Positions 1 through 64,000 of a stretch of 64,000 nucleotides of DNA are shown here, piece after piece (positions within the stretch are counted from its first letter, which is position 1; each line of letters starts with the position of its first letter). Both the position numbers and the translations under genes were made by a program. The notes under the pieces were generated by a model. The model did no database searches, had not been told where the DNA came from, and saw only the letters and a list, made by a program, of their open reading frames with translations. The stretch is from positions 279,215 through 343,214 of the forward strand of contig CAVQIV010000022.1 in assembly GCA_963712665.1 (NCBI GenBank), read 5' to 3'. This DNA comes from Thermoanaerobaculaceae bacterium (GTDB taxonomy: Bacteria; Acidobacteriota; Thermoanaerobaculia; Multivoradales; UBA5704).

Positions 1-1446
1 TGCGCGCGGCGTCGAACAGGTCGACGTTGTAGACCAGGTTGAAGTGGAGCTGGTCGTCCTCGCGGACGTAGAGGGTGAGGTCGAAGTTCGAGGGCGCCGT
101 GGCCGCCGGTCCGCCGGAGAGCTCGAGCCCCTCGATCCGGCGCCTCGTCTGCGGCACGTTGACCATGTTGAAGAACACCTGGAAGAGCGGCGTCCGTGAC
201 AGGTCCCGCTCCGGCCGCATCTCCTCCAGGAGCTTCTCGAAGGGCAGGTCCTGGTGGGCGTACGCCTCCAGGGTCGTCTCCCGCACTTGCGCCAGCAGGT
301 CCAGGAAGGTGGGGGCGCCTGCGAGGCCGGCGCGCAGCACGAGCGGTGTTCAGGAAGCAGCCGACAGCCGTTCCACCTCGGAGCGGTTGCGGCCGGCGAT
401 CGGCGAGCCCACCAGGACCTCCTCCTGGCCGCTGAGGCGCACGAGGAGGACGTCGAAGGCCGCCAGCAGGGTCATGAACAGCGTCGCGCCCGACCGCCGG
501 GAGAGGGCCTTGAGGTCCGCCGTCAGCGCGCGGTGAGAGGGCGAGCGAGCAGCCGGCGCCGCGGAAGGTGCGCACCAGGGGGCGCGGCCGGTCGGTGGGC
601 AGCTCCAGCACCGCGGGCGCGCCGGCCAGCCGCTGCCGCCAGTAGTCGGTCTGACGGGCGAAGAGGCCCTGGCCCGCAGCGGCCCCGCTGCCAGGCCGCG
701 AAATCGGCGTACTGCACAGGCAGCTCGGGCAGCGGCGACGGCTCGCCGCGGGAGAACGCCTCGTAGAGCGCCGCCAACTCGCCGAAGAGAACAGAGAGCG
801 ACCAGGCATCGGCGATTACGTGATGGACCTGGAGCAGCAGGAGGTGCTCCGCCGCCTCGAGCCGCAGCAGCGAGACCCGCAGCAACGGCCCACGCGCGAG
901 GTCGAAGGGTTGATGAGCCAGGGCCACGGCGAGCCGCTCGGCCTCAGTCTCCCGGCCGGACAGACGGCGCAGATCGATCACCGGGAGAGGCAACGCCAGC
1001 CGCGGCTGGACCTCCTGGTACGGCTGCCCGTCCGCGGTGTGGAAGGTGGTGCGCAGCGTCTCGTGCCGCCGCACCACCTCGTCGAGGGCGCGCTGGAGCA
1101 CGCCGGCGTCGAGGCCGCCCGCCAGGCGCAGGGAGGCGGGCATGACGTAGGTGCCACGCCCTGGCTCGAGCTGCTCGAGGAACCAGAGCCGCTCCTGGGC
1201 GGCAGATAGCGGCAGGGGCTGGTCGCGGGGAACTGGAACGACAGGAGGCACCCCCTCCTCGTCCCGGCCGGCCCGCCGGACGGCCTCCATCAGGCCGGCG
1301 ACCGTGGGGCTCTCGAACAGGGCGCGCAGCGGCAGGCTGACGCCGAAGGCGCTGCGCACTCGCGAGACGAGCTGGGTGGCGAGGAGGGAATGGCCCCCCA
1401 GCTCGAAGAAATTGTCGAAGGCTCCCACCCGCTGGAGTCCCAGCAC
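1..1446 (-). CDS. NRPS segment running off the window start: thiolation (PCP) domain plus the condensation domain of the next module; reading frame broken near nt ~520
   Basis: ORF 523..1446 carries the PCP core [10 protein letters not shown], then [19 protein letters not shown] and HHVIADAWS condensation motifs. The reverse complement of nt 1-120 translates in another frame to ...[30 protein letters not shown], a typical C-domain C-terminal region. The protein therefore continues left of nt 1. Confidence 0.7.
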
Positions 1447-2433
1447 CTCCTCCCAGAGGCCGGCGAGCAGCTCCTCCTCGGGCGACCGGGGCGGCCGTCC
1501 ACTCCGCCGCCGTCCGCTCCGTCTCGGGCTCGGGGAGGGCCTTGCGGTCCACCTTGCCGTTCGGGGTCAGCGGCAGCGCCGGGAGCACCGCCCAGGCCGC
1601 CGGCACCATGTGCTCGGGCAGGCGCTCGCGCAGCCAGGAGCGCAGGTCTCCCGCGAGCCCGGGCGCGGCGCCCTCGCGCGGCACCACGTAGGCGGCCAGG
1701 CGCAGGTCCCCCGCCGCCGCCTTGCGGGCCGCCACCACCGCCGCCGCCACCTGCGGGTGCCGGGTGAGCAGCGCCTCGATCTCCCCCAGCTCGACGCGGA
1801 AGCCGCGGATCTTGACCTGGTGGTCCAGGCGGCCCAGGAACTCCAACTCGCCGTCCGGCCGGTAGCGGGCCAGGTCGCCCGTGCGGTAGAGCCGGCCGCC
1901 CGGCTCCGGGCCGAACGGGTCGGGGACGAAGCGCTCCGCCGTCAGCTCCGGCGCGGTTCAGGTAGCCGCGCGCCAGGCCGTCGCCGCCCAGGCAGAGCTC
2001 CCCGGTGACGCCGCAGGGGACCGCGTTCAAGTGCGCGGTCGACGAGATAGACCCTGGTATTGGCGACCGGCCGGCCGATCGAGGGCTCCCCGGGGCCCGC
2101 CGGCGCCCAGGTCGAATAGGTGGTGTCCTCGGACGGGCCGTAGAGGTTGAGCACCCGGCCCACCGTGCCCAGCGCCTCGACGCGGCGCACCAGGGCGCCG
2201 CGTAGCGCCTCGCCCGCCAGGTTGACCGTGCGCACCGAGGGCGGCACCGCCTCCAGGCGCACCAGCTCCGCCATCGCCGACGGCACGGTGTTGATCAGCG
2301 TCACCTCGCCGCGCGCCGGCAGCTCCGGCAGGGCGAGGGCGTTCTCCGCCAGGACGACCGTGCCGCCCCAGGCGAGGGGGACGAACAGCTCGAAGACCGA
2401 GAGGTCGAAGCAGATCGAGGTCGAGGCCAGCAC
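944..2433 (-). pseudogene. NRPS module-11 adenylation domain, C-terminal two thirds, split over at least 3 frames (track ORFs 1942..2433, 1290..2030, 944..1846)
   Basis: [17 protein letters not shown]...[16 protein letters not shown]...[14 protein letters not shown] (A4/A5 region) lies in one frame. [17 protein letters not shown] lies in a second frame. [22 protein letters not shown]...[14 protein letters not shown] (A8-A10) lies in a third frame. Whether these breaks are biological or sequence error cannot be decided from sequence. Confidence 0.6.
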
Positions 2434-4076
2434 TCCGGCCAGATCCTCGGGGGGAACACCTCCGCTGCCCAGCGCACCATCTCCACGGCGCTGCGATGCT
2501 CGATGGCCACCCCCTTGGGGCGCCCGGTCGAGCCGGAGGTGTAGATCACGTACGCCAGCCGCCGCGAGCGCCCGGGCGACGCATCCGCCGGCCGCCGGAC
2601 CACGCCCGCGGTCCCGTCGTCCGCCAGGGGGAGCATCCTCCCCTCGATCCCGGGGAGCCGGTCGCCGAGCCCCTCCCCCACCAGCACCAGCGGCGCGCCG
2701 GCGTCCTCCAGGATGCCGGCCAGCCGCTGCCGCGGGTACGCCGGGTCGAGCGGCACATAGGCGCCGCCCGCCTTGAGGATGCCGAGCGCGCCCACCACCA
2801 GCTCCGGCGCTCGATTCGCCAGCAGCCCGACGCGGACCTCAGGTCCCACGCCCGCAGTGCTCAGGCGGGCGGCCAGGCGTTCGGCGCGGGTGTCGAGCTC
2901 GCGGTAGGAGATCCGCTGCTGGTTCCAGATCAGGGCCACGGCCTCCGGCCGCGCCGCCACCTGGACTTCGAACAGCTCATGGAGCAGAGCTTCGGCCGGA
3001 CGCGCCACGCTCGTCGCGTTCCACTCCAGCAGGAGCTGATCCCGCTCGGCCGGAGGGAGCAACGGCAGCTCCGAGAGGCGCAGGGAAGGGTCGGCGGCGG
3101 CGCTCCGCAGCAGGATCTCCAGGTGCCCGAGCAGGCGCCGCACGGTGGCGCCGTCGAACAGGTCGGCGCTGTGCTCCATGGCTCCGGCGAGCCCGCCGTT
3201 CTCCCCGGTCGGGGCCTCGGCCAGGGCCAGCGTCAGGTCGAACTTGGCGCTCTCCCCCTCCGTCGCCAGCGGCGTCAGCAGCAGCCCGGGCAGCTCCAGG
3301 GCCGGCATCGGGGCGTTCTGCAGCACGAAGAGCACCTGGAACAGGGGGTTGCGCGCCAGGTCGCGCTCCGGCTCCAGCTCCTCGACCAGCTTTTCAAACG
3401 GCACGTCCTGGTGGGCGTAGGCCGCCAGGGTGGCCTCGCTCACCCGTGCGATCAGCTCTGCGAAGGTCGGATCGCCGGCCAGCCTCCCCCGCAGCACGAG
3501 GGTGTTGACGAACATGCCGATCAGGCCCTCCGTCTCCAGCCGGTTGCGGTTGGCGATGGGCGAGCCCACGGCCAGGTCCTCGGCGCCGCTGTAGCGGCCG
3601 AGCAGGGCCTGGAGGCCGGCGAGCACGGTCATGAACAGGGTCGCCCCCCGTTGCCGGCCGAGGGCCTTGAGGCGCTCGACGAAGTCCGCCGGCAGGGCGA
3701 ACGGCTCGGACCCGCCGCGGCCGCTCCATATCGCCGGGCGTGGGCGGTCGAAGGGCAGGTCGAGGCCGGCGGGGAGGCCTGCGAGCTGCGACCGCCAGTG
3801 CGCGATCTCAGCCGCCAGGACCTCGCCCCGGAGCCACTCGCGCTGCCAGCGGGCGAAGTCCCCATACTGCACGGGCAGCTCGGGTAGGGGCGACGGCCGG
3901 CCCGCCAGGGCGGCGGTGTAGAGCGCCGCGAGCTCGCTCACCAGCACCCCGGTCGACCAGCCGTCGGCCACGATGTGATGCAGGCTGAGCAGCAGCACGG
4001 CATCGCCGCCGTCGCACTGCAGCGAGGGCCGTGCGCAGCAGCGGCCCCCGCGCCAGGTCGAACGGCCGCCGCGCAT
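2301..4076 (-). CDS. NRPS condensation domain plus N-terminal part of the module-11 adenylation domain (atypical DltA-like subtype)
   Basis: HHIVADGWS motif and a full C-domain body are followed by [31 protein letters not shown], with the A3 core near nt ~2540. The frame is lost immediately after. Confidence 0.75.
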   Translation of the reverse strand: MRGGRSTWRGGRCCARPSLQCDGGDAVLLLSLHHIVADGWSTGVLVSELAALYTAALAGRPSPLPELPVQYGDFARWQREWLRGEVLAAEIAHWRSQLAGLPAGLDLPFDRPRPAIWSGRGGSEPFALPADFVERLKALGRQRGATLFMTVLAGLQALLGRYSGAEDLAVGSPIANRNRLETEGLIGMFVNTLVLRGRLAGDPTFAELIARVSEATLAAYAHQDVPFEKLVEELEPERDLARNPLFQVLFVLQNAPMPALELPGLLLTPLATEGESAKFDLTLALAEAPTGENGGLAGAMEHSADLFDGATVRRLLGHLEILLRSAAADPSLRLSELPLLPPAERDQLLLEWNATSVARPAEALLHELFEVQVAARPEAVALIWNQQRISYRELDTRAERLAARLSTAGVGPEVRVGLLANRAPELVVGALGILKAGGAYVPLDPAYPRQRLAGILEDAGAPLVLVGEGLGDRLPGIEGRMLPLADDGTAGVVRRPADASPGRSRRLAYVIYTSGSTGRPKGVAIEHRSAVEMVRWAAEVFPPRIWPECWPRPRSASTSRSSSCSSPSPGAARSSWRRTPSPCRSCRRAAR

Positions 4077-7000
4077 CCTGCAACACCAGGCGCCGCACCT
4101 CGCCGTCCCGCGCCGCCGCGGGCAGGTCCGCCAGGTCGACCACCGGCAGCGCCAGGGCGGGCGCCGGCGCGACGTGCTGCACCGGCCGCCCTTCGACCTC
4201 GGGGAAGGTGGTGCGCAGGGCCTCGTGGCGTCGCACCACCTCGCGCAGGCTGGCCGCCAGCGCCGCCCGGTCGAGCCGCCCGCGCAGCCGCACCGGCGCC
4301 GGCACGTTGTAGGCGGAGCCGCCCGGCTCGAGCTGATCCAGGAACCAGAGGCGCTCCTGGGCGAAAGACAGAGGCAGCTCGCCGGTGCGCGGCGCGGCCA
4401 CGATGCGGGGAGCCTGGAGCCAGACGGCGGCCGGCTGGTCCTCGGGCCGTAGCAACCCGGCGAGACCCGCCACGGTCGGGCGCTCGAACAGGGCCGCCAG
4501 CGCCACCTCGCGCCCGAAGGCCTGCCGCACCCGCGAGACGAGCTGTGTGGCCAACAGCGAGTGGCCGCCCAGCTCGAAGAAGTCGTCGTGCGCTCCCACC
4601 CGGGGGACGCCGAGCACCTCGCTCCAGAGGCCGGCGAGGATCTCCTCCTCGCGATCGCGCGGCGCCACGTAGGCGCCGGCGTCGCCAGCCGGCGCCTCGG
4701 GATCGGGCAGGGCTCGGCGATCCACCTTGCCGTTGGGCGTCAACGGCAGGGCGGGCAGGACGACGAAGGCCGCGGGCACCATGTAGTCCGGCAGCCGCTC
4801 GGCGAGGAAGGCGCGCAACTCGCGGGCCGAAGTCTCCGTCGACGCCACGTAGGCGACCAGCCGGCGGCCGCCGGGCCCGTTCTCCCGCGCCACCACGACG
4901 GCCTCGCGCACGGCCGGGTGGGTGGCCAGGGCCGCCTCGATCTCCCCCGGCTCGATGCGGAAGCCGCGAATCTTCACCTGGTGATCGGCCCGCCCCATGA
5001 ACTCGACGCTGCCGTCGGGCCGGTGGCGCACCAGGTCGCCCGTGCGGTAGAGCCGCGATCCCGCCTCCGCCGCGGAGCGCGCGAAGGGGTTGGGGACGAA
5101 GCGCTCGGCGGTGAGCTCCGGCCGGCGCCAGTAGCCGTCCGCCAGGCCGTCGCCGCCGAGGAAGAGCTCCCCCGGCGCCCCGGGGACCGCGGGCTGCAGC
5201 CGGCGGTCCAGGACGTAGGCGGTGGTGTTGGCCAGCGGCCGGCCGATGGGCACGGTGGCGGCCCCCTCCGGCACGGACTCGACCCGGTGCCAGAGGGCGA
5301 AGGTGGTGCTCTCGGTGGGGCCATAGACGTGGAGCAGCCGCTCTGGAGCGCCCTTGGCCAGCACCTCCCGCACCCAGCGGGGGTCGCAGGCCTCGCCGCC
5401 GAAGAGGAGGTGGCGCAGACCCCGGAAGCCCTCCGGAGCCTCGCGCGCCACTTGGTTGAACAGCGCCGTGGTGAGGAACATGGCCGAGATCCGCTGGCGC
5501 CCCAGCTCGGCCGCCAGCTCGCGCGGCGACAGGGCGACGTCGCGGGCGATGCCCACCAGGCAGCCGCCGTGCAGGAGCGCGCCCCAGATCTCGAAGGTGG
5601 CGGCGTCGAACGAGACGTTGGAGAGGTGGGCGATGCGGTCGGCCGGGCCCAGCTCGACGTAGTCGGTCGCGAACAGCAGGCGGACGATGGCCCGCTGGGG
5701 GATGGCGATCCCCTTGGGGCGGCCCGTCGAGCCCGAGGTGTACATGACGTAGGCGAGGCTGTCGGTGCTCCCCTGCCGCACCGGCTCGTCGCCGTCCAGG
5801 CTCGCGATGCGCCCGGCGTCGGCCTCCAGGCTCTCGCGCGTCACCACCGCCGAGGCGCCGGCATCCTCCAGCATCCAGGCCCGGCGCTCCGCCGGGTAGG
5901 CCGGGTCGAGGGGCAGATAGGCCGCACCCGCCTTGACCACGGCCAGCAGCGTCACCACCAGCTCGGGAGACCGCTCGAGGCAGACGCCCACCAGGCCGCC
6001 CGGCGCCACTCCCAGCGACTGCAGGTGACAGGCGAGCTGGTTGGAGCGCGCGTCGAGCTCGCCGTAGGTGAGGACCTCGGCGCCGAAACGCAGGGCCTCG
6101 GCCGCCGGCGTACGCCCGGCCCAGAAGGCGAAGAGCTCGGGCAGGGTTGTGTTGCGGGGATAGCCGGTCGCGGTCTCGTTCCAGGTCAGCAGCACCTGCC
6201 GGCGCTCGGCCGCGCTGAGCACGGGGAGCTCGGAGACGCGCCGCTCGGGGTCGGCCACGACGCTCTGCAGCAGACCGTTGAAACGGTCCGCCAGGCGCTC
6301 GATGGTCGCGGCCTCGAAAAGGTCGACGCTGTACTCGAAGGTGGCGCTGAGGCCCTCTCCCGCTTCCGCGATCGCCAGCAGGAGGTCGAACTTCGCCAGA
6401 CCGCTCTCCGTCTCGACCGGCTCCATGGCGAGCCCCGGGAACCGCAGGGTGCCGGGCGCAGCGTTCTGCAGCGCGAACAGGACCTGGAACAGGGGCGTGG
6501 AGCGTCCGTCCCGCGCGGGAGCCAGCTCCTCGACCAGCTTCTCGAACGGCAGGTCCTGGTGCTCGGAGGCGCCCAGCACCGCCTCGCGGACCCGGCGCAG
6601 GGCGCCGCGGAAGCCCGGATCTCCGGCAAGGTCGAGGCGCAGGACCAGGGTATTGACGAAGAAGCCGATCAGCGGCTCCGTCTCCAGCCGGTTGCGGTTG
6701 GCGACGGGAGAGCCCACGACCACGTCCTCCTGGCCGCTCCAGCGCGCCAGCAGCACCTGGAAGCCGGCGAGCAGAGCGGCGAACAGCGTCGTCCCCTCTC
6801 GCCGGGCGAGGCCCGACACCTCGGCCGCCAGCCCCGGGGAGAGCGCGAAGGAGCGGTGGGCGCCCCGCGCGCTGCGCACCGCCGGCCGCGGCCGGTCGAT
6901 GGGCAGGTCGAGGACGGGTGGAGCGCCGTCCAGGGCCCGCCGCCAATAGTCGAGCTGGCGCTCCAGGGCCTCACCTTGCAGCCACTGCCGTTGCCAGACG

Positions 7001-7104
7001 GCGAAGTCCGCGTACTGGAGATTGAGCTCAGGGAGTGGCGAGAGGGCATCCTTGCCCATCGCGCCGAACGTGCCATAGAGCGCCGCCAGCTCGGCCAGGA
7101 ACAC
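3808..7104 (-). CDS. NRPS module 10: C domain (C-terminal part), A domain, PCP, and N-terminal part of the next C domain
   Basis: [19 protein letters not shown] (core ~5725), SNVSFDAATFEIW, HVYGPTESTTF, YRTGDLVR and [20 protein letters not shown] form the A domain. [10 protein letters not shown] is the PCP core, and [19 protein letters not shown] starts the next C domain. The frame is lost near 7.1-7.3 kb and near 3.8-4.0 kb. Confidence 0.85.
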   Translation of the reverse strand: MFLAELAALYGTFGAMGKDALSPLPELNLQYADFAVWQRQWLQGEALERQLDYWRRALDGAPPVLDLPIDRPRPAVRSARGAHRSFALSPGLAAEVSGLARREGTTLFAALLAGFQVLLARWSGQEDVVVGSPVANRNRLETEPLIGFFVNTLVLRLDLAGDPGFRGALRRVREAVLGASEHQDLPFEKLVEELAPARDGRSTPLFQVLFALQNAAPGTLRFPGLAMEPVETESGLAKFDLLLAIAEAGEGLSATFEYSVDLFEAATIERLADRFNGLLQSVVADPERRVSELPVLSAAERRQVLLTWNETATGYPRNTTLPELFAFWAGRTPAAEALRFGAEVLTYGELDARSNQLACHLQSLGVAPGGLVGVCLERSPELVVTLLAVVKAGAAYLPLDPAYPAERRAWMLEDAGASAVVTRESLEADAGRIASLDGDEPVRQGSTDSLAYVMYTSGSTGRPKGIAIPQRAIVRLLFATDYVELGPADRIAHLSNVSFDAATFEIWGALLHGGCLVGIARDVALSPRELAAELGRQRISAMFLTTALFNQVAREAPEGFRGLRHLLFGGEACDPRWVREVLAKGAPERLLHVYGPTESTTFALWHRVESVPEGAATVPIGRPLANTTAYVLDRRLQPAVPGAPGELFLGGDGLADGYWRRPELTAERFVPNPFARSAAEAGSRLYRTGDLVRHRPDGSVEFMGRADHQVKIRGFRIEPGEIEAALATHPAVREAVVVARENGPGGRRLVAYVASTETSARELRAFLAERLPDYMVPAAFVVLPALPLTPNGKVDRRALPDPEAPAGDAGAYVAPRDREEEILAGLWSEVLGVPRVGAHDDFFELGGHSLLATQLVSRVRQAFGREVALAALFERPTVAGLAGLLRPEDQPAAVWLQAPRIVAAPRTGELPLSFAQERLWFLDQLEPGGSAYNVPAPVRLRGRLDRAALAASLREVVRRHEALRTTFPEVEGRPVQHVAPAPALALPVVDLADLPAAARDGEVRRLVLQDARRPFDLARGPLLRTALAAVRRRRCRAAAQPASHRGRRLVDRGAGERARGALHRRPGGPAVAPTRAARAVWGLRPLAARVAPGRGPGG

Positions 7105-10100
7105 CCCGATCGACCAGCCGTCCGAGGCGATGTGGTGGAAGGTGACGAGCAGGACAGTGCTCCAGGGCTCCCAGGCGCAGCAGCGTCACCCGCAGCATCC
7201 ACGGCGGGCTCGCCTCGCTGGCTGCCAGCGCGAAGGCCCGTGTGGCCTCCTCCTGGGCCAGCCGCCGCGCAACAGTGTCACGGGTAGCGGCCGGCAGCGC
7301 CGATAGGTCGATGGCCGGCAAGGGCCGTGGCCGCCAGGGAGCGATCACCTGCACGGGGCGACGGTTGCGCCCCTCGGCGAAGCCGGTGCGCAGCACCTCG
7401 TGCCGGCGCACGATCTCGCCGATGGCAGCCTCCAGAGCCGCGGTGGCGAGGCGCCCCCGCAGACGCACGGCGCCCGGCATGTTGTAGAGGGCGCTGCCCG
7501 GCTCCAGTCGGTCGAGGAACCAGAGCCGCTCCTGGGCGAAGGAGAGCGGCAGCTCGACGTCCACAGGCAGCGGCCGGGGCAGCGGCACGAGCGGCGGAGC
7601 CGCCAGCCTCGGCGCGGGCTGGACGGCGGCCGGCGCCATCGTGGCCGCAGCCAGGGGCTCGCCCAGCTCCGCCGCCAGCTCTTCGATCGTCGGCGCCTCG
7701 AACAGCCGGCGGATCGGCAGCTCGACACCGAAGGCCGCGCGGGCACGGGAGACGACCTGAGTGGCCAACAGCGAGTGGCCGCCCAGCTCGAAGAAGCTGT
7801 CGCGCACGCCCACCTGCTCGAGCCCCAGCACCTCGGCCCAGATCTGCGCCAGCGCCGCCTCGGCGGCGTTGCGGGGCAGGACCCGCTCGCGCGCCCCTTG
7901 CTGAGCGGGATCGGGCGCGGGCAGGGCTGCCTGGTCGAGCTTGCCGTTGGCGTTGAGCGGCAGCGACTCCATGACCACGAAAGCCGACGGCACCATGTAC
8001 TCCGGCAGCTTCTGCTTGAGGAAGGCGCGCAGCTCGCCGAGCGTCTCCTCACCCTGCTCTTCGAGCACCACGTAAGCCACCAGACGCCTGCCTTCCCGCG
8101 CCGCCGGCGCCACCACGGCCGCGTCGCGCACGGCCGGATGGCTCGCCAGCACCGTGTCGATCTCCCCCAGCTCGACCCGGAAGCCGCGGATCTTCACCTG
8201 GGTGTCGATCCTGCCGTGGTACTCGATCTGCCCGTCGGCGAGATAGCGCGCCGAGTCGCCCGTTCGATAGAGCCGCGCTCCCGGCTCCGCGGCGTACGGA
8301 TCGGGCACCATCTTCTGCGCCGTCAGCACGGGGTCGTTCAGATACCCCCGGGGCACGCAGGCGCCCGCCGCGTACAGCTCGCCCGGCACGCCCACGGGCA
8401 CCGGCTCCAGGTGCGCGTCGAGCAGGTGGATGCGCACGTTGACGATCGGCCGGCCGATCGACGGGATGGCCGGCCAACTCCCCGGTACGCCGGCCAGCGT
8501 CAGGGCGCTCACCACGTGGGTTTCGGAGGCGCCGTACTGGTTGTGCAGCGAGCAGCCGGGCAGGCGCTCGAACAGCAACCGCACCGTGGGGTTGACCTGG
8601 AGCTGCTCGCCCGCGGTGATCACCTCGCGCAGGCGGGAGGGGAGCCGATCCTGCTCCGCCGCCGCCTCGGCCAGGTGCTTCAGGGCCGCAAACGGCAGGT
8701 GCAGCCGCTCGATCTCCTGAGCCTCCAGGAAGGCGTTGAGCCCCACGACGTCGCGCCGCACCATCTCGCTCGCCAGGACCAGGGTGCCGCCCGAGCACCA
8801 GGAGGAGAACACCTCCTGGAACGAGACGCAGAAGCCGAAGGTGGCGAACTGCACCGTGCGCGCCACCCCCGAGAGCGATGAGCGCCGGAGCTGCCAGTCG
8901 AGGAGGTTGGCGAAGGCCCGGTGGGTGACCAGGATCCCCTTGGGCATTCCCGTGGAGCCCGAGGTGTAGATGGCGTAGATCGGATTGTCGAGCTCGACGC
9001 CGCTCGCCGGATCCTCGCCGCTCTCGCCCGGGAACGGCTCGGTGTCTCCTTCCAGCAGGATGGCGATCGCCTCCTGGCCCGGGAAGTGGCGCAGCAGCGA
9101 CTCCTGGGTGATCAGCGCCCGCAACCTGGCATCCTGGATGATGAAGGCCAGGCGGTCCACCGGGTAGGCTGGGTCGAGGGCCACCATCCCACCGCCCGCC
9201 TTGAGCACCGCCAGCATCGACACCAGCATGCCCAGCGAGCGCTCCAGGCAGATACCCACCAGCGACTCGGGACCGACCCCGCGCCGGCGCAGGCCGTGCG
9301 CCATGCGATTGGCGCGCCGGTTCAGCTCCTCGTAGGTGAGGCCATGACCCTCGAACACCGCCGCTACGGTCGCAGGCGAGCGCCGGACCTGCTCCTCCAC
9401 CCAGCGGTGGACGCAGGAGGTCGCTCCTGCCACGACGTCCGTGCCGTTCCACTCCACCAGCACCTGGTGGCGTTCGGCGGGCGAAAGCAGCGGCAGGGCC
9501 GTGAACGGCCGGTCCGGCGCGGCGACCGCCCCGCGCAGCAGCGCCTCGTAGTGTCGCGACAGGCGCCGCGCCGTGGCCGGATCGAAGAGGTCGGTGTTGA
9601 ACTCGACGAGCCCCAGGAGCCGCCCCTCGCTCTCGTGCCAGAAGACGGTCAGGTCGAACTTGGCCGTGGCGGTGTCGACCGCGAGCGGGCGCACCACGAG
9701 ACCTTCGATCCCGGCCGCGGCCTGCGGCTGGTTCTGGAGCACGCACATCACCTGGAAGAGCGGATTGCGGCTCATGTCCCGCTCGGGCTGGATCTCCCCC
9801 ACCAGCTTCTCGAACGGCAGCTCCTGGTGGGCGTAGGCCTCCAGCGCCACCTCGCGCACCCGCCGCAGCAGGGGCTGGAAGCCCGGATCACCCGCGAGAT
9901 CCGTGCGCAGCACCAGGGTGTTGGCGAAGAAGCCGATCAGCCCTTCCACCTCGGCGCGGTTGCGGTTGGCGATGGGCGAGCCCACCGGCACGTCCACCTG
10001 GCGGGTGAGCCGGGAGAGCAGGGCCTGGAACCCCGCCAGCAGCGTCATGAACAGGGTGGCGCCCTGGCCGCGGGAGAGGGCGTGAAGAGCCGCGGTCAGC

Positions 10101-12664
10101 TCGCCGTCGAGATCGAGCCGGAGGTGTGCACCGCGGAAGGTCTCCACCGGCGGCCGCGGCCGGTCGAGAGGGAGGTCGAGCCCCGCAATCCCCGCGAGCT
10201 GCCGCCGCCAGTAGGCGAGCTCGGCGGCCTGCACCTCGCCCTGCAGCCAGCTCCGCTGCCACACGGCGTAGTCGGCGTACTGGATGGGCAGCGGCGGCAG
10301 CGGCGAGGGCCGGCCGGCCGCGAACGCCTCGTAGAGGGCCACCACCTCCCGTAGCAGCACCTGGCTCGACCAGCCGTCGGAGACGATGTGGTGGAGGTTG
10401 AACAGCAGCGCGTGCCGCTCGGGCTTCAGCCTTACCAGGGCGAAGCGGACGAGAGGTCCACGCGCGAGGTCGAACGGCCGGCGGGCGTCCCCGGTGGCGA
10501 GCTCGCCCAGGGTCCGCTCGCGCTCGGCCGGCGGCAGCACGGCCAGGTCCACCAGCGGCAGCTTCACCTCCGGATGGGGCGCGATCGCCTGGAACGGGCG
10601 CCCATCGCGATCGCCGAAGATGGTGCGTAGCGCCTCGTGCCGTTCCACGATCTCGCGCAGCACCGCCGCCAGCACCGGCACCGCCAAAGGGCCTTCCAGG
10701 AGGACGGCGGCGGGCATGCTGTAGAAGGCGGTGCCCGGCTCGAGCTGCTCCAAGAACCAAAGCCGCTCCTGGGCGAACGAGAGGGGCAGGCCGGCCGCGC
10801 CCGGGGCAGGCCGCGGCACGGGGACCAGGGGCGGCGCCACGGCACGGCCGGCGCGAGCCACGGCCAGGGCCAGCCCGGCCACCGTGGGGCTCTCGAACAG
10901 GGCCCGCAGCGGCACCTCGCGGCCGAAGACCTGGCGCACCTGAGAGATGAGCTGGGTGCCCAGCAGCGAGTGCCCTCCCAACGCGAAGAAGTCATCGCAG
11001 ATCCCCACCCGATCGAGCGCCAGGACCTGGGCGAAGATCCCGGCTAGCAGCTCCTCCTCGGCCGTGCGGGGCGCTACGGAATCCGCCTCCCCGGCCTGGA
11101 CCACAGGCGCCGGCAGAGCGCGGCGGTCCACCTTGCCGTTGGGGGTGAGCGGCAGCGCCGGCAGCTCCATCCACAGCGAGGGCAGCATGTACTCCGGCAG
11201 ACGCGACCGCAGGTGCTCGCGCAGCTCGTCCGGGAAGGCGAGGGGGACCGCTGGGCGCCGCGCCACGTAGGCCACCAGACGGAGGTCGCCCGGCACGATC
11301 TCGCGCGCCACGACCGCGACGGATTCGACCGCCGGATGGCCCGCCAGCACGGCCTCGACCTCCCCCAGCTCGATGCGGAAGCCCCGCACCTTGACCTGGT
11401 GATCGGCACGGCCCAGGAATTCTATGTCTCCCGGGCTCCCCGGCCGGCCCGTGGACCAGCGCGCGAGATCGCCCGTGCGATAGAGGCGAGCCCCAGGGAT
11501 GGCCGCGAAGGGATCGGGGACGAACCGCTCGGCCGTCAGGTCGGGGCGGCCGAAATAGCCCCGTGCGAGGCCCGCTCCCCCCAGACACAGCTCGCCGGGA
11601 ACGCCGACCGGCACGGGCCGCAGACCCCGGTCGAGCACCAAAGCCCGGCTGTTGGGCAGCGGCCTCCCGATGGTGGGCTCGCCCGGTCCCTCCCCCACCT
11701 CCAGCTCCGTGGAGTAGGTGGTGTCCTCTGACGGACCGTAGAGGTTGAGGACCCGTCCCACCGTGCCCAGCGTCCGGACGCGATCGACCAGGGACCGCCG
11801 CAGCGCCTCTCCCGCCAGGTTGACCGTGCGCACCGAGGCCGGCACCGCTCCCAGCCGCAGCAGCTCCGCCATGGCCGAGGGGACGGTGTTGATCAGCGTC
11901 ACCTCGCCCCGCGCCGGCAGCTCCGGCAGGGCCAGGGCGTTGTCCGCCAGGATCACGGTGCCGCCCCAGGAGAGCGGTGCGAACAGCTCGAAGACCGAGA
12001 GGTCGAAGCAGACCGAGGTGGCGGCCAGCGCCCCCGCCAGCTCTCCGGCCGAAAACGTCTGCCGCGCCCAGTGCATCAGCTCCACGGCGCTCTGGTGCGT
12101 GATGGCCACCCCCTTGGGCCGGCCCGTGGAGCCCGAGGTGTAGATCACGTACGCCAGGCGGGAGGGATCGGGCCGCGGCAGGTCCCTCACCTCTCTCACC
12201 GGCTCGTCATGGTCCGCCAGAACGATCCGTGCGCTGTCGAAAGGCAGGAGATCGGCGAGTGCTGCGTCCGTCACCACCACCGGGGCCGCGGAGTCGTCGA
12301 GGATCGCGGCCAGGCGCTCGCGCGGGTAGGCTGGATCGAGCGGCACGTAGGCGCCGCCGGCCGCGAGGGTGCCCAGCAGTGCCGCCACCAAGCGCGGCGC
12401 GCGCGGGAGCAGGATGGCCACCGGCACCTCCGGGCCCACTCCCGCGGCCCGCAGCCGTTGCGCCAGCCGGCTCGCCTGCCGCCTCAGCTCGCGGTAGGTG
12501 ACCCGCTCCTCGCCAGAGATCAAGGCTACGGCCTCCGGGCTCAGCGCGGCCTGCGCCGCGAAGAGCTCGTGGAGCATGGACTCGCGGCGATCGGCGATCT
12601 CTCCCCTACCAGCGGCCAGCACCTGAGAGAGCTCCGCCTCGCCGAGGAGGGGCAGGTCTCCCAC
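7028..12664 (-). CDS. NRPS modules 8 and 9: A(DltA-like)-PCP-C-A-PCP-C(N-terminal part), an intact 1878-aa frame
   Basis: The A8 core is [21 protein letters not shown] (~12125), with [17 protein letters not shown]...[10 protein letters not shown]...[14 protein letters not shown]. The A9 core is [21 protein letters not shown] (~8950), with [13 protein letters not shown] and [11 protein letters not shown]. There are two GGHSLL PCP cores and [10 protein letters not shown] domains. Confidence 0.9.
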
Positions 12665-15600
12665 CCGCCGCGCCGGATCGGCGACCGCCGCTCTCGAGCA
12701 GGGCTCGTGAGATGGCCCAGCATACGCGAGGCCGTGGCCGCCTCGAAGAGGTCGCGTGCTGTACTCCAGGGGCCCCGCAGCCTCCCCTCCTCCTCGGCCA
12801 GCGCCAGGGTGAGGTCGAACCTTGCGGTGCCCCTTCCTCCCGGCTGGCGGCGCCGGGCCGAAGGCGCAGGCCGGACAGCCGCAGCTCCCCCAGCGGGGCG
12901 TTCTGGAGGATGAACATCACCTGGAACAGGGGGGTGCGGGCGAGGTCGCGCTGCGGATGCAGCTCTTCGACCAATTTCTCGAAGGGGAGGTCCTGGTGGG
13001 CATAGACGTCGAGCGTGACGCGCGCGGACGCGGCCGAGCAGCTCGGCGAAGGTGGGCTCTCCCTCCAGGCTCGCCCGCAGCACCAGGGTGTTGACGAAGA
13101 AGCCGATCAGCCCCTCCGTCTCCAGCCGGTTGCGGTTGGCGATCGGCGTGCCCACCAGGAAGTCGTCCTGCGCCGCTGTAGCGCGCGAGCAGGGCCTCGA
13201 AGCCGGCGAGGAGCGTCATGAACAGGCTGGCACCCTCGCGACGGCTCAGCTCCAGCAGGTCCTGGAGGAGCGCTGGCCCGAGCTCCAGCGGCTGTGCCCC
13301 GCCCCGGCCCGCGCGCACGGCCGGCCGCGGCCGGTCGGCGGGGAGGTCGAGCTGGAGAGAGGCGCCTGCCAGCCGCTGCCGCCAGTGCGCCAGCTCGCGC
13401 TCCAGGACCGGCCCCGCCATCCAGCCGCGCTGCCAGGCGGCGAAGTCGGCGTACTGGATGGGCAGCGCGGGCAGCGGTGACGGCCGGCCGCTCGCGAACG
13501 CTTCGTGCAGCGCCGCCACCTCGCGCACCAGCACGCCGGTGGACCAGCCGTCGGACACGGCGTGATGCTGGGTGAGCAGCAGCACACCCCGGCTCGCCGC
13601 GAGCCGCAACAGCCGGGCACGCAGCAGCGGCCCGCGCTCCAGGTCGAACGGCAGCAAAGCCTCCTCGCCCGCCAACCGTTCACTCTCCTCCTCCTGGAGC
13701 GTGGCGGGCAGAGAGCCGAGGTCGACGACCGGCAGCACGGTTTCCGGCACCCGCCCGATCCGTTGCACCGGCCGCCCGTCCACTGCCGGGAACACGGTGC
13801 GCAGCACCTCGTGCCGCCGCACCACCTCGCGCAGGCTGGCGTCGAGGACGGCGACGTCGAGGCGTCCTCCCGCCTCGCTCTCCAGGTGGAGGACGGCCGG
13901 CAGGTTGTAGGTGGCCCTGCCCGGCTCCAACCGGTCGAGGAACCAGAGCCTCTCCTGGGCGAACGAGAGCGGCGGCTCGGCTCCCGGAGGCCGCGGCACG
14001 AGGGGCGGCGCCACCAGCGTCGAAGCAGGCTCGACGGCGACGCGAGGCTCGCCCAGCTCGACCGCCAGCTCCTCGATCGTCGGCGCCTCGAACAGCCGGC
14101 GGATCGGCAGCTCGACGCCGAAAGCCGCGCGGGCCCGCGACACCACCTGCGTGGCCAGCAGCGAATGGCCGCCCAGCTCGAAGAAGTTGTCGCGCACCCC
14201 CACCCGCTCCAGCGCCAGCACCTCCGCCCAGATCTGCGCCAGCGCGCTCCTCGCCGGCGGTGCGCGGCGCCACCGCCTCCTGGCGCACCTGGCGCGCCAG
14301 ATCGGGCGCGGGCAGCGCCGCCTGGTCGAGCTTGCCGTTGGCGTTGAGCGGCAGCGCCTCCAGCACCACGAAAGCCGACGGCACCATGTACTCCGGCAGC
14401 TTCCGCTGCAGGAAGCGAACGCAGCTCCTCCAGCGTCCGCTCTCCGCTCCTCCGCCAGCACCACGTACGCCACCAGACGCTTGTCCTCCCGCGCCGTCAC
14501 TGCGCGCACCACGGCCGCGTCGCGCACCGCCGGATGGCTCGCCAGCACCGTGCTCGATCTCCCCCAGCTCGACGCGGAAGCCGCGGATCTTCACCTGGTG
14601 TCGATGCGGCCGAGGTACTCGATCTCGCCAGTCGGCCAGATAGCGCGCCAGGTCGCCCGTGCGATAGAGCCGCGCTCCGGCTGCTGGCGAGACGGATCGG
14701 GAACGAACTTCTCCGCCGTCAGCACCGGGCCGTCCAGATACCCGCGCGGCCACGCAGGCGCCCGCCGACGTACAGCTCGCCCGGCACGCCTGCCGGCACC
14801 GGCTCCAGGTGCGCGTCGAGCAGATGTGATGCGCAGCGTTGGCGATCGGCCGGCCGATCGACGGGATCGCCGGCCGCGTCCGCGGGCTGCCGCGGAGGGT
14901 CAGGGCAGTCACCACGTGCGTCTCGGAGGCGCCGTACTGATTGTGCAGCGAGCAGCCGGGCAGGCGCGCCGAAGAGCGACCGCACCGCGGCGGTTGACCT
15001 GGAGCTGCTCGCCCGCCGTGATGACCTCCCGCAGGCGGACGGCAGCCGATCCTGCTCCGCCGGCCGCCGTCGGCCAGGTGCTTCAGGGCCGCGAACGGCA
15101 GGTGCAGACGCTCGATCGCCTCAGCTTCCAAGAACGCGTTGAGCCCCGCCACGTCGCGCCGCGACCATCTCGCTCGCCAGGACCAGGCGTGCCGCCCGAG
15201 CACCAGCGAGGAGAACACTTCCTGGAACGAGACGCAGAAGCCGAAGGTGGCGAACTGCGACCGTGCGCGCCGCCCCCGAGAGCGGCGAGCGCCGGAGCTG
15301 CCAGTCGCAGAAGGTTGGCGAACGCCCGGTGGGTCGACCAGGATCCCCTTGGGCGTGCCCGTCGAGCCCGAGGTGTAGATGACGTAGATCAGGTTGTCCG
15401 AGCTCGACGCCGCTCGCCGGGTCCTCGCCGCTCTCCTCCGGGAACGGCTCGCGGTCGCCTTCCAGGAGGAGAGCGATCGACCTCCGGCCCGGGAAGTGCC
15501 GCAGCAGGGATTCCTCGGTGATCAGCACCCGCAGCCGGGCATCGCGGATGATGAAGGCCAGGCGGTCCGCCGGATAGGCCGGATCGAGGGCCACCATGCC

Positions 15601-16180
15601 GCCGCCCGCCTTGAGCACCGCCAGGAGCGAGACCAGCATGCCGAGCGAGCGCTCCAGACAGATCCCCACCAGCGACTCGGGGCCTACCCCCTGCCGGCGC
15701 AGGCCGTGGGCCATGCGGTTGGCCCGCAGGTTGAGCTCCTGGTAGGTGAGAGACCGCCCCTCGAAGACAGCGGCCACGGCCTGGGGCGTCCGCCGGACCT
15801 GCTGCTCCACCAGTGGTGAACGCAGGCGGCCTCCGCCGCGGGCTCCTCCGTGCCGTTCCACTCCACCAGCGCCTGGTGACGCTCGGCGGGCGAAAGCAGC
15901 GGCAGGGCCGTGAACGGCTGGTCCGGCGCGGCGACCGCCCCCCGCAGCAGCGCCTCGTAGTGTTGCGACAGGCGCCACGCCGTGGCCGGATCGAAGAGGT
16001 CAGTGTTGAATTCGAGGAGGCCCAGCAGTCTCCCCGCGCTCTCGTGCCAGAAGACCGTCAGGTCGAACTTGGCCGTGGCGGTGTCCACGGGCAGCGGGCA
16101 GAGCACCAGGCCCTCGATCCCAGCGGCGGCCTGCGGCTGGTTCTGCAGCACGCACATCACCTGGAACAGGGGGTTGCGGC

Positions 16181-30406
<14,226 letters not shown>

Positions 30407-31000
30407 AGGGCGCGGCCTCGCCGCTCCCCGCAGCCCGGAGCTGAAGCTCCTCGGCCGGGGTGAGGAGCGGCAGAGCCGACAGGCGGCGTCCGGGGTCTCC
30501 GAGAGCGCCCGCCAGCAGGGTCGTGAAGTGGCCGGCCAGGCGGCGGATCGAGGGCGGCGCTGAAGAGGTCCGTGCGGTATTCGATCCAGCCCGCGAAGCC
30601 CTCCCGCCCCTCCGCCAGCTCGACCGCCAGCTCGAACTTGGCCGCGCCGTTGTGCGCCGTGAGCCGCCGGGCGGCGAGGCCGGGCAGGACCGGCGCCGGC
30701 GCCTCTTCCTGGAGCACGAAGAGCGCCTGGACGAGCGCGCTGTGGTCGCGGCTCCGGCCCGGCGCCAGGGCCTCGACCAGCTTCTCGAACGGGAGATCCT
30801 GGTGGAGCCAGGCGGCGAGCGTCGCCGCGCGCGTCCGCTCGAGCAGCGCGGCGAAGGAGGGATCGCCCGCCAGGTCGGCCCGCAGCGCCAGCAGGTTGAC
30901 GAAGCAGCCGATCAGCTCCTCGATCTCGATCCGCCCGCGGTTGGCCACGGGCGAGCCGACCAGGAGATCGTCCTGGCCGGTATAGCGGCCGAGGAGCGCC

Positions 31001-34000
31001 TCAAAGGCGGCAAGCAGGACCATGAACGGCGTGGCTCCCTCCCGGCGCGCGAGGGCCGCCACTGCCGCGGAAGTCTCCGGGAGACAGCGCCAGCGGCTCC
31101 CGCGCCCCGCGCGAGGACCGCGTCGCCGGGCGCGGCAGGTCGGCCGGCAGGTCGAGGACGAGAGGCGCGCCGGCCAGGCGCTGTCGCGCCGCCTCCAGCC
31201 GGACCTCCAGGGCCTCCCCGGTCAGCCACTGCCGCTCCCACCAGGCGAAGTCGCCGACCTGGACCGGCAGCTCGGCCAGGGGCGAGGGCCGGCCGGCGAT
31301 CGCGGCGCCATAGAGAACCGAGATCTCGCGCAGCAGGAGCCCCAGGGACCAGCCGTCGGAGACGATGTGGTGCATGGCCGCGACCAGCACGTGCTCCTCC
31401 GCCCCCAGCCGCAGCAGGACGGCCCGCAGCAGCGGACCCTGCGCGAGATCGAAGGGCTGTTTCGCCTCGGCTGAGACCAGCCGGTCCACCTCGGAGGTTG
31501 CAGCCGCGAGCCTCGAGAGGTCCACCATGGGCAGCGCTGCGGCCGGCGGCGGCAGAGCCCGCTGTACTAGGCTGCCAGCCATTCCCTCGAAGCGCTCTTC
31601 AAACCGCGAGCGCAGCGCCTCGTGGCGGCGGGTCACCTCTGCGAGCACCGCAGCCAGGGCCGCGACGTCGAGGGGGCCTTCGAGCCACAGGCCACCGGCG
31701 ATGTTGTAGGTGGCCGCGCCGGGCTCCAGCCGGTCGAGGAACCAGAGACGCTCCTGGGCGAAGGAGAGGGGGAGGCCCCGCTCCCGCGCCGCGGGCGGCG
31801 CCGGGACGAGAGGCGGTGCCTCGGCGCCGCGGCCGGCGACCCGCAGCGCCTCGATGGCCGCAGCCAGGGCCGCGGGCGTCGGCGCCTCGAAGATCAGCGA
31901 GAGGGGGACCTCGACGCCGAAGGCCGCGCTCGCCCGCGAGGCCACGCGGGCCGCCAGCAGCGAGTGGCCGCCAGAGGCGAAGAAGTCGTCGAAGGCGCCG
32001 GACCCCGGGGTCCCCAGCACCTCGTCCCAGATCCCCGCCAGCAACGCCTCCGCCGGCGTGCGCGGCGCGCCCCCCTCTGCCTCGGGCTTGAAGGACGGGG
32101 CTGGAAGGGACTGGCGGTCCACCTTACCGTTGGGGGTGAGCGGCAGGGCCTCCAGGGTCATCCAGGCCGTAGGGATCATGGCCTCGGGGAGCCGGCCCCG
32201 CAGGTGAGCCCGCAGCTCGCCAGCGAGGTCTGCGAAGGCGACGCGGGGGACCACGTAGGCGGCGAGGTGCGTCTCTCCCGTCTCCTGCCGCACCACCACC
32301 GCGGCTTGCCGGACGCCCGGGTGCTCGCCGAGCACGGCCTCGATCTCCCCCAGCTCGATGCGGACTCCCCGCACCTTGACTTGGTGGTCGATACGGCCGA
32401 GGAACTCCAGGCTGGCATCCTGGGCTCGCGGCGCCCAGCGGACGAGGTCGCCCGTGCGATAGAGACGGGCATCCGGGGCCTCGCCGAACGGGTCGGGCAC
32501 GAAACGCTCCGCCGTCAGCTCCGGCCGGTTCAGGTAGCCCCGCGCCAGGCTCTCGCCGCCCAAGGCCAGCTCGCCCGGCACTCCCGCCGGCAGGGGGCGC
32601 AGATGGCGGTCGAGGACATAGGCGCGGGTGTTGTCGATCGGGCGGCCGATGGGCGGCGACTGGTCCTCAGGGGAGACCGGAATGCAGGTCGCCACCACCG
32701 TGCTCTCGGTGGGCCCGTAGTGGTTGTAGAGGGTGAACGGCAGGCCCGGGCGCGGCCCCCGGTGCAGGCGGTCGCCGCCCGTCAGCAGGGCCCGCAACGG
32801 GATGTCCGACGGCCAATCTTCGGCCAAGGCGGCCTCGGCCAGCGGCGTGGGCAGGAAGGCGATCGAGATCGCCTGTTCGGCCAGCCAGGCCACGAGGCGC
32901 CGCGGCGAGGCGCGGACCTCTTCCTCCGGCACGTGCAGGCTCGCGCCCGCCGCCAGATAGGGCCAGATCTCCCACACCGCGGCGTCGAAGCCGGGACCGG
33001 CCACCTGCGACGCCCGGTCGGCCGGCGTCACGGCGTAGGTCCTCCGGTGCCAGGAGACGAGGTTGGCCAGCGCGCCGTGGGCGATGACGACTCCCTTGGG
33101 CCGGCCGGTCGAGCCGGAGGTGTAGACGACGTAAGCGGCCTGATCCGGCAGCACCTGGATGCCGGGATTCGCACCTCCGGTGTCCGGCTCGGCATCGACG
33201 CTCAGGATCCGGGCGTCCAATGACACGAGATTGGACAGCGACGCCGCCAGCCGCGACTGGGTCAGCAGAAGCTGTACAGAGCCATCCCCCCAGGCGTCCG
33301 CGAGCTGCCAGGCCAGCCGTTCCGCTGGATGCGCCGGATCGAGAGGCACGTAGGCCCCTCCCGCCTTGAGCACGGCGAGCAGCGACACCACCATCTCCGG
33401 CGAGCGCTCCATGAGGACGCCCACCCGGGTCTCCGGCGTCAGACCGTTGGCCAGCAGCCAGCCGGCCAGCCGGTTTGCCCGTTCGTCGAGCTCCCGATAG
33501 GTGAGCCCGTCTACCGCCGGGGCGCCCGGGGCCGCCGCCGCCCGCTCCTCCACCAGCCGGTGGACCGGGACCTTCCAGGCATAGGAGGCCGCGGTGCGGT
33601 TCCAGTCGCCCAGCACCTGCCACTCCTCGGCGGCGGTGAGCAGCGGCAGCTCCGAAAGGAGACGACCCGGAGCGGCCAGTGCCCCGGCCAGCAGCGCCGC
33701 ATAATGACCGGCCAGACGCTCGACGGTAGCGGCGTCGAAGAGATCGGGATTGAAACGCAGCGACGCGCCGAGCCCACCCTCGATCTCGGCGATGACCAGG
33801 GCCAGGGCGAACGGCGAGCCGGCCGGCGGCAGGTCGAGCGATTCGAGCTCCAGACCGCCCAAGGCCAGGCGCGAGCCGGCCATGCCGAGGGCGAAGCCGC
33901 CGAGATCGGCGCCCGCGCCGCGGGCCCTCTCGAAGGCGAAAACGACGTCGAAGAGGGGCGAGCGGCTGGGATCGCGCCGCGGCTGCAGACGCTCGGCCAG

Positions 34001-35599
34001 CAGGGCGAAGGGCAGGTCCTGGTGCTCGAAGGCGCCCAGCACGACCCGCCGCACCTCGGCGAGAGCAGCGGTGAAGGACGGGCCACCACCGAAGTCCGTG
34101 CGCAGCGCCACCGGGTTGACGAAGTAGCCCACCATGCCGGCGGTGGCCGCCGAGCGGCCGGCCGTGGGCGAGCCGATCAGCAGGTCGTCCTGACCGGTGT
34201 AGCGGGCGAGCACGGCCTCGAAGGCCGCCAGCAGCGCCATGAACGGCGTCGCCCCCTGGCGGTGAGCCAGTGCATTGACCTCACCGGTCACGGCGTCCAA
34301 CTGGAAGGAGCGGGCGTCGCCGGCCCAGGTCTGCACGGCCGGCCACGGCCGGTCTGTGGGCAGGTCGAGGCGCGGCGGCTCGGTCCCGCCCGGCGCCAGC
34401 GTCTCCCGCCACCAGCTCCACAGGCTCTCCCCCCACGGCCCGGCCAGCCGTTCCGCCTGCCACCGCGCCCAATCGGTGTAGCGCAGGGCGAGGGGCGGCA
34501 GCACCGCCGCCGGCCGTCCCACCTCATGGGCATAGAGAGCCCCCAGATCGCGCGCCATCACCGCCAGCGACGCGAAATCGGCGATCAGGTGATGTACCGC
34601 GAGGAACAGGATCTCGCCCTCGGGATCCCGGACCAGCCCCACCCGCAGCAGCGGCCCCGTTTCGAGATCGAAAGGCCGCCAGGCGTCGTCCAGGCTCGCG
34701 GCGATCCCCACCTCGGGGGCAAGCCGCTCGTGCACCCGCTGAACCGGCCCTGCAATACCCTCCGCGAACGTGGTGCGCAGCGCCGGGTGCCGCTCGACGA
34801 GCGCCTCGACCGCACGCTCCAGGGCCGCGACGTCCACCGCTCCCCGCACCCGCGCGGCCCCGGCGAGATGGTAGGCGAGGCTCTGAGGAGCCAGGCGGTG
34901 CAGGAACCAGAGGGCCTGCTGGCCATGGGAGAGCGGATGCTCGCCCGTTTCCTCACCGCTCGCCACGGGCTCGCCAGGGAGAGCCGCCAGCGCGGGCGTC
35001 TCCAGCCCCGTCAGGATCTCGGCCGCCAGCTCGCCCAACGTGGCTCCCTCCAGCAGGGCGGCGAGCGACGGCGCGGTACCCAGGACAGCCTCGGCCCGCG
35101 CGCGGATCTCCACGGCCGCCAGGGAGTCGAGGCCTGCGGCGGTGAGCGGCCGGTCGGCGGCCAGGCGCCAGGGAGCGACGCCCAGGGAGCGCGCGGCCTC
35201 GAGGCGCAGCCAGAATTCGAGCGCCGGTCCGCGCTCGGCCGGTGGCAGAGCCAGCAGCGCCTCGCGGCTCAGGCCGGATTGGAACGCGACAGCTTCGTCC
35301 GCTCCCTCCGTCCCGGCGCCCACGGCGCTCCTGCCCACCACCGCCAGCTCGCCCGCGAGCCAGGCGGCGCGGCTGGCGTGGCGCTGGATCTTGCCGCTGG
35401 AGGTCTTGGGGATCGAGCCCATGCGCACCAGGACGACCTCGTGCACCTGCACCTCGTGGGCCTCGGCCACGGCCTGGCGCACGGCCTCGGCAGCGGCGGC
35501 GGCCTCCCCTTCGCGGCGGCGGTCCATCTCCTGCACCACCACCAGCCGCTCCTCGCCCGCGACGTCGACGGCGAAGGCCGCGCCGCTGTCGGCGCGCAA
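31001..35599 (-). CDS. NRPS initiation region: FAAL C-terminal end, ACP, starter condensation domain, A1, PCP, and N-terminal part of the next C domain
   Basis: The FAAL tail is ...RMGSIPKTSSGKIQRHASRAAWLAG. The carrier-protein region is LTAAGLDSLAAVEIRARAEAVLG. The starter C domain carries HPLSHGQQALWFLHRL...AVHHLIADFASL. The A1 core is [21 protein letters not shown] (~33110), with GPGFDAAVWEIWPYL, LYNHYGPTESTVV, YRTGDLVRW and [30 protein letters not shown] is the PCP core. It is followed by [19 protein letters not shown]...HHIVSDGWS. Confidence 0.85.
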   Translation of the reverse strand: MRADSGAAFAVDVAGEERLVVVQEMDRRREGEAAAAAEAVRQAVAEAHEVQVHEVVLVRMGSIPKTSSGKIQRHASRAAWLAGELAVVGRSAVGAGTEGADEAVAFQSGLSREALLALPPAERGPALEFWLRLEAARSLGVAPWRLAADRPLTAAGLDSLAAVEIRARAEAVLGTAPSLAALLEGATLGELAAEILTGLETPALAALPGEPVASGEETGEHPLSHGQQALWFLHRLAPQSLAYHLAGAARVRGAVDVAALERAVEALVERHPALRTTFAEGIAGPVQRVHERLAPEVGIAASLDDAWRPFDLETGPLLRVGLVRDPEGEILFLAVHHLIADFASLAVMARDLGALYAHEVGRPAAVLPPLALRYTDWARWQAERLAGPWGESLWSWWRETLAPGGTEPPRLDLPTDRPWPAVQTWAGDARSFQLDAVTGEVNALAHRQGATPFMALLAAFEAVLARYTGQDDLLIGSPTAGRSAATAGMVGYFVNPVALRTDFGGGPSFTAALAEVRRVVLGAFEHQDLPFALLAERLQPRRDPSRSPLFDVVFAFERARGAGADLGGFALGMAGSRLALGGLELESLDLPPAGSPFALALVIAEIEGGLGASLRFNPDLFDAATVERLAGHYAALLAGALAAPGRLLSELPLLTAAEEWQVLGDWNRTAASYAWKVPVHRLVEERAAAAPGAPAVDGLTYRELDERANRLAGWLLANGLTPETRVGVLMERSPEMVVSLLAVLKAGGAYVPLDPAHPAERLAWQLADAWGDGSVQLLLTQSRLAASLSNLVSLDARILSVDAEPDTGGANPGIQVLPDQAAYVVYTSGSTGRPKGVVIAHGALANLVSWHRRTYAVTPADRASQVAGPGFDAAVWEIWPYLAAGASLHVPEEEVRASPRRLVAWLAEQAISIAFLPTPLAEAALAEDWPSDIPLRALLTGGDRLHRGPRPGLPFTLYNHYGPTESTVVATCIPVSPEDQSPPIGRPIDNTRAYVLDRHLRPLPAGVPGELALGGESLARGYLNRPELTAERFVPDPFGEAPDARLYRTGDLVRWAPRAQDASLEFLGRIDHQVKVRGVRIELGEIEAVLGEHPGVRQAAVVVRQETGETHLAAYVVPRVAFADLAGELRAHLRGRLPEAMIPTAWMTLEALPLTPNGKVDRQSLPAPSFKPEAEGGAPRTPAEALLAGIWDEVLGTPGSGAFDDFFASGGHSLLAARVASRASAAFGVEVPLSLIFEAPTPAALAAAIEALRVAGRGAEAPPLVPAPPAARERGLPLSFAQERLWFLDRLEPGAATYNIAGGLWLEGPLDVAALAAVLAEVTRRHEALRSRFEERFEGMAGSLVQRALPPPAAALPMVDLSRLAAATSEVDRLVSAEAKQPFDLAQGPLLRAVLLRLGAEEHVLVAAMHHIVSDGWSLGLLLREISVLYGAAIAGRPSPLAELPVQVGDFAWWERQWLTGEALEVRLEAARQRLAGAPLVLDLPADLPRPATRSSRGAREPLALSPGDFRGSGGPRAPGGSHAVHGPACRL

Positions 35600-35646
35600 C
35601 GCCGGGTGGCTCTGCTCCGCCGTGAGCTCGAGGTCCTGGGGATAGT

Positions 35647-35677
<31 letters not shown>

Positions 35678-35761
35678 CAGGCGGCCGGTGACGAACAGCT
35701 CGCCGTCTCCCTGAATGAAACCGAGATCGCCGGTGCGCAGCCAGGGACCGGACTCTCGCCC

Positions 35762-37088
<1,327 letters not shown>

Positions 37089-37440
37089 TCAGCATCTCGT
37101 CTCTTCTCCGTACGGCGACCGCGCACGCCGCGGATCAAGCGGCCTCGACTCCTGTTTTCCTCTCCCTTGAATATGAAGGAGACCCGGCAATCGGCGAGTG
37201 GCGAAAATCTTGCGCCTGGCTCCAGTTTCGGCGGACGTTTTGCTGCGGAGCTCGCTGGCCAATCTACTGCTTCGCCCTCCCACAAGTCAATCGCAGACGG
37301 CCTGGATCCCGGTCGCAGAAAGCCTCGCCATCAAAGTGCCTGTCAAGGCGGAAAGCGGGACCACTTGCGACGCAGACATACGGTTTCGGCTATAGTACCC
37401 GCGTTGTCCTCACGCCGATGGATTTGAGGTTTTAGCTGAC

Positions 37441-39900
37441 ATGGAATCACTCTGGAAAGATCTGGGACTTTCGCTTCGCGCTTTGCGCCGCAGCCCGGCG
37501 TTCACCCTCGCCGCCGTCGCCTCCCTGGCCCTCGGCATCGGCGCCAATACCCTGATCTTCATCTTCCTGAACGCCTTTTTCCTGAAGGGCCTGCCGGTGG
37601 CCGATCCCGAGGGCCTGGTGGCGCTCTATTCTCTCGACCTCGACAAACAGGACCTGCTCCCCTTCTCCTACCTGAGCTTCGACGACCTGCGGCGGGACAA
37701 CGAGGCGTTCTCCGGCCTCGCCGCCTACCGCAACCTGTCGGTGGGCCTGACCGGCGACGCCGAGCCGGCCTGGCTCCAGGGCGAGATCGTGTCCGGCAGC
37801 TACTTCGACGTGCTGGGCCTGCGCCCCTTCCGCGGCCGTTTCTTCCTCCCCGAGGAGGATTCGACGCCGGGCGGCCACCCCGTGGCCGTGCTCTCTCACG
37901 CCCTCTGGCAGAGCCGCTTCGCCTCCGATCCCAAGATCGTCGGCCGGGTGATCCAGCTCAACGGCCTGGGCTTCACCGTGATCGGCATCACGCCGCCGGA
38001 GTTCAAGGGCCTGAGCATCCTCAACACGCCGCCCCAGATCTGGGTCCCCATGGCGATGTATCGCGACCTGTCGAGCGGGCCGGCGAAGACCTGGCTGGAC
38101 AAGCGGGGCGCCCTCGTCTTCTCCGCCGTGGCGCGCCTGAAGCCCGGCCGGCGGATCGAGGGCGCCCGCGCCTTTTTGAAGACGTTTGCCAGCCGGCTGG
38201 AGCGCGAGTATCCGGACGCCAACCGGAGCCTCAGCTTCACCGCCGTCCCCCTGTCGCGGGCGACGCTCCCCCCGGGCGCGCGCGGCGGCTTCGTGCTGTC
38301 AGCCGGCCTCCTCGCGGCGGTCGTCGGCCTGCTGCTGCTGATCGCCGGCGCCAACGTGGCGAACCTGCTGCTGGCCCGGGCCCTGGCGCGCAGCGGCGAG
38401 ATCGCCGTGCGCCTCTCCCTGGGCGCCGGGCGCGGGCGCCTGCTGCGCCAGCTCTTGACCGAAGGCGCCCTGCTCGGCGTGCTGGGCGGCGGGGCAGGGC
38501 TCCTGGTGGCGATCCTGGGGCGCCGCATCCTCTGGTCGCTGCGCCCGCCGTTCTTCCCCATCACGCTGGACCTCGGGCTCGACTTCCGGGTGCTCTTCTT
38601 CACCTTCGCCGTCGCCCTCGCCACCGGAATCCTCTTCAGCCTGGCCCCCGCCTTCCAGTCGTTCCGCCTCGACCTGTCGACCGTCCTCACCCGCCAGTCG
38701 CGCTCCGGCACCGGCCGCGGCGACGGCTCGGGCTCGCTGCTGCGCGAGTCGCTCATCGCCGTGCAGGTGGCGCTGGCGATCGTGGTGCTGGCCGGCGCTG
38801 GTCTCTTCGTGCGCAGCCTGCTCGCCGTCGAGAAGGTCGATCCCGGCTTCGAGACCGAGAAGCTGTTCGTCATCCCCTTCGACCTCGGGGCGCGGGGTTA
38901 TGCGCCGGCACGGGCCCAGGAGTTCTACCGCCAGGTCGTGGCGCGGGCCGCGACTCTGCCGGGGGTGCAGAGGGCCGCCGTGGCCAACCGCTTCCTGCTG
39001 GCGGCGGGAGTCCTGCGGATGTCGGTCGAAGCGGAGGGGCAGGAGGCGCGGACGGGCAACGAGCAGATCACGGCCGGGGTCACTATCATCGGCGACGGCT
39101 ACTTCGACACCGTCGGCATCGCCAAGCGCTCCGGGCGCACCTTCGACGACAACGATCGCGAGGGCAGCCTGCCCGTGGTGATGATCAACGAGAGCCTCGC
39201 CCGCCGCCTCTGGCCGGGCCAGCCGGCCGTGGGCAAGCGCCTGCGCCTGGGCGCCGAGGGGTGGCTCCAGGTGAAGGGCGTCGTGGCCGACGCCCGCACC
39301 AGGGGACTGCGCGAACCGCCGGAGCCCAACGCCTACCGGCCGGTGCTCCAGAGCTTCGCGCCGGTGATGCTGCTGCACGTGCGCACACAGGGCCGCCGGA
39401 GCCCGTGCTGGAGCCGATAAGGCGGCTGGTGCAGGGGATGGACCCCGCCCTGCCGCTGCTCGAGCCGCGCACCATCGGCCAGGTGCGCAAGCCTGTCGCT
39501 GTGGGCGCCGCGCATGGGCGCCGGCCTCCTCTCGCTCTTCGGCCTCCTCGCCACGGTGCTCGCGGCGCTCGGCGTCTACGGCGTGGTGGCCTACTCGGTG
39601 GGCCAGCGGCGGCGCGAGATCGCCATCCGCATGGCCATCGGCGCGGAGCGCCGGAACGTCCTGGGCCTCATCCTGCGCCAGGGGATGCTGCCGGTCGCCA
39701 TCGGCATCGCCGCCGGCATCGCCGGCGCCCTGGCCCTGGCGTGGACGGTCCGCAGCCTGCTCTTCGGCATCGGCGCCGCCGATCCCCTGGCCTTCGGCGG
39801 CGCCGCGCTGGTGCTCGCCTTTGTCGCCCTCGCCGCCGTCTACTTCCCCGCCCGCCGCGCCTCCGGGCTCGATCCGGTCAACGCGCTGCGCGAGGGCTGA
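37441..39900 (+). CDS. ABC-transporter permease of the MacB/FtsX type with duplicated FtsX domains (ADOP-like), frame-broken near 39.40-39.52 kb
   Basis: MESLWKDLGLSLRALRRSPAFTLAAVASLALGIGANTLIF is a typical N-terminal TM helix. A MacB-like periplasmic region follows. The first FtsX core is LLLIAGANVANLLLARALARSGEIAVRLSLGAGRGRL. The C-terminal part continues in two other frames: DPALPLLEPRTIGQVR in ORF 39261..39914, then GLLATVLAALGVYGVVAYSVGQRRREIAIRMAIGAERRNVLGLILRQG in ORF 39514..39900. Confidence 0.75.
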
Positions 39901-39925
39901 GCCCCCACTCCTGAGGAGAGACGCC

Positions 39926-42900
39926 TTGCCGGAAACCCAGACCCAGTCCCCTCCTTCGTCCACGGCGGTCCTGCCCGGCCCTCGCGGCGGCCTCAAGCTC
40001 GGCCCGGGCGCCGACCGCCTCGCCGGCTACCTCGACGCCATCCGCCGGCATGGCGAGATCGTCTGCCTCACCGACAGCGAGGACAGCCGGCAGTTCCTCG
40101 TCAGCCACCCCGAGCACGTCAAGCACGTGCTGCAGGACAACCAGGCCAGCTACCGGCACAACTACCGCAAGAAGATCCTCATGGGCGGCAAGAGCCTCGC
40201 CCTCTCCACCGGCGAGGCCTGGCGCCGGCGGCGGCGCGTGCTGCAGCCGATCTTCAACCTGCAACGCCTGTCGGCCTTGGCGCCCAGGATGGTGGCCGGC
40301 ACCGAGCGCCTGGTGGAGCGCTGGCGCGAGCCGGCCCGCCGCGGCGAGCCGCTGGACGTGGCCGAGGAGATGATCGCCCTCACCCTCGACCTGCTGATCG
40401 AGAGCCTGCTGGGGGCAGGAGCTGGCCGCGGCAACCTGCGGCAGACGGTGACCACGGCCTTCGAATATTTCAACGACCGGGTACGCAATCCGCGCACCCT
40501 GCCCGTCTCCATCCCCACGCCCCGCAACCTGCGCCTGCTCAAATCGCTGCACGACCTGCGGCGTGCCGTGCAGCGGACGATCGACGAGCACCGCGAGAGC
40601 GACGCGCCGGCCGGCGACCTCCTGTCGATGATGATCGCCGCCCGCGACGAGCAGACGGGCGAGGTGATGACCTCCGAGCAGCTTCTCGACGAGCTGATGA
40701 TGCTGCTCGTCATGGGTCATATGACGACCGCCATGGCCGCCACCTGGACCTGGCACCTGCTCGCCCGCCATCCGCAAGTCGACGAGCGGGTGCGCGCCGA
40801 GATCGCCGCGGTGGTGGGAGACCGGCCGGCGGAGTTCAAGGACGTGGCCCGCCTCGTCTACACCCGTATGGTGATCGAGGAGACGCTGCGCCTCTATCCC
40901 CCGAGCTGGGGGTTCGGCCGCCTCGCCCTGGCCGACGACGAGATCGGCGGCTACCGCATCCCCGCCGGTTCGGTGTTGACCCTCTCCCCCTGGGTCACTC
41001 ACCGGCGGCCGGAGCTGTGGCCGGACCCCGACCGCTTCGATCCCGAGCGCTTCGACCCGAAGCACACGGGCGAGCGGCCGCGCTTCGCCTACTACCCCTT
41101 CGGCGGCGGCCCCCGCGGCTGCATCGCCCGCGACATGGCGCTGATGGAGCTCCCCCTGATCCTCGCCACCGTGGCCCAGCGCTACCGGCTGCGGGCCGTG
41201 GCCGGCCATGCCGTGGTGCCGGTGCAGGGGCTCGCCCTGCGCCCCCGCAGCGGCCTGCGCATGACGCTCGCGGACGCCGCGGCCCCGGCGCGCCCGGAGC
41301 CATTGCCGCGTCCCTTCGCCACTCTCCCCGAGCTGCTCCTCGGCGAAAAAACCGCCGCGGCTCCGGCCTTCCTGCACAAGGTGGACGGCGAATATTCGCC
41401 CATGGCCCGCGCCGAGCTGCTGGAGCGCGCCGGCCGCCTTGCCCTGGCCCTGGCCAGTCTCGGCCTCGCGCCCGGAGAGCGGGCCGCGCTTCTCGCCCGC
41501 AACAGCCCCGAGTGGGCCGTGGCCGACCTCGCGGTGCTGGCCGCGGGCGGCGTGACCGTCCCCCTCCAGGCCGACCTCGTTGCCGACGAGGCGGTCGGCC
41601 GGATCCGCGCCAGCGGTGCCCGCTACCTCCTCGCGGGCGCCGGCCGCATGGCCGAGCTCCTCCCCCGCCGCAACGAGCTGCCGGACGTACGCCTGTGGCT
41701 CCAGCTCGACGGTCACGGCCCAGTGGGCGAAGGCGTGACGACCCTGCGCTCGCTGCTGGAGCCGGCGCCGCAGGGAGACCTCGCGGCCCTCGTTCGCCAA
41801 CGCCGCCCAGAAGACCCTGCGACCCTGCTCTACACCCCTGGCACCACGGGCGAGCCCAAGGCCGTGGCACTCTCGCACGACAACCTCGCGGCCGCCGTCC
41901 ACGGCCTCGCCGAGGCCCTGCCCATCCACCCGGGAGACACGGCCTTCTCCTATCTCCCCCTCACCCGGCCGGCCGAGCGGAGCCTCCTCTACGCCGGCCT
42001 TCTGCGCGGTGCCACCGTGGCCTTCGCCGGCTCGCCCGACACGGTCGATGAGGATCTCCGGCAGGTGCGGCCCCACTTCTTCAGCTCGACACCGGAATTC
42101 TGGAAACGGCTCCTCAACTGGCTGTTCAATGCCGTCCAGGGCAAGTCGCCCCGCCGTCAACGGTTCTTCCAGTGGGGGGTCCAGGTCAGCCGCGCGGCGC
42201 TGCGGTTCCGCGTCCGGCAGGAGCGCCCGCCGGGCCGGCTGGGCTGGCAGCTCGCCCTGGCCGACCGTTTCGTCTGGTCGGTGGTGCGCCAGCGCCTGGG
42301 CGGCCGCCTGCGCTTCGCCGTCTCCGGCGGCGACCGCCTCCCCCACGGCTGGATCACCTTCCTGTGGGCCGCCGGCCTCTCCATCTACGAGAGCTACGGC
42401 CTCACCGAGGCCTCGGGCGTGGTGACGATCGCTACGCCCAAGGCCGTCCGCCTGGGCACGCCCGGCAGCCCCCTGCCGGGCGTCGAGGTGCGCATGGCCG
42501 CCGGCGGCGAGCTCCTGGTGCGGGGCGCGACGGCCACGGGAGTCGACGCCGATGGCTGGCTGCACACCGGCGACGCCGGCTGGCTCGACGACGCAGACAT
42601 GCTCAACGTTTTCGGCCGGCTGGGCGACCTCTGGACCGGAGCGGAGGGCAAGAAGGTCTCCCCCGGCGGCCTCGAATCGCTCTTCAAGTCCAGCCACTTC
42701 GTCACCCACGTCCTGGTGGTGGGGGCGGGCCGGCCGTTCAACGCCGCCCTGCTCGTCCCCGACTTCGCGGCCCTGCGGCACTTGGCCCAGCGCCGCGGCA
42801 TCGCCTTCTCCTCGCTGGAGGAGTTGGTGCGTGACGAGCGGGTGCGCGAGGTCGTCGGAAACGACATCAAGGGCTTCAACGACAAGCTCGCCCCCCACGA

Positions 42901-43042
42901 CAAGCTCCGCACCTGGGACCTCCTCCCCCGCGAGCTGGCCGCCAGCGAGCTCACCGCCACGGGCACCCTGCGGCGGGAGGTCGTGATGGAGCGGTGCGCC
43001 GGGGAGATCGAGCGGCTGTATAAAGAAGAAAAAGCGGAGTAA
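39926..43042 (+). CDS. Natural fusion of a cytochrome P450 (N-terminal ~460 aa) and a long-chain fatty acyl-CoA synthetase / AMP-dependent ligase (C-terminal ~560 aa)
   Basis: The likely start is TTG 39926-39928, with GAGGAGAG six nt upstream, directly after the permease stop (39898-39900). The P450 part has the EXXR motif EETLRLYPP, PERF, and the heme loop FGGGPRGCIARDMALMEL. A ~16-aa linker (DAAAPARPEPLPRPFA) is in the same frame with no stop. The ligase part has TYSPMARAELLERAGRLA, LLYTPGTTGEPKAVALSHDNL, ESYGLTEASGVV, GWLHTGDAGWLD and GKKVSPGGLE. Confidence 0.8.
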   Translation: MPETQTQSPPSSTAVLPGPRGGLKLGPGADRLAGYLDAIRRHGEIVCLTDSEDSRQFLVSHPEHVKHVLQDNQASYRHNYRKKILMGGKSLALSTGEAWRRRRRVLQPIFNLQRLSALAPRMVAGTERLVERWREPARRGEPLDVAEEMIALTLDLLIESLLGAGAGRGNLRQTVTTAFEYFNDRVRNPRTLPVSIPTPRNLRLLKSLHDLRRAVQRTIDEHRESDAPAGDLLSMMIAARDEQTGEVMTSEQLLDELMMLLVMGHMTTAMAATWTWHLLARHPQVDERVRAEIAAVVGDRPAEFKDVARLVYTRMVIEETLRLYPPSWGFGRLALADDEIGGYRIPAGSVLTLSPWVTHRRPELWPDPDRFDPERFDPKHTGERPRFAYYPFGGGPRGCIARDMALMELPLILATVAQRYRLRAVAGHAVVPVQGLALRPRSGLRMTLADAAAPARPEPLPRPFATLPELLLGEKTAAAPAFLHKVDGEYSPMARAELLERAGRLALALASLGLAPGERAALLARNSPEWAVADLAVLAAGGVTVPLQADLVADEAVGRIRASGARYLLAGAGRMAELLPRRNELPDVRLWLQLDGHGPVGEGVTTLRSLLEPAPQGDLAALVRQRRPEDPATLLYTPGTTGEPKAVALSHDNLAAAVHGLAEALPIHPGDTAFSYLPLTRPAERSLLYAGLLRGATVAFAGSPDTVDEDLRQVRPHFFSSTPEFWKRLLNWLFNAVQGKSPRRQRFFQWGVQVSRAALRFRVRQERPPGRLGWQLALADRFVWSVVRQRLGGRLRFAVSGGDRLPHGWITFLWAAGLSIYESYGLTEASGVVTIATPKAVRLGTPGSPLPGVEVRMAAGGELLVRGATATGVDADGWLHTGDAGWLDDADMLNVFGRLGDLWTGAEGKKVSPGGLESLFKSSHFVTHVLVVGAGRPFNAALLVPDFAALRHLAQRRGIAFSSLEELVRDERVREVVGNDIKGFNDKLAPHDKLRTWDLLPRELAASELTATGTLRREVVMERCAGEIERLYKEEKAE

Positions 43043-43185
43043 GTTGCCGGCGGGACGCCAGCGGTCCCAGGGGGCGCGCGCCTCCACATCTACCCATATC
43101 TAGTAGCCCCGTCTTCCCCTCCCCCATATCTTGTGGTCTCGGCATCAGCTCTGATAAGCTCCCTTCGTCACGTTGAAGGGAGCCC

Positions 43186-46100
43186 ATGCTAAAGGTCGAA
43201 CGCCTCGAGATCTCCGGTTTCAAATCCTTCGTCGATCCCGTAGAGGTCCATTTCGCCGGCGGCGTCACCGCCATCGTCGGACCCAACGGCTGCGGCAAGA
43301 GCAACCTCTCGGAAGCCATCACCTGGGTGCTCGGCGAGCAGAGCGCCAAGAGCCTGCGCGGCGGCTCCATGGAGGACGTCATCTTCAACGGCTCGGACAG
43401 CCGCAAGCCGCTGGGCATGGCCGAGTGCCTCCTCACCCTGCGCACCGAGCTCGACCTGCCCGGCGCGGACGACGGCCGCATCACCATCGGCCGGCGCGTC
43501 TTCCGCGGCGGCGAGAGCCAGTACCGTCTGAACGGCCGGCTGGTACGCTTGAAGGACGTCAAGGACATGCTGATGGACACCGGCCTCGGCATCCGGGCCT
43601 ACTCCGTCATCGAGCAGGGAAAGATCGGCATGATCCTCTCCGGCAAGCCGCAGGAGCGGCGCCGGTTGATCGAAGAGGCCGCGGGCATCACCCGCTACAA
43701 GGCGCGCAAGGGAGTCGCCGAGGTGAAGCTCCAGGAGGCGACCTCCAACCTGCTGCGCCTCGACGACGTCATCTCCGAGGTAGAGCGCGCCCTGCGCTCG
43801 CTCAAGCGCCAGGCGAGCGCCGCCCGCCGCTATCAGGAGAAGGAGAAGGAATATCGGGAGCTTCTGGAGCAGGTGCTCCTCGGCCGCTGGGCCGCCCTCG
43901 CCGCCCGCCTCGCGTCCCTGCGTTCCACCCTGGAGGACGCCATCTCCCGTGAAGCGGCCCTGGTGGCCGACCTGCACCGCGACGAGGCCGCCCTCGCCGC
44001 TGGCCGCGAACGTCTGGAAGATCTGGCGCGGCTCATGGCCGAGCGCCACCAGCGGGTCTCCGAGCTGGCGACCGTGATCGAGGGACGGCAGGAGTTCCTC
44101 AAGGCCAACCGCCAGACCATGCAGGAGATCGGCGAGCGGGCGGCCCAGGGACGGGCCCTCGCCGAGCGGCGGGAGGCCGAGATCGCGGGCCACGTCGAGG
44201 CCCTGGAGACGCTGGAGGAGAAGCGCCGGGAGCTCGCCGCCGAGCGCGGCCAGGCCGCCGCCGCCGTGGACGAGGACGAGCGCCAGATCGCCGCCGCCGA
44301 GCGCGACCTGAAACAGGTGGCCGTCCGGGTGGAAGGCTTCCGCGCCCAGACGCTCGCCGCTGTGAACGAGATCAACGCTGCCAGGAACCATCTGCAACAG
44401 GCCCAGATCGAGCAGGAGCGGGGGAACTTCCGCCGCCACAGAATCGACCAGGAGATCGCCGAGCACGCCGGCGAGGTGAAGCAGGCGGGCGAGGTCCTGG
44501 AGATGTCCCGCAGCAAGGTGGCCGGCACCGAGGCCGCCCTGGACGCCAAGACGAGCGAGCAGGAGAAGGTCGCCGCCACCCTGGAGCTGACGATGCGCCG
44601 CGAGGCCGAGGCCTCGGAGAAGAAGCGGGGCCTCGAGGACCAGCTCTCGGGCGCCCGCCAGCGCCAGCGCATCCTAGACGAGCTCTCCCGCGCCCACGCC
44701 CAGCGCCGGGCCGCCCTGGCCAAGGCGCTCGCCACGGCCGGCATCGACGCCCCCGTCTACCTGGCGAGCCAGGCCCACGCCGTCGAAGGTTGGGAACGCG
44801 CCCTCGACGTCTACCTCGGCAGTCTCGCCGATGCCGTGGTGCTGGAGCCGGGCGAGAGCGCCCGCGGCCTCGCCGCCGCCCTCGCCGGCCGTTCGGCCGC
44901 CGTGCTCGTCGAGCGCCAGTCCGGCACCTCCGAGTCCTGGCCGGTGGTGGACGATCCGGCGGTGGTCCTCTCCCTGGGCCAGGCCCTGGGCCTCTCCGAG
45001 GACCTCGCCGCCGCCCTTCCCCCCGCCTTCCTGGTGCGCACCGCCGCGGACGCCGAGCGGCTGGCCCGGCTCCATCCCGGCCTCGCCTTCTTGAGCCGCG
45101 AAGGCGTCTGGGTGGAGGCCGGCACCTTCCACGTCGAAGGCGAGGTGGCCACTCCCGGCGTGCTGGAGCGGGAGAGAGCGCTGGCGATCCTCTCCCGGCA
45201 GATCCCCGACCTCGAAGGCCAGCTCCACGACGCCGCCGACCTCCTCGACCGCTTGGTGGCCGAGCGCGCCACCCTCGCCCGCGAGTCCAACCGGCTCCAG
45301 GGCGAAGTGGCCCAGCTCCGCCAGGAGCTGGCCGTGGGCAGGGCGCGCATGGAGGATGCCGCCGCCCGCCACCGCCGCCTCAACACCGAAGCCGACACCC
45401 TTTCGACCGAGCAGCAGGAGATCGCCCGCGAGATCGAACGGGTGGCCGAGAAGCGCCAGCACCTCCAGGAAGAGCTGGCCACCGCCGAAGGCCGGAGCGC
45501 CGGGCTCCAGGAGGATTTCGACCGCGCCCAGGCCGAGCTCGAAGCCGCCAAGGTCCACCGCGAAGGGCTGCGCACCGCCAGCGCCGGCCGCCGCGGGCGC
45601 CTCGAGCTGCTCGACGAGCGCCTGGAGTCGCACGACCGCGAGATGGGCCGCCTGAGCGCCGAGGTGGAGCGCGGACGCGACCAGATCGACGCCTGGCGCC
45701 AGGAAGCCGACAAGCTCACCGGCCGGCGCGCCGACCTCGAACGGGCCCTCGAACGGGCGCAGGACGAACTCCAGACCGCTCTGGAGCACAAGGCCGCGGC
45801 CGAGGAGGGGGTGCTGGAAGAGCAGGAGCGGCTCGATCTCCACCGCCAGGAGATCCGTCTCTTCGAAGAGAACATCGCCGGCCATCGCGAGCACCGCGAC
45901 GACCGTGCGCACCGAGATCGAGGAGCTGCGCGTCCATCAGGCGAGCCTGAAGCAGGACGCCGAGCACCTCGCCCTCACCTTCCGCGACGACTTCCAGGCC
46001 GAGCTGCCCGAAATCCCGGGCGAGCCGCGCGCCGACCTCACCGAGCTGGAGGGCGAGCTGGCCCGCACCAAGGCCGCCCTGGAGCGCCTGGGGCCGGTGA

Positions 46101-46726
46101 ACATCCTCGCCGTCCAGGAGCACGACGAGCAGGAGCAGCGCTACGAGTTCTTGACCACCCAGCGGGCCGACGTCGCCGCCTCGGTCGAGAGCCTGAAGCG
46201 CACCATCCGCGAGATCAACGAAGCCTCGGGCGAGCGCTTCAACACCACCTTCCAGGAGGTCAACAAGAACTTCGGCGAGATCTTCTCCCGCCTCTTCCGC
46301 GGCGGCGAAGCCGAGATGCGCCTGCTCGACGAGGAAGACGTCCTCGAAAGCGGCATCGAGATCCTCGCCCGCCCGCCCGGCAAGCGCCTCCAGAACCTGA
46401 TGCTGATGTCGGGCGGCGAAAAGGCCTTGACCGCCATCGCCCTGCTCTTCGCCCTCTTCCGCACCAAGCCCTCGCCCCTCTGCATCCTCGACGAGGTGGA
46501 CGCGCCGCTCGACGACGTCAACACCACCCGCTTCGTCGATCTGTTGTCCGAGATGGCGGGCGATACCCAGTTCATCGTCATCACCCACAACAAGCTCACC
46601 ATGGAAGTCGCCTCCCGGCTGTACGGCGTCACCATGGAAGAGAAGGGGGTGTCGAAGCTGGTATCGGTGGAGCTGGAGGAAGTGCAGCCGGCGGAACGGC
46701 GGCTGGCGGCGGCGAGCGGGGGGTAG
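43186..46726 (+). CDS. smc: Chromosome segregation protein SMC, with one frame break near nt ~45900
   Basis: The N-terminal Walker A head is MLKVERLEISGFKSFVDPVEVHFAGGVTAIVGPNGCGKSNL, followed by long coiled-coil text. The C-terminal head continues in frame +1 (ORF 45905..46726) with the LSGGEKALTAIALLFAL signature and ILDEVDAPLDDVN Walker B. The track ORF 43186..47238 instead reads through in the wrong frame after ...IAGHREHRD. Confidence 0.85.
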
Positions 46727-46728
46727 AG

Positions 46729-47238
46729 ATGCCCCACCGCTGGACCGACCGCCACTTCACCTTCAATCTCCCGGAAGAGCTCTTCCCCACCGTCGTAGAG
46801 CGCCTGCGGGGCACACCGGCACGGATCGAGGACAAGGTGCACTCCCTCTCCCCCGAAGTCCTCACCCGCCGCGATGGCGACGCCTGGTCCATCCAGGAGC
46901 ACATCGGTCATCTTCTGGATCTCGACGAGCTGCACGACGGCCGGCTTGACGACTTCCTATCAGGCGCGCCGGTGCTGCGCGCTGCGGACATCACGAACCG
47001 CAAAACGTCTGAGGCCAACTACAACCAGCGCCCGATCGCGGACCTCCTGGCCGCCTTCCGCCGCGAGCGCGAGCGCTTCGTAGCCCGCCTCGACGCCTGG
47101 GATCCCGGGCTCGTCTCCCTGACCTCTCTCCATCCCAGGCTACAGCAACCCATGCGGGTGATCGACATGGCCTTCTTCACCGCCGAGCACGACGACCACC
47201 ACCTCGCCCGCATGACCGAGCTGAGGTCGCGCTCCTGA
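46729..47238 (+). CDS. DinB/YfiT-like (DinB_2) metal-dependent four-helix-bundle protein
   Basis: The ATG at 46729 lies two nt after the smc TAG (46724-46726). Motifs are WSIQEHIGHLLDLDELH and FFTAEHDDHHLARMTEL. Confidence 0.6.
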   Translation: MPHRWTDRHFTFNLPEELFPTVVERLRGTPARIEDKVHSLSPEVLTRRDGDAWSIQEHIGHLLDLDELHDGRLDDFLSGAPVLRAADITNRKTSEANYNQRPIADLLAAFRRERERFVARLDAWDPGLVSLTSLHPRLQQPMRVIDMAFFTAEHDDHHLARMTELRSRS

Positions 47239-47263
47239 GCCGGTCATCGCTCCCGGAGGCTCT

Positions 47264-47722
47264 ATGGCAGAGGAGTCACCCGAAGCTCAGCTCGAACGCT
47301 TCATCGACAGGTTCACGCCCGAGATCGGCGCCCTGGGTCGGGAGGCGCTCTCCCGGTTGCGGGCCATCCTGCCTCCCGCCTTGGAGATGATCTACGACAA
47401 CTACAATGCGCTGGTCATCGGCTTCTGCCCGACGGAGCGCCCCTCGGAGGCGATCTTCTCAATCGCGATGTATGCACGGTCGGTCGCTCTCTGCTTCCTG
47501 CAGGGCGCCGGCCTGCCCGATCCCCAGCAGCGGCTGCGAGGCGGCGGCAACACGGCTCGCCACATCGTCCTCGGCAGCGCGGCGGATCTGGACGAGCCCG
47601 CGGTCCGCGAGCTGATCGCGCAGGCGCTCGAACGCGCCGTCAAGCCGTTCGACGGCACGGTTCGCAGCCGGCTCGTCATCCGGTCCATTTCGGCGAAGCA
47701 GCGTCCCCGACGCCCAGTGTAG
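47264..47722 (+). CDS. DUF1801-like small protein
   Basis: 152 aa; VALCFLQGAGLPDPQQRLRGGGNTARHIVLGSAADLDEPAVRELIAQA resembles the DUF1801 C-terminal pattern. This is a family recollection only. Confidence 0.45.
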   Translation: MAEESPEAQLERFIDRFTPEIGALGREALSRLRAILPPALEMIYDNYNALVIGFCPTERPSEAIFSIAMYARSVALCFLQGAGLPDPQQRLRGGGNTARHIVLGSAADLDEPAVRELIAQALERAVKPFDGTVRSRLVIRSISAKQRPRRPV

Positions 47723-47730
47723 ATGGGCCT

Positions 47731-48276
47731 TCACTCCTGGCTGCGGGATTCGAGCGCGGCACGTTCGGCTTCAATTCGGGCCCGGAGCGCCTCGTCACCG
47801 ATCCCGGGCAGGTTGGTGTCGACGGTGCGCAGCAAGGCCGTGAAGCTCGCCGCGAGGAGGTCGGCCCCCGCGGCAACGTCGCTCCGGACCTGCGGCTTGC
47901 AGAGCGTCAGGGTCTTCCGGGTGAGATCGATCGCCTCCAGAACGTCGGTCGCAGCCGCGAGCGGCGCTTCCGTGGCCGCGGCGAGGGCCTGGGGCGTCCG
48001 CAATCGCATGTACTCGGCGAACGCCGTCCGGTCGCGGTCCGCGTGAGCGCTGAGACGCCCGAGGAGCTCGCGACCGGAGCCCAGCAGCGGCTCGAGCATG
48101 GCAGCCTTCTCCTCCCCCGCTCCTTTCCGCGTGACCTCCAGACCCATGACGGCCAAGCCTACGCCCAGGGCCGCGGCAACGGCCGCCGCCACACCGCCTG
48201 CGGGCGTCGGAGTGCCAGCCGCCGTGCGGTCACGGAATTCAGCCAGGGTCCACAACCAGAGAGAGTCGTGCATCAT
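47731..48276 (-). CDS. Formiminotransferase-cyclodeaminase C-domain-like protein (cyclodeaminase / cyclohydrolase family)
   Basis: The start is ATGATG at 48276..48271 (minus); the track N-terminal extension reads through a tandem repeat. LWTLAEFRDRTAAGTPTPAGGVAAAVAAALGVGLAVM is the characteristic FTCD_C N-terminal motif. Confidence 0.65.
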   Translation of the reverse strand: MMHDSLWLWTLAEFRDRTAAGTPTPAGGVAAAVAAALGVGLAVMGLEVTRKGAGEEKAAMLEPLLGSGRELLGRLSAHADRDRTAFAEYMRLRTPQALAAATEAPLAAATDVLEAIDLTRKTLTLCKPQVRSDVAAGADLLAASFTALLRTVDTNLPGIGDEALRARIEAERAALESRSQE

Positions 48277-48292
48277 GAGAGCATCGTAGCGC

Positions 48293-48337
48293 GTCCCTGC
48301 TGTCCTTGCAGTCCCTGCTGTCCCTGTCGTCCCTGCT
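48293..48337. repeat. Tandem 9-bp repeat GTCCCTGCT x5 in the divergent promoter between the cyclodeaminase gene and ackA
   Basis: GTCC recurs at 48293, 48302, 48311, 48320 and 48329, an exact 9-bp period. The units are GTCCCTGCT / GTCCTTGCA / GTCCCTGCT / GTCCCTGTC / GTCCCTGCT. Confidence 0.8.
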
Positions 48338-48350
48338 ACCATCCCCCACC

Positions 48351-49598
48351 ATGAACGTCCTCGTGCTCAACGCCGGCAGCTCGTCGCTCAAGTTTCAGCT
48401 CATCGCCACCGACCTCGAAGCCATCGAGCAGAGCACCGACCGCGCGCTCGCCCGGGGGCAGGTGGAGCGCATCGGCAGCGAGGCCATCCTCACCTTGAAC
48501 GCCGAAGGCCGGCCAGCCCAGCGGCTGACGGAGCCGCTGCGCGACGTCCGGCAGGCGCTCGACTTCGTGTTGCGCTGGCTGGTGGCCAAGGATACGGGGC
48601 CCGCGAGCCTCGCCTCGCTCGCCGACGTCCACGCCCTGGGCCATCGCGTCGTCCACGGCGGCGAGAAGCTGACCCGCTCCGTGCTGATCGATGACGCGGT
48701 GATCGCGCAGATCGAGGACTGCATCGAGCTCGCGCCCCTGCACAACCCCGCGAACCTGAAGGGGATCGCCGCGGCGCGCGAGCTCTTCGGCCCCGGCGTA
48801 CCGCAGGTGGCCGTGTTCGACACGTCGTTCCACACCACCATGCCGCCCGAGTCGTTCCTCTACGCCATCCCCTACCAGCTCTACGTCCGCCACCGGGTGC
48901 GCCGCTACGGCTTCCACGGCACCTCGCACCGCTACGTGGCCTACCGCTTCCGCCAACTCACGGGCCGCACGCGCGAGGAGACGAACGTCATCACCCTCCA
49001 TCTCGGCAACGGCTGCTCCGCCTGCGCCATCCGCGGCGGCGATTCGCTGGAGACCTCCATGGGCCTCACCCCGTCCGAGGGGCTGGTGATGGGCACGCGC
49101 AGCGGCGATCTCGATCCCTCACTCCTCGACTACCTCCATCACAAGGAGGGGATGGACTTCGACGAGCTCGACGCGCTGATCAACAAGCGCTCCGGCCTGC
49201 TGGGCGTCTCCGGCCTCACCAACGACATGCGCGACCTGCTTCGGGAGGAGAGCGAGAACCAGGACCGGCGGGCGCGGCTGGCCATCGACCTCTTCTGCGT
49301 GCGGGTGAAGAAATACATCGGCGCCTACCTCGCGCGGATGAACGGTGCTGAAGCCGTCGTCTTCGCCGGCGGCATCGGCGAGAACTCCCCCGAGATCCGC
49401 CGCCGCATCTGCGAAGGGCTCGACTGCCTCGGCATCGCGCTCGATCCGGCCCGCAACGAGGCGATGAAGGACGGAAAAGAGGGCGAGATCGGGAAGGAGG
49501 GCTCCCGCGTGCGCCTCTTCGTCATCCCCACCAACGAGGAGCTGCTGATCGCCCGCGACACCGTGCGCTCGATCCTCGACGCTCCCCGCCGCTTCTAG
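48351..49598 (+). CDS. ackA: Acetate kinase
   Basis: The protein begins MNVLVLNAGSSSLKFQL, with the ATG at 48351. Other motifs are HRVVHGG, AVFDTSFHTTMPPESFLYAIPY, VRRYGFHGTSHRYV and VVFAGGIGENSPEIR. Confidence 0.9.
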   Translation: MNVLVLNAGSSSLKFQLIATDLEAIEQSTDRALARGQVERIGSEAILTLNAEGRPAQRLTEPLRDVRQALDFVLRWLVAKDTGPASLASLADVHALGHRVVHGGEKLTRSVLIDDAVIAQIEDCIELAPLHNPANLKGIAAARELFGPGVPQVAVFDTSFHTTMPPESFLYAIPYQLYVRHRVRRYGFHGTSHRYVAYRFRQLTGRTREETNVITLHLGNGCSACAIRGGDSLETSMGLTPSEGLVMGTRSGDLDPSLLDYLHHKEGMDFDELDALINKRSGLLGVSGLTNDMRDLLREESENQDRRARLAIDLFCVRVKKYIGAYLARMNGAEAVVFAGGIGENSPEIRRRICEGLDCLGIALDPARNEAMKDGKEGEIGKEGSRVRLFVIPTNEELLIARDTVRSILDAPRRF

Positions 49599-49636
49599 TA
49601 GGATGCCGGCGGCAATTGGAGCAATTGGAGAAACGA

Positions 49637-50791
49637 ATGCCCATCGACAAGACCTGGGGTCAGAGCACCCTGTGCGTGCACGCCGGCGTGGAGCCGGAAC
49701 CCATCACCGGGGCCATCATGACCCCCATCTTCCAGACCTCGACGTACGTGCAGGAGTCCCCTGGCCAGCACAAGGGCTACGACTACTCGCGGGCCGGCAA
49801 CCCCACCCGCACGGCCCTCGAAGCCTCGCTCGCCGCCCTTGAAGGGGCCGCCCACGCCATCACCTTCGCCACCGGCATGGCCGCCGAGCAGGCGATCGTC
49901 CAGACGCTCGATCCGCCCACCCACGTCCTCCTCTCCCAGGACGCCTACGGCGGCACCGGCCGGCTCTTCCGGCGGTTGTTCACCAAGTACGGCATCGAGC
50001 CCGAGTTCATCGACCTGCGCGATCTCGACCTGGTCGAGAACCGGCTCTCCGAGCGTACCCAGCTCCTCTGGGCCGAGACGCCCACCAATCCCCTCATGCA
50101 GATCGTGGACATCGAGGGCCTCGCCCGGCTCGCCCACCGCACCGGCACCAAGGTGGTGGTGGACAACACCTTCTGCTCCCCCATCCTCCAGAGCCCCCTG
50201 GCCCTCGGCGCCGACCTCGTGGTCCACAGCTCCACCAAGTACATCGGCGGCCACAGCGACCTCCTGGGCGGTGTCGTGATGACCAACGACGACGAGCTCG
50301 CCGAGAAGGTGCGCTTCGTGCAGTTCGCGGCCGGCGCCGTGAGCTCGCCCTTCGAGTGTTTCCTCATGCTGCGCAGCATCAAGACTCTGGCCCTGCGCAT
50401 GGAGCGCCACTCGGCCAACGCCCTGGCCTTCGCCCGCGCCCTGGAGGAGATGAAGGGCTTCGAAAAAGTGATCTATCCAGGCCTCGAATCCCACCCCCAG
50501 CACGCCTTGGCCAAGAAGCAGATGAAAGGTTTCTCCGGCATCGTCAGCGCCTATCTGCCGGCCGACATGGAGCGCGTCTCGCGCTTCCTTTCCCGGCTCA
50601 AGGTCTTCGTGGTGGCCGAGAGCCTCGGCGGCGTCGAGTCGCTGGTCGATCACCCCGAAGTGATGACCCACGCCAGCGTCCCCCCCGAGTTGCGGGAGGA
50701 GCTTGGGATCAACGCCGGATTGCTACGCTTCTCGGTGGGGATTGAGGACGTGAGCGACCTGATCGCGGACGTAAAGCAGGCCCTCCCCTGA
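49637..50791 (+). CDS. PLP-dependent Cys/Met-metabolism enzyme (cystathionine gamma-synthase / gamma-lyase / beta-lyase family)
   Basis: The protein begins MPIDKTWGQSTLCVHAGVEPEPITGAIMTPIFQTSTYV, with the ATG at 49637 and GGAG upstream; the track ORF starts at TTG 49616. The PLP-lysine context is VVHSSTKYIGGHSDLLGGVV, and the C-terminal region is LAESLGGVESLVDHPEVMTHASVP. Confidence 0.85.
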   Translation: MPIDKTWGQSTLCVHAGVEPEPITGAIMTPIFQTSTYVQESPGQHKGYDYSRAGNPTRTALEASLAALEGAAHAITFATGMAAEQAIVQTLDPPTHVLLSQDAYGGTGRLFRRLFTKYGIEPEFIDLRDLDLVENRLSERTQLLWAETPTNPLMQIVDIEGLARLAHRTGTKVVVDNTFCSPILQSPLALGADLVVHSSTKYIGGHSDLLGGVVMTNDDELAEKVRFVQFAAGAVSSPFECFLMLRSIKTLALRMERHSANALAFARALEEMKGFEKVIYPGLESHPQHALAKKQMKGFSGIVSAYLPADMERVSRFLSRLKVFVVAESLGGVESLVDHPEVMTHASVPPELREELGINAGLLRFSVGIEDVSDLIADVKQALP

Positions 50792-50821
50792 GGCCTGCGG
50801 CCTCCCGGCGACGGCGATCCC

Positions 50822-50847
50822 GCAAAAAGGCTCCTTCGCAGGAGCCC
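50822..50847 (-). terminator. Rho-independent terminator-like hairpin on the minus strand after the 59-aa ORF
   Basis: The minus strand reads GGGCTCCTGCGAAGGAGCC followed by TTTTTGCG. On the plus strand this appears as caaaaaggctccttcgcaggagccc. Confidence 0.5.
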
Positions 50848-51027
50848 TCAACAGCCCACGATTCGCAGCTCGAACTCCTTGTACTTGAGGACGTTGAGCA
50901 CATGGCTCAAAGCCATGCGGCGTGCGGTGTCGTAGTCGTGGGCGCGGACGGGGAAGGTTTCTTCTTCGTGCTGACCGGTGGGCTTCTGATAAGACACAGA
51001 AACCGCAAAGTGACGGACCTTAGACAT
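50848..51027 (-). CDS. Small hypothetical protein (59 aa), below the ORF-track size cut-off
   Basis: The ATG is at 51027..51025 with GAGGAG nine nt upstream, and the TGA at 50850..50848. The translation is MSKVRHFAVSVSYQKPTGQHEEETFPVRAHDYDTARRMALSHVLNVLKYKEFELRIVGC. The third codon position is GC-rich like neighbouring genes, and a hairpin terminator follows. Confidence 0.45.
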   Translation of the reverse strand: MSKVRHFAVSVSYQKPTGQHEEETFPVRAHDYDTARRMALSHVLNVLKYKEFELRIVGC

Positions 51028-51248
51028 GGTGGGCGTAACTCCTCGTCATGGGGTTTCAGTTCAAGACAAGACTACAAGAAAGGATGGTGGAGCATGCCAT
51101 CGGGTTGGGGAGTATAGCACCACGACCCCGCCTTGTAAAGAGCGCGTCCCAAAGTCCCCCAGGAATCGGCACGCGTCCAGCGTTGGATTGCACACGAAGA
51201 AACCCCCTACCCCACCGCTCTCGCCGTCTCGCCGGAGGCACCCGCCGG

Positions 51249-51665
51249 CTAGCCTTCAGCGGGCTGCTCGGACTGGAAACAGAACTGCTTGAACGGGTCT
51301 GACCCGACCTTGACATAGCCCGTCACACTCAGCAGCAGCATCATACCGGGCTGGACGTTGCGATCCGTTCCCAGCAGGAAAACGGAGAGATCGGCCTGGA
51401 CCTCGCTCGGCGTACCCGCCTGGAAGGCGAACGTCGAGCCCACCGCGTCCGACTCCGTGCTCGCGATGCCCGCCTGAGCGAACCAGACGGAGTTGCGAGC
51501 ATCCCGGGGCTGGATGCGCCATTCCACGAAGTACTTCCCATGCTCCCAATAGGCTTCGAGCTCGTACTCGACGAGGTCGTTGCCCTCGCATTCGACGCTG
51601 GTTCCCTTCTTCTGGATCCCGGAAGTCAGCCGGGCGCTGAGACTTTGCAACTCGCGACTCTTCAT
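51249..51665 (-). CDS. Hypothetical protein (138 aa)
   Basis: The ORF is intact with GC-rich third positions. It has no recognisable motif, and a 10-bp tandem repeat tract lies ~100-150 bp upstream. Confidence 0.5.
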   Translation of the reverse strand: MKSRELQSLSARLTSGIQKKGTSVECEGNDLVEYELEAYWEHGKYFVEWRIQPRDARNSVWFAQAGIASTESDAVGSTFAFQAGTPSEVQADLSVFLLGTDRNVQPGMMLLLSVTGYVKVGSDPFKQFCFQSEQPAEG

Positions 51666-51766
51666 GACCTCTCTCCTTTCCGTCGTCCCCGGGGCACCGG
51701 GGGGTCTCTGAGGAGTAGGTGACGAAACTGAGCCTCGAATTACACCTCGGCTCCAACCTGAGCTCC

Positions 51767-51806
51767 CCGTCCGTCATCGTCCTTGTCCGTCCTTGCCCGT
51801 CCGTGC
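51767..51806. repeat. Tandem 10-bp repeat CGTCC(G/T)T(C/G)NN x4 upstream of hypothetical gene 51249..51665
   Basis: The units are CGTCCGTCAT / CGTCCTTGTC / CGTCCTTGCC / CGTCCGTGCT. This is the same GTCC-core family as the 9-bp repeats. Confidence 0.7.
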
Positions 51807-51813
51807 TCCCCGC

Positions 51814-53167
51814 TCAACGATTGAACGGATATTCGCTGACCCAGTGGAATCTCCGGCTCAACAGCAGGAATTTAGGGGTGTCGACGTGGTGGAGGCTGGC
51901 CTGGATGCGGTGGCGGTCGAACGTCCCCTCCAGCGTGAGCCGGTCCGGCGCAGGCTGTCCGTAGGTGAGGGCGGATTTCCATTGGGGATCGTCGCGCTTG
52001 GTCAGGGCCAGCGTCTTGTGGGCGGCGTCCAGCTTGAGGGAGTACCGCTGGCGTGAGTCGCTCGACGACTGGATCGCCAGAACGGTGGGATAGTCGAACA
52101 CCAGGCGACGCCACTTCAGGACTTCCGCCGCCCGCGCGTCGCGGGCGCGGCCGTCGATCTTCAGATCGTCGACGTTCCAGACGCCGGACAAGGTCGAGGG
52201 CGCGGCACCATAACGAGTCGTCAAGTTATCGTAGCCCATGTGCAGCATGAACGCGGTGAAGCCGACGGCCAACGCTCCCTCCACCACCAGCGCGGCGATC
52301 TGCCAACGCCGCCGGCGAAAGAACGGGCGGCCGGCGGCGGGAGCGACCGGCTGGCGCAGAACCAGCAGACGGGCGAGGCGCGCCAGGTCGGGAACGGCCA
52401 GCAAGACTGCCATCGCCAGCAGGTGGGACGAGAAGAGCTTGACCGGCACGTCATAGCAGAAGTTGAGCATCACGACGTTGGTGAGGACGGGGATGGCGAT
52501 GAGGGCTCCCAGCGACGCCGTGCGGCGGAACAGGAGCAGCAGGCCGGCGACCAGCTCGGTCAATCCGGCGAAGATGGTGTAGGGAACGGAAGCGCCCATG
52601 AAGGTCCACAACAGGCCCATCGGCGAAGCGTCGCCGAACGGTTGCAACAGCCGGCTGAGCGACGGCGGGGGAAATTGAGACGGAACGACCTTCAGCCCGC
52701 CGTATTCGATCAGGATGAATACCGAGGCCGACCTGAACGAAGACCTTCAGCGCGTCGTTCAACCGTGCGTACTGGGTCCGCCTGCGGTCGAGCAGCGTCC
52801 AGACCAGCGCCGCCAGGAGAGAGACTGCCAGCATGCAGAGGGACAGCATCCAGCCGAACATCCCATCTCCGCTGCCGGTGGGCAGGTATGGGGCTTCGAC
52901 GTGGAACAGGTGCCCGGCGGTCCACTGCACGAGCGCGACCCAGAATTTCTCGTACCATCCGCCGATGACGTCGCTGCGGAAGACGAATGCCGGCACCTGC
53001 AGGTAGTAGGGGAAGAGGTACAGCACCAGGTAGGAGAAGGCGATGCGGAAAACGGTCCGCCGCAAAGGGCTCCAGGCCGGAGCCGCAGCCTCGCCCTCGT
53101 TGCTTGTCACCCCAGGGGAATCCGGAGTGTCCACCCTTTCCCCGGTTGCATAGTCGAACACGGCCAT
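51814..53167 (-). CDS. DoxX-family-like integral membrane protein, with a frame break near nt ~52730
   Basis: The ATG is at 53167..53165. The N-terminal part is in ORF 52451..53455 (MAVFDYATGERV...YLFPYYLQVPAFVF...MFGWMLSLCMLAVSLLAALVWTLLDRRRTQYARLNDALKVF). The continuation (...FILIEYGGLKVVPSQF...MGLLWTFMGASVPYTIFAGLTELVAGLLLLFRRT) is in ORF 51814..52647. Confidence 0.6.
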
Positions 53168-53168
53168 G

Positions 53169-54053
53169 TCACCCTCCAGTGAGCCGCAGATCGGCCCGAT
53201 GGGGATAACGAGACGAGCCCTCGAATCCCCTCGAGTTGGGGCCGGAGGGCTGCACCGGCAGATACTCGATTGGAATCCACTCGTCCATTCCCTCGACCCA
53301 ATAGTGCGTGTCCTGGGCGAGTTGACCCGATCTCCGCAGGCGCTGGACCTCAGCCATCGGGTAGGGGCCGTACGTCTCGCCTCCCGTCGAGAGGAAAATA
53401 ACGGCAACGGCGCTCGCGGCTGAGGGTTGCTCAGGCGTCTCCGGACCCGTCGCAAAGCGAGGAGCTGAGCCTGGCTCTGGCGCTTCTTGATGGGCTTCGT
53501 CTGACTTCTTGTAACTCTTCTTCGCGTCTTTCACGATTTCCCGGATGGCTGCCTTGTCTTTGAGGACGTCGTGGGCCGCGTCCTTCAAGTCGGCTTCAGT
53601 GATCTGATCAGCGGATTTTGCGCGCAGCAATCTGGTTAAGGCTTTCATATAGACGATGCCCGCGGCAATCGTGAGCGCGTAGATCGTCGTGGCCATCACC
53701 GCGATACCGCCCACGGTTCCTAACCCGGGAAGAAGCTTTATGGCACTTGCGCCGACGACGAGAGCGGCCGCTCCGGCCGCTACGTTGGTCATGACTCCAG
53801 CGGCCAGACTCTTGACGACGTTCTCGCTGAACGGCAGGTTGAGCTCCTTGTTGATGCGTACGTACATGGCCCAGGTGTTGGCGCCGGCGGCGGCAATGTC
53901 TGCGCCCGGGATTGGAATGAATGCGCTCCCAACGGCCAATTTGGCATGGAGCTTCACAATGCCCGCGAGCTTCTGTGGCAGATATTCGTCCACCGCCTTG
54001 TCGAGCTCCTTCGCCAGCTCGCCGGCTGCTTTGATGAGATGTCCTTCTTCCAT
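53169..54053 (-). CDS. Membrane protein with a C-terminal DUF4339 (GYF-like) domain
   Basis: The ATG is at 54053..54051 (MEEGHLIKAAGELAKEL). There are two hydrophobic helices (AFIPIPGADIAAAGANTWAMYVRI; LPGLGTVGGIAVMATTIYALTIAAGIVYM). The C-terminal domain is GETYGPYPMAEVQRLRRSGQLAQDTHYWVEGMDEWIPIEYL. The stop lies one nt from the DoxX-like start. Confidence 0.6.
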   Translation of the reverse strand: MEEGHLIKAAGELAKELDKAVDEYLPQKLAGIVKLHAKLAVGSAFIPIPGADIAAAGANTWAMYVRINKELNLPFSENVVKSLAAGVMTNVAAGAAALVVGASAIKLLPGLGTVGGIAVMATTIYALTIAAGIVYMKALTRLLRAKSADQITEADLKDAAHDVLKDKAAIREIVKDAKKSYKKSDEAHQEAPEPGSAPRFATGPETPEQPSAASAVAVIFLSTGGETYGPYPMAEVQRLRRSGQLAQDTHYWVEGMDEWIPIEYLPVQPSGPNSRGFEGSSRYPHRADLRLTGG

Positions 54054-54418
54054 AGATTCATCCCTCGTCGTTCTCCGACGCTTCAACTCCCGATCGCATC
54101 GTCTATCCCAAGATAGCACGCAGACGTCGACGAATCTACCTCGGAACCGGCTGGCTCCGCTTTGCGGGGTACTTGGGGCGAAATCACTCCGCCAGCCGTA
54201 GTGTACAGATTCGCCCGCCCCCGCCCTGCCTATCAAGTTGATGACTTGCATTTTTCGCAGACAGATACGCCATCTTCTGCGCTAATCTCCTCCCTGATAT
54301 CTATCGCTTCCGCCAGATCTCTCGCCGTAAATGAGCCCAGTACCTCCGGAAGCAGCGCCAGCAAATCTGTCGGCTGTCGAAGATCCTCTGTTCTACGACT
54401 TCCAGCAATCTACGTTCT

Positions 54419-54869
54419 TCAGTAACCCATCCTTTCCTGCGCCATCTCCGCTTCCCTTCGTACCGTCTCGCCTCTTCTTTCCTTTTCATCAGCACTTCCA
54501 GGGAGAAGTTGGGGTTTCGACGACAACTGCGGGAAGCTCACCAGCTCCAAGAACAGGTCCTCCACGCGCCCAGTCTTAGGCGACTTGCGGCGCGTGACGC
54601 AACGACTACCTTCCTGCGCCAGCTTGACGATCCACTTCTCCTGTGCAATCGGATAGATCAATCGTATGGGATGGGAAAGCACCAGGTTTGTCAGCTTCGC
54701 CTTGATCGATGCGAGATTGCGTGTCTGGATTTCCAGTAACAGACCATCTCGGACAATGATCGATCACAAACCCATCCACCACGGTTTCAAACTGATCCCC
54801 CGGTTGTGCGCACCACATTTTCAGCGATGCGTGAAGTGGCTTTTCATTCAGCAGACCGATGCCTGACAT
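54419..54869 (-). pseudogene. Decayed hypothetical gene in a lower-GC patch (two overlapping frames 54606..54869 and 54419..54682)
   Basis: The ATG is at 54869. MSGIGLLNEKPLHASLKMWCAQPGDQFETVVDGFVIDH continues after a one-nt frame change as ...LLLEIQTRNLASIKAKLTNLVLSHPIRLIYPIAQEKWIVKLAQEG.... The family is not recognised. Confidence 0.35.
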
Positions 54870-54893
54870 CTTCGTCTTGCGCGCCTGCGAGGG

Positions 54894-55301
54894 CTAGACT
54901 GGTCGCCCGAAGTACAGAACGTACCCGTCCGCATCCATGACTTCGAACCCGCGCAGTTGGTCCGAGTTGTTGCCCAGAGGCTCCCGGAACGAAACGCCAC
55001 GAGAGGTAAACTCTTCGGCCAGCGCGTCCGGATCAGGAGTATAGACGTACGCATCCCACCTGGCCCATGGATGCCGGCTGGGATTCGGCATCGGCTGCAC
55101 CTCAGGCGTAATGGCTTTGAGCATGAGCCGAACGCCGTCTCGCTTCAGCATGGCGAAATACGGGTCATCGTCGGGGCCGAGAAACGTCACTTCGAAGCCC
55201 AGACGATCTTTGTAGAACGCGATCGATGGCATGACGTCGCGAACGATGAAGAACGGGGCGACATAGCCAAGTTGTGTCTGCGTGGCGGTTGATGAAGTCA
55301 T
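54894..55301 (-). CDS. VOC-family (glyoxalase / bleomycin-resistance fold) protein
   Basis: The ATG is at 55301..55299 with GGAGA upstream. The protein reads MTSSTATQTQLGYVAPFFIVRDVMPSIAFYKDRLGFEV...GFEVMDADGYVLYFG. Confidence 0.7.
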   Translation of the reverse strand: MTSSTATQTQLGYVAPFFIVRDVMPSIAFYKDRLGFEVTFLGPDDDPYFAMLKRDGVRLMLKAITPEVQPMPNPSRHPWARWDAYVYTPDPDALAEEFTSRGVSFREPLGNNSDQLRGFEVMDADGYVLYFGRPV

Positions 55302-55714
55302 TGGAGGTCTCCTGTCGATCGAGCACGAACGCGCATGCTTTTCAGCAGCCATGCCAAGTACCCCGCCGCCGTAACATCGTAGGTAAGGCAGAACTCTGGC
55401 CACCAAGCTGGTACGCCAGGATTGGAAACGACCCGGCCGTGCACCAGGTCTAACACTCCGTGCGCCGCCAAGGCAGCCACGACAACCCAGAGCGATGACC
55501 TGAAACCGGATACCGCACCTGCAAGGAAGGCTGTGGCAATCAGCGACTCGATCACCAGTACGTTCGTGGAGGCTCCCATGGCCGCAAACAGCGCATAGTA
55601 AGACGCGATGACAATCATTACGGTTGGATAGAAGGCACGATCACGGTCCAGACCGACGACTGTCGCCAGTAGCCCTACCGCTAACGCAAGGAACGCTCCG
55701 ACCAGCAGTGCCAA
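55298..55714 (-). CDS. Small integral membrane protein (4 predicted TM helices), function unknown
   Basis: The protein is hydrophobic throughout (MALLVGAFLALAVGLLATVVGL...). Its stop overlaps the VOC start in an ATGA arrangement. Confidence 0.5.
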   Translation of the reverse strand: MALLVGAFLALAVGLLATVVGLDRDRAFYPTVMIVIASYYALFAAMGASTNVLVIESLIATAFLAGAVSGFRSSLWVVVAALAAHGVLDLVHGRVVSNPGVPAWWPEFCLTYDVTAAGYLAWLLKSMRVRARSTGDLQ

Positions 55715-55759
55715 GATTCTCCTCCTCGCCTTCAGTTGGACGCCAGATGCAACGGGTGC

Positions 55760-57487
55760 TCAAGGTTTCCAATCCACGGCGCGCTCTTCGAGGTAGGCGT
55801 CGACGGCGGCGCCCACGGTGGGATGGAAGCTGGCGGCACCGAAGCGCTCGAACAGCCCGAAGCGCTTCAGCGTGTCCTTGACCGGATCTTTCATTTCGGC
55901 GAACTGCAGCTCGATGTGCGATGCCGTCAGGCTCCGCTCGAGCTCGGCGAGCATGTCCCCCGAAGTCACGTCGATGCTGGTGACCGGCTCGGCCGTCACC
56001 ACGATCCGCTGCACCGGCGTCGGCGACTGCGCCACGGCTTCGAGCACGCGCTGGTGGAACAGCTCTGCATTGGCGAAGAACAGCGGCGCGGCCCAGCGAA
56101 ACAGCACCAATCCGGGCACGAGTCGCGCCTCGGGATACCGTTGGACGTCGTGGTAGCCCCGGATGCCGTCCACCCGGCCGAGCACGGCGTAGTCCGGCCG
56201 CCAGGAGTCCCACAGAAATTCGATGATCGCAATGACGATCGCCAGGCCGATGCCGGGAATCGCTCCAAACACGGCGACGCCGGCGAAGCAGAGCATGGAC
56301 AGCCAGAGCTCCCAACGCTCGATGCGGAAGATCCGGCGCAGGTCGTTGACCTCGAACAGGCCGATGGCGGCGGCGATCACCACCGCCGCCAGAGCGCTGC
56401 TCGGGAGGTCCGCCAGCAGATTGGGGGCCAAGAGCAGCAGCAAGGCGACGGCGACGGCGCCGACCACGCCGGTGAGTTGGGTTTTCGCGCCCGCGGCTTC
56501 GGCCACCGGAGTCCGCGACGAGCTGCTGCTGATGGGAAACCCCTGGAACAGCCCAGCGGCCAGGTTGGCGGCGCCCAGGCCGATCATCTCCTGGTTCGGA
56601 TCGACCGCGGAGCGGGTCTTGGCGGCGTAGGTGCGCGACAGGACGCTGGTGTCGGCGAACGCCACCATGGCGACGGCGCAGCCGCCGATCACCACCTGGC
56701 CGAGGTCGGCGAGGCGAGCCCAGGGCAGCGCGAACGAAGGCAGCCCCTGCGGTAGCGGGCCCAGCACCTTCACCCCGGCGCTCTCGTCGAGGCCGAAGGC
56801 GCCGACCACGATCGTCGCGCCCACCACGGCGATGAGGGTGCCGGGGATGCGCTTGAAGGGCTTGAGCACCAGGATCGCCGCCAGCGTGCCGGCGCCGATC
56901 GCGAACGCCGTCCAGTTGGCCCGGCCGCCCATCACCCCTGAGGAGATCTGCACCAGGTCGCGCAGCGGCCCGACGCCGTTGATCGAAAAACCGAACAGCT
57001 TGGGCAACTGGCTGATCAGCACCGTGAGCGCAATGCCGTTCATGTAACCATAGCGGATCGGCTTGGACAGCAGCTCGGTGACGAATCCCACGCGCAGGAG
57101 GCCGATCAGGACGCACACCACCCCTGCCACCACCGCCATCAGGCCGGCCAGGGGAATGGCCCGCTGCGGATCGCCGCCCGAAAGCGGCAGCACGACCGCG
57201 AGGATGATCGAGGCGAGAGAGGAATCCGGCCCCAGCACCAGAATGCGACTGGGACCGAACAGCGCGTAGGCGAGCAACGGGACGATCGTGGCATACAGAC
57301 CGCAGATTCCCGGCACGCCCGAAGCCACCGCGTAGGCGATTCCGACCGGCACCAGCATCGTGGTCAGCACCAGGCCGGCCATCAGATCTTTCGGCAGCCA
57401 GGCGGCCTCGTACCGGCTCAGGACCTCGAGCCCGGGCAGCCAACGCTTCCAGCCGTTCGTGACTTGACTTCTTTCGCCCACTCGCAC
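55760..57487 (-). CDS. SulP-family anion transporter with a C-terminal STAS domain
   Basis: 575 aa with multiple TM segments. It has the SulP signature region GPDSSLASIILAVVLPLSGGD...NGIALTVLISQLPKLFGF and a C-terminal STAS-like region IVVTAEPVTSIDVTSGDMLAELERSL. Confidence 0.85.
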   Translation of the reverse strand: MRVGERSQVTNGWKRWLPGLEVLSRYEAAWLPKDLMAGLVLTTMLVPVGIAYAVASGVPGICGLYATIVPLLAYALFGPSRILVLGPDSSLASIILAVVLPLSGGDPQRAIPLAGLMAVVAGVVCVLIGLLRVGFVTELLSKPIRYGYMNGIALTVLISQLPKLFGFSINGVGPLRDLVQISSGVMGGRANWTAFAIGAGTLAAILVLKPFKRIPGTLIAVVGATIVVGAFGLDESAGVKVLGPLPQGLPSFALPWARLADLGQVVIGGCAVAMVAFADTSVLSRTYAAKTRSAVDPNQEMIGLGAANLAAGLFQGFPISSSSSRTPVAEAAGAKTQLTGVVGAVAVALLLLLAPNLLADLPSSALAAVVIAAAIGLFEVNDLRRIFRIERWELWLSMLCFAGVAVFGAIPGIGLAIVIAIIEFLWDSWRPDYAVLGRVDGIRGYHDVQRYPEARLVPGLVLFRWAAPLFFANAELFHQRVLEAVAQSPTPVQRIVVTAEPVTSIDVTSGDMLAELERSLTASHIELQFAEMKDPVKDTLKRFGLFERFGAASFHPTVGAAVDAYLEERAVDWKP

Positions 57488-57545
57488 CCTCCCGTCACGG
57501 TTTCCTACACGCGAATATGGCTATGGCTCTGCTGCGCTGCCTTCA

Positions 57546-58052
57546 TCATTGTACAGCGGGCCGCGCTCTTCGGGAGTAGAGCGCCTCGTGGTGGGCCCTC
57601 CCCTTCCGCGCGAGTTGAATCTTGCCGATGATACTCAGCCGCCGGAGGGTGACCGCGGCGAGGCGCGCGTCGATGAGCCGCCCCAACTTCGCCGAGAACC
57701 GGCGGTTGACCTCGGCGGCGACCTGCGTGCCGGTGAACGTCTCTCCCACCGGCCAGGAGAGGGCGACGCGGGAGATGGCCCGGCTGATGAGCAGCTTGCG
57801 CCCTCCCAAGTCGGGCTCTTCAGGAGGTGGAGCCGGAGCGGACGGCGGAGCCGCAAACTCCGCGGCGGGAAGGGCCACCGTCTTGAACGCCTCCAGATGC
57901 TTGGCGACCGTCTCCGCCTCATGGGCGTGAGATTCCGCCTCCTCGCGATGAAACGTCTCCTGCTCCCGATGCAACGTCTCCTGCTCGCGGTGGAACGCCA
58001 GCCGCTTTTCGAGATTGGCCAATACTTCTGCAACAGAAATTTCCGTGCCCAT
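57546..58052 (-). CDS. Hypothetical coiled-coil protein with a HREQET repeat
   Basis: The ATG is at 58052..58050. The protein starts MGTEISVAEVLANLEKRLAFHREQETLHREQETFHREEAESHAHEAETVAKHLEAF. The upstream ~80 codons of the track ORF look non-coding. Confidence 0.45.
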   Translation of the reverse strand: MGTEISVAEVLANLEKRLAFHREQETLHREQETFHREEAESHAHEAETVAKHLEAFKTVALPAAEFAAPPSAPAPPPEEPDLGGRKLLISRAISRVALSWPVGETFTGTQVAAEVNRRFSAKLGRLIDARLAAVTLRRLSIIGKIQLARKGRAHHEALYSRRARPAVQ

Positions 58053-58299
58053 CTTCGCTCCTCTCACTCTGTTCCAACACCTGCCCACGCCGCCTCGCCT
58101 CGCCCGAAGCTGCGACAGAACCTTTCCCCGCACCTCCGCGCCAAGTCCCATCGAAGCGGCGGGAAAGATTCTGCAGCAACTCCCGTCCATGCCGCGACAA
58201 AGTCTATGGCCCGAGGCTGCCACAAACTCCCGCTGGTCTGCCTCCAAAGACAATGTCGCAGAATCGCCCGCCGCCGTCCCTCTTTGCGCCAATCCGTCT

Positions 58300-58830
58300 C
58301 AGAATCGGCTGATTTTGTAGCGTCTCGGGCTCAAGCCGTGACAATTTACTCCAAGTCAAGACAATCTGTCAAGACTCTGCTGCACATTCTCTACACTTCG
58401 CTCCGCCCTCTGTGGAAGCTGAGACATTCTCCAGCAATGCTGAAATATATCAAGGAGAAGGTGAGACAGCTCCGCAGACATCGCTGCATTCTCAGAAGAT
58501 TTCGCTACACTATCTCTCGATTCTGAGACATTCTATGCGAAGTCCGAAACGTTCTTCTCAGATTCATCTCAATCTCGGCAAAGGTTGAGACAGAGCAAGA
58601 ATATTGGGAACATCCTCTGGGGACTCTGCTGCATTGTCAATCGACAATGCAGCAGCATGCTTGGAGGCTGCTGCACAGCGGGTCACTCTGCGACATTTCT
58701 CTTGCAGGCCAATCAGCCGGGCTCAAGCGTTGAGACAAATGGGTTGGCGGCAGCGTGGTGTTCCGGGACGTTGCGACAGAAGCGAGCCACGCATCGACGC
58801 CACCGGCTTGGCCTTAGACTGTTGATCCGA
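58300..58830. promoter_or_regulatory. AT-rich, repeat-laden intergenic block with five TGAGACA copies, flanking GGGCTCAAGC direct repeats and a 13-bp perfect palindrome
   Basis: Local GC is clearly below the window average. TGAGACA occurs at 58429, 58471, 58533, 58595 and 58740. CGGGCTCAAGC occurs at 58335 and 58727. The palindrome is CTGCTGCATTGTC-AATC-GACAATGCAGCAG at 58635-58664. Confidence 0.5.
58627..58642 (+). promoter_or_regulatory. Sigma54-like -24/-12 element (TGGGGAC-N4-CTGCA), ~185 bp upstream of the HXXEE gene
   Basis: The sequence TGGGGACTCTGCTGCA has the GG and GC doublets spaced as in the TGGCAC-N5-TTGCA consensus. It overlaps the left arm of the 13-bp palindrome. Confidence 0.3.
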
Positions 58831-59330
58831 TGACTGAGGAGCTCCGCAGCATGCTGCTCGGCACAGCGGGCTTGAGCGTCGCCGCCGTGGTGGCTCTCGG
58901 TCTGACCCTCTCGCGAGGTGGAGTCGTCGGGGACGAAACGAAGCTTCGGGCCTCCATCCGGCTCGCCGTCCTCGCCGTTCTCCTCCAGGCAGCTCACTTC
59001 GCGGAAGAGTGGGCGACAGGATTCCACCAGCGCTTCCCGGAGCTCCTCGGCCTCAGCCCCTGGTCGATCCGCTTCTTCGTGACGTTCAACCTGGTCTGGA
59101 TCGCGATCTGGATCCTCAGTCTCTGGGGCCTGAAGGCACGCCGGCGGGTGGCCCTGTTCCCCCTCTGGTTCCTCGGGCTCGGCTGCGTGGCGAACGGTCT
59201 GGCTCACCCCCTCTTCGCGCTCCGCACGGGAGGCTACTTCCCGGGCCTCGTCACCTCGCCCCTCGTGGGGATCGTAGGGCTCCTGCTCCTGCGGCGCCTG
59301 TTCCGGATCACAACCTCGCCGTTGCCTTGA
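58830..59330 (+). CDS. HXXEE-domain membrane protein
   Basis: The ATG is at 58830. The HFAEEW motif lies inside a multi-TM protein (MTEELRSMLLGTAGLSVAAVVALGL...LQAAHFAEEWATGFHQRFPELLGLSPWSIRFFVTFNLVWIAIWIL). Confidence 0.65.
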   Translation: MTEELRSMLLGTAGLSVAAVVALGLTLSRGGVVGDETKLRASIRLAVLAVLLQAAHFAEEWATGFHQRFPELLGLSPWSIRFFVTFNLVWIAIWILSLWGLKARRRVALFPLWFLGLGCVANGLAHPLFALRTGGYFPGLVTSPLVGIVGLLLLRRLFRITTSPLP

Positions 59331-59390
59331 CCGGCGGGATGCCCTACAATACGCCTCCGCTTCGCGGAGACCCTCCTGCGTCTCCGTTCA

Positions 59391-59465
59391 GCCGACGTAG
59401 CTCAGTGGTAGAGCAGCTGATTCGTAATCAGCAGGTCGTCGGTTCAAATCCGACCGTCGGCTCCA
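59391..59465 (+). tRNA. tRNA-Thr (anticodon CGU), with CCA encoded
   Basis: The acceptor stem is GCCGACG/CGTCGGC. The D arm is GCTC-AGTGGTA-GAGC. The anticodon arm is GCTGA-TTCGTAA-TCAGC, with U33, anticodon CGT and A37. The variable loop is AGGTC, the T arm is GTCGG-TTCAAAT-CCGAC, the discriminator is T, and CCA is at 59463-59465. Confidence 0.9.
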
Positions 59466-59772
59466 GCCGTAAATCACTGTAAAATAAGCACTTCCGCCGC
59501 GGCGCCTTTCGGCTCCGGAGCCCCGCTGTTTCTCCCATGTAAGGCGGGTGTAAGGCGGCCGGCCCACTTCGGCACCTTCCCGCCTGTCCGGGTGGGGGGC
59601 TGAGCCGTGGGCGTCGTCTATGAGATCGTCCGCCGATTCCTCAGAAAACAGAAACGGCGCCACGCGGCGCCGAGCATGCCCCGCTTCCGATTCCGGCAGC
59701 GGTAAACCAGACGGCCCGGCGGGGTGGTAGGACACGTCCGCCGGACCTGACCCGAGCAAGGAGTCAACGTCC

Positions 59773-60219
59773 ATGCACGAGCTAACCCCGCAGTCTACAA
59801 CGCCCTCAACACCGCCCACGCCGTCCGGCCCTGCGGTATCCCCGCCGGTCATCCACCCGGAGCAATTCGAGGACTATCCCGCCTTCAGGGAGGTGTTCCT
59901 ACTCTTCTTCTCTGACGCCAAAGCGAACGCCGCCATGCGGAGCTTCGGGTTGCTTATCCATGAGATGGTCCTGGAGTTCTGGGGCCACTGGCCCGCCCAC
60001 CGCGAGGGGATGTTCCCCGCGGAGCTTCGGGCCGCCGTGGCCGATCTGCGCCACGTCCAGGGGTGCCTCCAGGAGTGGACCGGGCCGGCCTGCCCCGTCG
60101 ATTCCGAGTATGAACGCCGTCTCTCCGAGGTGGGCGCCGACGTGGCCCGCGGCATCGGCAAGCTCGCGGATCGCCTGGAGGTGGAGCTGGATTCGTGGCT
60201 GGAAGGGATGTCCTCATGA
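59773..60219 (+). CDS. Hypothetical protein A (148 aa), first of a tandem paralog pair
   Basis: The ATG is at 59773 with AAGGAG nine nt upstream. The motifs EDYPAFREVFLLFF...AAVADLRHVQG match EDFAVFRETFLAYF...AVVADLRHLEG in the next ORF. Confidence 0.55.
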   Translation: MHELTPQSTTPSTPPTPSGPAVSPPVIHPEQFEDYPAFREVFLLFFSDAKANAAMRSFGLLIHEMVLEFWGHWPAHREGMFPAELRAAVADLRHVQGCLQEWTGPACPVDSEYERRLSEVGADVARGIGKLADRLEVELDSWLEGMSS

Positions 60220-60650
60220 GCGCCGCATCCTCACCCCTCATTCCAGACACTCCAGAACCCGAAGACGAAGACGCGGCCGGCCCCCCTAACTTCGATCCCA
60301 TGGAGTGGGAGGACTTCGCCGTTTTCCGGGAGACCTTCCTCGCCTACTTCACCATCCCCGAGCACAACGCTCTCCTGCGCGGCGCGGGGAATCTCATCTT
60401 CGATATGACCTTAGCCGCTTCGGCCAAGTGGCCCGATCAGCCGGAAGGGTGGCTCCGCGGCGAGCTGCGGGCCGTGGTGGCCGATCTCCGCCACCTGGAG
60501 GGCTTCCTTGTGACGCTCGCCGTGTCGCCCTCACCCGATCCCTACGAGGGTGCTCTCCACCGTACGGCGGTGCTCATGTCTCGCGAGATCGCGTCCGTTG
60601 CCGAGCATATCGAGGGCAAGCTCGGCACGTGGCGGGGGGAGGCGTCATGA
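60216..60650 (+). CDS. Hypothetical protein B (144 aa), paralog of A
   Basis: The ATG at 60216 overlaps the stop of A in an ATGA arrangement. The full protein is alignable with A. Confidence 0.55.
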   Translation: MSAASSPLIPDTPEPEDEDAAGPPNFDPMEWEDFAVFRETFLAYFTIPEHNALLRGAGNLIFDMTLAASAKWPDQPEGWLRGELRAVVADLRHLEGFLVTLAVSPSPDPYEGALHRTAVLMSREIASVAEHIEGKLGTWRGEAS

Positions 60651-60892
60651 GGCGCCGGTGGTGGAGCTGGCCCACGAGCGCTGTTCATCGGCTCGACATC
60701 CACGCCACACCGGAGCAGTTGGCGGCGTGGACCGCAGCAGCCCGTCTCTCTGGGGTCCCCCTCCAGGTCTGGCTAACGCAAGCCGGGGACGCCCACGCCC
60801 GCAACCTGCAACGATCCGTCAAGCAGACGCAAGCGGCCGGGAAGAAGGGGAAGCAGGGGCTTGCACCCGAGCCCGGCGGGGAGGTGCCGTGA
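60647..60892 (+). CDS. Hypothetical small protein C (81 aa), first of a second tandem paralog pair
   Basis: The ATG at 60647 overlaps the stop of B in an ATGA arrangement. The motif HATPEQLAAWTAAARLSGVPLQVWLTQAGDAHARNL matches ARREQAERWEAAASADGLRSVGSWLAETADAHLREL in D. Confidence 0.45.
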   Translation: MRRRWWSWPTSAVHRLDIHATPEQLAAWTAAARLSGVPLQVWLTQAGDAHARNLQRSVKQTQAAGKKGKQGLAPEPGGEVP

Positions 60893-61152
60893 GCGGGTCC
60901 TACTGGTGCCAGAGCACGGCCACCACGACCTACACCGTCACGGCCCGGCGGGAGCAAGCGGAGCGATGGGAAGCCGCTGCTTCCGCTGACGGGTTGCGGT
61001 CGGTCGGCTCGTGGCTCGCCGAGACGGCGGATGCCCACCTGCGGGAGCTGGTGCGGGTGGGCCGGGCCGGCCCCCCTGACGTGGCTCCGGGATCGTTTCC
61101 GGGTGCCAGTGACGGACACCACGGCCCGGCCCGCAGTCACCCGGGAGGTTGA
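60889..61152 (+). CDS. Hypothetical small protein D (87 aa), paralog of C
   Basis: The GTG at 60889 overlaps the stop of C in a GTGA arrangement. The start codon choice is uncertain. Confidence 0.4.
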   Translation: MSGSYWCQSTATTTYTVTARREQAERWEAAASADGLRSVGSWLAETADAHLRELVRVGRAGPPDVAPGSFPGASDGHHGPARSHPGG

Positions 61153-61162
61153 AGTTGCCGGG

Positions 61163-61426
61163 ATGGTGTCCGGCCCGTTTGGGATCTTCCGGGGAGACGG
61201 CCGGGGCGTGGGCGAGCCCGGCTGTTCCCGCTACTCCCTGGTCCATCGCCCAACGCGGCGGGTTGTCGCCACGCTCCCCCTGCGGAAGTCCTGTATGGCG
61301 CTCGCGGCGGAGCTGGCGGGCCTGCAAATCGACTGGCGGGAGATCGATCCGCAGAAGGTGCTCGGCGCGGCTCCTGACCGGGGAAAGGCGCAAGCGCTTA
61401 TCCGGCTCTTTGAGAAGCTCACCTAA
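61163..61426 (+). CDS. Hypothetical small protein E (87 aa)
   Basis: The ATG is at 61163 with GGGAGG upstream, ten nt after the stop of D. The C-terminal half (SLVHRPTRRVVATLPLRKSCMALAAELAGLQIDWREIDPQKV) looks protein-like. A hairpin with a T-run follows. Confidence 0.45.
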   Translation: MVSGPFGIFRGDGRGVGEPGCSRYSLVHRPTRRVVATLPLRKSCMALAAELAGLQIDWREIDPQKVLGAAPDRGKAQALIRLFEKLT

Positions 61427-61440
61427 GACGTAGGAAGTGT

Positions 61441-61483
61441 GGGGCCGGTTCCGAGAGAGGGCCGGCCTTGCGTTTTTGTCTTG
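61441..61483 (+). terminator. GC-rich hairpin (repeat copy 1) plus T-run; a terminator-like element after ORF E
   Basis: The hairpin GGGGCCGGTTCCGAGAGAGGGCCGGCC is followed by TTGCGTTTTTGTCTTG. Confidence 0.55.
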
Positions 61484-61517
61484 CACCTCTGTCCACCACA
61501 CAAAGCCCGAGACCTAC

Positions 61518-61733
61518 TCAACCGAGCTGCGGGAGTCCGGCGTTCTTACGGTATTCGGCGACTTGGTCGAGAGTAAAGGAGACATCTCCGTTACCGCACC
61601 CGTGATAGTCGATGAATTGATCCGGAATTAGATCCTCTATCCGAATTTCGATAGTCTTGCCACACCCGCACTTGTAGTCCAATGCTCGCTTAGCCCAATT
61701 GAAAACAATGCCTTCCTTGAAGGTTCTGTCCAT
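61518..61733 (-). CDS. Small Cys-rich hypothetical protein (71 aa) bracketed by two identical hairpin repeats
   Basis: The ATG is at 61733..61731 with GGGAGG upstream. The translation is MDRTFKEGIVFNWAKRALDYKCGCGKTIEIRIEDLIPDQFIDYHGCGNGDVSFTLDQVAEYRKNAGLPQLG, with a possible C-x-C...H-x-C metal site. Local GC is below the window average. Confidence 0.5.
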   Translation of the reverse strand: MDRTFKEGIVFNWAKRALDYKCGCGKTIEIRIEDLIPDQFIDYHGCGNGDVSFTLDQVAEYRKNAGLPQLG

Positions 61734-61753
61734 CCGCTAAATCCTCCCTTTGG

Positions 61754-61780
61754 GGGGCCGGTTCCGAGAGAGGGCCGGCC
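61754..61780. repeat. Second identical copy of the 27-nt GC-rich hairpin repeat (copy 1 at 61441-61467)
   Basis: GGGGCCGGTTCCGAGAGAGGGCCGGCC is identical over 27 nt to 61441-61467. It lies between the 71-aa ORF start and the 3' end of the protease gene. Confidence 0.8.
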
Positions 61781-61821
61781 CTTTCGCTTCTGGTGTCCAT
61801 GGAGTTCACCCGTATTGGGGG

Positions 61822-62784
61822 TTAATCGAGTATAGCCGCGCCGAGATTTTCCCAAGATTCCCGCTCGCGTCGCCTCTGTTCGACCAGTTCAGGTTGATTT
61901 AACACCTCAAGTATTTTCCATGCGGGGGCGACGCACTGCATCCCGGCATTGACGCACACTTCTAACTTCACTCCGTCTGCCGTCGTCGCATTAAGAGTAA
62001 CAGGTAAGTGTCCCCAGTTGACCCCGAGCAGCCAAATGTTGCCAATAGTCTCTACTACAGACTGCCGCTTGAGATCGTTGCCTTCTGAGTGTTCTAATTC
62101 CCACTTCGGAACGTAGAGAAATACCGGGGACCCGCTGTAACCAGCCACCGAGTATGCCTCGATCAGGAAGTCTTCAAGATTTAAAATTGTGTCGTTGGGC
62201 TGTTTCGACCTAATGGGCTCCAGCGGCATCATTGACAAATAGCCGAAACGCAAGCTCGGCATATTACGCTGGACACCTTCATGATTCACAAACCGCCCGA
62301 CCGTAAACGTCTGATCGCCAGGACCGACTCCAAGCTCAGCCACCATTTCCTGAGTCAAAAGCATCTCTATGCCTATGCCTACGTGTTGGTCGGTATAGCG
62401 GCTTAGTGGTGGAATCGGACAGACCGACACCTCATCTAGATTAGGGTGGTCTACCCACAAACCGCTGTTTAAATCCATAATCCTATGGCCGCCTGCCGTC
62501 GTATTGATTCGAACTATTCTTGTTCCCCGGGAAACGTGGCGGTTGGTAACTATGTAGAAATGAACGCCTTTGCAGTGGCGGGGTTGCGCCGCATGCGCCG
62601 CCGCGTAGACCTCAGGAGATGCGAGCCGGTCATCCAGCGAAGGCGGACTGACTTCATCCTGGCCGTAGCTAGGTACGCCGAGAAGAAAGCCGCTGCCGCC
62701 GTATCTTTGGCCCTCTTCGGCGTCTTTGCGGTTCTGATAAAGGTACACCGAGCTTTCTAGGATGGAGCGGCGAATACGTGGCAT
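61822..62784 (-). CDS. Trypsin-fold (DegP/HtrA-like catalytic domain) serine peptidase without PDZ domains
   Basis: GGSGFLLGV...HFYIVTNRHV matches the HtrA GSGF...TNxHV His region. GYSGSPVFLY matches the GNSGGPL Ser region. The protein is 320 aa, and the gene body has noticeably lower GC than the window. Confidence 0.6.
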   Translation of the reverse strand: MPRIRRSILESSVYLYQNRKDAEEGQRYGGSGFLLGVPSYGQDEVSPPSLDDRLASPEVYAAAHAAQPRHCKGVHFYIVTNRHVSRGTRIVRINTTAGGHRIMDLNSGLWVDHPNLDEVSVCPIPPLSRYTDQHVGIGIEMLLTQEMVAELGVGPGDQTFTVGRFVNHEGVQRNMPSLRFGYLSMMPLEPIRSKQPNDTILNLEDFLIEAYSVAGYSGSPVFLYVPKWELEHSEGNDLKRQSVVETIGNIWLLGVNWGHLPVTLNATTADGVKLEVCVNAGMQCVAPAWKILEVLNQPELVEQRRRERESWENLGAAILD

Positions 62785-63090
62785 CCTTAGTAGCTCCCTG
62801 GTCCACAGTTAGTACGGCTGGCCATCGGGGTAAGAATACATCGTCTTCAGGCGCAAGCCGCACGGCAGACCGCACCGCGGGATGATAGTCCCACATACCG
62901 GGGGAGGATGACGCCCCCCTCGAATTATGGCTGCACGCTTATTTGCCGAGCACGCCGGTAAGCGGGAGACCCGCCGGAAAGATCGGAGGCCCCCCCTACC
63001 GCGGTTCGTCGCCGCGCCTCCCGGAGCGCCACCATCCGGGACGCCCGCGAGGTCATAGAAGCCCGGCCCGCCCTGGTGTCCACGCCCATT

Positions 63091-63266
63091 AGCGCCCGGC
63101 TGAGCCCCGATCTCCGGGAGCCCGCCCTACGGGGAGGGTGTGCGGGGGATGTCGAGAGCCGTTAACGCCTCAAGCGCAAGGGAGTCGCCTGTGCCCGCGC
63201 GCCTATTCTCCTTTCGCCTTAAACTCACCAGCGCCCGCCTGAGCCCCGATCTCCGGAGCCCGCTCC
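63091..63266. repeat. Two ~37-bp imperfect direct repeats (63091-63127 and 63230-63266) in the region upstream of the protease gene
   Basis: AGCGCCCGGCTGAGCCCCGATCTCCGGGAGCCCGCCC and AGCGCCCGCCTGAGCCCCGATCTCCGGAGCCCGCTCC share 35 of 37 positions. Confidence 0.7.
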
Positions 63267-63283
63267 CGATATACCCGCCCACC

Positions 63284-63604
63284 CTAGCCCCTTGCGGCCC
63301 CGGTGCCGTCTCCCGTCTTGGCCGTGCCTTCCTGCCCCGGGCCTTCTCCCATGCGCTCCCTCCCGCACTTCGGACACCGCGGGAGGGGATCGCCCGCCCG
63401 CACCATGGCCACGCCGTAGCAGGTGGGGGCCGCGCACACCTTGACCGCCAGCGCTCCGCCGCCGGGGGTGGGCAAGCGCTTCGCAGTCGTTCGATCCAGG
63501 GCAGCGACGTGAGCCCGCCGGTCAACGTCCTCGCGTTGCACTCTGGCCGCCGTCCGCTTGAGGGCCTTCTGCCGGCGATAGACCGGGCCTTCCTTGGCGC
63601 TCAT
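63284..63604 (-). CDS. Small Zn-ribbon protein (106 aa)
   Basis: The ATG is at 63604..63602 and overlaps the stop of the upstream ORF in an ATGA arrangement. The protein is MSAKEGPVYRRQKALKRTAARVQ...CAAPTCYGVAMVRAGDPLPRCPKCG, with two CxxC pairs. The upstream ~119 codons of the track ORF look non-coding. Confidence 0.5.
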   Translation of the reverse strand: MSAKEGPVYRRQKALKRTAARVQREDVDRRAHVAALDRTTAKRLPTPGGGALAVKVCAAPTCYGVAMVRAGDPLPRCPKCGRERMGEGPGQEGTAKTGDGTGAARG

Positions 63605-63999
63605 GATGCTGCGTCCCCTTCGACCGTCCCCGGCCCCCGGTGCTCTTCGTCGCCCTGGTGCTCCTCCGGCGCCCAATCGCCCGGCCCCACTTCCGCGCAC
63701 ACGGCACCGCACCCGGGGCACGTCCAGCACGGCCGCCGCCGCACGGTCCGGAGCATCCGCCGGCCGCGCCGACGACACGCCGGGGAGACGCAAAGAGGCG
63801 TACGCCGGAAGCCCGGACCGGGGGGATCGGCCGCCAGCACCAGGGCGAGCGCTTCGGCCTTCCCCTCCCGGAGTTGCTCGACTTCGCCCGGTGTCAACTT
63901 GTCCGCCGGCTTGATGTAGAGAGTCCCGTCCTCCACTCGAAAGCGGAGCCCGCGGAGCCAAAGCGTGTCCAGCAGATCGGCGATGCCGGAGGAGTTCAT
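63601..63999 (-). CDS. Small protein with an N-terminal TubC_N-like docking-domain motif and a Cys-rich tail; the start is at the window edge
   Basis: The ATG is at 63999..63997. MNSSGIADLLDTLWLRGLRFRVEDGTLYIKPADKLTPGEVEQLREGKAEALALVL fits the LL..L...G..L.VEGD.L...AP.G.LTPEL...L...K.ELLALL pattern of NRPS N-terminal docking domains. The C-terminal part is Cys-rich (CVSPAC...CWTCPGCGAVC), and the stop overlaps the next start. The gene could extend beyond the window. Confidence 0.4.
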   Translation of the reverse strand: MNSSGIADLLDTLWLRGLRFRVEDGTLYIKPADKLTPGEVEQLREGKAEALALVLAADPPGPGFRRTPLCVSPACRRRGRRMLRTVRRRPCWTCPGCGAVCAEVGPGDWAPEEHQGDEEHRGPGTVEGDAAS

Positions 64000-64000
64000 A

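Follow-up and report, generated by a model that had tools for sequence, protein, structure and literature searches.

In surfactin lipoinitiation in Bacillus the starter C domain is supplied by the P450 YbdT (CYP152) and the acyl-CoA ligases LcfA and YhfL, and the plant cutin/suberin pathway combines CYP86A omega-hydroxylases with LACS long-chain acyl-CoA synthetases. In cassettes of the JamABC/TtuABC type, the starter is modified by an ANL ligase, an ACP and a desaturase. Natural single-chain P450 fusions such as P450BM3 (CYP102A1), CYP116B and XplA join the P450 to a redox domain that supplies electrons. CYP184A1 of Streptomyces avermitilis, which has been crystallised with oleic acid (PDB 7wzl/7wzm), is described as a fatty-acid epoxidase (Kim et al. 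2022, cited in PMC11214959).

The window analysed here is a stretch of 64,000 nucleotides from a Thermoanaerobaculaceae bacterium, in which a P450 was originally predicted to run directly into a long-chain acyl-CoA synthetase (ACSL) within one gene. That prediction treated the architecture as one not known as a described family, and a full-text search (P450-ligase fusions, Thermoanaerobaculia NRPS, ADOP) recovered no publication on it. A preprint on a sponge halogenase/AMP-binding system was considered as a literature lead and found irrelevant to the fusion, and the database names of the fusion proteins are automatic only.

Results

The fusion gene occupies positions 39926..43042 on the plus strand of the window and encodes 1038 amino acids plus a stop codon. 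Its likely TTG start at 39926 is preceded by GAGGAG at 39913-39918 and lies 25 nt past the stop codon (39898-39900) of the upstream permease gene; the enclosing open reading frame spans 39821..43042 on the same strand (1073 aa). The GC content of this stretch is 73% and its antisense strand holds an open reading frame of 1069 aa, so a long reading frame alone is weak evidence for a gene. The third-position GC was between 0.85 and 0.99, in a single frame, in all 240-nt windows from 39926 to 43039, and at the junction between the P450 and the ligase half the frame was unchanged (minimum third-position GC over 60 nt, 0.75). The 1038-aa product is 100% identical to the database protein P0001, and the gene is colinear with its relatives without any frameshift.

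The two domains are connected by the linker DAAAPARPEPLPRPFA (41273..41320, plus strand; residues 450-465), which is in frame, rich in Pro and Ala, 16 aa long as predicted, and contains neither a stop codon nor a frame change. In the AF2 model the linker is a coil with reduced pLDDT, and the model of the whole chain (pLDDT 88.6, pTM 0.81) suggests that the domains are held in a defined arrangement. The predicted join of P450 and ligase in a single frame was thus borne out, with one gene, an uninterrupted linker and a continuous codon-position GC pattern.

The proposed search of protein databases for the two-domain architecture yielded 53 full-length homologues with 83-40% identity, all with both domains in one open reading frame. 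The named homologues all belong to the Thermoanaerobaculia (Acidobacteriota), and the 11 GTDB species representatives with the fusion are all Thermoanaerobaculia or Acidobacteriota. When 1.84 billion representative proteins were scanned exhaustively, only six full-length cluster representatives emerged. The fusion is conserved within one group of soil Acidobacteria. The linker varies in both sequence and length (about 10 to 60 aa) across the 53 homologues, and the assemblies include short-read MEGAHIT MAGs and JGI metagenomes. Given that the architecture with its variable linkers recurs across many independent assemblies, down to 40% identity, the fusion is natural. Both halves are under purifying selection, with dN/dS ratios of 0.25-0.39 for the P450 half and 0.24-0.52 for the ligase half; the dN of the ligase half is about 1.7 times that of the P450 half, with dN/dS still below 1.

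An assembly error that merged two neighbouring genes through a lost stop codon or an indel was weighed against these data. Indel errors do occur in the ADOP, SMC and NRPS genes of the window, and in a long-read relative (L094) the gene is split with a 52-nt overlap. Several other genes of L094 are fragmented, however, and it appears to carry a frameshifted fusion and not a true split orthologue. Against an error stand the number of independently assembled fused homologues, linkers that vary and still remain in frame, and the unbroken codon-position pattern across the junction. In addition, no unfused neighbouring pair of the same P450 and ligase clades was present in the exhaustive protein search or in the examined loci. 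Of the candidates for such a pair, the gene after the stand-alone P450 P0123 encodes NRPS C-A domains and not a ligase, the stand-alone ligase-like protein P0155 comes from a short contig (2 kb) where an ABC ATPase gene precedes it, and the P450-plus-ligase matches in Proteobacteria (L030, L056 and L078) are separate genes with a different ligase of the FAAL-ACP type. The artefact explanation is therefore effectively refuted and retains next to no probability, which confirmed that 39926-43042 is a genuine two-domain fusion gene.

The P450 domain (Pfam PF00067) extends over 40046..41221 on the plus strand (residues 76-467 of the 1073-aa reading frame, E = 1.4e-75, 255.3 bits, threshold 22.8), and the fold continues to nt 41272, where it ends in GLRMTLA at residue 449 of the 1038-aa protein. 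The motifs quoted in the original prediction were located at residues 318 (EETLRLYPP), 373 (PERF) and 392 (FGGGPRGC). The heme-binding loop FGGGPRGCIA (41099..41128, plus strand) conforms to FxxGxRxCxG up to its final residue, which is Ala instead of the usual Gly throughout the family, and its Cys399 (nt 41120-41122) is invariant in 53/53 members. The K-helix EXXR (EETLR, with E319 and R322 invariant) and the PERF motif are both present. The acid-alcohol pair of the I-helix, (A/G)Gx(D/E)T(T/S), serves O2 activation in P450s. In the fusion this segment reads MGHMTT (G264-H-M-T-T268, 40715..40729, plus strand), so that the Thr residues are retained and the acid is replaced by Met. The position is Met in 45 of the 53 members and Asp or Glu in none, and the outgroup P450s and CYP184A1 have AGHETT. 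The prediction of a complete P450 is accordingly not supported as worded, the I-helix acid being replaced.

The closest P450 of known structure is CYP184A1 (7wzl/7wzm), with 32% identity and a TM score of 0.84-0.86; the identity is below the convention of at least 40% for membership of the CYP184 family. Further close matches were CYP170, CYP97, CYP4B1, CYP46A1 and CYP102, which have lipid or terpenoid substrates. The N-terminal half is thus a heme-thiolate P450 of the lipid-oxidising CYP184/170/97/4/102 neighbourhood. It does not belong to the self-sufficient P450-reductase class (CYP102 and CYP116B types): Pfam detected only p450, AMP-binding and AMP-binding_C_3 and no fused reductase domain, and no ferredoxin or reductase gene was seen near the fusion. 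The same unusual motifs recur in a related stand-alone P450, which accompanies an ADOP permease and an NRPS.

The C-terminal half consists of an AMP-binding (ANL) N-terminal domain (PF00501; 41360..42499, plus strand; residues 514-893 of the 1073-aa reading frame, E = 3.8e-61, 207.4 bits, threshold 29.9) and a C-terminal subdomain AMP-binding_C_3 of the ACSL type (PF23562; 42635..43030, plus strand; residues 939-1070, E = 3.7e-11, 43.9 bits, threshold 20.8). Its best NCBIfam match was FadD11 (NF038343), with 248 bits against a cut-off of 950, and no curated NCBIfam cut-off was reached by the fusion. Judged by its C-terminal domains it is not of the FAAL class, given that the C-terminal subdomain is AMP-binding_C_3 and not DIP2-like and that no PP-binding domain was detected by Pfam.

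Several core motifs of the ligase-like half are close to canonical. The A3 P-loop YTPGTTGEPK (41831..41860, plus strand) follows the pattern (T/S)(S/G)G(T/S)TGxPKG as YTPGTTGEPKA and is degenerate in the distant members P0048 and P0056. A5 (YGLTE for YGxTE) is present, as are A7 (TGD, 42566..42574, plus strand) and A8 (GR), both directly upstream of AMP-binding_C_3; T881 and G897 are invariant, G882 and D883 are each conserved in 52/53 members and R898 in 45/53. The A4 His (LPLxHxxER) is replaced by Arg681 in the protein of the window. Across the fusion family this position is Arg in 27 and His in 17 members, and it is His in 106 of 116 stand-alone relatives. The Lys of the A10 motif (TPTxKxKR in ACSLs, TPTLKVKR in canonical stand-alone relatives) is also missing: the window has T-A-T-G-T-L-R-R (42953..42976, plus strand), with Thr1014 (nt 42965-42967) at the catalytic position. 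This position is Thr in 43 of the 53 members and the motif is without any Lys in 49; elsewhere the motif hardly varies (G at -1, R at +2 and +3). Among the stand-alone relatives 83/116 match the search pattern with the Lys at the same position, and 14 of 15 relatives outside the pattern show TPTxK on inspection. A reading of the lost Lys as a dead enzyme was softened by 18/116 ordinary ACSL homologues, in which the Lys is found two residues upstream. No systematic motif difference was seen in the small sample of fusions from loci with and without a FAAL.

The claim of a complete ligase was consequently not upheld for the protein of the window. Given the Met at the I-helix acid, the Thr at the A10 Lys and the Arg at the A4 His, canonical monooxygenation and adenylation cannot be assumed.

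The fusion is the second gene of a two-gene operon. The first gene (37441..39900, plus strand) encodes an ADOP-family duplicated FtsX/MacB-type permease, assigned by TIGR03434 (871 bits for the orthologue in L001, cut-off 622); in the window it is broken by two compensating frameshifts at about 39385 and 39490. An ADOP permease lies directly upstream of the fusion in 17/17 loci; the two are about 90 nt apart or less except in L003, where the gap is 281 nt.

Divergent from this operon lies the head of an NRPS with a FAAL-type loading domain that matches the DIP2-like model (35762..37285, minus strand). Its true start is probably at about 37.09 kb, given that relatives are homologous only from residue 68 of the reading frame onward, and the single weak promoter-like site found around the operon in promoter and terminator scans is located at this head (minus strand, 37290-37261). 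The remainder of the lipopeptide NRPS (2301..35599, minus strand) comprises the FAAL tail and loading T followed by C-A-T modules and continues leftward; 10 A domains were counted in the scanned reading frames. Relatives encode the NRPS in one gene of about 13,000 aa, and in the window it is distributed over several reading frames through frameshifts. A FAAL-primed NRPS therefore does adjoin the fusion as predicted, on the opposite strand and with the ADOP gene in between.

The permease-fusion pair was divergent from the first NRPS or PKS-NRPS module in 14 of the 16 loci with upstream DNA, the conserved adjacency expected of an accessory gene of a lipopeptide NRPS/PKS, and the genes downstream of the fusion varied between loci. 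No megasynthase was present upstream of the pair in L013 and L094. The 14 heads facing the pair were FAAL-T-C (9), T-C (2), KS-first (2) and C-first (1), and five thus lack a FAAL and start with T, C or KS. A tblastn search with the FAAL of the window gave no match in the two FAAL-less loci that it covered (L004 and L006), and the gene tables of L090, L091 and L093 list no AMP-binding genes beyond the fusion and the megasynthase.

Discussion

That the fusion gene nearly always sits where a giant lipopeptide synthetase gene begins suggests a probable role in preparing or modifying the lipid tail. A lipid substrate is indicated by the nearest P450 of known structure, which binds oleic acid, and by the ACSL-type domains of the other half. 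We consider the chances about even that the fusion is an accessory of lipoinitiation, oxidising and activating a fatty acyl starter or else presenting it. The ligase-like domain would bind a long-chain fatty acid and activate it, or hold the acyl-adenylate or thioester, while the P450 domain would hydroxylate or epoxidise the acyl chain. The acyl group, now oxidised and activated, could then be handed to the T, C or KS domain that starts the megasynthase; with a FAAL-bearing NRPS, as in the window, the oxidised acid might instead be released to the FAAL. The ADOP permease may export the lipopeptide or handle lipid. The predicted role in making or activating a modified fatty acyl starter is plausible as judged from sequence and gene order: the head position and the relatedness to a fatty-acid epoxidase speak for it, and the missing catalytic residues and the two loci without a megasynthase speak against it.

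The lack of a FAAL in five megasynthase heads means that an acyl-activating enzyme is required in trans. Since FAALs use free acids rather than CoA esters, there is no obvious need for a CoA ligase at the 9 of 14 synthetases, that of the window included, which have a FAAL of their own. Adenylation by the ligase half is also made uncertain by the missing A10 Lys, the Arg at A4 and the degenerate P-loops of the distant members. The ligase-like half could alternatively be a non-adenylating docking module that presents acyl-pantetheine, acyl-CoA or acyl-AMP to the P450, e.g. an acyl chain on the loading T of the NRPS, so that the P450 tailors the tail during assembly or once the lipopeptide is finished. 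Docking would explain why FAAL-containing synthetases keep the gene, and it is in line with the specific replacement of the Lys in an otherwise nearly invariant motif, the variable A4 His, the retention of both fusion and gene context in P0048 and P0056, and the faster but still constrained evolution of the ligase half; the modelled pTM also suggests a fixed interdomain interface. We nevertheless regard it as unlikely, since the near-canonical A3, A5, A7 and A8 motifs favour nucleotide binding and possibly catalysis, the displaced Lys in a minority of ordinary ACSLs shows that the motif is tolerant, and the FAAL-less heads still need a real activating enzyme. Somewhat more doubtful still is a further step, in which the ANL-like domain has abandoned adenylation and, as a recruitment or substrate-holding module to which an acyl-pantetheine or acyl-adenylate docks (e.g. 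the chain on the loading T of the NRPS), feeds a P450 with non-canonical, possibly substrate-assisted O2 activation. A non-adenylating ANL-like domain joined to a P450 with an I-helix Glu to Met change would, on that improbable reading, be a new means of linking P450s and assembly lines, with a part like that of the X-domain in glycopeptide NRPSs.

The permease and the fusion may also form a self-contained lipid unit for uptake, salvage, membrane remodelling or protection, to which the NRPS adjacency is secondary. Transporter-plus-ANL pairs such as Mce1/FadD5 and LplT/Aas would be its analogues, and such a unit is compatible with the invariant pairing at mostly short gaps, with the pairs in L013 and L094 and with a Lys-less stand-alone ligase-like relative whose gene overlaps an ABC ATPase gene at the stop codon of the latter. 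The pair is, however, kept at the megasynthase head despite differing downstream genes and initiation architectures, and the permease itself suits a biosynthetic cluster, because exporters of the MacB/FtsX type are common in lipopeptide gene clusters. We therefore hold an independent lipid unit to be improbable, to a similar degree as docking.

If, as a lipoinitiation accessory, the fusion both oxidises and activates fatty acids, it would be a compact, naturally occurring catalyst of oxygenated acyl thioester formation, of possible use in lipopeptide-tail engineering and in the production of hydroxy or epoxy fatty acyl-CoAs. It flags an uncharacterised type of lipopeptide cluster that recurs in uncultured Thermoanaerobaculia, and it bears on the recruitment of tailoring enzymes to assembly lines. 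Its conserved lack of two textbook catalytic residues, in the face of purifying selection, recommends it as a test of non-canonical P450 and ANL chemistry, and its invariant pairing with ADOP permeases offers a first functional handle on these orphan permeases of Acidobacteria, for which the literature search returned passing mentions only.

Compared with CYP184A1, the fusion P450 shares the EXXR, PERF and Cys-loop motifs, whereas CYP184A1 is a stand-alone enzyme without a ligase domain, with the I-helix AGHETT and a Cys loop ending in CIG. The logic of surfactin initiation is similar, from P450 hydroxylation via an ANL-formed CoA ester to a starter C domain, and the relative L091 has a C-first NRPS; the Bacillus enzymes, however, are separate and unlinked, the P450 is a peroxygenase of another family and the ligases have the canonical A10 Lys. 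The cutin/suberin enzymes likewise combine a fatty-acid-oxidising P450 with an ACSL of the same C-terminal domain type to give oxygenated acyl-CoAs, but they are eukaryotic, membrane-bound, separate proteins with no NRPS connection. In JamABC/TtuABC-type cassettes an ANL and an oxidative enzyme at the start of a PKS/NRPS cluster also provide a modified fatty acyl starter, although these cassettes rely on a membrane di-iron desaturase in place of a P450, consist of separate proteins and include a dedicated ACP.

The same broad P450 clade is coupled to an ANL fatty-acid-activating enzyme in P0110, a FAAL-ACP-P450 fusion, and in the proteobacterial P450, FAAL-ACP and KASIII cassettes of L056 and L030. 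These differ in having a FAAL-type ligase with a fused carrier, a reversed order or separate genes, and a canonical P450 I-helix. All of them are uncharacterised. P450BM3 and similar enzymes share the single-chain P450 fusion, and CYP102 gave significant matches in sequence and structure; their partner is a redox domain, whereas the fusion described here carries an ANL domain of the substrate-activating type.

The P450-ligase fusion is encoded in a single frame

As far as roughly 47 kb the window has a GC content of about 73%, at which long open reading frames (ORFs) are common by chance. The plus-strand ORF at 39821..43042 is a real gene despite this background. In one frame it matched the Pfam models for P450 (E = 1.4e-75), AMP-binding (E = 3.8e-61) and AMP-binding_C_3, the ACSL-type C-terminal subdomain (E = 3.7e-11). 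Third-position GC of this frame was 0.85-0.99 in every 240-nt window without a frame change at the P450/ligase junction, where the lowest 60-nt window was 0.75. The original prediction of a single-frame fusion was borne out by the sequence of 41100-41520, in which no stop codon or frame change was found between GLRMTLA at the end of the P450 (last nucleotide 41272) and TLPELLL at the beginning of the ligase (first nucleotide 41321), and every motif that it quoted was present in the protein. The 16-residue interdomain linker is DAAAPARPEPLPRPFA.

The most likely start is TTG at 39926, with a GAGGAG seven bases upstream and the stop codon of the preceding permease gene 25 nt before. This start gives a 1038-aa protein that is identical to a database protein in NCBI/ENA (P0001). 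An antisense ORF of 1069 aa (minus strand, 39878-43087) covers almost the same stretch as the fusion gene and appears to be a high-GC artefact, since the codon-position GC pattern matches the plus frame. Over 47000-64000, toward the right end of the window, the GC content falls from about 0.73 to 0.58-0.68.

The fusion is conserved and is not an assembly artefact

Neighbouring genes in the assembly carry indels, which makes the concern about an artefact legitimate. The gene of the ADOP-family permease (37441-39900, plus strand) is frameshifted near 39385 and, in a compensating manner, again near 39490, and comparison with the orthologue in the homologous locus L001 placed the correct reading of the intervening stretch in another frame; these frameshifts are probably an assembly error. 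The frame of the SMC gene (43186-47238) changes at about 45900-45908, and the wrong-frame ORF stays open in the high-GC DNA and enters the DinB_2 gene (46729-47232), resulting in a spurious ORF of 1350 aa. The NRPS on the minus strand (2301-37285) is divided into at least seven ORFs in the window as compared to a single gene of ~13,000 aa in the loci L001 and L003, a fragmentation that points to roughly one indel per 5-6 kb of assembly.

A frameshift or assembly artefact was nevertheless rejected as the origin of the fusion, because the ORF is colinear with its relatives over the full length and the two-domain architecture is widely conserved. A search of 5.8 billion proteins returned 57 cluster representatives with all three Pfam domains or parts of them, of which 53 were full-length homologues (1003-1209 aa, 83-40% identity) originating from JGI, ENA, NCBI and Logan assemblies. 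The linkers in these homologues are rich in Pro and Ala, divergent in sequence and roughly 10 to 60 residues long, variation that is typical of an evolved interdomain linker. In an exhaustive HMMER scan of 1.84 billion representatives of 50%-identity clusters, no more than six were full length, and the family is therefore small; among GTDB species genomes the fusion occurred in 11 species, all of them MAGs assigned to Thermoanaerobaculia or Acidobacteriota. With dN/dS of 0.25-0.39 in the P450 half and 0.24-0.52 in the ligase half, values that are probably inflated by constrained GC3, purifying selection acts on both. The fusion is thus a real, conserved P450::ACSL-like protein. In one locus (L094) it was called as two genes with a 52-nt overlap, and several other genes of that locus were also fragmented.

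An AF2 model of the whole chain based on the 53-sequence alignment had a mean pLDDT of 88.6 and a pTM of 0.81, with the linker modelled as coil. Given that this pTM is high for a protein of one 450-aa and one 570-aa domain, the model suggests that the two are arranged in a defined way.

The P450 half

Among solved structures, CYP184A1 from Streptomyces avermitilis was closest to the P450 half (sequence match E = 2.8e-63; Foldseek identity 32%, TM 0.84-0.86), and one of the two CYP184A1 entries has oleic acid bound. In PMC11214959 this enzyme is cited as an epoxidase of fatty acids whose pocket is long and narrow. The next matches were CYP170A1, CYP97A/C, CYP46A1, CYP4B1, CYP3A, CYP120 and CYP102, all of them lipid- or terpenoid-oxidising enzymes. 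By identity the P450 half lies below the convention for CYP184 and would be a new CYP family.

The EXXR, PERF and Cys loop motifs are intact and invariant in the family. Two features are particular to this family: the I-helix reads MGHMTT, with the acid of the acid-alcohol pair replaced by Met in 45 of the 53 members and Asp/Glu in none, and the Cys loop ends in CIA instead of the usual CIG. CYP184A1 and the outgroup P450s that this search returned have AGHETT and CIG. Some true monooxygenases also lack the I-helix acid (His in CYP51, Asn in CYP7A1), and MGHMTT is therefore taken as a sign of unusual proton delivery and not of inactivity. In one database protein (P0059) a P450 of the same MGHMTT clade is joined to a methyltransferase.

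The ligase half

The ligase half is of ACSL type. Its best NCBIfam match was FadD11 with 248 bits against a cut-off of 950, none of the NCBIfam ligase models reached its curated cut-off, and no close solved relative was found (best E = 2.5e-20). On this sequence evidence it would be an unnamed ACSL-like clade. Several core motifs of the window protein are near-canonical (A3 YTPGTTGEPKA, A5 YGLTE, A7 TGD, A8 GR). P-loops are degenerate in distant family members. At A10 the window protein has T-A-T-G-T-L-R-R as compared to T-P-T-L-K-V-K-R in canonical stand-alone relatives in a gap-free alignment. The position of the catalytic Lys, residue 1014 of the window protein, is Thr in 43/53 members and the motif is without any Lys in 49/53, while nearly all members keep G at -1 and R at both +2 and +3. 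The window protein has Arg681 in place of the A4 His (Arg in 27 and His in 17 family members), compared with His in 106/116 stand-alone relatives. An A10 variant with the Lys two residues upstream, TPKL(S/N)xRR, was present in 18 of 116 ordinary ACSL homologues (P0263-P0378) and in four fusion members, which indicates that variation in the motif is tolerated to some extent. The ligase half of the AF2 model superposed more closely on adenylate-conformation structures (rmsd about 4.5-5 Å) than on thioester-conformation ones (about 10 Å).

A stand-alone ligase-like relative (P0155; L088, 2-1863), which lacks the A10 Lys and has a degenerate P-loop, begins where the gene for an ABC-transporter ATPase has its stop codon, on a contig of only 2 kb. 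At locus L011 a second ligase-like paralogue (18625-20199; about 40% identity to fusion residues 450-960) follows 5 kb downstream and is cut off by the contig end.

Genomic context

The gene directly upstream of the fusion is an ADOP-family duplicated FtsX/MacB-type permease (for the L001 orthologue, TIGR03434 871 bits against a cut-off of 622). It precedes the fusion in 17/17 loci examined with a gap of at most about 90 nt, except in L003 (281 nt), and the two form an operon. In the window the pair is divergent from the minus-strand NRPS, which begins with a FAAL-type domain and a T domain, followed by C-A-T modules. The loading T domain is encoded at the 5' end of the minus-strand ORF 31001-35599. 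In the ORFs scanned, 10 A domains were counted as far as position 2301, from where the gene continues toward the left end of the window.

Among 16 distinct loci with upstream DNA, the head of a megasynthase faces the pair in 14. The head is FAAL-T-C in nine (the window, L001, L003, L007, L010, L011, L012, L015 and L018), T-C in two (L006, L093), a KS-first PKS-NRPS in two (L004, L090) and C-first in one (L091). The genes downstream vary by locus (SMC, flavin halogenase or monooxygenase, lactonase, methyltransferase), so that inherited synteny alone does not account for the tie to the megasynthase head. In Thermoanaerobaculia the fusion thus preferentially occupies the initiation end of assembly lines of the lipopeptide type. 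The two loci without an upstream megasynthase have a histidine kinase and hydrolases (L013, 1-7500) or small metabolic genes (L094, 1-6163) in its place.

Flavin-dependent halogenase/monooxygenase genes recur near the fusion or a related stand-alone P450 (L004 13193-14788; L006 17617-19245; L007 13135-14712; L091 13169-14551; L089 2737-4320), and a methyltransferase gene directly follows the fusion at L093 (8885-9691).

Possible functions of the fusion

The original prediction also proposed the fusion, beside a FAAL-primed NRPS, as a candidate for making and activating a modified fatty acyl starter. The fusion itself was confirmed and this interpretation is partly supported; we give it about an even chance. 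The fusion would act on a long-chain fatty acyl substrate, with the carboxylate bound or activated by the ligase-like half and the chain oxidised by the P450, and the product would prime the synthetase. The adjacency to megasynthase heads is in its favour, as are the five heads that lack a FAAL (T-, C- or KS-first), for which an activating enzyme is needed in trans; tblastn with the window FAAL gave no match in L004 or L006, and the gene tables of L090, L091 and L093 contained no AMP-binding gene besides the fusion and the megasynthase itself. Against it, nine heads, including the one in the window, already have a FAAL, an enzyme that takes no CoA esters, the ligase half lacks the adenylation Lys, two loci are without a megasynthase and no redox partner was evident.

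The missing Lys would suit a ligase half that does not adenylate but serves to dock or recruit substrates for tailoring on the assembly line; with near-canonical motifs elsewhere in this half, we consider such a role unlikely. A lipid function that is coupled to the permease and unconnected with the NRPS would agree with the constant ADOP partner and with L013 and L094, but is improbable to a similar degree in view of the many loci where a megasynthase head faces the pair. The loss of canonical catalytic residues, conserved in both halves, and the invariant ADOP pairing raise the interest of the family somewhat.

Comparison with known systems

A literature search found no paper on this P450-ligase fusion; database labels are automatic only (e.g. 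"cytochrome P450"). The proposed logic of the fusion resembles that of surfactin lipoinitiation, which uses YbdT plus LcfA/YhfL, of cutin synthesis, which uses CYP86A plus LACS, and of JamABC-type cassettes, which modify starters. In known P450 fusions the partner is a reductase, unlike the ligase-like partner here. A FAAL-ACP-P450 fusion of 1200 aa (P0110) was found in metagenomes, and a gammaproteobacterial cassette of P450, FAAL-ACP and KAS III genes, with 4-nt gaps between the first two, was found at two loci (L056 3017-7367; L030 9833-14168). The cassette represents a distinct and uncharacterised pairing of P450 and fatty-acid activator, and both it and P0110 differ from the fusion in the type of ligase and in domain order.

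Follow-up and report, generated by a model that had tools for sequence, protein, structure and literature searches.

A phased array of putative DNA-binding sites upstream of a gene for a predicted winged-helix protein in Acidobacteriota

Introduction

Long arrays of phased sites that are bound by the product of a neighbouring gene are known from plasmids, where iterons and partition centromeres count copies or build segregation complexes. Iterons are direct repeats of ~17-22 bp, set about two helical turns apart in one orientation beside the gene of a winged-helix protein, and in iteron plasmids (pPS10 RepA, R6K pi, RK2 TrfA) inverted copies near the promoter serve autorepression. In the partition systems parC/ParR (type II; R1, pSK41) and tubC/TubR (type III), tandem direct repeats lie directly upstream of a small-protein gene, with a promoter embedded in or beside the array, and the protein covers the array in a helical or filamentous complex while repressing transcription of its own gene. 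In Rok of Bacillus subtilis, a helix for oligomerisation at the N-terminus is joined by a flexible linker to a winged-helix DNA-binding domain at the C-terminus. The repeat arrays of type III toxin-antitoxin loci consist of 2-5.5 units of 34-46 nt, with a promoter upstream and a terminator before the toxin gene. For the Omega repressor of pSM19035, seven to ten consecutive short iterons overlap the promoters; affinity is set by the number of iterons, and the protein binds direct and inverted units equivalently and forms a helix around the DNA (PMC5016525). The DNA binding of Rok and the architecture shared by bridging proteins are the subject of two papers (PMC6212790, PMC6936261).

Here we analysed a 64-kb window, a stretch of 64,000 nt from a Thermoanaerobaculaceae bacterium, in which an AT-rich repeat block accompanies a minus-strand gene (57546-58052) for a 168-aa protein. 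No description of this gene-plus-array module was found in the literature, and searches for tandem repeats in Acidobacteria or Thermoanaerobaculia and for chromosomal winged-helix systems resembling iterons returned nothing relevant. The module resembles iterons in its direct repeats, its period of about two turns (20.7 nt in the window; 19, 20 and 21 nt in relatives) and its place beside a gene, whereas it differs from Rep/iteron systems in its 168-aa protein, which has one winged-helix domain and shows no homology to Rep, in its occurrence off plasmids and in its far greater number of units. Origin function is unlikely because several copies occur per chromosome.

The module shares with parC/ParR and tubC/TubR the tandem direct repeats directly upstream of a small-protein gene and a promoter in or beside the array; coating of the array with repression of the gene's own transcription is a predicted likeness. 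However, neither a motor gene (ParM, TubZ) nor another conserved partner was present at ~90 loci, the protein has no sequence match to the ParR or TubR family, and the module is chromosomal and absent from plasmid and phage collections. Its arrays are also much longer (15-32 units) than parC or tubC, and its protein carries a long histidine-striped N-terminal helix. Omega is a ribbon-helix-helix protein acting on contiguous 7-bp units, whereas the module pairs a winged helix with units of 19-21 bp, each an 8-11-nt core plus spacer.

By predicted architecture only (AlphaFold2), the 168-aa protein matches the domain plan of H-NS/Rok, and the putative target DNA is likewise AT-richer than the genome, but the sequences are unrelated. 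The targets of Rok and H-NS are scattered AT-rich regions, and neither gene is accompanied by a phased array of its own, whereas in the module recognition seems specific in sequence, with private sites for each paralogue. A tandem repeat array that directly precedes a gene for a ~170-aa protein, in the same orientation, is also found in type III toxin-antitoxin loci (ToxIN, CptIN, TenpIN). They differ from the module, which has 15-32 units of 19-21 nt, a promoter between array and gene and no terminator; the 168-aa protein has no ToxN, PADLOC or Pfam match that would place it with ToxN/AbiQ, CptN or TenpN, and is predicted to fold as a helix plus a winged helix.

Results

A degenerate 20.7-nt lattice upstream of the gene

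The GC content was 70.8% in the window, 51.8% at 58300-58830 and 48.2% at 58330-58700, which bears out the drop described in the initial annotation; only two comparably GC-poor stretches lie elsewhere in the 64 kb. That annotation had counted five TGAGACA repeats in the block. The count was right, but each coordinate was 9 too high, as the copies start at 58420, 58462, 58524, 58586 and 58731. All TGAGACA copies in the window are on the plus strand within 58420-58737. Five copies in 64 kb, against 3.6 expected, are not above chance; the probability that all five fall in 318 nt on a single strand is about 2e-10 (hand calculation). The longer unit CTGAGACATTCT exists in two copies rather than the three proposed (GAGACATTCT at 58421 and 58525), and a third ACATTCT, at 58384, is preceded by CTGCTGC.

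Read on the gene strand, TGAGACA is TGTCTCA, and the five copies (58420-58737, minus strand) are the clearest units of a degenerate phased array at 58111-58778 on the minus strand. The array comprises 33 slots on a 20.7-nt lattice (centres at 58775 - 20.7n), with the minus-strand cores TGTCGCA, TGTCTCA or TGCAGCA; the TGTCTCA centres at 58423, 58465, 58527, 58589 and 58734 correspond to slots 17, 15, 12, 9 and 2. A core with at most one mismatch was present in 18 of the 33 slots (14 of them perfect), compared with 2 of 33 on a lattice shifted by half a period. Results of the Rayleigh test gave R = 0.80 at 20.7 nt, against a null maximum of 0.76 in 2000 trials (p < 5e-4), and motif-free autocorrelation peaked at lags of 21, 41/42, 62, 83, 104 and 124 (z up to 8.9). 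Tandem Repeats Finder did not detect the array, which is too degenerate for it, and returned only a 21-nt repeat in the coding sequence; the periodicity is therefore shown by the autocorrelation and lattice tests. The window copy is an eroded variant: only about half of its slots can still be recognised, and where the family normally has the core TTCACCGCAAC, this copy has come to carry TGTC(G/T)CA or TGCAGCA.

Several features of the region fall on this lattice. The palindrome TGCTGCATTGTCAATCGACAATGCAGCA (58627-58654; 12-nt arms, 4-nt loop), which is kept in the related locus L001, consists of two units in inverted orientation in the adjacent slots 6 and 7. Two units of opposite orientation lie on the plus strand at 58254-58301, namely TGTCGCA at 58254-58260 (slot 25) and CGTCTCA at 58295-58301 (slot 23). 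The gene-proximal unit TTCTGTCGCAGCTTC (58111-58117, minus strand), 65 nt before the ATG, is kept in L001 and L006. The direct repeats that had been read as the termini of an inserted segment are real: CGGGCTCAAGCCGTGA (58326-58341, plus strand), an array unit plus spacer, and CGGGCTCAAGCGTTGA (58718-58733, plus strand), in phase with the first, form a 16-nt repeat of 88% identity with CGGGCTCAAGC at 58326 and 58718. Because their distance of 392 nt equals 19 x 20.6 nt, they are two in-phase array units and not the ends of an insertion.

The block held no protein-like ORF, in agreement with the initial annotation. Nineteen stop-to-stop ORFs of at least 30 aa were checked as hidden genes and rejected. 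They matched L001 only and did so equally in all six frames, which indicates conservation at the nucleotide level; frame-specific conservation was absent in more distant relatives.

The adjacent gene and its product

The 168-aa protein was modelled by AlphaFold2 (pLDDT 85) as a helix at residues 7-66, a disordered Pro-rich linker of low model confidence at 67-88 and a confidently predicted winged helix-turn-helix domain at 89-160. Histidines at positions 21, 28, 35 and 42 place one His per seven residues on the long helix. Structural matches of the winged-helix domain were generic and weak (best E = 0.012) and included the RNA-contacting ribosomal protein eS25. Within the family, which comprises 456 clusters at 50% identity, the region of the recognition helix is highly conserved, with R130, L136, R137 and R138 invariant or nearly so, though the cores differ.

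The protein had no match in Pfam, PADLOC or PHROGs, and NCBIfam returned a chance-level hit only (E = 0.024, 12.9 bits against a cut-off of 482). Sequence and profile searches of the PDB gave nothing, and a tblastn search of 72,556 plasmids and 50,697 phages was without a hit.

The coding sequence has a 21-nt tandem repeat of its own (57938-57997, minus strand), which encodes the heptads (F/L)HREQET. Its first heptad, TTCCACCGCGAG, resembles the commonest array core of the family, TTCACCGCAAC/GAC; the His repeat opens with TT(C)CACCGCGAG, which is almost that core. In 13 of 49 loci the heptad start is the gene's best match to the array model of its own locus.

Array and gene across Acidobacteriota

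Related loci were searched with the 22 closest sequences, as the full alignment of 75 family sequences was too divergent for this purpose. We obtained ~90 loci from Acidobacteriota assemblies, the named ones belonging to Thermoanaerobaculia and Holophagales. The contigs that hold them are chromosomal and reach 7.7 Mb, with 2-3 or more paralogous copies per genome. Their neighbouring genes differ, none being common to more than 5 of the ~90. An upstream array with a period of 19, 20 or 21 nt and up to 32 units was found in roughly 60 of 73 loci, and about a dozen relatives were without a clear array. Arrays of relatives have 15-32 units of 19-21 bp (8-11-nt core plus spacer), within which the cores are conserved and the spacers variable. 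L001, L004 and L006 each have an orthologue of the window's block ahead of the same gene.

In the upstream 700 nt, CACCGCAA occurred 214 times on the gene strand against 0.6 expected. Inverted cores occurred 24 times, also against 0.6 expected (about 40-fold enrichment), and in the 19- and 20-nt arrays the centre offset was exactly 0 modulo the period for 31 of 43 inverted cores. Core and period tracked the protein clades. Within one assembly, close paralogues (82-91% identical) had the same core and period, whereas distant ones (40-57%) had different ones. A scan of viral contigs for CACCGCAA-N12-CACCGCAA gave 54 single matches of the chance type and zero arrays.

Promoters and RNA-level signals

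Of 73 loci, 32 have an extended -10 element (TGnTAnnnT) in the 150 nt that precede the ATG (~2 expected), after which come one or two more units and then the Shine-Dalgarno sequence. This placement puts most of the array upstream of the promoter and an operator-like unit just past the start site. The window and its closest relatives are without this element, and the only consensus promoter of the window sits inside the array. It is a candidate sigma-70-type promoter at 58343-58372 on the minus strand (TTGACA, 18-nt spacer, TAAATT; 10 of 12 positions, a consensus match only), whose TCTTGAC block is conserved in L001, L004 and L006. Promoter-like sites numbered 3 in the region against 0.4 expected. 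If used, the candidate promoter would produce a leader of ~280 nt carrying the proximal units, and the proximal units of the window may thus be transcribed. At many loci the Shine-Dalgarno sequence directly adjoins the last unit, and no terminator-like site was found between array and gene in the window region.

A sigma-54 -24/-12 promoter (TGGCAC-N5-TTGCA) was absent from both strands of 58001-58880 at up to 3 mismatches with GG and GC fixed. The initial suggestion of an enhancer with iterated activator sites came nearest to the data in that the sites are iterated, helically phased and of the protein-binding type; nothing favours activation over repression, and the sigma-54 promoter was lacking.

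On the whole window at gathering score, the one Rfam covariance-model match was the tRNA, and eight related loci gave only a group II intron fragment in L017. Rfam searches of the region with E up to 10 yielded eukaryotic miRNA and lncRNA noise far below threshold. Compared with shuffled sequences, the folding energy had z = -6.5 for the gene strand and -4.9 for its complement. The symmetric inverted units account for this better-than-shuffled folding, which is therefore not evidence of a structured RNA. The proposal of a small RNA gene is not supported: no Rfam match was found, both strands fold beyond shuffles, and the promoter in relatives lies downstream of most of the array. A riboswitch likewise lacks support.

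Discussion

We consider it probable that the array is a set of phased sites on double-stranded DNA, iteron- or centromere-like, for the adjacent protein, with predicted cooperative autoregulation. The lattice, the linkage to the gene at ~90 loci, the co-divergence of core and period with the protein, the in-register flips and the promoter position in relatives are observed; we infer the adjacent protein as the binder, its mode of assembly and the physiological output. The period close to two turns of B-DNA and the enriched, in-register inverted units point to double-stranded DNA rather than RNA, and the differing cores and periods among distant paralogues of one genome argue against a common host factor. 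Co-divergence of core and protein is also expected from shared ancestry alone.

In the proposed mechanism, the winged-helix domain would read one core per unit on double-stranded DNA, and the long histidine-striped helix would bridge neighbouring protomers, giving cooperative loading on one face of the DNA and a nucleoprotein filament. Such a filament would span the region upstream of the gene's own promoter and just downstream of it. The minimum outcome would be steep autoregulation or titration of the protein, and a further structural role, as a barrier or a centromere-like complex, is possible. We counted the near-invariant recognition helix, found despite differing cores, against the adjacent protein as binder. 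The contact of the last unit with the Shine-Dalgarno sequence, which also fits control at the RNA level, was counted against a DNA-based model. The weak structural matches with eS25 among them, the missing -10 element of the window and its closest relatives, and the dozen or so relatives without a clear array likewise speak against the preferred reading.

The array could instead be a phased platform for another factor, such as a protein of replication, segregation or chromosome organisation, and the small gene a passenger under its regulation or an accessory. DNA-level sites are what the lattice, the inverted units in register and the position of the promoter show, without naming the binder, and the recognition helix hardly varies while the cores do. 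We regard this as possible but unlikely, since a second conserved gene beside the array was absent at ~90 loci, distant paralogous modules differ in core and period so that a separate factor would be needed for each, and the adjacent paralogue is the sole component that varies in step with the array.

That the array acts as RNA is a distinctly doubtful reading. A gene-strand transcript with repeated single-stranded motifs would then serve as a sponge, an antitoxin-like partner or a translation-controlling leader, comparable to the repeats of type III toxin-antitoxin systems or to CsrB-type sponges. Consistent with this, the units are biased to the gene strand (214 versus 24), the array is co-oriented with and upstream of a protein gene, its last unit often touches the Shine-Dalgarno sequence, the window's only consensus promoter would place ~280 nt of array in the leader, and eS25 is among the winged-helix matches. 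However, in 32 of 73 loci most of the array precedes the promoter, a terminator between array and gene is lacking, and inverted units, which would be meaningless for an RNA motif, are enriched and exactly in register. The periods also cluster at two DNA turns, Rfam matches are lacking, the folding excess is on both strands and hence not strand-specific, and the protein has no match to a defence or toxin family.

A neutral minisatellite, in which tandem copies arise by replication slippage near the 21-nt coding repeat and decay without function, is highly unlikely. The coding sequence does have its own 21-nt tandem repeat, whose first unit resembles the commonest array core, and the window copy is visibly decayed. 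Yet the array persists over a family of 456 clusters (50% identity) with ~90 loci examined, its cores are conserved while the spacers vary, and the lattice outlives sequence divergence. Slippage cannot yield in-register inverted units, and a conserved promoter and an operator-like unit come after the array.

The least probable reading by far takes the block for a mobile insertion of the MITE type or for what is left of an iteron-bearing plasmid replication origin. The edges do carry a 16-nt imperfect direct repeat, and iterons likewise have a two-turn period beside a winged-helix Rep gene, but the edge repeats are direct and in array phase (392 = 19 x 20.6), terminal inverted repeats are absent, 58326-58740 has no further copy in the 64-kb window and recurs among the fetched loci only at the orthologous position upstream of the same gene (L001, L004, L006), the homologous block follows the homologous gene into unrelated genomic contexts, the protein is without a Rep, Pfam, plasmid or phage match, and the loci are on chromosomal contigs that reach 7.7 Mb.

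With phased DNA sites for the adjacent protein as the preferred reading, the module is a design comparable to the plasmid arrays that stands alone, without a motor or replication gene. It is chromosomal and present in several copies per genome, each distinct from the others. It is spread over a large section of Acidobacteriota that is uncultured, and the protein family partnered with the array has no annotation. If the protein coats the array, these loci would provide natural orthogonal pairs of protein and site array with 19, 20 and 21 bp spacing for the study of how filament geometry depends on spacing, a first functional handle on a conserved family of unknown function, and a candidate for a new way of regulating or structuring chromosomes in a major phylum of soil bacteria.

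A bolder version, which we hold to be improbable, is an undescribed self-contained chromosomal filament system, in which the His-striped helix would polymerise on a private two-turn-spaced lattice of 0.4-0.7 kb, perhaps in response to metal or pH, and the array and the heptad repeat would possibly have originated together. With such a shared origin, the DNA lattice would continue into the coding sequence, and the periodicity of the protein and that of its binding sites would have been born from one tandem repeat.

The initial annotation had passed over the 20.7-nt lattice, its extension beyond 58300-58830 to 58111-58778 and the link to the minus-strand gene. For genome scanning, this case shows that an AT-rich block which looks isolated and holds a 7-mer five times may turn out to be the worn margin of an element found throughout a family, and that only relatives make this plain.

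Architecture of the repeat region

The AT-rich block at 58300-58830 lies within a divergent intergenic region of 776 bp (58053-58829). It is flanked on one side by a minus-strand gene (57546-58052) whose 168-aa product belongs to no Pfam family, and on the other by a gene on the plus strand (58830-59330) coding for a membrane protein of the HXXEE family, which is followed by tRNA-Thr(CGT) (59391-59465). A gene of the SulP/STAS sulfate permease family lies downstream of the 168-aa gene. The drop in GC reported in the initial annotation was real, with 51.8% at 58300-58830 and 48.2% in the core of the block (58330-58700) against 70.8% for the window. Its five copies of TGAGACA were also recovered, although each had been placed 9 nt too high: the whole-window motif scan located them at 58420, 58462, 58524, 58586, and 58731, all on the plus strand. 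Their number was ordinary (3.6 expected in the 64-kb window); the clustering of all five in 318 nt on one strand had a chance probability of roughly 2e-10 (hand calculation). The extended form GAGACATTCT, counted three times originally, was found twice.

On the minus strand TGAGACA reads TGTCTCA, and the core variants TGTCGCA and TGCAGCA occurred alongside it. When the 780 nt preceding the 168-aa gene were autocorrelated without reference to any motif, peaks appeared at lags of 21, 41/42, 62, 83, 104, and 124 (z up to 8.9). Nineteen core-like matches were phase-locked at 20.7 nt (Rayleigh R = 0.80; 2000 random sets reached 0.76 at most). When the lattice centres were set at 58775 - 20.7n, cores with one mismatch or none occupied 18 of the 33 slots (14 of them perfect), compared with only 2 of 33 on a lattice shifted by half a period. 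Judged by this occupancy, the array spans 58111-58778 and is wider than the block first described. Erosion has affected about half of the units, and the lattice has been kept despite this sequence decay. Five lattice units lie on the plus strand, including both halves of a palindrome, TGCTGCATTGTCAATCGACAATGCAGCA (58627-58654), that consists of two lattice units. The original observation is real, and it is structured beyond what was seen at first. Superperiods of 61-63 nt were also noted in the window and at L004, L006, and L054, three loci with relatives of the gene.

The array accompanies a gene family of Acidobacteriota

A word-indexed search returned 77 relatives of the 168-aa protein, and an exhaustive profile search matched 456 clusters at 50% identity, nearly all of about 165 aa. 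The named sources were all Acidobacteriota assemblies (Thermoanaerobaculia, Thermoanaerobaculaceae or Holophagales), often with two or three paralogues in one assembly. About 100 loci were retrieved for comparison, and upstream arrays were examined in 73 of them. The upstream region was GC-poor in most loci and periodic in roughly 60 of the 73; neighbouring genes varied, no neighbour family being present in more than five loci, and the HXXEE neighbour was not conserved. Many loci carried near-perfect tandem arrays (e.g., L035, L101, L017, L011, L016, L019, L043, L044, L048, and L053); those listed comprised 15-32 units at a 20-nt period, with a unit such as (A/C)TTCACCGCAAC(G)TA and an AT-rich spacer. 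Pooled over all loci, the 700 nt upstream held 214 copies of CACCGCAA (0.6 expected) and 24 inverted copies. In other clades the period was strictly 19 or 21 nt and the cores were different (TTTGCCGCAAC, TTGTCGCAAC, TGACGCAAC, TGAAGCA, AGCCGCAG, and CGGCCTGCC), and the differences in core and period tracked the protein tree. At L001, the closest relative of the window locus (89% protein identity), the neighbouring genes are different, and the cores have been retained along with the palindrome and the proximal unit. On these comparative grounds the array is assigned to the 168-aa gene, and the arrays of the relatives mark the block as an eroded member, with a drifted core, of a family-wide element.

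At L059, a higher-order 61-nt repeat was seen from -570 to -120, with every third unit inverted (cores at -508, -447, -386, -325, -264, and -203), pointing in some clades to a building block ordered forward-forward-reverse. Among the relatives listed, P0001 is an exact copy of the 168-aa protein and P0014 a paralogue with 62% identity; one contig of 367,203 bases carries both, so this genome probably holds at least two modules of gene plus array; P0014 was absent from the 64-kb window. A fragment of group II intron domains 1-4 (RF02005, 67.6 bits) was present on the minus strand of L017 at 1-220, about 2.8 kb upstream of the module, and is probably unrelated.

The units are predicted to be recognized as double-stranded DNA

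Four results, namely the period, the inverted units, the promoter position, and the negative RNA searches, point to recognition on double-stranded DNA rather than in a transcript. All periods were 19-21 nt, near two turns of B-DNA. Inverted cores were enriched about 40-fold and lay in register: measured from the nearest forward unit within strict arrays of 19- and 20-nt period, 31 of 43 had a centre offset of exactly 0 modulo the period, and most of the others had -1. Flipping a unit in place leaves a DNA site facing the same side of the helix; such an inversion cannot be a product of replication slippage and would be meaningless to an RNA motif. On the gene strand, 32 of the 73 loci (about 2 expected) had an extended -10 element, TGnTAnnnT (typically gcgTGCTATCCT), no more than 150 nt ahead of the ATG, and the element was found almost nowhere else. 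One or two more units (...CACCGCAACCTGG) and then a Shine-Dalgarno sequence followed it, a position that puts the bulk of the array upstream of the promoter and an operator-like unit just past the start site.

The small-RNA reading of the initial annotation was checked with Rfam covariance models, which had no match to the array in the window, at the block, or in eight related loci, and no terminator was found in the array region of the window. Folding exceeded that of shuffled sequences on both strands, as follows from the symmetric inverted units. TGnTAnnnT was missing from the window and its nearest relatives, where the sole consensus promoter, a candidate TTGACA-18-TAAATT on the minus strand (58372-58343), lies inside the array, so the leader may contain the proximal third of the window array. 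The last unit touched the Shine-Dalgarno sequence in many loci and may thereby add an effect at the RNA level. The distal end of the window array is about 50 nt from the HXXEE start codon, and its occupancy would probably also affect the divergent HXXEE promoter.

The initial interpretation was partly right: among the readings first offered, iterated protein sites survived as a prediction. A MITE with terminal repeats did not: the direct repeats said to bound the block are genuine (CGGGCTCAAGC at 58326 and at 58718, part of a 16-nt repeat with 88% identity), but their separation of 392 nt equals 19 lattice steps (392/20.6), making them simply two in-phase array units; the ends are not inverted, there is no other copy in the 64-kb window, and placement is orthologous with the gene. 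For a sigma-54 enhancer, no -24/-12 element was found at the region. A hidden ORF was rejected, in agreement with the initial annotation, since conservation of the block is spread over all six frames and is thus at the nucleotide level only. The likeness in layout to type III toxin-antitoxin loci is superficial, since neither the unit length nor the toxin family fits, nor does the placement of promoter and terminator.

The adjacent protein as candidate binder

The AlphaFold2 model of the 168-aa protein (mean pLDDT 85) comprised a long helix (residues 7-66), a proline-rich linker of low confidence (67-88), and a winged helix-turn-helix domain (89-160). Foldseek returned only generic winged-helix proteins with weak E-values (eS25, ZitR/MarR, PadR, Zur, replication terminator protein, Cdt1, and Orc1). 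Pfam, PHROGs, PADLOC, and PDB sequences gave no match, NCBIfam gave a chance-level match only, and the plasmid and phage collections held no homologue. In the family alignment His 28, 35, and 42 were invariant and His 21 nearly so; the four are spaced exactly seven residues apart, several with a glutamate four residues on, a pattern that could create a face sensitive to metal or pH.

Paralogues from the same assembly had core and period in common when closely related (82-91% identical) and differed when distant (40-57%); in DASWME, the core is CACCGCAAC with a 20-nt period at L031 and CGGCCTGCC with a 21-nt period at L027 and L028. Such paralogue-specific cores and periods rule out one shared host factor as the explanation. 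The adjacent protein is the only component that varied in step with the array, which is the main, if indirect, argument that it binds its own array; such co-divergence would partly be expected from shared ancestry alone. In the mechanism that we propose, the winged-helix domain would read a single core per unit, and neighbouring protomers would be coupled through the long helix. The protein would thus load cooperatively on one face of 0.4-0.7 kb of DNA, including the promoter-proximal unit, resulting in steep autoregulation or titration. Taken as a whole, we hold this mechanism to be somewhat better than an even bet. A larger structure, such as a barrier, anchor or centromere-like complex, may also form.

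Relation to known systems

In the proposed working, the closest systems are the parC/ParR and tubC/TubR plasmid partition centromeres, omega-protein iteron arrays (PMC5016525), and Rep iterons; in protein architecture, they are H-NS-type bridging proteins such as Rok (abstracts of PMC6212790 and PMC6936261). Unlike partition centromeres, the module has no motor gene, and the 168-aa protein has no homology to Rep, ParR, TubR or Rok. In contrast to plasmid systems, the module was found on neither plasmids nor phages in the collections searched. Its arrays are several-fold longer, and several orthogonal chromosomal copies occur per genome. The module thus belongs to none of the partition, omega, Rep-iteron or H-NS/Rok systems. 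The element is a chromosomal stand-alone array, iteron- or centromere-like, paired with an unannotated winged-helix family, and the databases and literature searched held no description of such a gene and array.

A possibly related repeat in the coding sequence and other features of the window

A 21-nt tandem repeat (57938-57997) in the 5' region of the minus-strand coding sequence of the 168-aa gene encodes the His heptads (F/L)HREQET, and was also present at +50..+70 of the genes in L011, L016, L021, L057, L070, and L092. Its first unit, TT(C)CACCGCGAG, is nearly identical to the commonest upstream array core of the family, TTCACCGCAAC/GAC; in 13 of 49 loci, nothing else in the coding sequence matched the array model of that locus better. 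As the 13 are homologous, they amount in essence to a single event (chance probability roughly 0.01). The heptad repeat and the array may have a common origin, or the lattice may reach into the gene.

Only two other stretches of the window were as GC-poor (50-55% vs 71%), and the 20-nt lattice was absent from both. One, at 53900-54900, is bordered by a gene for a GYF_2-domain protein and one for a member of the glyoxalase family; the other, at 61400-62800, covers a minus-strand ORF of 320 aa (61822-62784) with no Pfam match. An exact, hairpin-capable 25-nt repeat, GGCCGGTTCCGAGAGAGGGCCGGCC, at 61443-61467 and 61756-61780 (zero copies expected by chance) flanks a GC-poor minus-strand ORF of 71 aa (61518-61733), also with no Pfam match; the pair could be paired terminators or bound a small cassette. 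The ORF scan also showed very long minus-strand ORFs at 16181-30406 (4741 aa) and 7028-12664 (1878 aa).

Follow-up and report, generated by a model that had tools for sequence, protein, structure and literature searches.

Evidence for a small integrated mobile element with a variable cargo slot at a tRNA-Thr gene of a Thermoanaerobaculaceae bacterium

An integrase, an AlpA-like regulator and a primase-helicase form the core that P4-like elements and PICIs share, and three-gene sets of this kind are called 'Type C' PICI by SatelliteFinder, with the warning from the same source that they may be other mobile elements (PMC10085698). P4-like elements are essentially enterobacterial (PMC10085698). 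Tycheposons, described from marine Prochlorococcus and other marine bacteria, have an integrase clade of their own, and their PICI-like and cargo-only variants share integration and replication modules (bioRxiv 10.1101/2020.12.28.424599, Hackl et al.). Here we analyse a 64,000-nt stretch of DNA from a Thermoanaerobaculaceae bacterium (the window), in which the 4.6 kb at positions 59421-64000 are very probably the tRNA-proximal (attL) part of an integrated ~9.3-kb mobile element. The element is a genomic island of an ordinary kind, from a family not previously described, and its predicted span would run from 59421 to about 68790.

On the metagenome contig L008, a near-identical element occupies the same tRNA-Thr(CGT). 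A 45-nt direct repeat taken from the 3' part of the tRNA delimits it, and its components follow one another in the order attR, P4-type integrase, HTH_17 (AlpA/Xis-like) gene, primase-helicase gene, two Zn-ribbon genes, cargo, a ribbon-helix-helix (RHH) gene and attL/tRNA. The window, together with an overlapping contig designated L001, has in common with L008 the attL arm, the RHH gene (58-68% identical), a 106-aa gene, a 132-aa gene and the primase-helicase gene. The full set of integrase, regulator and primase-replicase is seen in L008 and in a second related element, L013; of the window's own copy, only the helicase C-terminus is seen, on L001. As in PICI 'Type C', the integrase, small HTH_17 and primase-helicase genes run in one direction from one att end, with accessory genes downstream and a small overall size of 5-13 kb. 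Unlike PICIs, the family has no detected terS or capsid-morphogenesis gene, leaving three of the five core components, and apart from a weak terS-PHROG match of the HTH_17 protein the ORFs of the window and of L008 gave no PHROG or Pfam match to small terminase or capsid-morphogenesis proteins. Also unlike PICIs, the replication protein joins a DnaG-type Zn ribbon with AAA_25, and the element resides in an uncultured bacterium whose GC is about 73%.

Functional analogues of three of the seven P4 core components, namely integrase, alpA and primase-helicase, are present in L008, where the integrase has the P4-type Arm-DNA-bind_3 N-terminus and a tRNA target. A further likeness to P4 hotspots is an internal slot whose content varies between near-identical elements and includes defence-type genes (MmeI restriction-modification in L008). 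In contrast to P4, the intact tRNA and the integrase are at opposite att ends, and the searches run revealed no relationship between the helicase and P4 alpha. The L008 element also has the architecture of tycheposons, namely tyrosine recombinase, excisionase and primase/helicase hallmarks, a tRNA target with a partial tRNA repeat, and variable cargo; the match is one of architecture, with no integrase phylogeny behind the comparison, and the cargo here looks defensive or accessory, unlike the nutrient-acquisition cargo of tycheposons.

A first alternative is that the element is a phage satellite of PICI/P4-like lifestyle. A helper phage would induce excision and replication and package the element in helper capsids, and ORFs A-D/E and the 106-aa and 132-aa genes would serve helper sensing or hijacking. 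The shared three-gene core and the size range fit such a satellite, the restriction-modification and defence-like cargo hotspot parallels the P4 hotspots (PMC13586616), and the L008 HTH_17 protein matches a small-terminase PHROG at 2e-6, albeit more weakly than it matches excisionases. Against this, PHROGs, Pfam and NCBIfam yielded no homolog of capsid-morphogenesis proteins, terS, or P4 psu, sid, delta or epsilon, and no helper is known. In IMG/VR the helicase alignment found one distant match (25% identity) and the attL-arm pattern found none among the viral contigs, while tblastn of the helicase against INPHARED phages returned three weak partial matches only. The SatelliteFinder warning also applies, and we regard a satellite as possible but rather unlikely. 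An ordinary prophage was rejected, given the element's length of only about 9 kb and the failure to find structural genes. No recognisable virion, capsid, packaging or conjugation genes were found in the element with Pfam, PHROGs or NCBIfam, so its transfer must use a helper, as satellites do, or another route. The 'phage- or plasmid-like' label of an earlier sequence-only reading is thus narrowed to an element with integrase, Xis-like and primase-helicase genes.

The tRNA-Thr gene (anticodon CGT; 59391-59465, + strand) was identified by ARAGORN and by Rfam (tRNA, 77 bits), with a promoter-like site at 59322-59350 in a promoter scan. It is a host gene, present intact at this junction of the element, and its 3' part is the integration target. 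The attL core comprises 45 nt from the anticodon loop to the CCA (59421-59465), and is 100% identical to its far-end duplicate in L008 (5212-5256), which lies beside the L008 integrase. The sequence-only reading had proposed integration at the tRNA 3' end and had seen no second copy of that end; the first point is supported by L008, with its same core genes, tyrosine integrase and 45-nt repeat, and the second was borne out by a search of the 64-kb window allowing 3 mismatches, in which GGTTCAAATCCGACCGTCGGCTCCA had no further match.

That reading had also placed a lower-GC island of small genes after housekeeping genes. Ten ORFs lacking a family match do follow the tRNA, none reaching a Pfam curated threshold or matching NCBIfam, but the genes just upstream (a SulP permease, a 248-aa hypothetical and an HXXEE membrane protein) are cellular rather than really housekeeping. 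Similarly, GC does dip in the cargo stretch at 61438-63090 (56.1%), but there is no step at the tRNA: GC is 73.4% over 1-46000, 64.4% over 46001-59390 and again 64.4% over 59466-64000. Since the 13 kb upstream are as low in GC as the DNA downstream, GC does not mark the left boundary, and an island boundary defined by GC was rejected. The right module (63284-64000) has a host-like GC of 72.2%, and the core modules in general stand at 68-72% against ~56% for the cargo slot.

The element arm adjoining attL (59466-59772) is non-coding and nearly invariant among four elements (alignment A3). It contains a terminator-like hairpin (59655-59672, - strand) and a pair of CCTTACA motifs with 11-bp spacing (59538-59544 and 59549-59555), which are the only two occurrences in the 64 kb; in L008, L013 and the 5-kb variant L012, a pair of this kind lies close to either end. 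These repeats are putative arm-type integrase sites. Following the arm, ORF A (59773-60219, +; 148 aa, no known family) and its paralog ORF B (60216-60650, +; 144 aa) are 38% identical to each other; ORF A is 71% identical to L013 18049-18492, and its cluster has members at at least 90% identity on other long contigs. ORF C (60647-60892, +; 81 aa, no family match) is 90% identical to L012 3624-3869 and resembles the N-terminal domain of ORF D/E, both being read as RHH-like by eye.

ORF D/E is one conserved gene of ~178 aa occupying two frames (60889-61426, +; 60889-61152 and 61031-61426), collinear with intact 177-180-aa genes of L008, L013 and another related element, L006. The split is due to one extra base in a GC/C-run near 61065-61075, so this copy of the element may be decaying or the base may be a homopolymer error. 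The C-terminal domain of ORF D/E has just 105 representatives among 1.84 billion; its single-sequence AlphaFold model (pLDDT 50) was unusable, and a Pfam scan of longer family members found no fused domains. Profile searches with the ORF A/B, ORF D/E and 132-aa families found nothing significant among PDB sequences, and Pfam, PHROGs, PADLOC and NCBIfam gave no usable matches that would indicate what these orphans do. Start and stop codons overlap, as originally described, and this was read directly at four places: ATGA at 60216-60219 and 60647-60650, GTGA at 60889-60892 and, on the - strand, ATGA at 63601-63604.

The operon is followed by a GC-rich hairpin and T-run (61438-61467, +), likely both the terminator of ORFs A-D/E and the left border of the cargo slot; the stretch conserved with L012 stops just past it, at window position 61481. 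The hairpin is the first copy of a 30-nt repeat whose second copy (61751-61780, +) is 97% identical, in agreement with the hairpin repeats already noticed from sequence. L012 has a single stretch matching copy 2 (window 61755-61784), adjoining different cargo of its own. Between the two copies lies a small cargo cassette, a 71-aa Cys-containing orphan ORF (61518-61733, -; 50.0% GC) that forms a singleton cluster and has no homolog found next to homologs of the neighbouring protease. The right border is a junction sequence in two copies (63091-63125, partial, and 63198-63315), with a second repeat at 63091-63117 and 63230-63256. The sequence at 63091-63315 is common to module junctions of L008 and L012; as RNA, the junction repeats (63060-63300) fold no better than shuffled sequence does. 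The borders of the slot are thus conserved and its content differs between element copies: this copy holds the protease and 71-aa ORF, L008 has an MmeI-type restriction-modification enzyme together with an MNT gene, and the genes in L012 and L013 are different again.

The main cargo gene (61822-62784, -; 53.3% GC) codes for a 320-aa Trypsin_2-like serine protease of chymotrypsin fold, the stand-alone protease of the sequence-only reading. Across 50 homologs H83 and S217 (in GYSGSP) are invariant and D117/D118 near-invariant, giving a conserved triad. The AF2 model (pLDDT 87.8) has a chymotrypsin/HtrA-like fold, with the DegS and DegP protease domains as best PDB matches (Foldseek E about 1e-8); the protease itself falls below the Pfam threshold, and many homologs carry PF13365. 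It shares with HtrA/DegS-type proteases this fold, the His-Asp-Ser triad and a GxSGxP-like motif. Unlike them, however, it has no PDZ domain and no signal peptide, is only 12-16% identical, and sits in mobile-element, phage and IS contexts; it is a cytoplasmic, stand-alone enzyme. Seven IMG/VR viral contigs contain homologs, at eight loci in all, and homologs also lie in regions rich in toxin-antitoxin genes; elsewhere the protease accompanies IS1- and IS1595-type transposases and is present in phage genomes. Among INPHARED phages tblastn gave no match, and a fold search in BFVD returned generic 3C-like proteases only. A match to PADLOC PDC-S45 (E 1.8e-7) covers about 55 residues, 204-259, on profile positions 190-237 of 293 and is not full-length, and PDC-S45 is itself an untested candidate defence gene (PMC12429752). 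The payload in the slot probably benefits the host or acts against phages; for the protease, a candidate defence function is only suggested.

Beyond the slot, two Cys-rich core genes lead to the window end, and correspond to the Zn-ribbon proteins recognised earlier, although the one family match is a weak one to Zn_ribbon_9 (E 0.0055). The 106-aa Zn-ribbon-like protein (63284-63604, -) is 85% identical to L008 10396-10728 (106/110 aa). The 132-aa protein (63601-63999, -), with a below-threshold TubC_N-like N-terminus and a Cys-rich C-terminus, is 94.7% identical to L008 10001-10399 and 60% to L013 14508-14891, and its gene always directly follows the primase-helicase gene. Of the latter, the last 5 bases including the stop codon are seen (63996-64000, -), and the gene runs past the window end. 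The search for contigs encoding window proteins gave short Logan contigs only, L001 (1850 bp) and L002 (1428 bp). L001 matches window 63239-64000 at 100% and runs on for another 1089 nt, encoding AAA_25 (8.8e-19) and HTH_23 in a helicase part 97.5% identical to the C-terminus of the 753-aa L008 protein. The rightward extension that had been proposed therefore adds the helicase part and stops short of the integrase and attR of this copy. Scans of metagenome contigs found nothing further, and searches of genome contigs with the helicase sequence and alignment gave nothing useful, L010 being only a distant match.

Could the element have come by integration and since become a fixed, eroding remnant? 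The frameshift in the conserved ORF D/E gene points that way, as does L012, a deletion variant lacking the replication module. The visible 363 aa of the helicase are, however, free of stops, and L012 shows the opposite shift in the GC/C-run that holds the frameshift, as is typical of homopolymer error. Furthermore, the integrase P0281 is full length and 98% identical to that of L008; it is found on a 367,203-bp contig, and the window's own proteins are likewise on record on a contig of that size, equal contig size rather than position being what links the two. We consider a remnant improbable. Another possibility is an integrative mobilizable element that moves by conjugation, borrowing the relaxase and type IV secretion system in trans, with the RHH proteins as oriT relaxosome accessories. 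It would suit the presence of two RHH-like small proteins, whose genes lie in a conserved operon adjoining the highly conserved non-coding arm, and also the lack of packaging genes. Yet no library searched gave a relaxase, MobC, coupling-protein or T4SS match, the RHH assignment was by eye only, and attP explains the conserved arm well enough, making this explanation decidedly improbable.

The sequence-only reading had staked itself on the gene content of tRNA-Thr loci in related genomes, and L008 gives the opposite of the outcome that would have spoken for resident genes. That these are lineage-specific host genes lying beside the tRNA by chance, as the missing GC step and the equally low GC of the upstream 13 kb might suggest, is extremely improbable, given the same genes bounded by an att repeat and integrase in L008, the L013 copies within a disrupted gene, and host flanks that are not syntenic beyond about 75 nt. 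The L013 element lies at a different locus, in a look-alike site flanked by a 23-nt direct repeat, and interrupts an AMP-binding gene, whose two pieces cover profile positions 1-191 and 211-384, which shows that the family is mobile. Location varies again in L006, where a related element and integrase lie beside a tRNA-Arg(CCG)-like 3' fragment. An empty tRNA-Thr site was not found in a close relative.

For the integrated mobile element, we propose a mechanism drawn from established knowledge of tyrosine-recombinase elements, a circular form not being among the observations. The unseen part would be collinear with L008, comprising the primase-helicase gene, a 53-aa ORF, the HTH_17 (AlpA/Xis-like) gene, a 135-aa ORF and the integrase. 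The P4-type tyrosine integrase is expected at about 67.3-68.6 kb on the - strand, at the end far from the tRNA and thus not visible in the window, and attR at about 68744-68788, with a copy of TTCGTAATCAGCAGGTCGTCGGTTCAAATCCGACCGTCGGCTCCA expected past the window end. The integrase would bind both the CCTTACA pairs, as arm sites, and the anticodon stem-loop, as the core, and recombine attP with the tRNA gene, which would be rebuilt from the element-borne copy. Together with the HTH_17 protein it would excise the element in circular form, and the primase-helicase would then replicate this circle. Unrelated low-GC genes are exchanged in the central slot, which repeated sequences border.

A guess from raw sequence has thus become a delimited element whose predicted right end is open to checking, and a small family of modular integrative elements with four architectures, clear attP anatomy and a recombination-bordered cargo slot, most of whose genes have no known family. 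We also entertain, as a speculative and on balance unlikely extension, that this is a helper-dependent (satellite-like) or vesicle-borne family of high-GC uncultured bacteria whose slot exchanges single-gene anti-phage systems, with the protease as a new stand-alone defence or counter-defence effector. For annotation, the lesson is that the integrase of this element family is found at the tRNA-distal end. Slots of this type are productive places to find new defence genes, and the protease provides a concrete candidate.

The only tRNA placed in the window by ARAGORN and Rfam is tRNA-Thr(CGT) (59391-59465, + strand), with a promoter-like site at 59322-59350. To its right, the sequence-only reading had described densely packed small genes, and this is borne out: ORF A (148 aa, 59773-60219), ORF B (144 aa, 60216-60650), ORF C (81 aa, 60647-60892) and two ORFs at 60889-61152 and 61031-61426, read here as one split gene (ORF D/E), all lie on the + strand. 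They are followed on the - strand by a 71-aa ORF (61518-61733), a 320-aa protease gene (61822-62784), a 106-aa gene (63284-63604) and a 132-aa gene (63601-63999). Four of the gene junctions are ATGA or GTGA overlaps; none of the ORFs right of the tRNA has a match at the curated Pfam threshold or in NCBIfam, and PHROGs yielded a single weak match, for the protease. The hairpin repeats in that reading are also real, one of 30 nt (61438-61467 and 61751-61780, 97% identical) and one of 27 nt (63091-63117 and 63230-63256), and a second copy of the tRNA 3' end was, as it had reported, not found in the window even with 3 mismatches allowed. GC calls for a caveat. It is truly low only in 61438-63090 (56.1%), with 63284-64000 at 72.2%; the 64.4% of 59466-64000 is identical to that of 46001-59390 (1-46000 has 73.4%), and therefore no boundary at the tRNA can be read from GC.

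Directly upstream of the tRNA are genes for a SulP permease, a 248-aa hypothetical protein and an HXXEE membrane protein. The hypothetical gene (57546-58292, - strand), which has no family match, contains three 21-nt tandem repeats (57938-58008) encoding HREQETL-like heptads. Within 46001-59390 there are GC troughs at 54000-55500 (56.9%) and 58200-58800 (53.1%) with several family-less ORFs, and the 5' side of the tRNA-Thr in a comparator contig, L008, is likewise low-GC (61.7%), non-syntenic DNA; variability at the tRNA-Thr locus may thus extend to either side of the gene. Farther left, a 1350-aa SMC_N/AAA_23 protein (43186-47238), inside whose gene the GC begins to fall, carries a C-terminal DinB_2 domain, in what looked like an unusual fusion.

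A complete element at the same tRNA was found in L008, a 120-kb JGI contig carrying a cluster-mate (at least 90%) of the 132-aa protein. After thrC-thrB-thrA (72.8% GC) come 45 nt that duplicate the 3' part of tRNA-Thr (5212-5256), followed by a tyrosine integrase (Arm-DNA-bind_3 + Phage_integrase; PHROG 1 at 1.7e-43), a 135-aa ORF, a 70-aa HTH_17 protein (best PHROG excisionase/regulator), a 53-aa ORF and a 753-aa primase-helicase (Zn_ribbon_DnaG + AAA_25 + HTH_23). Then come 132-aa and 110-aa genes, an MNT-type nucleotidyltransferase, an HTH_17 gene, a 360-aa gene, an MmeI-type restriction-modification enzyme, 180-aa and 107-aa genes and finally tRNA-Thr(CGT) itself (17966-18040), for an element size of ~12.75 kb. 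Identity between the window and L008 is 100% over the 45-nt att repeat, 97.5% for the helicase C-terminus, 94.7% for the 132-aa protein, 85% for the 106/110-aa protein, 58-68% for the 180-aa protein and 78.5% over the 484 nt of the tRNA and the non-coding stretch beside it (59466-59772, the attL arm). The proposal of integration at the tRNA 3' end was thus essentially right, and the DNA after the tRNA is very probably the attL half of an integrated element with the architecture described here. The integrase is not visible in the window because in this family it sits at the tRNA-distal end. On the host side of the L008 tRNA, a 51-aa ORF (18344-18499) has a leader-like sequence ending in GG and then a Cys/Thr/Ser-rich core, resembling a RiPP precursor; a 520-aa gene of no family (18604-20166) follows.

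The rightward extension suggested by the sequence-only reading was supplied by L001, a short Logan contig (run ERR11593391) that overlaps 63239-64000 at 100% and continues for 1089 nt into the primase-helicase C-terminus. The partial gene on L001 shares its strand with the 132-aa gene, whose start it overlaps, and encodes the last 363 residues of an ATPase of the AAA_25 type (8.8e-19), ending in HTH_23; relatives at 61-65% identity are DnaB_N + AAA_25 + HTH proteins. A search with the L008 integrase, followed by cluster listing, led to P0281, a 427-aa protein record 98% identical to that integrase. Its contig is 367,203 bp long, exactly the length of the contig that carries the window's own proteins, and from this agreement we infer that P0281 is the integrase of the window's element, past the window end. 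Mapping of L008 coordinates onto the window predicts the integrase at ~67.3-68.6 kb (- strand) and attR at ~68744-68788, with the expected sequence TTCGTAATCAGCAGGTCGTCGGTTCAAATCCGACCGTCGGCTCCA, which would make the element ~9.3 kb.

In the alignment of four elements, almost no variation is seen over the 307 nt that separate the tRNA from ORF A, which are better conserved than the coding sequence beside them. This arm includes GGTAAACCAGACGGCCCGGCGGGGTG and, at 59538 and 59549 (11 bp apart), the only two copies of the motif CCTTACA in the whole 64-kb window. L008, L013 and L012, the last two being further family members, have one CCTTACA pair just inside each end; these pairs are candidate arm-type sites, which the integrase would bind through its Arm-DNA-bind_3 domain. 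Since the duplicated segment begins within the anticodon loop, the core is the anticodon stem-loop (CTGAT-TCGTA-ATCAG), a common layout for integrases of this type. A terminator-like hairpin (59655-59672, - strand) is conserved in the arm as well. On the - strand, the conserved non-coding sequence at 59640-59775 gives a three-hairpin fold ending in a terminator-like stem and T-run (z = -1.8); beyond binding proteins as DNA, the arm could thus encode a small regulatory RNA.

Direct evidence of the family's mobility came from L013, a 51.7-kb JGI contig with the gene order of L008. Its integrase and HTH_17 protein are 85% and 90% identical to those of L008; identity is 47% for the primase-helicase and 60% for a 127-aa gene, a 177-aa gene is also present, and its ORF A and ORF B homologs are 71% and 44% identical to the window's. 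No tRNA is present at this element. A 23-nt direct repeat, AGCCTGYTGATTCGAGCAGAGCA, flanks it instead (9832-9854 and 18823-18845), and the insertion cuts an AMP-binding enzyme gene in two: one piece, of 244 aa, covers profile positions 1-191, and the other, of 361 aa, covers 211-384 plus the C-terminal domain. The repeat and the tRNA-Thr anticodon arm have CCTGCTGATT in common; the element is thus inserted at a site resembling that arm. The tRNA-like segment borne by the L013 element is degenerate; its cargo region contains a perfect 40-nt tandem duplication (15829-15908), and a run of repeats with a 15-nt period (11597-11755) lies within a 74-aa ORF located between the genes for the integrase and the HTH_17 protein.

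A more distant member, L006 (helicase 65% identical; 180-aa gene 92% identical to that of L008), suggests another tRNA target, with a tRNA-Arg(CCG)-like 3' fragment (6228-6280, - strand) just upstream of its integrase. This fragment also adjoins a HepT/MNT toxin-antitoxin pair. L012 (5.07 kb, 1-5066) is a mini-variant from which the replication module, with its primase-helicase, is missing: the integrase is joined straight to the junction sequence, and after it come different cargo and then a stretch that matches window 59461-61481 at 85% identity. The L012 assembly is noisy, with several frameshifts, and the contig ends coincide with the att core, so that L012 may reflect a break in the assembly at the repeat or else a circle that is almost closed.

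The two ORFs at 60889-61426 make up one gene (~178 aa), interrupted by a single additional base in a GC/C-run (61065-61075); its counterparts in L008, L006 and L013, with which it is collinear, are intact and 177-180 aa long. L012 lacks one base in the same run (about 3400-3420), and this opposite shift makes homopolymer error a real possibility; the tract could also be a slippery one.

The centre of the element is a low-GC cargo slot (50-56% in the window, 56-59% in L008). The stretch common with L012 extends to just beyond the 61438-61467 hairpin, whose fold and T-run are those of a terminator, and sequence common with L008 and L012 restarts at the junction 63198-63315, of which there is an extra partial copy at 63091-63125. 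In the window the slot holds the 71-aa orphan ORF, between the two hairpin copies, and the protease; in L008, L012 and L013 it holds unrelated genes. The repeated borders suggest that slot contents may be exchanged by homologous recombination.

The protease has 233 homologs, many with PF13365; across 50 homologs H83 and S217 (in GYSGSP) do not vary, and D117/D118 hardly vary. Its AlphaFold model (pLDDT 87.8) has DegS/DegP/HtrA protease domains as top PDB matches; the protein has no PDZ domain and, by inspection, no N-terminal hydrophobic segment. The settings of its homologs include a region of L003 rich in toxin-antitoxin genes, the phage-like gene arrays of L004/L005 and L014, and eight viral loci on seven IMG/VR contigs. 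At seven comparator loci the homolog abuts a DDE transposase, IS1-like in four and of the IS1595 family in three (L003 9117-9980; L014 7087-7950; L015 1-288; L019 6920-7753; L004/L018 9007-9897; L016/L017 6968-7855; L021 6998-7885), which suggests that it moves with insertion sequences, as passenger or neighbour; no transposase lies beside the window's copy. The protease gene is a mobile accessory gene. PADLOC gave a partial match to PDC-S45, itself a computational candidate only (PMC12429752), and a role in defence is plausible, though less likely than not.

The element belongs to a known class, the small, replicative, tRNA-targeting integrative elements, and its family is undescribed. Its core set of integrase, AlpA/Xis-like protein and primase-helicase is also that of P4-like satellites, PICIs and tycheposons; to cargo-carrying tycheposons (bioRxiv 10.1101/2020.12.28.424599) the match is in architecture alone. 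That it is a phage satellite, as the shared core set might suggest, seems rather unlikely. By SatelliteFinder definitions the family has 3/5 PICI components, the ambiguous 'Type C', and at most 3/7 of those of P4 (PMC10085698), and terS, capsid-morphogenesis, psu, sid, delta and epsilon genes were not detected by Pfam or PHROGs among the ORFs of the window and L008. Nor were relaxase or T4SS genes detected in the element. A small integrative element at a tRNA is a well-understood kind of feature, yet the family is undescribed and its tidy cargo slot is worth mining.
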